Assembly: GCF_000179635.2 (NCBI RefSeq)
Contig: NC_014833.1
Coordinates: 540,001 to 572,000 of the forward strand
Direction: 5' to 3'
DNA length: 32,000 bases
Source of the DNA: Ruminococcus albus 7 = DSM 20455
GTDB lineage: Bacteria > Bacillota > Clostridia > Oscillospirales > Ruminococcaceae
Shown here: positions 1-32,000 of the stretch, piece after piece
How the letters are laid out: every line of letters starts with the position of its first letter
Numbering within the stretch: the first letter of the stretch is position 1
The notes under the pieces: generated by a model
Told to the model about the DNA's origin: nothing
Seen by the model: the letters and a program-made list of their open reading frames with translations, nothing else
The model's database searches: none
Position numbers and translations under genes: made by a program

Positions 1-147
1 CCATTCCATGGGATTATAGATATTTGAGATCACTGCTACATCAATATCCATTTCCCTTGTTTTTTCTATTATACCTTTTATGACCTCTCGCTGCTCGGTA
101 TCTGCTGCTGCGGCAGCGATAACGCCAAAGAGTTTCCTTTTTTTCAT
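1..147 (-). CDS. 5' end (first 49 codons) of a second PBP/AraC-type hybrid regulator, paralog of 3964..6139. The gene continues past the window start.
   Basis: The reverse-strand ATG is the complement of 145-147, with a GGAGG RBS about 10 nt upstream. My translation is MKKRKLFGVIAAAAADTEQREVIKGIIEKTREMDIDVAVISNIYNPMEW. It aligns with the repaired N-terminus of the 3964 gene (ADTEQRE, GII, VISNIYNP). Confidence 0.6.
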   Translation of the reverse strand, partial: MKKRKLFGVIAAAAADTEQREVIKGIIEKTREMDIDVAVISNIYNPMEW

Positions 148-467
148 GCTGCTGCACCTCCTGATCAGATATATCTGCTGCTTGTTTTTGATTAATATAT
201 TATATCATACACTTCGGCGGCTTGCACTAGGTGTATGTAAATATATTGTAAATGGGCTTAAATTACCATTATGTTTTTGATATATTTCTTCGTTTTTTTT
301 TATTTTCATTATATTGACATTTATACGGTCATCCAGCTGACAGACCACACTGGCAGGTTTTCTCAACAACTGGCAGAAAATAGTATAAACATACCGCTTT
401 ATAACCGTGTGTGAAAATGTGAGCAAAGTGATAGACACATATTTTTTGTAAAAAACAGATTCGACTC

Positions 468-496
468 TTGAAAATGTGAATCAAGTATGATATAAT
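468..496 (+). promoter_or_regulatory. sigma-A type promoter for the GGDEF gene
   Basis: TTGAAA (468-473), 17-nt spacer, TATAAT (491-496), about 50 nt upstream of the ATG at 546. Confidence 0.5.
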
Positions 497-545
497 ATAA
501 TGGAAGTAACTATACGCTGGTAAATTTAATATCCGAGGTGAGCAG

Positions 546-1577
546 ATGAACAATGATAATGAGAATTTGAAAAATGCCATGATAATAAAGAATCTGACCT
601 TGTTTTTCGGCGGCTTCCTGCTGTTTACCGATGTATTTTTTCTCGCGGTCGGGATAGTATACGATATGCCGCTTATACGTTATCTGATTTATGTTAAGCT
701 CGTTATTAATACTACTAATATATATCTGATACTAAAAAAGCATTATCTTGTATCAACGGTGATAATTTACGTTGTAATAATGGCGATGATGGTAGTAGGC
801 ATTATAAGTATGGGTACGCGGCCTGCTTTTCAGCTATATGCGCTGGGTATGCTTATATGTGTCAGCTACAACGGCTATCTGCATAACCGTATACTGAAAA
901 AGGAACTCCCTTTCATGTTAATGATGGGGATCCACGTTTTGCTTTATACAGGTATGCTTCTGTATGCCAGGTTCAGAGAACCGCTGTACACTTATCCGCA
1001 GAGTGCAGTCGATATTCTTGTGATATTCAACTCAGTGGCAACGTTCAGTATTGTTATACTTTATGCTTTTCTTTTCCACAATGTTGCGATCCACTCTGAG
1101 GAAAAGCTGGAGAAAATGGCACTTATGGATAAACTGACAGGTCTTTACAACCGACATTATCTTTTAGCATTTCTTGATCACACAGGACCGAGAAACCCTG
1201 AAGACCGCTGGATAGCGATGCTTGATATTGATGATTTCAAAAAGATAAATGACTCCTATGGTCACAACTGCGGTGATTTTATCCTGCATGAGATCGCTGC
1301 GATGATACGTGATGTATGCAAGAATTGTATAGTATGCCGCTGGGGCGGTGAGGAATTCATTATACTTTCAAATATAAACGAGTGCAGCACCGAAGTACTT
1401 GAAACGCTGAGAAAGAATATTGAGAACAGGGAGTTTATATTTGAAGGCAATACCATACACGCTACGGTAACCATAGGCGAATGTCGGTATGAGACCGGGC
1501 AGTCCAATGATAAATATGGATATCCGTGGCTGACGAAAAGCTTTATGAAGGCAAACACAGCGGCAAGAACCGTGTAG
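546..1577 (+). CDS. Membrane-bound diguanylate cyclase (multi-TM N-terminus plus GGDEF domain). The 3' end appears frameshifted.
   Basis: GAGGTG RBS before the ATG. The N-terminal ~170 aa are hydrophobic. GGDEF hallmarks are LTGLYNRHYL, DIDDFKKINDSYGH and RWGGEEFIIL. The canonical C-terminus ADEKLYEGKHSGKNRVVR lies in another frame and ends at 1585. Confidence 0.9.
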   Translation: MNNDNENLKNAMIIKNLTLFFGGFLLFTDVFFLAVGIVYDMPLIRYLIYVKLVINTTNIYLILKKHYLVSTVIIYVVIMAMMVVGIISMGTRPAFQLYALGMLICVSYNGYLHNRILKKELPFMLMMGIHVLLYTGMLLYARFREPLYTYPQSAVDILVIFNSVATFSIVILYAFLFHNVAIHSEEKLEKMALMDKLTGLYNRHYLLAFLDHTGPRNPEDRWIAMLDIDDFKKINDSYGHNCGDFILHEIAAMIRDVCKNCIVCRWGGEEFIILSNINECSTEVLETLRKNIENREFIFEGNTIHATVTIGECRYETGQSNDKYGYPWLTKSFMKANTAARTV

Positions 1578-1591
1578 TGAGATGATAATAA

Positions 1592-1628
1592 AACATGGGG
1601 CTGTTGCTTGGTGCAACAGCCCCATGTT
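1592..1628. terminator. Bidirectional stem-loop terminator between convergent genes
   Basis: aacatggggctgttgc (1592-1607) pairs with gcaacagccccatgtt (1613-1628) around a 5-nt loop. It lies between the GGDEF stop and the GH26 stop. Confidence 0.7.
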
Positions 1629-1658
1629 TATGATATTGATATTCTTGCTTAATTGCTA

Positions 1659-3554
1659 TTACTTGATAGTAACCGTTACAGCATTCTTGATAGCATTAGT
1701 GGTATCCCACTTTCCGTTGATTCTTGCAGCAATAGCTACTTTGTAGGTCATGCCGGGAGTCAGGTTCTTGGGAGTTACATAGCTGTTTGTAGTAATGTTG
1801 GAAGTCTGTACTCTCCATTTACCGGCAAGATATACAGCTATGCCGTACTTGTCAGCACCCTTGACCTTATCCCAGACGAACTGTACCTGGTGATACTGCT
1901 GGCTGTAATTAGCCTTGATGTTTGTAGGATAGGTGATTTCCTGAGGAATGATGATATGATCGCTGCTGCCGCCGTTTGTGTAAAGATCAACAGGCAGTTC
2001 ATCGAGAGTGATGCAGTAATCGCTCTGGTAGATCTTCTTCAGCTCATCAAAGTCCTGATAAGCAGCACCCAGGAAAGCTGTGCCGCCGTCTTCACCGCCG
2101 TCATACCAGGGGCAGAAGTACAGCCAGCCTGCATCCTCAACGGTCAGGTTATCCAGTGCGGGAATAGTGTCGTTCTCAGCCATAGCGACCATCTTCTTGC
2201 CGTTGGTCAGCGCGTACAGTGCATCGAACTTTGCAGGTATAGCCAGCAGGTTAGGACCGCCTGACTTTCCGTCGCCTCTGTTGTACTCAACATTGTACTT
2301 ATCGTATGCTACGATATCTACATAATCATCGCCGGGATACCATGTAGCGGAATTAGTGTAGTCATAGCTGTTGAATTCCCATATCAGGTTGTGCAGACCG
2401 TACTCCTCGGTCAGTGTGGTATAGAGCAGCTTCCATACCTTCTTATAGGTATCGGCTCCTCTGTCGCCCCACCAGAACCATGCAGTACCGTCGGAATAGT
2501 TGCCCTCGTTGCCCTGTGCCTCGTGCAGAGGTCTCCAGATAACAGGTACGCCTGCATCCTGAAGTCTTTTCAGCTGCTCTGCGAGGTCTTTTATTGCCAG
2601 CTGGAAGTACTCATATTCCTTTGTGCCCTTGATGACAACGTTTCTTGTATCAAATGACTTTGAACCGTCACTGCTCTGATAGTTCTTATATGTGCATTCC
2701 TTCCAGTCGAGCTTTTCACCGAGAGTATAGTTTTCAAAATCCTTGGGGACATTTATATGCCATGATGCAGTAACTATACCGCCGCGCTTGGTAGCCCACT
2801 CTATGCAGCGCTCGGTGGTGCCGTCATCCCAGCCGTACAGCGGATTGTAGTTCATGAAGTCTACGCCTCTGATAGCGGGTACCTTGCCTGTGAGATCTTT
2901 GAGATACTCGTTCTCCCACTCATAGTTTCCGCCGTGACCGCCGCCGTATATCTCCTGCTGGCCTGCGATGATGTGGCTGCCGTAAACGCTCTTGAGGTAA
3001 GCCATCAGCGACTTTGCCTCGGGTGTAGCATTCTTGTCGGTCAGAGTGCCGGTTGCCAGTGTATAATCATGCTTGGGGGTAGCGCTGACGGTGACTGTGT
3101 CTATAGCCATGTAGCCGTACTCGCTTATGAACTCGATTGTGTTAACGCCCTTGTTCAGACGGAAGCTGCCGAAGCTGAAATCTGTCCACTCCTCGGAATA
3201 AGGCATATTCTTCATGCGCTTGATGCCGTTTACAGAGATGGACTCCTGTCTGCCGTTCTTATCGAGCACCTGTGCACATCTTGCAGTAATGGTGTACATA
3301 CCGTCCTCGGGAACAGTCACAGTAAATGATGCAGAATTGCCTGTAAGGTAGAAGAAGCCCTTGCCTGAAGAATTCTTAGGTGAAGGACCGTAATTCTGTG
3401 TCCAGAGCTCAGCGCCTTTCATATCCTCTGCCTCAATGGTGTAGGGGAAGGAATCAGCGGTCGCGGCCTGAACGGGCATGGAAGCTGCATAAGATGAAGC
3501 TGCCACTGCAAGTGCGGCAAATGCCGCCATTGTTTTCTTGAATTTGTTTTTCAT
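1659..3554 (-). CDS. Secreted GH26 beta-mannanase with an N-terminal CBM6/35-like module and a C-terminal ~85-aa Fn3-like module
   Basis: AGGAGG RBS and a signal peptide (MKNKFKKTMAAFAALAVAASSYA). The CBM-like block is YTIEAEDMKG...IDTVTV. GH26 motifs are WRPLHEAQGN, WFWWG and LIWEFNSY. The C-terminal module is QQYHQVQFVWDKVKGADKYGIAVYLAGKWRVQ. Confidence 0.9.
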   Translation of the reverse strand: MKNKFKKTMAAFAALAVAASSYAASMPVQAATADSFPYTIEAEDMKGAELWTQNYGPSPKNSSGKGFFYLTGNSASFTVTVPEDGMYTITARCAQVLDKNGRQESISVNGIKRMKNMPYSEEWTDFSFGSFRLNKGVNTIEFISEYGYMAIDTVTVSATPKHDYTLATGTLTDKNATPEAKSLMAYLKSVYGSHIIAGQQEIYGGGHGGNYEWENEYLKDLTGKVPAIRGVDFMNYNPLYGWDDGTTERCIEWATKRGGIVTASWHINVPKDFENYTLGEKLDWKECTYKNYQSSDGSKSFDTRNVVIKGTKEYEYFQLAIKDLAEQLKRLQDAGVPVIWRPLHEAQGNEGNYSDGTAWFWWGDRGADTYKKVWKLLYTTLTEEYGLHNLIWEFNSYDYTNSATWYPGDDYVDIVAYDKYNVEYNRGDGKSGGPNLLAIPAKFDALYALTNGKKMVAMAENDTIPALDNLTVEDAGWLYFCPWYDGGEDGGTAFLGAAYQDFDELKKIYQSDYCITLDELPVDLYTNGGSSDHIIIPQEITYPTNIKANYSQQYHQVQFVWDKVKGADKYGIAVYLAGKWRVQTSNITTNSYVTPKNLTPGMTYKVAIAARINGKWDTTNAIKNAVTVTIK

Positions 3555-3725
3555 GATAATATCCTCCTATAAATTAAAATTTACCCATATCCATGAAATA
3601 TTTAATCGAGAGCGATGCTTGCACTTTTTGAAACTGATCGGACATTCTTCAGGCTTGAATGGGCAGACAGTTTGTCAAAAATTTGAAATACAATAAAAAA
3701 ATGTAATAAATCGCTCTTTTTTTGT

Positions 3726-3754
3726 ATTATACAACGAATCTGAGGATTTGTCAA
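3726..3754 (-). promoter_or_regulatory. Consensus sigma-A promoter of the GH26 gene
   Basis: The reverse strand reads TTGACA (complement of 3749-3754), 17 nt, TATAAT (complement of 3726-3731). This implies a 5' UTR of about 165 nt. Confidence 0.55.
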
Positions 3755-3900
3755 CGAGCGTTTTGGTAATAAAATTAAATAATTTAAGTATTATTAGTAA
3801 AATTTAAGTGAATGAAACAGATGATCAATTAGCTGTTCACCGTTGATGATATATTTAAAATTTAAAGGTGTATATCAAAAATTTGAACCATGATTATGTC

Positions 3901-3929
3901 TTTACTTTGAGAAAACAATGTGCTATAAT
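3901..3929 (+). promoter_or_regulatory. Promoter of the hybrid regulator gene (extended -10)
   Basis: TTTACT (3901-3906), 17 nt ending in TGC, TATAAT (3924-3929). Confidence 0.55.
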
Positions 3930-3963
3930 ACTGTAAACGAATACATAAGGGGGTGGGCATATC

Positions 3964-6139
3964 ATGAAAAGGCAGATCATAGGGGGTTGTATCAACAAGA
4001 ACAGCCGATACCGAGCAGCGGGAATTGTTGCGGGGGATAATTCCTGCTGCGTGGAAGCGTAATACGGATGTAGTAGTGATATCCAATATATATAATCCCG
4101 AGTATGACGATGAGCAGCTTGCGGCTGAAAATGATATCTACCGACTTATAGAGTCGCCGGATCTTTGCGGTATAATACTTGTTACCGAAGCATTCATCAA
4201 TCCCACCCACCGCAGGCAGATATCTCAGCTAATGAATTACAGGAGCGATATACCGCAGATAGCTGTGGGCTCATATTTTGAAGGCTTTGAACTCGAACAC
4301 TGCATACCGCTCAATACAGCTGATTCGGATGATATAGCCGACCTCACAGAGCATCTGATAACGGTACACGGCTTTACTGAGATAGACCTGCTGACGGGTT
4401 TTGAGAGCTATTCGGTATCGCATCTGCGTATAGACGGTTACCGCAGTGCATTGGAAAAACATGGTATACCATTTGACGAAGATCGTGTAATATTCGGGGA
4501 TTTCTGGATGCCATCGGGTGAGAAACTGGCAAAAGCTTATATCTCGGGAGAAAGACCTATGCCGCAGGCGGTGATATGTGCCAATGATTATATGGCATAC
4601 GGGATCCTTGATGTGTTTGCCGAACAGGGGATATCCGTGCCCGGTGACATCACTGTAGTCGGTTATGAATTTGTTCGTGAACGGCATATGCATACTCCTG
4701 TTCTCACGACTTTTCAGCGAAGCCGCGAAGCGCTTGGAAGGATAGCTGCAGAGATGCTGCTTAACAAAGTAAGTTCAGGCGAGTTCGGGGTCCTGGTACC
4801 GCCGCGGGGCAAAGTGATATGCGGCGATAGCTGTACCTGCGGCATAAGACCTGCCGACCTCAACGCCGAACTCAGTGCTGCAAGGACAAAAGCTTTCTAT
4901 GAATTCCTGCACCTTTATAATCAGTTGGAGCAAAGGCTGACAGAAGCACATTCCATGCGTGACTTCTGTGGGAAATTCGTGGGCTCGGAATATCTGCTGC
5001 GCAATATCAGCGGTGCGGAGCTCTGCCTTTACCGCAACTGGCACAATGGAGCCGCCGATGACAGTATGATGAACTGCTACACATTATATAATGAATCACT
5101 TAACGGTCAGAGCAGAAACATCTCACGGCTGGAGCTTTCTGCGCTGACAGAGCGCAGTGGAGCGCCTGCGGTATATTATTGTTCACCGCTGTTTTTCGGT
5201 GACCGTCCTATGGGTTTCGTTGTGACCAGATACGAAATCCCTGAAACATATGATCATATATTCCGCAGCTGGATGAAATCAGTATCAAATGCGCTGGAGA
5301 TACTGCGCATGAAAAACGATATAAAATACCTCATGGAGTGCTGTAATATATCCGAATATCAGGACACTGTTACAGGATTGCTCAATCGTAAGGGATTTTC
5401 CCATGAGCTGCATATACTTATACGCAAGGCTGTGAAACGTCAGCCTGTGTTCTGCCTGCTGCTGCAGACTGCCATAGACCGTGACAACCTGTCACTAAAG
5501 AACAAGACCAAAGAGATAGCCATACAACAGGAGATTTCTGCAGCTTTGCAGGTCGTCGCACCATCATTCATCTGTGCAAGACTTGAACCGAATATCTACG
5601 CTGTTGCAGGGCTATATACCGATGAGGACATGGAACTGCTCCTGCGGGAGCGTGTTACCGCACTGGTACTCAACAACGAGAAGTATATTGACCTTTTCGG
5701 CATGGATTCGTTCTGTATCTCGGCTGTATGTACCGAGTACAGCAGCTCAACCGAGCTTATGAATATAGCCGAGAAAGAACTTATGGTACAGGCAGATATT
5801 TTACGTGATAGTCACCTTAATACTCATTACCGTCAGCTTATATCAGCACGGAACAGGCTGTATTCAGGCAGGGAAGCCCCTTTTACGGTTGAAGCAATCT
5901 GCAGGCAGTATCTTATATCGGCAGGTCATTTCCGCAAGATCTATAAGGAAACATTTGGTATTGCCTATCATCAGGATATCATAAGGATGCGTATGATGAA
6001 AATGATATGGCTGCTGATATCCACCGACCTGGATATTTCTGTAATTGCAGAGCGCTGCGGTTATGATGACTATGGCTATTGTCTGCGCCTTTTCAGACAA
6101 TTCACAGGTCATACGCCGAATAAATACCGAAAACTATAG
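3964..6139 (+). CDS. Cytoplasmic hybrid transcriptional regulator: LacI-type sugar-binding (PBP) fold, GAF-like region, degenerate GGDEF, AraC/XylS HTH. There is an apparent frameshift at codon 7-8.
   Basis: ATG 3964 has an AAGGGGGTGGG RBS but stops at 4060-4062. The long frame, listed from 4025, is open back to 3983. Removing one G from the G5 run (3982-3986) gives MKRQIIGVVSTRTADTEQRELLRGII, which matches the paralog at 1..147. Motifs are VICANDYMAYGILDVFAEQGISVPGDITVVGYE, DTVTGLLNRKGF, RLEPNIY in place of GGDEF, and AERCGYDDYGYCLRLFRQFTGHTPNKYR. Confidence 0.8.
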
Positions 6140-6177
6140 CGATGAATGTTTTCTCCATAAAATGCGTATTTTCTTCA

Positions 6178-6206
6178 TTGAAATACTTTGTACTATTGGT
6201 TATAAT
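6178..6206 (+). promoter_or_regulatory. Promoter of the GH98-like gene
   Basis: TTGAAA (6178-6183), 17 nt, TATAAT (6201-6206). Confidence 0.55.
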
Positions 6207-6302
6207 ATAAACACAAAGTAAAACGTTTAACAATTTAAAACCTGTGCATCATTTGGTGTGATAGATCGCATAGGTAAAACATTACGCAAAGGAGGAAATT
6301 GT

Positions 6303-9300
6303 ATGAAATTCAAAAAATTGTGTGCCCTGATCTTAGCCGGCACGCTTGTCGCGGGTACGATGATCGCACCGGCAGGAGGTATAGTTCCTGCAGCAATAAG
6401 ACCTATAGGCATAACAGCAGAGGCTGCTTCGTATATGCGCCGCCCCTGTGACCCCGAGCATCCCATGCTCATAGTACATATAGACACATGGAATTATGCC
6501 GACCCCGCAAAGATCATAGCAACGATCCCCGAGAGCATAAGACCATACTGTGTGTTCAATATCTCCCTTTCCATAAACTGGAGCAATACCGAACACAAGT
6601 GGCTGATGGTGCAGGACGGCTACGAGTGCGCAAAGTCATGGCTGAAGACCTGTTCGGATATGGGCGTATGGTGCATGGTGCAGCCTGCATCGGGCGGACA
6701 GTGTCATTTTCCTGACTATGACAGCAACTACAATATCGTAAACTCTCCCAACAAGAACAGGTACGTACAGCACGCTGATGATGATTACGAGAACACGATA
6801 TATGCCGAGTTCTTCCGTGATTATCCCAGCTTTATCGGTTTCAACTATTCCGAACAGTTCTGGGGGTTTGCTTCACAGGATCATCCCTGCACTTTCCAGC
6901 AGCGCTATCAGCATTTCGCACATCTGCTGAAACTCTGCAACAAGTACGGCGGATATCTGAACATCAACTTCTGTGCTAACCGCTGGTCGGCAGGACTTAA
7001 TCCCATAGCCATGCTCAAGACTAACAGCCAGTGGCGTGATGCCTGCGAGAAGTACGGTCAGAACCTGATGCTGGAAGAAAAGTATACACAGGAAAGTATG
7101 ATAGAGGACGTTGAATCCCAGATACTGGGTCTGTATCTTTCGGGCTACTGCGGATGCTACGGTGTGCGCTACGATGATACGGGCTGGACAGACCTAGGTT
7201 CCGACGGTTCATCCCTTTCCACCAAGAATCAGTACCGTCAGATCACGGGTCTGCCTATCCATGCAGAGAGGATGATAATGAACGGTGCTACCGTCATAGA
7301 CGGACCCGAGCTTGTATGGAACGATGACTTCGGTGAAACATGGGGCGGCGTAAAGGACAGTGAAGGTTATTCCTGCCGCAACTGGTTCACCAAAGACCAG
7401 TATGTTAATTCCACACTGAATTTCTTTGAAAAGATGGTAGACGGTACTTACCGTATACCCACCCGTCAGGAAGTCATCGACCGCACAAAGTATATCATCA
7501 TACAGGACGTAAGTTCGGGCGGCGACAATACAAAGTACAGCACATACCAGACGCTGTTCGAGGGTCTTTACCGTATGCCGAACGACGGCAATCTCTGGGA
7601 TAACAAGAACCTCTATAAATCAACGGGACGTTACCCCACTATACCCACCACCTACGGTCTCAGGGACAGTACTGCTAAGTCATTCAAGTATCAGCTGAAA
7701 CAGTCGCAGCTCGGTTCCCGCTGGAGCAGTATCTCTGCCAAGCAGAACGAGTTCAACAGGGAATTCCCCTCCGAGTACGTGGGTACCTGCTATGCGGGTC
7801 ACTATAATAACACATGGGTGACTTACAACAACGATAAGCTCAACGGAAATCAGGGCGTGCTTATTGATCTGCAGTACAACACTTGTTCGACCTTCGATGC
7901 TAACTTCAATGCATACGGTAATGCGATAATAAACGAGTACAGCGACCATATCGACATATATGCTAATAATTTTGATAACAAGGCTCAGACTACTCTATCT
8001 ACCGATACCTTCAAGGTCAACGGCTGCAACTCCAGACCTACCTATACTGCTAAGGACACCGGCCGCAACCAGACAAGATCCCAGATATCCGAGAGTTATT
8101 CCAACGGTACCTATACCCTTACCGTAAAGCACAACGGTCCTGTTGATATACGTATCAACTGCACAGGCAATAACACAGGCAGAAAGACCAATTACAACAA
8201 GGCATCTGTACAGCCCATAACCAAGCCCGCATTCTACACAGGCACCCGCCAGTACGAGGGTGAGTTCTTTGATGTCAAGAATGTTGAGGGCTACGTTACG
8301 AATGCCTGCAACAGCGGCGTTACAGGCATACAGGGCCATGGCTTCCTGAAATACGGCAAGAACTACAATGCTGCTGTCAAGGATACCGTACATACCAATA
8401 AGGCAGGTCAGTTTACCATGAAGCTGAGATATTCTTCTCAGTCGGACATAGATCAGGTTGATCTCTATGTGAACGGCACCAAGCAGGAGACCATGCACCT
8501 TTCAAACACCTACGGCTACTCCAACTGGAAGACATATGAAAAGACGATCAACCTGAAAGCAGGGGATAACAAGATCGAGTTCAAGTCAAATTCGGCTCTT
8601 CCCTCCTCGCTGTACATCGATAACTTTACAGTAGACGGCGATTTTGGTGACGGCAGCGGAACTATCATCGTAAATGAACCCGATCCCATTCAGGGCAGGA
8701 TCGTAAGAGACCTGAAAGTTGCTGATGCCGAAAACGCAGATGATTGGTCGATAGTATATGATACCACAGTGGGTTCAAGATTCTATGGCGACAGAGATAT
8801 CACTGTAAGCAGTATCCCCTCTTATCTGAAAAACAGGGAAACTATCCGCACCGCCTGCGATTCCAAGCTGTATTCGGGTGACGAAGCTGCCTTTACTGTA
8901 AATCAGAACGCGACAGTATATATCGCAGTTGACGATCGTGTAAATCAGGGACTCAGCTGGCTGGGCAGCTGGACCAAGACCTCCGATACCATGACTACAT
9001 CCAATGATGTAGTGCTTACTTTGTTCCACAAAGACTTTTCGGCAGGCAGCAGTGTTACCCTTGGTACTAACGGTGCGCAGGGTCTGTCTGCAAACTATAT
9101 CGTCTTTGTGCTCCCTCAGGGAACATACCAGAGCGAAACACATGAGTATCCAAAAGTCACAAATATACAGTACAATACACAGTATCACCAGTTCAAGGTA
9201 AACTGGTCATCCGTCAAGGGCGCATCACAGTACGGTATAGCAGTTAAACTTGCGGGCAGGTGGAAGGTGCAGGCTTACACCGATGCTTACACCACTACAT

Positions 9301-9419
9301 TCACATCGCCTAAGCTGAAGGCAGGCAGTTCCTATCAGATGGTTATCTGCGCCAAAGTGAACGGCAATTGGGATATTACTGATATCAATTCCAGATCATT
9401 CTATGTTACCGTGAAGTGA
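6303..9419 (+). CDS. Secreted multimodular glycoside hydrolase: GH98-like catalytic region (tentative), CBM6/35-like module, unassigned beta-sandwich-like module, C-terminal Fn3-like module
   Basis: I prefer ATG 6303 (AAAGGAGG RBS, signal peptide MKFKKLCALILAGTLVAG) over the ORF-track start at 6258. The N-terminal region has PEHPMLIVHIDTWNYADPAKII and IGFNYSEQFWGF, which I recall as GH98-like. The CBM block is RQYEGEFFDV...LYIDNFTV. The C-terminal module is TQYHQFKVNWSSVKGASQYGIAVKLAGRWKVQ. Confidence 0.8.
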   Translation: MKFKKLCALILAGTLVAGTMIAPAGGIVPAAIRPIGITAEAASYMRRPCDPEHPMLIVHIDTWNYADPAKIIATIPESIRPYCVFNISLSINWSNTEHKWLMVQDGYECAKSWLKTCSDMGVWCMVQPASGGQCHFPDYDSNYNIVNSPNKNRYVQHADDDYENTIYAEFFRDYPSFIGFNYSEQFWGFASQDHPCTFQQRYQHFAHLLKLCNKYGGYLNINFCANRWSAGLNPIAMLKTNSQWRDACEKYGQNLMLEEKYTQESMIEDVESQILGLYLSGYCGCYGVRYDDTGWTDLGSDGSSLSTKNQYRQITGLPIHAERMIMNGATVIDGPELVWNDDFGETWGGVKDSEGYSCRNWFTKDQYVNSTLNFFEKMVDGTYRIPTRQEVIDRTKYIIIQDVSSGGDNTKYSTYQTLFEGLYRMPNDGNLWDNKNLYKSTGRYPTIPTTYGLRDSTAKSFKYQLKQSQLGSRWSSISAKQNEFNREFPSEYVGTCYAGHYNNTWVTYNNDKLNGNQGVLIDLQYNTCSTFDANFNAYGNAIINEYSDHIDIYANNFDNKAQTTLSTDTFKVNGCNSRPTYTAKDTGRNQTRSQISESYSNGTYTLTVKHNGPVDIRINCTGNNTGRKTNYNKASVQPITKPAFYTGTRQYEGEFFDVKNVEGYVTNACNSGVTGIQGHGFLKYGKNYNAAVKDTVHTNKAGQFTMKLRYSSQSDIDQVDLYVNGTKQETMHLSNTYGYSNWKTYEKTINLKAGDNKIEFKSNSALPSSLYIDNFTVDGDFGDGSGTIIVNEPDPIQGRIVRDLKVADAENADDWSIVYDTTVGSRFYGDRDITVSSIPSYLKNRETIRTACDSKLYSGDEAAFTVNQNATVYIAVDDRVNQGLSWLGSWTKTSDTMTTSNDVVLTLFHKDFSAGSSVTLGTNGAQGLSANYIVFVLPQGTYQSETHEYPKVTNIQYNTQYHQFKVNWSSVKGASQYGIAVKLAGRWKVQAYTDAYTTTFTSPKLKAGSSYQMVICAKVNGNWDITDINSRSFYVTVK

Positions 9420-9434
9420 TCTATATCCGAACAG

Positions 9435-9464
9435 AAAACGGCAGCCTGCCATGGCTGCCGTTTT
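9435..9464 (+). terminator. Intrinsic terminator of the GH98-like gene
   Basis: aaaacggcagcc (9435-9446) pairs with ggctgccgtttt (9453-9464). The U-run is part of the 3' arm. Confidence 0.7.
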
Positions 9465-9486
9465 CGTATAATGCTTTTACTATAGA

Positions 9487-9531
9487 AAAGCCATAGTACT
9501 TCTGAAAGCGTATCAGAGGTACTATGGCTTT
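9487..9531 (-). terminator. Stem-loop downstream of the esterase gene
   Basis: aaagccatagtac (9487-9499) pairs with gtactatggcttt (9519-9531). It lies about 40 nt past the minus-strand stop at 9573. Confidence 0.6.
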
Positions 9532-9572
9532 GATCGTTATAAGCTAAGTGTTTTACATCAGATCACTTTTGC

Positions 9573-12500
9573 TTATTTCACATAGTTGCTGAGTCCCGAG
9601 ATGTTTGCGGACTTTATAGCATTTGCTATCAGCTGTGCGATAACGGGAGCACCTGTCTCATTGAAGTGAGTAGTATCAATGTGGAGCTTAGCTGCATTAT
9701 CGTAGCCAATGGAATTATAGTAGTTCACCATTGCGCCGTTAACGTCAACGTAAGGAACAGAATATTTTGCGGCAAGCTTCTTGCAGGCATCGGCATATTC
9801 TGTATAAGAACCTGTGAAACGTCCGTTTTTGTAAGCCTTCAGACCGAGAGTGCAGGACATGAGTATGGGAGTTGCACCCTTTGCCTTGGTGTCCTTTATG
9901 AATGATGTCATATACCACTCGTATGATCCTGAAGACGGGTTATCTACGTTGCCGCAGAGAGGTGCATATCTGTCTGCGTAGCTCTTTCCTGCATCGTTTA
10001 TAGCGAACTGTATAGCTACGAAGTCACCTTTCTTGAGGTTCTGTACTATTGTGGCAAATCTGCCTTCGTCATAGAATTTTTTAGAGCTTCTTCCTGCCAT
10101 GGCATGATTGTATATGCTCACGTTGCTTGAGAAGTATTTTGGCAGCTCGTAACCCCAGCCCTGGATAGGACCGCCCTGCTGTGACTGTTTGTTAGCGTTG
10201 TAGTACATACAGGTAGAATCTCCTGCAAGATAGAGCGCAGGTTTGGTGTTGTCGATATACTGTTCCTGAGCATTGGGATCATAAAGCTCAGCAACTGGTT
10301 CATCGGTGAGTGTGATCGTCAGGTAGTCGAAGTTGGGACCGCCGTCTGAGCCTGCAGACTCAAATTTTATAGTGTTATCACCTGCGTTCAGGGGCAGTAC
10401 AAGTCCGAGAGCATCCCATGTTGTCCATGCGCCTGTTGATGCAAATGTCTGTATCCAGTAGCTGCTTGTATTGCCGTTGACAAATACCTTGGTATCTCTT
10501 GAGGATGATGAACCGTTGGAAAAGCGTACATAAGCCATGTACTTGCCGCTGGTAGGAGCTGTTACCTTAAATGTAAGGCTGCTGCCGACAGCATTGTTCA
10601 GGTTTATATAACCTGTATTTGAGGACTTGCCTATATCGGTGGATGTCTTTGTGAATCCGCTGTTAGTTTCCTCTGCCCATGCATCGTCCCATGTCTGGTC
10701 AACTGCGAAATAGTATCCATCCCACGGATCAGTGGAAACTGATACATTTTCATAAACCGGAGCGGGGAAGCTACGCATACCCAGTGCGTACTGCTGGATA
10801 TAAAGAACATCGTTATCATTGATGCTTCCGTTGCCGTCAACATCAGCGTTCTTCATGCCCTGCTTACACAGAGGATATCTGTATGAGTTGTTAAGGTACT
10901 GTTTAATAGTTACTGCATCAGCCATATCCACCTTTCCGTCAGCGTTTGCGTCGCCGGGATAGCGTGTAAGCGTATTTGTATACTCTGGCTCGGGCTCAGG
11001 TTCAGGCTCGGGCTCGGGATCATTTGGCTGTACTTCTTCGAGTATCCACTTCTGGCAGTTATGACCGTTGACTTCCCACTGCTGGATGTTGGCGCCTTCG
11101 TATGTCAGTGCGCTGCCGACTTCTATCGCGCCTTTGTCGCCTGAGCAGCGTGATACCATGGTGTAGCTGCCGTCACCGTTCTCGAAGAACCTGAACCACT
11201 GTGCACCGTAGTTCTGGTTTGTGTTGAGGGCGATATTGGCACCGTTGGCTGAACTGCCGTTTGCAACATCGAGAAGGTATGTGCTGCCGCCGCCAAGGTA
11301 TGACCATATCTCATAGTAATTATAGCCCTTGTGCTTCAGTCTCCATGTGTTCCAGTCTCCGACCTGGGCACCGCTCCACTGCTGGACATTTGCACCGACA
11401 GCAGCTTCGCCGTTCTTAACTTCGAGGTACAGACCGCTGTTAACGTTCTTGAAACGGTACATCTTGGAGGTATCCATCTGTACGGGCTCTTTTGTTTCAA
11501 ATACAAGACCCGACATCAGCTCAGCGAGCTTCTTTGCACCCTCCAGACTCTGGTGGAGATCGTCACCGCTGGCATAGTAAGGTGTCATAGCATCGTAACC
11601 GCCGATGCTGAATCCGAAATCCTGCCATGCATTGAAAAGGTCAACGACTCTTACATTTTCCTCAGAAGCGACAGAGTCAAGCTCTCCGCCGAACCAGCGT
11701 CCGCTGAGCTTCGGGTTTCTGTTGTAGTCGGCGTGACGTCCCTGCTGTTTTACAAGGATAACGTCCATTCCCTTGGCTTTAGCCTTTTGAGTCATAGTAG
11801 ATACTGTGCTGTGATACTCATCCTTATTGGAATAGTTGGTATCATTTATACCTATGGAGATTATGTAGATATCTCCTGATTTGCCGTAAGTTTCAATGGG
11901 AGTGAACTGTCCGCCGTCATAGAACCCCTTGGCGTACTGTCCGCTGGTAGCCATATTCCTTACTTCAAAACCGTGCTGTGATGCGTATGTTCCGAAATAC
12001 TGTCCCCAGCCGTGTGCCTGGGTAGAACTTCTGTTATAGTAGTTGGCAACTGTTGAGTCACCGCATATCCATACTGTCTTAGGCATTACGCCCGTGGTGT
12101 TTATCTGCGTTATCTCAACAGCAGATATGGAACGCTGACCGTTACTTATGCCTGTAACAGCTTGTATATTAAGCTGTCCGTCTGTAACAGGAAGTTTTAC
12201 GGTCTCGGAAGCGTTGAGCCCTGTGAGGTTCATCATCTGGAACATACCTTCCATTTTGATACAGCACCTAGGTGCATTACCCACAGTGACCTTTACCTCG
12301 TAAAGTCCTTTAGGAAGATCAACGTTGAATGTGTTTGAACCGCTGTCTGACTTGAACTCGACTGCGTCGCTGCCTGCGCCGTTTCCGCCTGCGGAAACAT
12401 TACCGACATTTCCTGTCTGTGCGAAGCCGTAGCCTCTCCAGGAAGCATATTCGTCAGATGCCGATACACCTGTGTACCCCGAGGCTGTACCGCCCGTTCC

Positions 12501-12635
12501 GAAGTCGAATTTCCAGTTTGCAGTCGCGGCTTTCGCAGTAAGCACACCGTTTGCATTCGGTACACCAATACCCGAAAGCATCAGAAGCGACAAAGCTGCT
12601 GAGGTCAGACCGCTGACCAGCTTTTTAAATCTCAT
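9573..12635 (-). CDS. Cellulosomal bifunctional SGNH/GDSL (CE12-like) acetyl esterase: beta-sandwich, esterase 1, CBM13 ricin-type lectin, PE linker, type I dockerin, CBM35-like module, esterase 2
   Basis: AAAGGAGG RBS and a signal peptide. SGNH blocks are VWICGDSTVANYY, GINDTNY and DDLHQS in esterase 1, and LYLAGDSTCMYY, AINDAG and DTTHFNETGA in esterase 2. QxW-type repeats are VQQWSG, AQWFRF and IQQWEV. The linker is PEPEPEPEPEPE. The dockerin reads GDANADGKVDMADAVTIKQYL...NADVDGNGSINDNDVLYIQQYALG. Confidence 0.9.
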   Translation of the reverse strand: MRFKKLVSGLTSAALSLLMLSGIGVPNANGVLTAKAATANWKFDFGTGGTASGYTGVSASDEYASWRGYGFAQTGNVGNVSAGGNGAGSDAVEFKSDSGSNTFNVDLPKGLYEVKVTVGNAPRCCIKMEGMFQMMNLTGLNASETVKLPVTDGQLNIQAVTGISNGQRSISAVEITQINTTGVMPKTVWICGDSTVANYYNRSSTQAHGWGQYFGTYASQHGFEVRNMATSGQYAKGFYDGGQFTPIETYGKSGDIYIISIGINDTNYSNKDEYHSTVSTMTQKAKAKGMDVILVKQQGRHADYNRNPKLSGRWFGGELDSVASEENVRVVDLFNAWQDFGFSIGGYDAMTPYYASGDDLHQSLEGAKKLAELMSGLVFETKEPVQMDTSKMYRFKNVNSGLYLEVKNGEAAVGANVQQWSGAQVGDWNTWRLKHKGYNYYEIWSYLGGGSTYLLDVANGSSANGANIALNTNQNYGAQWFRFFENGDGSYTMVSRCSGDKGAIEVGSALTYEGANIQQWEVNGHNCQKWILEEVQPNDPEPEPEPEPEPEYTNTLTRYPGDANADGKVDMADAVTIKQYLNNSYRYPLCKQGMKNADVDGNGSINDNDVLYIQQYALGMRSFPAPVYENVSVSTDPWDGYYFAVDQTWDDAWAEETNSGFTKTSTDIGKSSNTGYINLNNAVGSSLTFKVTAPTSGKYMAYVRFSNGSSSSRDTKVFVNGNTSSYWIQTFASTGAWTTWDALGLVLPLNAGDNTIKFESAGSDGGPNFDYLTITLTDEPVAELYDPNAQEQYIDNTKPALYLAGDSTCMYYNANKQSQQGGPIQGWGYELPKYFSSNVSIYNHAMAGRSSKKFYDEGRFATIVQNLKKGDFVAIQFAINDAGKSYADRYAPLCGNVDNPSSGSYEWYMTSFIKDTKAKGATPILMSCTLGLKAYKNGRFTGSYTEYADACKKLAAKYSVPYVDVNGAMVNYYNSIGYDNAAKLHIDTTHFNETGAPVIAQLIANAIKSANISGLSNYVK
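10779..10958 (-). other. Type I dockerin module (two Ca-binding F-hand repeats), internal to the esterase
   Basis: DANADGKVDMADAV and DVDGNGSINDNDVL duplicated loops, read from the reverse-strand translation. Boundaries are approximate. Confidence 0.8.
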
Positions 12636-12929
12636 CTAAACTCCTCCTTTTCTTAAACAGATGCCCACCTTATATAAAGCATCAATTTTATGATTTAATT
12701 TTAACACAATTTATTATCATTTTCAATAATATTTTGTGCAAACTTTATTACATATATGCGACCTGGAGATCTGAAGTGAACAAAAACAAAGCTTTTGAGC
12801 GTACATCGGGGTAAAAGATACTGGGTAAATTAAGTTCTTGCTACGGGTAAATTAATCACTGCTTTGATCGGCCTGCTGTTTGAGCATATTGTTATATGAC
12901 TGATGCTGTGTTTTTGTGCAAAACTTCCT

Positions 12930-12958
12930 TTGCTTTATATCCTGTAAAGTGCTAAAAT
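12930..12958 (+). promoter_or_regulatory. Promoter of the CarD-like gene (extended -10)
   Basis: TTGCTT (12930-12935), 17 nt ending in TGC, TAAAAT (12953-12958). Confidence 0.5.
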
Positions 12959-13036
12959 AGTATATGAGAACGTGTAGCAGTTACTGCGTAAGTCCGGTTG
13001 CTTGCTTCACGTTTTATTTTTTGCGAGGTGATACTT

Positions 13037-13534
13037 ATGTATAAAACGGGCGATGTTGTTATGTACGGTACAAGCGGGATATGTAGGGTCGCGGCTGTAG
13101 AAAAACGTGATCTTACCGGAGAAGAACAGGAATACTATATACTCAGAAATATATATTCCGATAAAAATATCTATTATGTGCCGGTAAATAACGAAGCTGC
13201 ACTTGGCAGGATGCACCCGGTATGTACAAAGTCTGAGGTCGATGAACTGATATCCCATATGAATTCCGAAGGATTGATATGGATAGATAATGACAACAAG
13301 CGCAAGGAGGAATACAGCCGTATCATAAAGGATGCGGACAAGCACGAGATCATAAGACTGATCAAGACCCTTTATCTTCGCCGCAGAGAACTTTCAGAAA
13401 ACGGCAGGAGACTGCGTTCTTCCGATGAGAACTACCTTGGTATAGCAGAAGATATGCTTTTTGAGGAGTTTGCATACGCTCTCGGTATAGACAGGTGCGA
13501 GGTAGTGGATTATATCGAAAAGCATCTGGCATAG
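13037..13534 (+). CDS. CarD/CdnL-family RNA-polymerase-binding transcriptional regulator
   Basis: ATG 13037 follows a GAGGTG RBS. The N-terminus MYKTGDVVMYGTSGICRVAAVEKRDLTGEEQEYYIL is typical of the CarD_CdnL_TRCF domain. The size (165 aa) fits the family. Confidence 0.8.
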   Translation: MYKTGDVVMYGTSGICRVAAVEKRDLTGEEQEYYILRNIYSDKNIYYVPVNNEAALGRMHPVCTKSEVDELISHMNSEGLIWIDNDNKRKEEYSRIIKDADKHEIIRLIKTLYLRRRELSENGRRLRSSDENYLGIAEDMLFEEFAYALGIDRCEVVDYIEKHLA

Positions 13535-13626
13535 GCCGTATACGGCTGTAAAAACTGATGTGCCGTAGATATGCGATGGCAGAAAGACGTATTTTTACGT
13601 AAGCGGACAAATGGGGTGTATTACGA

Positions 13627-13655
13627 TTGACCTTTTTGACACGGTGTGATATAAT
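13627..13655 (+). promoter_or_regulatory. Promoter of the flavoprotein / CMD-cupin operon
   Basis: TTGACC (13627-13632), 17 nt, TATAAT (13650-13655). It leaves a leader of about 100 nt. Confidence 0.55.
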
Positions 13656-13762
13656 TTATGTGTATACCACTTGCTGAGGAAATGCATGGAACTGCGGACG
13701 CAGGAATACTTCCTTGAAGTGGTGCGTGAATAATAAATATCAAGTCGTAAAGGAGAACTATA

Positions 13763-14392
13763 ATGAAAGTGCTGATACTTAACGGAAGTCCTCGTGTGAA
13801 CGGCAACACTTCCATCGCTGTAAACGAGCTTGTAAAGACCTTTGAGAAGGAAGGCATAGCAACTGAGGTCTGTCATATCGGAAATAAGGATATAAGAGGC
13901 TGTATCGCCTGCGGAAAATGTTCTGCGCAGGGACGCTGTGTGTTCGATGATGCAGTGAATGAGATCGCGGCAAAGTTTGAACAGGCTGATGGTCTTGTAG
14001 TGGCTTCGCCTGTGTACTATGCATCGGCAAATGCCACACTTATCGCCTGTCTTGACAGACTGTTCTACAGCTCGCATTTTGATAAGACTATGAAGGTAGG
14101 TGCGAGCGTAGTTGTGGCAAGACGCGGCGGCTGTTCCTCAACGTTCGATGAACTCAATAAGTATTTCACTATCTCGGGAATGCCTGTTGCATCAAGTACC
14201 TACTGGAACAGTGTTCACGGCAGAGAAGCAGGAGAAGCGGAGTTTGATGCTGAGGGTATGCTGACAATGAGAAGTCTGGCAAGGAATATGTCGTTCCTGA
14301 TGAAGTCTATCGCCCTCGGAAAAGAAAAATACGGACTGCCTGACGGTGAACCATGGCAGCCTACTCATTTTATAAGAGATGATCTGAAATAA
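13763..14392 (+). CDS. Flavodoxin-like NAD(P)H-dependent FMN reductase / iron-sulfur flavoprotein
   Basis: AAAGGAG RBS. MKVLILNGSPRVNGNTS is the FMN_red-type N-terminus. A Cys cluster follows (GCIACGKCSAQGRC). Confidence 0.8.
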   Translation: MKVLILNGSPRVNGNTSIAVNELVKTFEKEGIATEVCHIGNKDIRGCIACGKCSAQGRCVFDDAVNEIAAKFEQADGLVVASPVYYASANATLIACLDRLFYSSHFDKTMKVGASVVVARRGGCSSTFDELNKYFTISGMPVASSTYWNSVHGREAGEAEFDAEGMLTMRSLARNMSFLMKSIALGKEKYGLPDGEPWQPTHFIRDDLK

Positions 14393-14406
14393 AGGAGTGA
14401 TATGTA

Positions 14407-15162
14407 ATGGCAGAAAAGATCGTACAGACGGCAGGCAGAGATCAGCTGGGAGAATTTGCTCCGGATTTTGCTCGTTTCAATGATGATATCCTGTTTGGCG
14501 AGAACTGGAACAACACTGATATCGACCTGAAGACAAGAAGTATCATAACTGTTGTGGCGCTGATGTCTCAGGGCGTTACGGATAATTCCATACGGTATCA
14601 TATCATGAATGCCAAAAACCACGGTGTATCACAGGCGGAAATGGCAGCGGTCATCACTCACACCGCATTCTATGCGGGTTGGCCTCATGCGTGGGCGGTG
14701 TTTGGCATAGCAAAGGAAGTCTATGCAGATAATGCACCTGCTCTTTCCGAAAAGGACAGATTTCAAAAAGAACTGTTCTTTCCGATCGGTGAGCCGAATC
14801 CATACGGTGATTTCTTTGTGGGACAAAGCTATCTTGCACCTGTTTCTACTGAGCAGATACCGATATACAACGTGACTTTTGAACCCGGCTGCCGCAACAA
14901 CTGGCATATTCATCATGCGAAGAACGGAGGCGGTCAGATGCTTATATGTGTCGGAGGTCACGGCTGGTATCAGGAGTATGGCAGGGAAGCGCGACCGCTT
15001 GCTCCTGGAGATATAGTCAATATCCCTGCTAATGTCAAGCACTGGCATGGCGCGGCTAAAGACAGCTGGTTCGCACATCTTGCTATAGAGATACAAGGTG
15101 AAGACAGCAGCACAGAATGGTGTGAAGCTGTTAATGATGAAGATTATTTAAAGCTGAGATAG
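14407..15162 (+). CDS. Carboxymuconolactone decarboxylase-family (AhpD-like) domain fused to a cupin domain
   Basis: The start is 15 nt after the previous stop, with an AAAGGAG RBS. The CMD-like region is LKTRSIITVVALMSQG...THTAFYAGWPHAW. The cupin region is NNWHIHHAKNGGGQMLICVGGHGWYQE...NVKHWHGA. Confidence 0.8.
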   Translation: MAEKIVQTAGRDQLGEFAPDFARFNDDILFGENWNNTDIDLKTRSIITVVALMSQGVTDNSIRYHIMNAKNHGVSQAEMAAVITHTAFYAGWPHAWAVFGIAKEVYADNAPALSEKDRFQKELFFPIGEPNPYGDFFVGQSYLAPVSTEQIPIYNVTFEPGCRNNWHIHHAKNGGGQMLICVGGHGWYQEYGREARPLAPGDIVNIPANVKHWHGAAKDSWFAHLAIEIQGEDSSTEWCEAVNDEDYLKLR

Positions 15163-15195
15163 CATTTGTGATCCTTAGTGCTGATATGGAACAAA

Positions 15196-15226
15196 GCCCC
15201 CTGCAAACGCTGTGTTTGCAGGGGGC
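15196..15226. terminator. Bidirectional terminator between convergent genes
   Basis: gccccctgcaaac (15196-15208) pairs with gtttgcagggggc (15214-15226) around a 5-nt loop. A T-rich tract follows. Confidence 0.75.
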
Positions 15227-15293
15227 AGTTTGTGTTTATCGGTATTTGGAAAGCGGATGACAGTTATTATCTGTTCCGCTGGTGGGATGCCTG

Positions 15294-15770
15294 TTATTGA
15301 TTCGGGATATATGCATCAAGCAGCTGCTGCAGCATCCTGTCACGGTCGAAAAGCAGTCTGTCAAGCTGATCCAGCTGCTTTTCCAGCAGTGAGATAGAAC
15401 GCTCATAAGCATTTTTTCTTTCCTCATATATGGATAAACGCTTTTCAAATTCGTCGTGCTTGCTCTCGAGCTGTATCAGAAGATCATCTACCTGACGGTT
15501 GCGTTCTTTCAGCATCTGTTTGAGGGCAGCCACATCGTCTGTGGTGTAATCATCGCCGTAAACCTCTATAAGCGATTCGTAAATGGGAGCTATGGACTGA
15601 TAATGAAAATTCTTTTCCTCCGAGCCCTCGGCAAATATATCGTACATCGTCCTTGGAGATACATATCCGCCGTGTTCGGCAACGATATCCTGTATCTGCG
15701 GGATAGACATACCATGCTGATTCTTGATCTCCTTGATAGTCTTGATTCGTTGTCTTAAAGTTCTTTCCAT
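15294..15770 (-). CDS. Hypothetical HTH-like protein with a long C-terminal coiled coil
   Basis: I prefer the ATG at the complement of 15768-15770 (GAAAGGA RBS) over the TTG at 15785. The N-terminus MSIPQIQDIVAEHGGYVSPRTMYDIF is HTH-like. The C-terminal half is heptad-rich (QLESKHDEFEKRLSIYEERKNAYERSISLLEKQLDQLDRLL). I recognise no family. Confidence 0.65.
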   Translation of the reverse strand: MERTLRQRIKTIKEIKNQHGMSIPQIQDIVAEHGGYVSPRTMYDIFAEGSEEKNFHYQSIAPIYESLIEVYGDDYTTDDVAALKQMLKERNRQVDDLLIQLESKHDEFEKRLSIYEERKNAYERSISLLEKQLDQLDRLLFDRDRMLQQLLDAYIPNQ

Positions 15771-15816
15771 AAAATATCCTTTCAAAAACTTGCAAGAAAC
15801 TTGCAGGATTAATTCA

Positions 15817-15845
15817 TTGTCAAATCCCTACTATTCATGTATAAT
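15817..15845 (+). promoter_or_regulatory. Promoter of the Spo0A_C-like gene (implies a long leader)
   Basis: TTGTCA (15817-15822), 17 nt, TATAAT (15840-15845). The reverse strand of 15818-15823 reads TTGACA. Confidence 0.5.
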
Positions 15846-16070
15846 TAATCACGATGCTTTGCTATTTGAACGAAGGGTCATTCACAATATCCGATTTACA
15901 GCTGTTTTACAAAAACGAGCACAGTTAACATTTTAACATAAGTCGGTAAATTTGTCAACCGCTGCAAAGCCTTGCATAAGTCTGTGGATAAACTTGCGGA
16001 ATTTTCTGATCTATCATTGCAAAGGACAGCAGCAAAACACATCAAACTGATCGGTAAAGGAGAGGTCATA

Positions 16071-16649
16071 ATGAATATGGTCATGATAGAAGAAAAGGAA
16101 GAACTACTTTCGGTAAAACTGGCTGAAAGATTGAAGAAAGACGGGTTTTTCGTTGTTGCACATGGTACTGTACTGGAAATAATGAACTACATTTTTGAGG
16201 TAAAGGGTACAGGCGGTCAGCCGAGGCACAACGGACTCAGATATGAGCTTCCTGCAGAGTACGGTGAAGATACGCTGTACAGCTATATCAAGATGACCGT
16301 TTCCACACCGCTCGAAAGGAAAGTGGAGGATATGACAGTAGATACGGTATTATCACTGGGTATATCAAGGGCGCTGAGGGGATACTCATATCTTGCAGCT
16401 TCGATAACTATGTGTGTAGCCTGCCCCGATAAGCTGTATTCTCTGAACAAGGATGTTTACCCCGAGATAGCGAGAAAATACAATGTTGATGTATCCTGCA
16501 TCGAACGAAGCATCCGCCATGCTATATGCAAGGCTTATTCGGAGGATCCCGAGCCTATGAAAAAACTGTTCAGGCGGCCTATCAGACGTCCGAAATGCCA
16601 GGAACTGATCGCCGAGTGTGCCGATATCATAAGGCGGATATTCTATTGA
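16071..16649 (+). CDS. Orphan Spo0A C-terminal (DNA-binding) domain protein with a degenerate receiver-like N-terminus
   Basis: ATG 16071 follows an AAAGGAGAGG RBS. The C-terminus LGISRALRGYSYLAASITMCVACPDKLYSLNKDVYPEIARKYNVDVSCIERSIRHAICKAY matches the Spo0A_C pattern (GY.YL...I, LYP.IA.KY, ERAIRHAI). The N-terminus lacks the receiver acidic pocket. Confidence 0.75.
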   Translation: MNMVMIEEKEELLSVKLAERLKKDGFFVVAHGTVLEIMNYIFEVKGTGGQPRHNGLRYELPAEYGEDTLYSYIKMTVSTPLERKVEDMTVDTVLSLGISRALRGYSYLAASITMCVACPDKLYSLNKDVYPEIARKYNVDVSCIERSIRHAICKAYSEDPEPMKKLFRRPIRRPKCQELIAECADIIRRIFY

Positions 16650-16780
16650 CGGATCACCGGAATGGTCTGATGCAAAAGCCTTCCGAGGAGACGGAAAAGC
16701 TTATGGAAAAATATAAACCGAAATGACCGCCCTAGTCCGAGGACGGTCATTTTATACCCGTAAGAAGAACCTGCAGCACG

Positions 16781-18012
16781 CCACGGAAATCAATTTTCAA
16801 AAAATCAGGTTTCAAAAGTTACATTTATATTTCAGGTTGTACAAATTACTGGACAGAGCACCTGGAAAATGATATAATATAGGCATGAATAATGGAATAA
16901 CCGAGTATTTTGAAGATATTGAATTATATGAGGAATATGACGGCTATTTTTGCAGTATCCCCGATATCATTACAATAGCAATTCTTGGAAGTATCTGTGG
17001 ACTTAGAAACATTCATCAGATTCATCAATGGGCGACAAATGACAGAGTAAGCGAATTCTTAAAGGAGAAATTCGGAATCGATCATGTCCCTTGCTATTAT
17101 TGGATATTGAGCCTGCTGAAATATGTCAAGCCCGAATCGCTCAACCGCTGTTTTGCGGATTGGGTCTATTCATTCATGCCCGAAAAGTCCAAAAGTATGA
17201 CGATCTCTCTTGACGGGAAAACTGTTTGTTCGACACTTAAAATGAGTAAGATCGAAAGTCCTCTGCACATCATCAGCGCACAGGTATGCGAACTTGGATT
17301 GACCCTGGCACAACGCAGCACGGACGATAAAAGCAACGAGATACCTGCGGTGCAGGAGCTTCTGAAAGAACCGAAAATAAAGGGTAATATAGTTGTTGCG
17401 GATGCACTGAACTGTCAGAAAGAAACTGCTGAGATTATCGTAAAACAAAAGGCAGATTATCTGCTTTGCGTTAAGGATAATCACCCAAATTTGAAGAAAG
17501 ATATCGAGGATTATGTGCAGGACAGTTCTCTCAGAGACACTATGCAAACAGTTTCAAGAACGGAGAAAAACCGTGGCAGAGTTGAAACAAGGACAGCGTA
17601 TGTAACAACAGATATCAACTGGCTGGAACAGAAAAAAGAGTGGAAAAATCTGAAGTGCATAGGAGCCATTCATACTGAGTTTTCAACGAAAAAAGGCACT
17701 TCGAGCGAATGGCACTATTACCTTTCAAGCCGCGAAATGACAGCGGAACAGCTCCTTCATCATGCAAGAATGGAATGGTCGGTTGAGTCAATGCACTGGC
17801 TGCTTGATGTTCATTTTGAAGAAGATTGGTGCAGAGTCGAAAACAAAGACGTTCAGCAATGCCTGAATATGTTCAGAAAAGCTGCGATAAATTTAATCAA
17901 GAACTTTAAAAATCGGAACAATTCTAAAGCCGCCATATCCAAACTTATGTTTGAATGTCTTATGGAGCCGCAGATGATTTCGAGGGTGATTTTTGAAAAT
18001 TGATTTCCGTGG
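16781..18012 (+). mobile_element. Intact ISAs1-family insertion sequence (1232 bp)
   Basis: Perfect 18-bp terminal inverted repeats: ccacggaaatcaattttc (16781-16798) and gaaaattgatttccgtgg (17995-18012). They are flanked by the 7-bp direct repeat cagcacg (16774-16780 and 18013-18019). There is a single transposase ORF. Confidence 0.9.
16885..18003 (+). CDS. ISAs1-family (H-repeat type, IS4-superfamily DDE) transposase
   Basis: The N-terminal DDE_Tnp_1_assoc-like segment is FCSIPDIITIAILGSICGLRNIHQIHQWA. The core is VVADALNCQKETAEIIVKQKADYLLCVKDNHPNL and WSVESMHWLLDVHFEEDWCRV. The stop codon lies inside the right inverted repeat. Confidence 0.9.
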   Translation: MNNGITEYFEDIELYEEYDGYFCSIPDIITIAILGSICGLRNIHQIHQWATNDRVSEFLKEKFGIDHVPCYYWILSLLKYVKPESLNRCFADWVYSFMPEKSKSMTISLDGKTVCSTLKMSKIESPLHIISAQVCELGLTLAQRSTDDKSNEIPAVQELLKEPKIKGNIVVADALNCQKETAEIIVKQKADYLLCVKDNHPNLKKDIEDYVQDSSLRDTMQTVSRTEKNRGRVETRTAYVTTDINWLEQKKEWKNLKCIGAIHTEFSTKKGTSSEWHYYLSSREMTAEQLLHHARMEWSVESMHWLLDVHFEEDWCRVENKDVQQCLNMFRKAAINLIKNFKNRNNSKAAISKLMFECLMEPQMISRVIFEN

Positions 18013-18029
18013 CAGCACGCTGCGCAGGG

Positions 18030-18058
18030 TTGACTTAATTATGGAAATATGTTATAAT
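18030..18058 (+). promoter_or_regulatory. ilvB promoter
   Basis: TTGACT (18030-18035), 17 nt, TATAAT (18053-18058). It begins 10 bp after the IS target duplication. Confidence 0.6.
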
Positions 18059-18154
18059 TATATAAATTTTTCTTTCGGGATCATCACGTATCCCGAAGAG
18101 ATGCTTTTCCCGTACAAAGGCGCGGGATACAGCTTGTGAAGGAGGTAGTCTTTT

Positions 18155-19792
18155 ATGAAAATGACAGTAAGTCAGGCAATGGTAGAGTGCTTGAAGGCAG
18201 AGGAGATAAAGGTCGTCTACGGCTACCCGGGTGCGGCTATCTGCCCTTTTTATGATGCACTGCTTGATGCTGAAAAGGATATAAAGCACGTTCTGGTAAG
18301 GCATGAGGCTAACGGCGGTCATGCAGCCAGCGGCTATGCCAGGATATCGGGTAAGCCTGCGGTGTGTATCGCAACTTCAGGTCCCGGTGCGGTCAATCTG
18401 ATAACTGCCATAGCTACTGCCTATGCGGATTCTATACCGATAGTCTGTATCACAGGTCAGGTAAATACCGATCAGATAGGCTCCGATGTTTTTCAGGAGG
18501 CTGATGTTACGGGCGCGGCAGAACCTTTCGTAAAGCACAGCTATCTCCTTAAAGACCCTGCGGATGTGGGCAGAGTGTTCAAGGAAGCTTTCTATATCGC
18601 AGGCTCGGGCAGACCGGGTCCTGTTCTGATAGATGTTCCTATGGATGTACAGAAAATGACTGTGGATTTCAAATATCCCAAAAAGTGCGATATACGCAGC
18701 TATAAGCCCACCGGCAAGGGAAATGCATTACAGGTAAAGCGTGTTACCGAAGCGCTGAGAACTGCTGAAAAGCCACTTATATGTATCGGCGGCGGTGTGT
18801 TCGCTTCAAATGCTCAGGCTGAGATAGTTGAGCTTTCAGAAAAGCTGAACATACCTGTTATCACTACCATGATGGGTATATCCGTGTTCTCTGACGATGA
18901 TCCCCTTTATGTGGGCATGATAGGTACACATGGTACAAAGATAGCAAATTATGCTGTAAATGCTTGTGACACACTGTTCCTTGTAGGCGCTCGTGTCGGT
19001 GACAGAGCAGTAAAAACTCCTCTTGAGCTGGAAAAAGATACCAAGATACTACATATAGATATCGACCCTGCCGAGATAGGCAAGAATATCGGTGCAGACC
19101 TGCCGCTGGTAGGTGATGCAAAAATGGTGCTCCGTCAGATGCTTGAGCATATAGATAAGCACCCTGAGGGTAATGCCGATCATACAGCATGGCTGAAGCA
19201 GATAGAGGATAACCGTACCCCAACCGAGTTTGCCAAGCCCGTCAAGGGTACTGTCAATCCGAAGGAGTTTCTGCAGAAGCTTTCCGAGCGTATGCCTGCG
19301 GATGTAAATATATGCGCAGATGTGGGACAGAACCAGATATGGACAAGCAGATACCATTTCAAAAAAGGCGGACGTTTCCTGACATCGGGCGGTATGGGTA
19401 CTATGGGGTATTCTCTGCCCTGTGCCATAGGCGCTAAAATGGCAGATGAAAGCCGTGTGACCGTGGCTGTCTGCGGTGACGGCGGCTTCCAGATGAATAT
19501 GATGGAACTTGCTACGGCAGTGCAGTATGGTGTTGATGTCAAAGTGGTAGTATTTACCAATACCAGACTCGGCATGGTAAGAGAACTTCAGACCAAGGGC
19601 TATAACGACAGACAGATAGCAGTATTCCTTGACGGTTCACCTGATTTTGTCAAGCTTGCAGCCGCTTACGGGATACCTGCCATAAGGGTAACTGATAAGA
19701 AGTCCGAGGACAAGGCTATCGAGATGCTTGCAGAAGAAAAAGGTATGCTGCTGTGCGAGGTAGTTGTTGACAAGGATTTCCCGACGCTGTAA
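18155..19792 (+). CDS. ilvB: Acetolactate synthase (acetohydroxyacid synthase) large catalytic subunit, ThDP-dependent
   Basis: GAAGGAGG RBS. Family motifs are GYPGAAICPFYDAL, HEANGGHAASGYARISGKPAVCIATSGPGAVNL and the ThDP motif GDGGFQMNMMELATA. Confidence 0.95.
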   Translation: MKMTVSQAMVECLKAEEIKVVYGYPGAAICPFYDALLDAEKDIKHVLVRHEANGGHAASGYARISGKPAVCIATSGPGAVNLITAIATAYADSIPIVCITGQVNTDQIGSDVFQEADVTGAAEPFVKHSYLLKDPADVGRVFKEAFYIAGSGRPGPVLIDVPMDVQKMTVDFKYPKKCDIRSYKPTGKGNALQVKRVTEALRTAEKPLICIGGGVFASNAQAEIVELSEKLNIPVITTMMGISVFSDDDPLYVGMIGTHGTKIANYAVNACDTLFLVGARVGDRAVKTPLELEKDTKILHIDIDPAEIGKNIGADLPLVGDAKMVLRQMLEHIDKHPEGNADHTAWLKQIEDNRTPTEFAKPVKGTVNPKEFLQKLSERMPADVNICADVGQNQIWTSRYHFKKGGRFLTSGGMGTMGYSLPCAIGAKMADESRVTVAVCGDGGFQMNMMELATAVQYGVDVKVVVFTNTRLGMVRELQTKGYNDRQIAVFLDGSPDFVKLAAAYGIPAIRVTDKKSEDKAIEMLAEEKGMLLCEVVVDKDFPTL

Positions 19793-19802
19793 GAGGTGGG
19801 TC

Positions 19803-20327
19803 ATGCTGCATTACAGGATACTGAGTTACGGCAGTGACTACGATTGGGGATTACTGGTGGGTCTGATATCTCTTCGCGATGCGGCAGAGATAGACAGGCA
19901 GTTTGAAAAAAGGCTGAATAGTCTTGAAAAGGAAGAACCCTTTGCTGACGATATGTCCGCCAGGCTTATGGCAGAGCTGGATAACTCACGCAGAACAGGC
20001 GAGTATGCTGTCATAACGCCAAAGGGCAAGGGCTGTATAACCTGTCTTTCAACGTCCATAAAATTCGGACTGATGGTGCTGGACTCACATAAGGACGGTC
20101 AGCCTGTAATAACAAGGACGGGTGCTGTAAATGGCAGAGTACTGGAATGGCTCTCGGAAAAAGGCGATTTTACCCTTGTGCTGACGGATAACGAGTGCGG
20201 TGCTTTGCGTGAAGTACTGGCGCTTGTGGGCAACGGTATGGCTGACCTGGAATATCAGGGGCAGATCTATTCGGCTTATGATATAAAGGCGTGTATGGAG
20301 GCAGTCGCGCAGCTTTCAGACAGCTGA
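19803..20327 (+). CDS. Hypothetical protein (174 aa) inserted between ilvB and ilvN
   Basis: ATG 19803 lies 10 nt after the ilvB stop, with a GAGGTGGG RBS. The frame stays open in sequence whose composition looks like its neighbours. I recognise no motif. Confidence 0.6.
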   Translation: MLHYRILSYGSDYDWGLLVGLISLRDAAEIDRQFEKRLNSLEKEEPFADDMSARLMAELDNSRRTGEYAVITPKGKGCITCLSTSIKFGLMVLDSHKDGQPVITRTGAVNGRVLEWLSEKGDFTLVLTDNECGALREVLALVGNGMADLEYQGQIYSAYDIKACMEAVAQLSDS

Positions 20328-20518
20328 TATCGGATAGTATTTGTGTAATATTTATATATCAGCGCTTTATCACGCCATAACAAGGATAATTTACTGTGAT
20401 AAATGACTAAATTTATCCGTTAATAATTTAGTCTGATAAATTTAAAGAAATAGCCACAATATGATAGTATAATAATTAAGTGTGGAATTTATTCCCGCAA
20501 AAAAACGGAGGTCATGAT

Positions 20519-21016
20519 ATGAAACATACCATTTCTGTTCTCGTTGAAAATCACAGCGGTGTCCTTTCAAGGATATCGGGTCTTTTTTCAAGAAGAGGAT
20601 TCAATATCGAAAGTCTGGCGGTAGGTCCTACAAATGATGAATCCATATCCAGGATCACCATAGTTGCAGACGGCGACGAGCATACCGTCGAGCAGATAGA
20701 AAAACAGCTCAACAAGCTGATCGAGGTCATAAAGGTCAAGACCTTCGGCAGAGATGAATTTGTAGCGCGTGAGCTTATGATAGTAAAAGTCAGTGCTCCT
20801 GCTGACAAGCGCAGCGAGATAATGACTATCGCAGAGATCACAGGCGCTAAGGTAATGGATATCACCCTTACCACCATGACGCTGGAGATATGCGACAGGT
20901 ATGACAGGCTGGAAAGATTCGAGAAGGTAATCGAGCCTTACGGCATACTCGAAATGGCAAGGACAGGAACTGTCGCTGTTGAGAGAGGCGCCGAGTATTT
21001 CAGCGCAAAGAAGTAA
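20519..21016 (+). CDS. ilvN: Acetolactate synthase small regulatory subunit (ACT domain)
   Basis: ACGGAGG RBS. The N-terminus HTISVLVENHSGVLSRISGLFSRRGFNIESLAVGPT is characteristic of the family. Confidence 0.9.
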   Translation: MKHTISVLVENHSGVLSRISGLFSRRGFNIESLAVGPTNDESISRITIVADGDEHTVEQIEKQLNKLIEVIKVKTFGRDEFVARELMIVKVSAPADKRSEIMTIAEITGAKVMDITLTTMTLEICDRYDRLERFEKVIEPYGILEMARTGTVAVERGAEYFSAKK

Positions 21017-21069
21017 AGAAGTAGATTCCCCTTTTTACAGGGAGAAATAAATCATTCCAAATATTTTAG

Positions 21070-22107
<1,038 letters not shown>

Positions 22108-22131
22108 TCTTTTGTTTCTGATTATTACAAA

Positions 22132-22166
22132 ATGCTCTTCCGCATTTGCGGGAGAGCATTTTTTTG
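22132..22166 (+). terminator. Intrinsic terminator of the ilv cluster
   Basis: atgctcttccgc (22132-22143) pairs with gcgggagagcat (22148-22159) around a 4-nt loop. A T7 run follows. Confidence 0.85.
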
Positions 22167-22243
22167 ATATATATTATTACAAATACTTTGACAGTTTGTG
22201 TATTCTTAATAAAGCAATTAGGTTATTATCCACAAAAAAACAC

Positions 22244-22273
22244 TTGACTTTTAATATCGATATATTATATAAT
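22244..22273 (+). promoter_or_regulatory. Promoter of the second GGDEF gene
   Basis: TTGACT (22244-22249), 18 nt, TATAAT (22268-22273). Confidence 0.5.
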
Positions 22274-22309
22274 ATATAAGGTATAGCATGCAAAAGGGAG
22301 GTGCAGAGT

Positions 22310-23464
22310 TTGAACGATACTTTGTATCCAATAATGTACATCGAAGTAAACCTTATATCTATATTGTTGGTCCTTGTGATAGGACGTAAGACTGCTGGAC
22401 TTTCAAAAATGGTCTCACATCGTGATTTTGTAAATGCTATCTGTGCGATGATCTCCTTTTTTGTTTCGGATACAGTGTGTGTTACTATGACCGGAGGTCT
22501 CCTGCCTTTTGTGCCTATAGTGCTGCTTTTATTTAAGGCGATCTATTTTATTTCCACTTCTGCCATGTGCTTTTTCTGGTTTATTTATTATGAACATATA
22601 CAAGACTCGTCATTTGCCAAAAGCAAACGCAGTGTTTTTGCTGCATCCTGCCTTGTTTGGGCTATGGCTGTAGTGGTCATTATAAATATATCCAATGGGG
22701 TGCTGTTCTATATTGATGAGAACAATAAGTATTGCAGAGGAAGTATGTTCAATCTGCTGTACCTGCTTTCGTATCCGTATGTGATGATAACTTTTATACG
22801 TTCAATTTTAGCTATATTCCGCAGGGAAAACTATGCGAAACGAAATATGCTAAGAAAGCTGGCGCTGTTTCCGCTGGCACCCGCAGCTTCGGGCATAGTT
22901 CAGTATTTCAGACCTGAAATTCCTGTAGCCTGTGCGACATTGTCACTGGCTACACTGGAATTATATCTTGAATGGACGGACAGGATGATATCTGTCGATC
23001 CTTTGACGATGCTCGGCAACCGCAAGCAGATGGAGTACTTTTACAAACAATGGCAGGAGGACTCCGATTCCGATACGATGTTTGTAATGATGGCAGATGC
23101 AAATAAGTTCAAAAGCATCAATGATATATACGGTCATGTTGAAGGCGATGCTGCGCTGGTGCGTATCGCAAATGCTATGCGTACTTCCTGCCGTGAGATG
23201 AACAGGAGAGCTAATATCGCCAGATTCGGCGGAGATGAGTTTGTTATAATGGTATGTACCGATGACGAAACGGTGATCTCAAAGCTCAGGATGAGGTTGG
23301 ATGAATGTCTTGAACAAATGAACACAGCCGATAATTCACCGTATGAACTGAGGATCTGCGTGGGAGTTGCTATCGCAAAGCGAAGCTCGGATCTTGAGGA
23401 GATAATACAGCAGGCAGATGCCAAGCTCTATGAAGAAAAAGCAAGACTTGGCCATGTCAGATAA
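22310..23464 (+). CDS. Membrane-bound diguanylate cyclase (multi-TM sensor plus GGDEF)
   Basis: I prefer TTG 22310, which lies 8 nt after AAGGGAGG, over GTG 22301, which abuts the RBS. The N-terminal ~220 aa are hydrophobic. GGDEF hallmarks are DPLTMLGNRKQM, DANKFKSINDIYGH, RFGGDEFVIM and ADAKLYEEK. Confidence 0.85.
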   Translation: MNDTLYPIMYIEVNLISILLVLVIGRKTAGLSKMVSHRDFVNAICAMISFFVSDTVCVTMTGGLLPFVPIVLLLFKAIYFISTSAMCFFWFIYYEHIQDSSFAKSKRSVFAASCLVWAMAVVVIINISNGVLFYIDENNKYCRGSMFNLLYLLSYPYVMITFIRSILAIFRRENYAKRNMLRKLALFPLAPAASGIVQYFRPEIPVACATLSLATLELYLEWTDRMISVDPLTMLGNRKQMEYFYKQWQEDSDSDTMFVMMADANKFKSINDIYGHVEGDAALVRIANAMRTSCREMNRRANIARFGGDEFVIMVCTDDETVISKLRMRLDECLEQMNTADNSPYELRICVGVAIAKRSSDLEEIIQQADAKLYEEKARLGHVR

Positions 23465-23526
23465 TAGGATAGTATGATCTTTAGCTGAGATCACTTTATA
23501 ATGCGTGATAATTTTGGGGAATGCTT

Positions 23527-25086
23527 ATGAGATACTATATATATGGTTATACAGATAAAGGCAGCGTAAAGGGAAAAAATGAGGACGCTGTGCTGGTCAA
23601 TAAAGAAGTCGTAAAGGAAGGCTTCCGTGAAGCAGTGCTTGATGCACCGTTTATCACGGCGGTCTGTGACGGCGTTGGCGGAGAAAACGCAGGCGACGTT
23701 GCTTCGGAGCTGTGCCTGCAGCAGCTTTCAGAGGTGGTGTATACATCAAATACCGATCTTAAACAGGTGCTTATGGCGATCCACGGAAAGATCAAAAAAC
23801 GCAGCACCCTTGACAAGGCATCGGCTAATATGCAGACGACCCTTTGTGCACTGGCTGTTGACGAGGAAGGCAAAGGGCTTTGTGTGAATGTTGGTGACAG
23901 CAGACTTTACAGGTACGTCAACGGTACTATAAGACAGCTGACCACAGATCAGAGCTATGTGCAGTATATGTACAATAAAGGCGAGATCGATTATGTGGAT
24001 GAGATAGAGCCTGAGTACAGGAGCGCGATTATTTCTGCTATGGGAAGCCCTCAGAGTGATCCGCAGATCGAGCAGACACCACTTGCGAATGAATTCGGAG
24101 CAGAGCCTGATGACATGATAATTATAACCTCTGATGGTTTGTCGGATCATGTCAGTGAGAATGAGTTTGAGGTAGGTCTTTCTATGGATCTGCCCATATC
24201 TGAGAAACTCGTTGCGCTTGCAAAGCTTGCGATTCTCAATGGCAGTACCGATAATGTATCAATTATAGGTATCAAGCCATTCTTTGATTTTGAAGAACTG
24301 GCAGCACTGACAAGGCATGATGCTGTTGGCAAAACTGTTAATGTCATGGAGATGCTGGAAGATCACAATGAAACTGAGGAAAAGGACGAGCTGAGCGATA
24401 TCCTTACCATAGATCTTGACGCTATAATCGGAAAAGGAAAAACGCAGCGCGAACCCGAAAAATCTTATGAGATAGCATCCGCCAAAGTTCCCGAGCCAGA
24501 GGAATCCGAAGAAACACCGATAGTTGAAGCCCCCGAGCCCGAGGAACCCGACGAAACACCGATAGTTGAAGCCCTCGAGCCCGAGAAACCCGACGAAACA
24601 CCTATAGATGAAGCCTCCGAGCCCGAGGAACCTGACGAAACACCGATAGTTGAAGCCCCCGAGCCCGAGGAAATCGAAGAAACACCGATAGTTGAAGCCA
24701 CCGAGCCCGATGAACCCGAAGAAACACCGATAGTTGAAGCCTCCGAGCCCGATGAACCCGACGAAACACCGATAGTTGAAGCCTCCGAGCCCGATGAACC
24801 CGACGAAACACCGATAGTTGAAGCCCCCGAGACCGAGGAATCCGACGAAACATCGATAGTTGAAGTTCCCGAGCCCGAGGAACCCGAAGAAACACCAATA
24901 GTTGAAGCTCCCGAGCCTGAGGAATCCGAAGAAATACACAACATTAAAGAATTCGAACCGGAGGAGCATCATGACATGGTCAGCAGGGAAGATATAGAAC
25001 TTGAAGCGCACGATCTGTTTATGCAGGCGCAGGCTTCTCTCTCCAGATTATCGGGTCTCATACCAAAGGATAATAAGTCTGAATAA
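23527..25086 (+). CDS. PP2C-family Ser/Thr phosphatase with a long acidic tandem-repeat C-terminal tail
   Basis: The start is ATG 23527 (GGGGA RBS) or 23521. PP2C motifs are GKNEDA, AVCDGVGGENAGDVAS, VGDSRLY, ITSDGLSD and GSTDNVSIIGI. No signal peptide or TM segment was seen. The tail is about 11 copies of PEPEEPDETPIVEA. Confidence 0.85.
   Translation: MRYYIYGYTDKGSVKGKNEDAVLVNKEVVKEGFREAVLDAPFITAVCDGVGGENAGDVASELCLQQLSEVVYTSNTDLKQVLMAIHGKIKKRSTLDKASANMQTTLCALAVDEEGKGLCVNVGDSRLYRYVNGTIRQLTTDQSYVQYMYNKGEIDYVDEIEPEYRSAIISAMGSPQSDPQIEQTPLANEFGAEPDDMIIITSDGLSDHVSENEFEVGLSMDLPISEKLVALAKLAILNGSTDNVSIIGIKPFFDFEELAALTRHDAVGKTVNVMEMLEDHNETEEKDELSDILTIDLDAIIGKGKTQREPEKSYEIASAKVPEPEESEETPIVEAPEPEEPDETPIVEALEPEKPDETPIDEASEPEEPDETPIVEAPEPEEIEETPIVEATEPDEPEETPIVEASEPDEPDETPIVEASEPDEPDETPIVEAPETEESDETSIVEVPEPEEPEETPIVEAPEPEESEEIHNIKEFEPEEHHDMVSREDIELEAHDLFMQAQASLSRLSGLIPKDNKSE
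24490..24936 (+). repeat. In-frame 42-bp tandem repeat, about 10.6 copies, encoding a 14-aa acidic unit
   Basis: The unit is cccgagcccgaggaacccgacgaaacaccgatagttgaagcc. Copy boundaries fall at 24490+42k. Copies 7 (24742-24783) and 8 (24784-24825) are identical at the nucleotide level. Confidence 0.9.
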
Positions 25087-25100
25087 ACAAAAAGGTCATT

Positions 25101-25131
25101 AACGCTTCTGTCTGTATCGGGCAGAAGCGTT
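25101..25131 (+). terminator. Possible terminator after the PP2C gene
   Basis: aacgcttctg (25101-25110) pairs with cagaagcgtt (25122-25131). The U-run is short. Confidence 0.5.
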
Positions 25132-25205
25132 TTATATTGTTGGTTCTCAATAAAATTGTCTCAAAAACTTTGGTGAAGTTATTTGTTACAAAGTGGTAAA
25201 ACCTG

Positions 25206-25234
25206 TTGAATTTGAAACGAAAATGTGTTATCAT
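25206..25234 (+). promoter_or_regulatory. Promoter of the small-protein gene (extended -10)
   Basis: TTGAAT (25206-25211), 17 nt ending in TGT, TATCAT (25229-25234). Confidence 0.5.
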
Positions 25235-25291
25235 ATTATACAGTACAAATTTTTAACGCAAAGTCCTTTGTATAAGAACAGGAGAAGTAAA

Positions 25292-25611
25292 ATGGCTTAC
25301 GGAGATTATGGAACATATAACGGCGGCGGCGGATATGCTTCGCAGGCTGACCGTCACTTGGAAGTTGATCTCAAATGTCCGAATTGCATGGGCGAGAGAG
25401 ATATTGATGTGAATAATATGTACCTAATGTACAGCCTGTGTATCAGCCGGCGAGCAATAGCAGTATTCTTTTGTGGGTAATCGGTTTCATTTTTGCGCCT
25501 TGGCTGACTGTACCGTTATGGTTCTTCAAGACGAATAGGATATCCCGAAAAACTAAGATAATAGTAGTTTCCATATTAGTACTGCTTTTCATAGCCGGGG
25601 CATCTTCATGA
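25292..25611 (+). CDS. Small protein split across two frames: Gly/Tyr-rich N-terminus with a CPNC motif, then a two-TM tail. This is either a frameshift or two small ORFs.
   Basis: ATG 25292 follows an AGGAGAAG RBS, and that frame stops at 25478-25480. The -1 frame, open from 25417, encodes YVPNVQPVYQPASNSSILLWVIGFIFAPWLTVPLWFFKTNRISRKTKIIVVSILVLLFIAGASS and stops at 25609-25611. A strong terminator follows directly. Confidence 0.45.
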
Positions 25612-25624
25612 TAATTATAATATG

Positions 25625-25652
25625 ACACTCCCTTTATGGGGGTGTTTTTTTT
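25625..25652 (+). terminator. Intrinsic terminator
   Basis: acactccc (25625-25632) pairs with gggggtgt (25638-25645). A T8 run follows. Confidence 0.85.
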
Positions 25653-25800
25653 ACAATTATCGGTTGCATAATAATTGCGGATAAGAGAATTGATTTTTGA
25701 TAAATTTTGTCGCTACTATGAATAAAGTTAGAAATTCGACCCGATTAACCTATAAAATTTGATTTAAATGACGAAAAAGTTTTTGATTTATGAATAACCG

Positions 25801-25829
25801 TTGACAAAGCGTGGCAGGAATGGTAACAT
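25801..25829 (+). promoter_or_regulatory. Candidate promoter of the giant surface-protein gene
   Basis: TTGACA (25801-25806), 17 nt, TAACAT (25824-25829). Confidence 0.45.
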
Positions 25830-25978
25830 ATTAATATATATGGCTTTTCGTGGCCGTATGTTATTTTTTTGAGCTTGTTATCACCGCAATAAATGCAGAT
25901 AGCAAACCTGAAGAATATAGCTGTACCGATCTTTCGGGAAAGGTGCAGCTGAGTAATTAAGGAGGGGGAATGTAAAAA

Positions 25979-28900
25979 ATGAGAAAAAGTACTCATAGAC
26001 CGCAGTACAGGCTGCTTTCGGGATTTATATCGCTGATATGCCTGTTTACGGCGGTTCTGGGCAGTGTGCCCTCAGTGAGTGCGGCATCAGCCGAATTGCC
26101 CGAAAATATCCAGCTTTTCTTTAACAAAGGTGAGGATGAAGTGGATGGCGTGGTCATTTCAAATGACGGAAAGACCGCGGATTATACCATTGAGGGCGAT
26201 AAGCAGCAGGTCAATGTTACGCTTAGACTCAGCCTGAACAAGACCTATGAAGAAGGACGTTTGCAGATAGAGGTGCCTTATGATGCCTTTACCGATCGAC
26301 GCGGCGATCCTTTCCATCTGTCAGCAAAGGCTGATTTTCTTAATCAGCTTGCTTCGGATTCTTCACTTTTGAGGGTCAAGGAGGACAGATCAAGTACTGA
26401 CGGTGTAATAGTTCTTGAGAATATCAAGGCTTCTTCACCGCATATCGACCTTAATCTTCACTATACCATCTATGCAAATCAGGTTGTCGATAACAGTGTA
26501 CAGGATTACGGTATAAAGATATTCGATAATGAAACACAGGAATTACGTTCGCCTGAAAAGATCACAGCGACATTCCGCACCCATGTAAGGGATGCGTCTG
26601 TTCTGAAGTATACCGAGGACGAAGGCGTTCAGCAGGGCTGCTACTATGCCTGGGATGATATCATCGAAACCAGATATCATCTTTCAGAGTATGGTATAGG
26701 CGAGGCTGAGTTCAATGAGATGCTGAAGGAGTATGACTTCATCGGCTACCGCCTTAAAACTTCCGTAGAGAAGAATCAGCCCGTTGTTACCTATATTGAC
26801 GATCAGCCGGGCGGCGGTGAAGTCGTAGCAGTATCAAAGAAATTCAACTATGAGGATACTACTCCTCTTGTAAAGGTAACTGAGGGTGAGTATGCAGGTC
26901 AGTGGATGTTTGAAGGCGCAGCATCGGAGTATCTGGTGCTGGTAAAGTATCCCAAGACAGTTGCTGAAAAGCCTGATGCTGAGGGCAAACTGCCCAGACT
27001 GAGAAATGATGTCACTGTGACCTATGCAGGTGTTGACGGTGACAGAGAGGATATTACCGAAGACAGCGACTATATCACATCAGTATGGCAGACAATGGGC
27101 GCTGTTTACAGCGGTGATATATGGAGCGTTGTAAAGAAAGCAGGTCCCGATCCCACAGGTGCTGTGGATCTTCTGAGGGCAGGCAGCGAAGCTGCGCTCT
27201 CCTATGAGATCGAGGGTATCGGTCATACATATAAGTACGGTGCCAAGGATAACTTCACCTATGAGGACGGTCCCTACTGGATGGAAGTGGTTGATGATGC
27301 ACTTTATGTAAACGGTCTTGGCGAGGACGGCAGAGAACTTGCTCGTCTGCAGCCTGATGATTTCTACTTCAAGACTTTCACCATGACCGTTGAGCATAAG
27401 GTAGTAGAAGCGGTAACACTCAATCTTGATGTAAAGAAATCCCACTATCTTCCTATAAATAAGAGAAAGCCTGTTGAGGTATATGTCATGACTGCCGATA
27501 AGCCGGGTGTATGGCAGGAAGACTGGGTGTTATCTCTCCCTGCAGGCAATAGCGATTATGTCTATGCTGATGCAGATGGCAATACCACATTCGAGTTCAA
27601 GCACGACAAGGTATACAGGATCAAGTTTGTATACCGCGATGCTAACGGTGATATCAGCCTGAGATCGAATGTTACAGGTGTTATCCGCGGCAAGGGACCT
27701 GTTGTCAAGCAGGTGCTTGATAATATGGAAAATAACCACATCAGCGATTTCCAGGTGTTCAACTGGGATGGTCAGATGGGTTATAATGCTGCAGGTGTAT
27801 GGGAGAACCCCACCGACGGCAGAACAATATATACTCCCAATGACAGTGTCAAGAAAGATCTGCTGGCTCTTGATGAGGAGCTCTATGCAGGACATTCCGA
27901 TGAAGAGGGAAATGTAAAGGTAACTACCAGACTTTCCGCTAAAAATGTGCTCACAAGCATTGATCCCTTCTGTGGACTTTCCAAGAAGTCAAACGGTGTT
28001 GAGCAGAAGAACAAGAAGGTATATACTTCTTATTATCTCGCAGCTGTAACAGGCAAAGCCCTGACAGAGAAAGATCTCAGACAGCTGGTAGAGCTAGGCG
28101 CTATAAAGGGCGATAAGGAGGTCGTATTCCACGAGCTGCTGCCTATGGGTATGAGTGTTGAAGAAGTTACCCCCATGACAGAGACCCTTTATCTTTCCGA
28201 CAGACCCAAGGAGTATCACTGGGATACACTGTGGGCGCGTAACAGCGGTCATGTAAAACCGATAAATACCGAGGTGCCCGATGTAAGTATCGAAACTATC
28301 GACAACTACAAGGGAACTCACAGACAGTATGCAAAGATCACTGTAAAGTACAAGGATCTTCCTGTGGTAAGACTTGGCGAACAGAGCGATATCTGCTACT
28401 CTCTCGGTTCTGTGCTGTATCTGAAGGCAGTAGCTGACTATGAGGAGCTGAGAAGCACTACTCTTGATAACTATGCCGAGGCACAGTTCATAGGCAAAGA
28501 CGGCAAGCCTGTAGAGCTTGCAGGTATCATGGCAAAGTCGGATGACGGCACTGTTTTTGAAACACTGAAGGACAGGGACGGCAAGCAGGCGCTTGAAGAT
28601 ATCGACGGCGATAATGATACAAAGAAAACTACAGTTGTAGCTGATATGGCGGTGGATGAAGTAACTATGTATTACTCTGCCACCACCCTTAAAAAGAAGA
28701 TCAAGGCAGATGACTACGATCTTGACTTCAAGGATTTCACCCAGACCTATGCAGGTCATAACTACACCTACAGACTCCAGTTCTTCTCCAACGAGGGTTT
28801 TGCAAAGAATGTGGTGATATATGATTCCATTGAGGAAGCTTACAAGGAACCCGAATTTGATGGTATGCCTTACTGGAAGGGTACGCTCTACGGAGTGGAT

Positions 28901-31600
28901 ATCAGCGAGGCTGAGGAAGAGTTCGGTGAAGTTAAGGTATTCGTAAATACAGATAAATTCTATGAAGAGATCGAGATGGCAACGGATACCTTGCTTGGCA
29001 AGCCGGGTCTTACACCTGATATGCTCACCGAGGATAATAACTGGTATGAGATAGATCCCGATAATTATGATAACTGGGAAAATGTCAAGACCATAGCATT
29101 CAAGATCGGTGAAGATGTAAAGTTTGGTTCAGGTGAGGATATGCCTCATACGGTATGCGTATACCTGAAGATGAAAGCACCCGACACTATCCATAAGGAT
29201 CAGACAAAGACCAAACAGGTACTGGCTTACAATGCACCCGCTTACTACTGCGAAAAGTACATACAGACCAAGTGGGTCAAGGATACTACTATAGCAAATG
29301 TAGTTACTATAGGTCTTAAATCCGCAGTTGAGAAATTCCCTGCGATAAGCAAGACATTTGAGGGCGATATGCCTGAGGGATTCACTGAGAACTGCGAGTT
29401 CGATATCAAGCCTCTTAATGGTGCACCTGCACCCAAGGCCTACAAGGACGGCAAATGGGGAAGTGCCATAAAGACTGTAAAGGTTGCCGTAAACGGTTCA
29501 GAAACAGCAATAGCCGATGACAACGGCAGTCTGTTCTTTACCGAACCCTGTGTTCTTGAATACGAAGTATCCGAGAAGGCAGGCACAAGGAACGGAGTTA
29601 CCTATTCTGGCGAGAAGTATAAGGTAGTGTTCAATGTTACCGATATCCGCAAGGACGTTCAGTACGATGACAATACCGAACTTACTGTAGATACAAAGAT
29701 CTACCGCACTCATGATGAGAACGGTGATGAACTTGACAGACCTGCAGCGGTACAGGCTGTAACATTTACGAATAAGTATGCACCCATACCCGTAAAGGTC
29801 AAGATTCCTGTTATATCCAAGAGGATAAAGGGCAGCGAAAGACCTGAGGAAAAGCAGTTCATATTCTCGGTACAGCCCTTTACAACTCTCGGCGGCAGAG
29901 CAGATGTTCCTGCGCCCGAAAAGACAAGAGCAGTTATCAAGGGTGAGGGCACTGCCGATTTCGGTCAGGTCGAATTCACCGAGGCAGGACAGTACGATTA
30001 TGCAATATATGAAGTAAACTCAGCATATACGGGATATACCTTTGATACAAGAGGGTATCTGGTAAGATTTACCGTTACCGATGATGACGGCAAGCTGAAG
30101 GCTGCTGCAGCTCCTCTGCAGGTGCTGTATCCCGAAACAAGGGAGTATGAGCCGGCTGAAAAGGCAGAGTTTGTTAACACCTACACATCTAAACCTACTG
30201 ATACAGTGGCATTCCCTGATGTAGTAAAGATGTTCAGCGGTAAGGAAAGACCTGATGATAAGGTATTCAGCTTTACGATCTCTGCAAAGGACGGCAAGGA
30301 CATACCTATGCCCGAGAACGATACCGTTACCATTGAGGGCACAGGCAAGGCTTCATTCGGCGGGGTCAAATACGATGCAGCAGGAGTATATGTATATGAG
30401 ATAAAGGAAAATGATCTCGATGACAGCTACTCAGGCTACACCAAGGACAAAACAGTATATACATTCACAGTTACCGTTACCGATAACGACAGCATCCTTT
30501 CGGCTGAAACCAAGCTTACAAAGGACGGTGCTGAGACAGCATCTGCAGAGTTCGTTAACGACTACAGTCCTATAGTTGCAGCTGTAGTTCCTCCTGTTGC
30601 TGTCAAGGAGATCAAGGGCAACGATCCCGATGCTGACGAGCGCATCTTTACCTTTGAACTGGCAGCAGCTGAGGGAGAGTCAGTACCTATGCCTGAAAAG
30701 ACAACTGCGACAGTAAAGGGCAGCGGTGAGGCTGATGCTTTCGGAACCATCGTCTATAATGAGCCCGGTACATACCGTTATGTTGTTTATGAAAAGGATC
30801 TTGATGACAGCTATGCAGGCTATACCAAGGATGATGCTGTATACACCATGATCGTTAACGTCAGGGATGCAGGCGGAAGATATAAGGCTGTGTATACTCT
30901 GGAAAAGAACGGCGAAAAGGTTGATGAACTCAGGTTCGTCAATACTTATCAGCCAGCTCCCGCAGAGGTTGATCTTGAGATCGAAAAGCAGATCGAGGGC
31001 ACAACTCCCGATGAGGACGAGACCTTTACCTTTGAGCTGACAGCTAAGGGCGGCGCTCCGCTGCCTGAAAATACAACTGCCAATGTTGCAGGCACAGGCA
31101 AGGTTTCTTTTGACAGCTGGTCATATACCGAGGCAGGCATTTATGTATATGAGGTACGTGAGATCGAAGGCAGAAATCCAAAGTACACCTACGATGAAGC
31201 TGTATATATAGTAACAGATACTGTATCCGATGAAGGCGGTGTGCTGACTGTGAGCAGGACTATCACCGACTTTGACGGTATACCTTCCGACAATGTGGTA
31301 TTCATAAATCGCTATGATGATGACTGGGATATCACAAGGGAAGAGGACAGCAGTGCGACACCAGCAGGCGGAGAAGAGTCCTCCGAAAGTTCAGAGGATT
31401 CAAGTGAAAATTCCTCCGAGGAAGAGTCTTCAAGCAGACCCGAGGACAGCAGCAAGGACAGCTCCTCAAAGTCAGACAGTTCTTCTTCCACTCCAAATAC
31501 ATCAAACCCCAATACAGGTGCAAAGAGCCTTGTGGGCGTTGAGATAGTGATGCTTGGAGCACTGGTATGCGTTATGAAGAAACGCAGGAACAGCAAGTAA
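25979..31600 (+). CDS. Giant (1873 aa) sortase-anchored cell-surface adhesin: ~1100-aa N-terminal region of unknown fold, five tandem pilin-isopeptide (Spy0128/FctA-type) domains, acidic Ser/Glu stalk, NPNTG sorting signal
   Basis: AAGGAGGGGG RBS and a signal peptide (LSGFISLICLFTAVLGSVPSVSA). Repeated blocks end in F[TVI]N.Y and contain K..G....E..F.F and E.G.Y.Y.[IV].E patterns. The C-terminus is NPNTG, then the hydrophobic LVGVEIVMLGALVCVM, then KKRRNSK. Confidence 0.9.
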   Translation: MRKSTHRPQYRLLSGFISLICLFTAVLGSVPSVSAASAELPENIQLFFNKGEDEVDGVVISNDGKTADYTIEGDKQQVNVTLRLSLNKTYEEGRLQIEVPYDAFTDRRGDPFHLSAKADFLNQLASDSSLLRVKEDRSSTDGVIVLENIKASSPHIDLNLHYTIYANQVVDNSVQDYGIKIFDNETQELRSPEKITATFRTHVRDASVLKYTEDEGVQQGCYYAWDDIIETRYHLSEYGIGEAEFNEMLKEYDFIGYRLKTSVEKNQPVVTYIDDQPGGGEVVAVSKKFNYEDTTPLVKVTEGEYAGQWMFEGAASEYLVLVKYPKTVAEKPDAEGKLPRLRNDVTVTYAGVDGDREDITEDSDYITSVWQTMGAVYSGDIWSVVKKAGPDPTGAVDLLRAGSEAALSYEIEGIGHTYKYGAKDNFTYEDGPYWMEVVDDALYVNGLGEDGRELARLQPDDFYFKTFTMTVEHKVVEAVTLNLDVKKSHYLPINKRKPVEVYVMTADKPGVWQEDWVLSLPAGNSDYVYADADGNTTFEFKHDKVYRIKFVYRDANGDISLRSNVTGVIRGKGPVVKQVLDNMENNHISDFQVFNWDGQMGYNAAGVWENPTDGRTIYTPNDSVKKDLLALDEELYAGHSDEEGNVKVTTRLSAKNVLTSIDPFCGLSKKSNGVEQKNKKVYTSYYLAAVTGKALTEKDLRQLVELGAIKGDKEVVFHELLPMGMSVEEVTPMTETLYLSDRPKEYHWDTLWARNSGHVKPINTEVPDVSIETIDNYKGTHRQYAKITVKYKDLPVVRLGEQSDICYSLGSVLYLKAVADYEELRSTTLDNYAEAQFIGKDGKPVELAGIMAKSDDGTVFETLKDRDGKQALEDIDGDNDTKKTTVVADMAVDEVTMYYSATTLKKKIKADDYDLDFKDFTQTYAGHNYTYRLQFFSNEGFAKNVVIYDSIEEAYKEPEFDGMPYWKGTLYGVDISEAEEEFGEVKVFVNTDKFYEEIEMATDTLLGKPGLTPDMLTEDNNWYEIDPDNYDNWENVKTIAFKIGEDVKFGSGEDMPHTVCVYLKMKAPDTIHKDQTKTKQVLAYNAPAYYCEKYIQTKWVKDTTIANVVTIGLKSAVEKFPAISKTFEGDMPEGFTENCEFDIKPLNGAPAPKAYKDGKWGSAIKTVKVAVNGSETAIADDNGSLFFTEPCVLEYEVSEKAGTRNGVTYSGEKYKVVFNVTDIRKDVQYDDNTELTVDTKIYRTHDENGDELDRPAAVQAVTFTNKYAPIPVKVKIPVISKRIKGSERPEEKQFIFSVQPFTTLGGRADVPAPEKTRAVIKGEGTADFGQVEFTEAGQYDYAIYEVNSAYTGYTFDTRGYLVRFTVTDDDGKLKAAAAPLQVLYPETREYEPAEKAEFVNTYTSKPTDTVAFPDVVKMFSGKERPDDKVFSFTISAKDGKDIPMPENDTVTIEGTGKASFGGVKYDAAGVYVYEIKENDLDDSYSGYTKDKTVYTFTVTVTDNDSILSAETKLTKDGAETASAEFVNDYSPIVAAVVPPVAVKEIKGNDPDADERIFTFELAAAEGESVPMPEKTTATVKGSGEADAFGTIVYNEPGTYRYVVYEKDLDDSYAGYTKDDAVYTMIVNVRDAGGRYKAVYTLEKNGEKVDELRFVNTYQPAPAEVDLEIEKQIEGTTPDEDETFTFELTAKGGAPLPENTTANVAGTGKVSFDSWSYTEAGIYVYEVREIEGRNPKYTYDEAVYIVTDTVSDEGGVLTVSRTITDFDGIPSDNVVFINRYDDDWDITREEDSSATPAGGEESSESSEDSSENSSEEESSSRPEDSSKDSSSKSDSSSSTPNTSNPNTGAKSLVGVEIVMLGALVCVMKKRRNSK
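29330..31315 (+). repeat. Five tandem divergent ~122-150-aa domain repeats (protein-level) within the adhesin
   Basis: Repeat ends are marked by FTNKY (29765-29779), FVNTY (30170-30184), FVNDY (30551-30565), FVNTY (30935-30949) and FINRY (31301-31315). Confidence 0.75.
31505..31597 (+). other. Cell-wall sorting signal (NPNTG motif, TM helix, basic tail)
   Basis: NPNTG is encoded at 31505-31519. It is followed by AKSLVGVEIVMLGALVCVMKKRRNSK. Confidence 0.75.
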
Positions 31601-31620
31601 AAACAGCTGAGAAAAAAATA

Positions 31621-31655
31621 AGACACTTCTGCTTCAAAAGCAGGAGTGTCTTTTT
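31621..31655 (+). terminator. Intrinsic terminator of the adhesin gene
   Basis: agacacttctgct (31621-31633) pairs with agcaggagtgtct (31639-31651). A T-run follows. Confidence 0.85.
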
Positions 31656-31695
31656 GTATGTCGGGTATAAGTTATAACAAGTACCATATGAACAT

Positions 31696-31728
31696 AAAAA
31701 AACACCGTTCAGATGAATCCGAACGGTG
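31696..31728 (-). terminator. Intrinsic terminator of the tRNA gene
   Basis: caccgttc (31703-31710) pairs with gaacggtg (31721-31728). The plus-strand A7 run at 31696-31702 gives a U-run on the minus-strand transcript. Confidence 0.7.
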
Positions 31729-31733
31729 ATGGA

Positions 31734-31807
<74 letters not shown>

Positions 31808-31840
31808 ATATTTTTTTGTTCTCTCGTTGAGTACTTGTCT

Positions 31841-31869
31841 ATTATATCATAAATGAAAGTGATTGTCAA
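31841..31869 (-). promoter_or_regulatory. Perfect-consensus sigma-A promoter of tRNA-fMet
   Basis: The reverse strand reads TTGACA (complement of 31864-31869), 17 nt, TATAAT (complement of 31841-31846). Confidence 0.7.
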
Positions 31870-32000
31870 TAGGGTTTCAAAAGAAAAATCAAAGTTTACT
31901 TTATGTTAACATTTATATGAAATGACTTTCTGTTGTTCTCTGCTTTGACGATCTTCCGTATGCCCTGATATGTAATAAATGCAACGATATTATACAATAT

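Follow-up and report, generated by a model that had tools for sequence, protein, structure and literature searches.

How might a protein that carries a cyclase-derived domain in its middle control hemicellulase genes, and what would it sense? How cellulolytic ruminococci choose which fibre-degrading enzymes to make is very poorly understood, and a locus of Ruminococcus albus 7 raises this question in a concrete form. The window, by which we mean the whole stretch of 32,000 nucleotides that was analysed, contains a regulator gene flanked by a divergent GH26 gene and a co-directional GH98 gene, as an earlier note made from the sequence alone had described. A paralog on the minus strand, also pointed out there, begins at 147.

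Positions 1-147, minus strand: 5' end of a paralog of the same architecture, its N-terminus reading from 147 to 1 (the full copy, in L001, has 719 amino acids and is 37% identical).
Positions 546-1577: gene of a membrane-bound GGDEF protein with an intact RWGGEEF and DIDDFKKINDSYGH, between the paralog and the GH26 gene.
Positions 1659-3554, minus strand: GH26 gene with CBM35, divergent, served by a separate promoter with a perfect consensus (3754-3726) and lacking the repeat described below.
Positions 3964-6139, plus strand: regulator gene, encoding 724 amino acids once one base of a G-run at 3982 is removed, frameshifted as sequenced.
Positions 6303-9419, plus strand: GH98 gene with CBM6/35, the probable regulated target.

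The regulator is probably a cytoplasmic one-component transcription factor that senses a sugar, employs its dead GGDEF domain as a transmission module and activates the GH98 gene.

The reading frame has to be settled first. The interval 3964-6139 had been presented as one gene. Indeed, the ATG at 3964 is preceded by a strong ribosome-binding site, and to this extent the proposal stands; however, an extra base at 3982 breaks the frame. The interval measures 2176 nucleotides, which is no multiple of three, and the frame that opens at ATG 3964 ends after 32 codons. The earlier note bridged this break without mentioning it, whereas the long open reading frame covers 4025-6139 only.

Positions 3979-3986, plus strand: frameshift site, ATAGGGGGTT in the window versus ATAGGGGTC in relatives, one extra base at codon 7/8.
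Positions 4025-6139, plus strand: open reading frame as sequenced, with a TTG start and 704 amino acids.

The 704-residue product is identical to ADU21038.1 of R. albus 7, annotated as 'transcriptional regulator, AraC family'. The window reads ATAGGGGGTTGTATC where six metagenome contigs with 98.5% nucleotide identity read ATAGGGGTCGTATC, which locates the additional base at 3982; in these six relatives the 724-amino-acid protein is intact, and one such allele, P0001, is 99% identical to the regulator. The identical frameshifted sequence was found in five independent assemblies of SRA runs of R. albus 7 (runs of DNA or RNA). Since the same break recurs in all five, a sequencing error is ruled out and the frameshift is a genuine allele of the strain. 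In the 704-residue frame the sensor domain is without its first beta-strand and a portion of helix 1. The +1 frameshift strips at least 20 N-terminal residues from the sensor, and R. albus 7 probably makes either a sensor-defective protein or none at all. The allele matters when hemicellulase regulation is modelled with this much-used strain.

It has to be considered that the R. albus 7 copy is a decaying pseudogene and that its GH98 gene is constitutive, silent or otherwise controlled, for example through a LacI/cre-like palindrome at 6218-6231. We give this a little less than an even chance. The frameshift is genuine and costs the sensor its beta-strand 1, and in the adjacent GGDEF gene a +2-nucleotide frameshift abolishes the C-terminal ADEKLYEGKHSGKNRV helix; the 12.1 kb aligned with wild relatives contain no other indels. 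However, the other 704 codons form an open frame with 99% identity to intact alleles, so that decay, if any, is recent, and a restart at TTG 4025 or at a GTG could still yield a dimerising, DNA-binding protein. Moreover, this is a matter of the strain, which leaves the function of the family unaffected. With the frameshifted allele of the window, the mechanism proposed below may not operate in R. albus 7.

The regulator consists, in order, of a LacI-type sugar-binding fold devoid of the LacI helix-turn-helix (HTH), a CxC linker, a GAF-like domain, a non-catalytic GGDEF fold and an AraC DNA-binding domain.

Positions 3964-4810, plus strand: LacI/RbsR-type periplasmic-binding-protein fold, residues 1-282, recognised by Pfam and Foldseek, without the LacI HTH.
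Positions 4832-4840, plus strand: invariant C290-x-C292 in the linker that joins the sensor to the GAF-like domain; C354 (5024-5026) is likewise invariant.
Positions 4850-5344, plus strand: GAF-like domain, residues 296-460, with long flanking helices (296-317 and 433-460).
Positions 5357-5812, plus strand: degenerate GGDEF domain, residues 465-616, with the DxLTG hinge kept (from 5363) and the active site lost.
Positions 5579-5599, plus strand: RLEPNIY replacing RxGG[DE]EF, as seen by profile search, hhalign and family alignment.
Positions 5888-6136, plus strand: AraC/XylS-type DNA-binding domain with two HTH motifs, residues 642-724 (Pfam HTH_18).

This four-part architecture, which the earlier note had read from the translation and for which it had proposed HMM searches and a structure prediction, is borne out by Pfam, family profiles, hhalign and AlphaFold with Foldseek, the GAF part at the level of the fold only. 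The peptides quoted there, DTVTGLLNRKGF from 5363 and RLEPNIY at 5579-5599, were correctly placed. The full-length AlphaFold model (pLDDT 90.7) was made with P0001 in place of the window allele.

The sensor is the clearest of the four parts. Both Peripla_BP_3 (E 3e-22, 79.8 bits) and Peripla_BP_1 (E 3e-17, 63.5 bits) pass the Pfam thresholds, in agreement with the LacI/RbsB-type fold first proposed, and Pfam finds no LacI HTH in the regulator. Foldseek matches the full-length model to the cores of a LacI ancestor, RbsR and CcpA (E ~1e-15, target TM 0.7-0.79). The N-terminus of the regulator coincides with the first strand of the sensor, the alignment beginning at residue 61 of RbsR and residue 63 of CcpA. 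R155, N207 and E235, each invariant or at least 90% conserved, align with R197, N246 and D274 of LacI, which we take from LacI structures to be inducer contacts. No transmembrane segment is apparent, the Kyte-Doolittle mean over any 19 residues reaching 1.42 at most, in keeping with the cytoplasmic location assumed from the start. At the other end of the protein, the AraC/XylS HTH is equally well supported, with HTH_18 (E 4.5e-14, 52.9 bits against a cut-off of 33.6) covering profile positions 2-79 of 80 and HTH_AraC scoring 40.9 bits (cut-off 26.6). An AraC-type HTH was matched in all 54 family members scanned.

Because Foldseek with the full-length model matched LacI-family cores only, the GAF-like segment was modelled alone. 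AlphaFold of residues 285-465 gives a pLDDT of 84, and the best 50 structural matches in the PDB are all GAF domains (E 1.6e-3 to 0.09, TM 0.24-0.57). On the other hand, no Pfam GAF family matches the regulator, Pfam GAF_2 is seen in 2 of 54 members (best E 0.0074), and GAF entries are absent from the search of the PDB with the family profile. The GAF-like stretch of the earlier note is thus retained as a fold, with modest strength, and not as a Pfam family.

This domain, or the cysteine triad, might be the real sensor, responding to a small metabolite, a metal or the redox state, with the binding-protein fold as a mere scaffold. GAF domains commonly bind small molecules. C290, C292 and C354 occur without exception in the 118 family members, and an S/T-C-x-C motif is present in every full-length representative listed for the sister families. 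Yet the equivalents of the LacI inducer contacts are conserved, and the GAF-like domain has diverged far from ligand-binding GAFs (~10% identity); we hold this reading to be very unlikely.

The assignment of the next domain is based on sequence profiles and on the order of secondary structures. In the regulator alone the Pfam GGDEF match is below threshold (16 bits versus a cut-off of 23.8). Across the family, Pfam GGDEF is found in 33 of 54 members (best E 8.9e-7), and the family profile retrieves 36 matches from the PDB, all of them GGDEF domains (best E 1.2e-4). Alignment by hhalign with the intact GGDEF domain of the neighbouring gene (93% probability, E 2.7e-7) brings RLEPNIY onto RWGGEEF. 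The fold is therefore accepted, and RLEPNIY falls exactly where RxGG[DE]EF belongs, as the earlier note had stated.

The inference that this domain is catalytically dead also proved sound. None of 118 members has the GG[DE]EF motif; GG is missing from all of them, and these positions read S/N/E then D/E. Nor does the motif occur at the right position in any of 48 further representatives of regulator size. Where a cyclase has its metal-binding Asp, 114 of the 118 members have K, R or Q (Q501 in the regulator), and the guanine-binding Asn and Asp are L and S in the regulator.

The further idea that the dead domain acts as a ligand sensor found no support. The position of the RxxD I-site, five residues before that of GGDEF, reads APSF in the regulator and CNHD, SKNE, SRNE and others in the family, and a conserved Arg is absent at this position from the alignment of 118 members. 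Since the canonical nucleotide-binding sites are absent, sensing of c-di-GMP or GTP by the regulator appears, from its sequence, unlikely. This bears on a model in which the dead GGDEF domain is itself a c-di-GMP or GTP receptor, like PelD, PopA or Caulobacter PdeA, and integrates the second messenger with the sugar. The messenger might then come from the neighbouring membrane GGDEF protein, whose gene at 546-1577 retains RWGGEEF and is kept in six near-identical contigs. The succession of GAF and degenerate GGDEF is that of PelD. However, besides the missing I-site and the substituted guanine- and metal-binding residues, the GGDEF neighbour is missing in all other contexts examined. No GGDEF figures in the tables of upstream and downstream neighbour families (EAL does in 2 of 43 downstream neighbours), and Rfam reports one tRNA and no riboswitch in the window, hence no c-di-GMP riboswitch. 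We regard the receptor model as quite improbable.

Where, then, does a dead cyclase domain in a transcription factor come from? The regulator family is large and found chiefly in Ruminococcus and Oscillospiraceae. Its sensor-GAF-GGDEF module is common to sister proteins with an intact GGDEF or GGDEF-EAL output. A profile search with the mid-region returned, among the best 150 proteins, 42 of 600-665 amino acids, and 35 of these carry [GAS]G[DE]EF. Five intact members sampled (of six in the size class) match Pfam GGDEF at E 1e-26 to 1e-32. The GGDEF-EAL form is represented by six proteins of about 1265 amino acids.

Examples of the sisters are P0160, P0168, P0181 and P0203 (PBP-CxC-GAF-GGDEF, about 630-660 amino acids) and P0215 (PBP-GAF-GGDEF-EAL, ~1270 amino acids). 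They share with the regulator the M-KRK-I-[AG]V start, the S/T-C-x-C linker, LCL..NW, F-P-L-F-F..GY and the DxLTG hinge, and match its mid-region profile at E 1e-47 to 1e-24. Unlike the regulator, they have no DNA-binding domain; the C-terminal domain is either an intact GGDEF (ARTGGDEF, ARIGGDEF; Pfam E about 1e-30) or EAL. Presumably, they are sugar-regulated c-di-GMP enzymes; we know of no sister that has been characterised, and a literature search found none. Since these families combine the same sensor module with intact outputs, the regulator is most likely an exapted sugar-sensing c-di-GMP cyclase. It would appear to be a clean case of pseudoenzyme exaptation, in which a cyclase turned transcription factor kept its sensor and relay, lost catalysis and gained a DNA-binding domain, while active cyclase and phosphodiesterase sisters remain for comparison.

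In line with the earlier note, which knew of no characterised protein of this kind, the literature search found no described regulator with the sensor-GAF-dead GGDEF-AraC architecture and no report on the ligand, DNA binding or expression of this one; the transcriptome paper on R. albus 7 and its supplement do not mention the genes of the locus. Several known systems resemble it in part. Escherichia coli XylR (PDB 4FE4/4FE7), which controls pentose- and xylan-related genes, is likewise a cytoplasmic one-component regulator with a LacI/GalR-type fold devoid of the LacI HTH and a C-terminal AraC output. In XylR (392 amino acids), however, the sensor is joined directly to the AraC domain, whereas some 350 residues, GAF-like and dead GGDEF, intervene in the regulator. 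By sequence, the two match in the AraC domain only (E 5e-7, residues 645-723), and the sensor of the regulator is nearer to RbsR, PurR, CcpA and LacI than to XylR. A specific kinship with XylR is therefore ruled out, and the likeness points to an independent fusion.

Pseudomonas aeruginosa PelD also has a GAF followed by a catalytically dead GGDEF, used in signalling rather than synthesis, but is membrane-anchored, binds c-di-GMP at an RxxD I-site, which the regulator lacks, and has no DNA-binding output. The hybrid two-component systems of Bacteroides (BT1754) combine a PBP-like sugar sensor, enzyme-derived modules and an AraC-type output, and their genes, like that of the regulator, adjoin polysaccharide-degradation genes, which they control. 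These proteins span the membrane, sense in the periplasm and have an active kinase and receiver, in contrast to the cytoplasmic regulator with its dead cyclase middle. Finally, Leptospira Lcd1 (GAF-GGDEF; PDB 5W10), one of the best structural matches to residues 285-465 (TM 0.54), has its GAF directly before the GGDEF and a relay through flanking helices; unlike the regulator, it is an active cyclase with a cAMP-binding GAF, and both the PBP sensor and the DNA-binding domain are missing from it.

As to the gene that is probably controlled, GH98 and the regulator occur together in L009, L011, L012, L013, L014 and L015, and a conserved element lies between the two genes.

Positions 6143-6178, plus strand: candidate operator, direct 16-bp repeats TGAATGTTTTCTCCAT (6143-6158) and TGCGTATTTTCTTCAT (6163-6178) in a 20-bp register.
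Positions 6178-6206, plus strand: GH98 promoter, TTGAAA-17-TATAAT, its -35 overlapping the last base of repeat 2.
Positions 3901-3929, plus strand: putative promoter of the regulator gene, TTTACT-17-TGnTATAAT, a consensus match only.

Within the R. albus lineage, the repeat block is kept in L001-L006, L012, L013, L014 and L015, and the 17-nucleotide promoter spacer diverges. The block accompanies the regulator-GH98 pair in four more orthologous contexts, which comprise five loci and three gene arrangements, and a scan of 596 Gb for the repeat pattern gave three matches, all at such pairs. No copy is found upstream of the GH26 gene, upstream of the regulator or in other intergenic DNA of the window. 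Judged by this conservation, the tandem repeat at the GH98 -35 is a candidate operator; most likely, the regulator controls the neighbouring GH98 gene, which is likely to be its direct target rather than the divergent GH26 gene. The pattern search revealed no second regulon member. The motif does not generalise across the family: a tandem-repeat search of 17 divergent intergenic regions stayed mostly within shuffled expectation, the GCRYATWT tandem pattern was matched at the HUN007-type locus only, and a family-wide operator motif was dropped.

The GH98 promoter of the window is near-consensus (11 of 12 matches), which would suit repression too. Conversely, the -35 is weak in two orthologs (TTGCGG, TTGTTG), which fits an activator-dependent promoter. 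A repressor that occupies repeats overlapping the -35 of a GH98 promoter strong in itself, and that is released by the sugar, would accord with TTGAAA-17-TATAAT, with the overlap by repeat 2 and with the sensor, the LacI family consisting mostly of repressors. However, an AraC-family protein whose tandem direct repeats lie right next to the -35 is typically an activator, and in L013 and L014 nothing of the -35 is retained except the TTG that comes with the conserved block, suggesting dependence on an activator. We consider repression rather unlikely.

Activation of the GH98 gene by a sugar-sensing regulator could proceed as follows. An imported hemicellulose-derived sugar or oligosaccharide would bind the N-terminal domain. 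Closure of the sensor would be relayed to the dead GGDEF, a pseudoenzyme serving dimerisation and transmission, by way of the CxC linker and the long helices on either side of the GAF-like domain. We infer this relay from the domain order and the conserved hinge residues; the retained DxLTG hinge would fit it, and in the ancestral cyclase the same relay would align two GGDEF domains for catalysis. In the regulator it would reposition the dimer's two AraC domains on the pair of repeats, with RNA polymerase being recruited to the GH98 promoter in a class II-like manner.

A more elaborate version makes the regulator a coincidence detector, in which DNA binding is gated by the sugar together with a second signal. 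The latter would enter through the GAF-like and dead GGDEF domains, read non-canonically (a nucleotide, or pairing with an active GGDEF protein, for instance the membrane cyclase encoded nearby), or through Cys290, Cys292 and Cys354 (metal or redox). Though distinctly unlikely in our estimate, this would mean that the expression of ruminococcal fibre-degrading enzymes is wired to second-messenger or redox state via an exapted cyclase.

The association with hemicellulases extends beyond this locus. A count of carbohydrate-active enzyme (CAZyme) genes next to homologs, suggested in the earlier note, showed that upstream neighbours are strongly enriched in secreted CAZymes, chiefly of xylan type. 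Dockerin_1 is present in 19 of 42 upstream neighbours versus 2 of 97 control genes (Fisher p = 5e-10), and the upstream families include CBM_4_9 (12), Esterase (11), GH30C (7), CBM_6 (7), GH98 (6), GH10 (3) and GH43 (3). From these enzyme types, xylan would be the likeliest source of the sugar. The family offers a testable candidate set of hundreds of members, each typically adjoining a secreted, mostly xylan-type hemicellulase gene, with a promoter element defined for one of them. Distant homologs checked singly are divergent from a CAZyme gene in five of five cases. Upstream of some homologs there is a small gene that does not encode a CAZyme; four of these genes encode ECF sigma factors.

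The earlier note had read 3964-6139 as a single gene. Its start stands, the ATG at 3964 being preceded by a strong ribosome-binding site (AAGGGGGTGG), but a continuous frame does not: the span measures 2176 nt, the frame opened by this ATG meets a stop after 32 codons, and the long open frame is the next one (4025-6139, TTG start, 704 aa). With one base fewer in the G-run at 3982, the frame encodes a protein of 724 aa. Its N-terminus, MKRQIIGVVSTRTADTEQRE, agrees with that of the paralog, which does start on the minus strand at 147..1 (MKKRKLFGVIAAAAADTEQRE), and with that of P0001, an intact 724-aa regulator, 99% identical, from other assemblies. At the frameshift site the window reads ATAGGGGGTTGTATC, versus ATAGGGGTCGTATC in six metagenome contigs (98.5% identical over 12.1 kb). 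Since the same GGGGGTT is present in five assemblies from independent sequencing runs, the frameshift belongs to a genuine R. albus 7 allele, and an assembly error is ruled out. The existing annotation is generic and truncated. ADU21038.1 of Ruminococcus albus 7, entered as "transcriptional regulator, AraC family", has exactly the sequence of the 704-aa ORF, and the RefSeq version, of 687 aa, is named "substrate-binding domain-containing protein".

The regulator is divergent from the GH26 gene and co-directional with the GH98 gene, as described previously.

Genes neighbouring the regulator
546-1577, plus strand, membrane GGDEF protein
1659-3554, minus strand, GH26 + CBM35
6303-9419, plus strand, GH98 + CBM6/35
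9573-12635, minus strand, dockerin-bearing multi-esterase

The regulator may be non-functional in R. albus 7 owing to strain-level decay, to which we give slightly less than an even chance. Its frameshift takes away strand 1 of the sensor, the adjoining GGDEF gene carries a +2-nt frameshift that destroys a C-terminal helix, and these are the only two indels across the 12.1 kb.

Pfam places Peripla_BP_3 and Peripla_BP_1 on residues 76-273 and HTH_18/HTH_AraC on residues 646-723 of the regulator, all above threshold; a LacI HTH finds no match and there is no hydrophobic segment. This bears out the proposed binding-protein fold devoid of a LacI HTH, the C-terminal AraC/XylS HTH and the lack of a transmembrane segment. 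The AlphaFold model of P0001 (118-sequence alignment, mean pLDDT 90.7) is a confident one, and its N-terminal domain resembles the ligand-binding cores of a LacI ancestor, RbsR and CcpA (E about 1e-15). In a BLASTP alignment with LacI (E 8e-17), R155, N207 and E235 lie opposite LacI R197, N246 and D274, the residues that touch hydroxyl groups of the inducer. Because the three equivalents are aligned and show complete or at least 90% conservation across the family, the N-terminal domain likely holds a sugar pocket.

The GGDEF domain scores only 16 bits in the regulator itself (Pfam). It is nevertheless established by sequence comparison, since Pfam matches it in 33 of 54 family members (best E 8.9e-7), a profile of residues 276-640 finds 36 PDB sequences, every one a GGDEF domain, and hhalign gives 93% probability (E 2.7e-7) against the intact GGDEF of the neighbouring gene. 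Both the PDB-profile and hhalign alignments place RLEPNIY on RxGGEEF, as the earlier note had supposed, and the suggestion that the domain is catalytically dead is well supported: GG is absent from the active-site motif in 118/118 members, 114 of which have K, R or Q in place of the metal-binding Asp. In the regulator of the window L and S replace the Asn and Asp that bind guanine, and the positions matching the RxxD I-site are unconserved across the 118 members; the DxLTG hinge at the domain start is kept. Nucleotide sensing by this domain, for which the neighbouring cyclase gene is the main ground, seems quite improbable, as no canonical binding residue is left and the adjacency of the cyclase gene is not conserved.

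Of the GAF-like stretch, the fold stood and the Pfam family did not. Pfam gives weak GAF matches in just 2 of 54 members and none in the regulator. The separately modelled residues 285-465 (pLDDT 84) have GAF domains throughout their best 50 PDB matches, including PDE6, PDE2A, Lcd1, phytochromes and NifA-type regulators, at modest scores (E 1.6e-3 to 0.09, TM 0.24-0.57). "GAF-like fold" is justified on this modelling; membership of the GAF family is not. A Cys290/292/354 triad is invariant.

A description of this architecture was not found in the literature searched. Like the regulator, E. coli XylR couples a PBP fold to an AraC output; in sequence the two match via the HTH only. PelD likewise combines GAF with a dead GGDEF; unlike the regulator, which has no conserved RxxD, it retains the I-site. 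Functional analogues exist in Bacteroides in the form of hybrid two-component systems.

Run against 1.84 billion representative proteins, the mid-region profile matched 493 clusters at E ≤ 1e-10, of which 83 reached E ≤ 1e-30.

Size classes among the best 150 matches
regulator size (690-780 aa), 58
600-665 aa, 42
about 1265 aa, 6
fragments and other, 44

Five of six sampled 600-665 aa proteins have the same PBP fold and GAF-like region followed by a GGDEF domain that is canonical and full-length (Pfam E 1e-26 to 1e-32; e.g. ARTGGDEF, INDTYGH); the sixth, P0151, has no GGDEF match. [GAS]G[DE]EF is present in 35 of the 42 proteins of this class, and a GGDEF motif at the correct position in 0/48 regulator-size proteins. 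An S/T-C-x-C near residue 285 is common to regulator-size and sister proteins. The simplest reading, which we infer from these sequences, is that the regulators descend from a cytoplasmic sugar-sensing cyclase family, having gained the AraC domain and lost catalysis. The 1265-aa proteins (P0215, P0216, P0217, P0240, P0248, P0259) carry PBP, CxC, GAF-like and degenerate GGDEF (ARISNDEF) parts with an added EAL domain; their last ~390 aa, without a Pfam match at E ≤ 0.001, are by eye repeat-rich and rich in Gly, Asn and Ile. Their cluster has 2412 member sequences.

A metagenome scan yielded 80 loci (48 non-redundant). Pfam counts for the 42 upstream neighbours were Dockerin_1 19, CBM_4_9 12, Esterase 11, CBM_6 7, GH30C 7, GH98 6, GH10 3, GH43 3, GH26 1 and GH5 1; the enzyme types are mostly xylan-directed and 31/42 genes are divergent. 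The enrichment beside CAZyme genes that the earlier note had proposed to look for is evident: Dockerin_1 occurs in 19/42 upstream neighbours versus 2/97 control genes lying at least 3 genes away (Fisher p = 5e-10). Downstream neighbours are enriched less (Dockerin_1 in 4/43). ECF-type sigma factors take the place of CAZymes in 4/42 upstream neighbours. In a homolog subgroup (about 41% identical, e.g. loci L023, L027, L036), of which some seem to come from other metagenome projects, a small protein of 169-256 aa is encoded divergently upstream.

The link between regulator and GH98 outlasts change in all other neighbours. In L012 (regulator 82% identical) a restriction-modification system replaces GH26 and GH98 keeps its place behind the regulator; in L013 (65%) GH98 lies ahead of it; in L014 (62%) a GH98 gene, 68% identical, is next. 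GH98 genes are also divergent from two further homologs, each 40% identical.

Directly after the regulator stop codon lie the repeats TGAATGTTTTCTCCAT (6143-6158) and TGCGTATTTTCTTCAT (6163-6178), in a 20-bp register, abutting the GH98 promoter TTGAAA-17-TATAAT (6178-6206). Ahead of GH98, every orthologous locus conserves the repeat block and the -10, but neither the 17-nt spacer nor the leader. In L013 the block has moved together with GH98, and single inverted copies face a divergent GH5/esterase gene and the regulator gene. The pattern, with 22 specified bases, has only 3 matches in species-representative genomes (596 Gb), each of them at a regulator-GH98 pair. Direct repeats in tandem that touch the -35, together with its weakness in two orthologs, make up the arrangement classically seen at AraC-type activator sites, and the block is a candidate operator of this type; repression instead of activation we consider unlikely. 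With moderate confidence, we favour a regulator of AraC type that responds to sugar and acts on the adjacent hemicellulase gene: sugar perceived by the regulator would be translated into AraC-type control of that gene, the GAF-like and dead-GGDEF pair serving as an inherited dimerisation and relay module.

No copy of the repeat motif lies upstream of GH26. A promoter matching the consensus perfectly (TTGACA-17-TATAAT, 3726-3754, minus strand) is directed at GH26, with no candidate repeat nearby. Between the -10 and ribosome-binding site of GH98, a near-palindrome, GTAAAACGTTTAAC (6218-6231), resembles, with its CG centre, a LacI-family or cre operator and may be a second control on GH98, e.g. 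catabolite control; it is kept in L012, nearly so in locus L015, and not in L013 or L014. At a Ruminococcus sp. HUN007-type locus (regulator 38% identical; L007 7805-7867, L058 5797 onward), the tandem repeat GCACATTTTGGTA / GCACATTTCAGTA (21-bp register) adjoins a promoter, TTGACC-17-TATAAT, directed into the regulator gene, a layout as at the R. albus GH98 site, with the GCRYATTT core in common.

Between the paralog and the membrane GGDEF gene there is an 18-nt direct repeat, TGAAAATGTGAGCAAAGT / TGAAAATGTGAATCAAGT, at 412-429 and 469-486 (57 bp apart), whose second copy overlaps a TTGAAA-17-TATAAT promoter of the GGDEF gene; the paralog might control this cyclase gene. The cyclase, membrane-bound, has several hydrophobic helices; its RWGGEEF and DIDDFKKINDSYGH are intact. 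Versus six near-identical contigs its gene has two extra bases (AT at 1514-1515), by which the usual C-terminus ...DKWISVADEKLYEGKHSGKNRVVR is swapped for an unrelated tail. The 9573-12635 product (1020 aa, secreted) comprises an agarase/YxiM-like galactose-binding domain, two GDSL esterase domains, ricin-type lectin repeats, CBM35 and dockerin. Elsewhere in the window are a Spo0A C-terminal domain match (15972-16649) followed by a DDE transposase (16885-18003), an ORF of 1873 aa (25979-31600) and a tRNA (31734-31807, minus strand).
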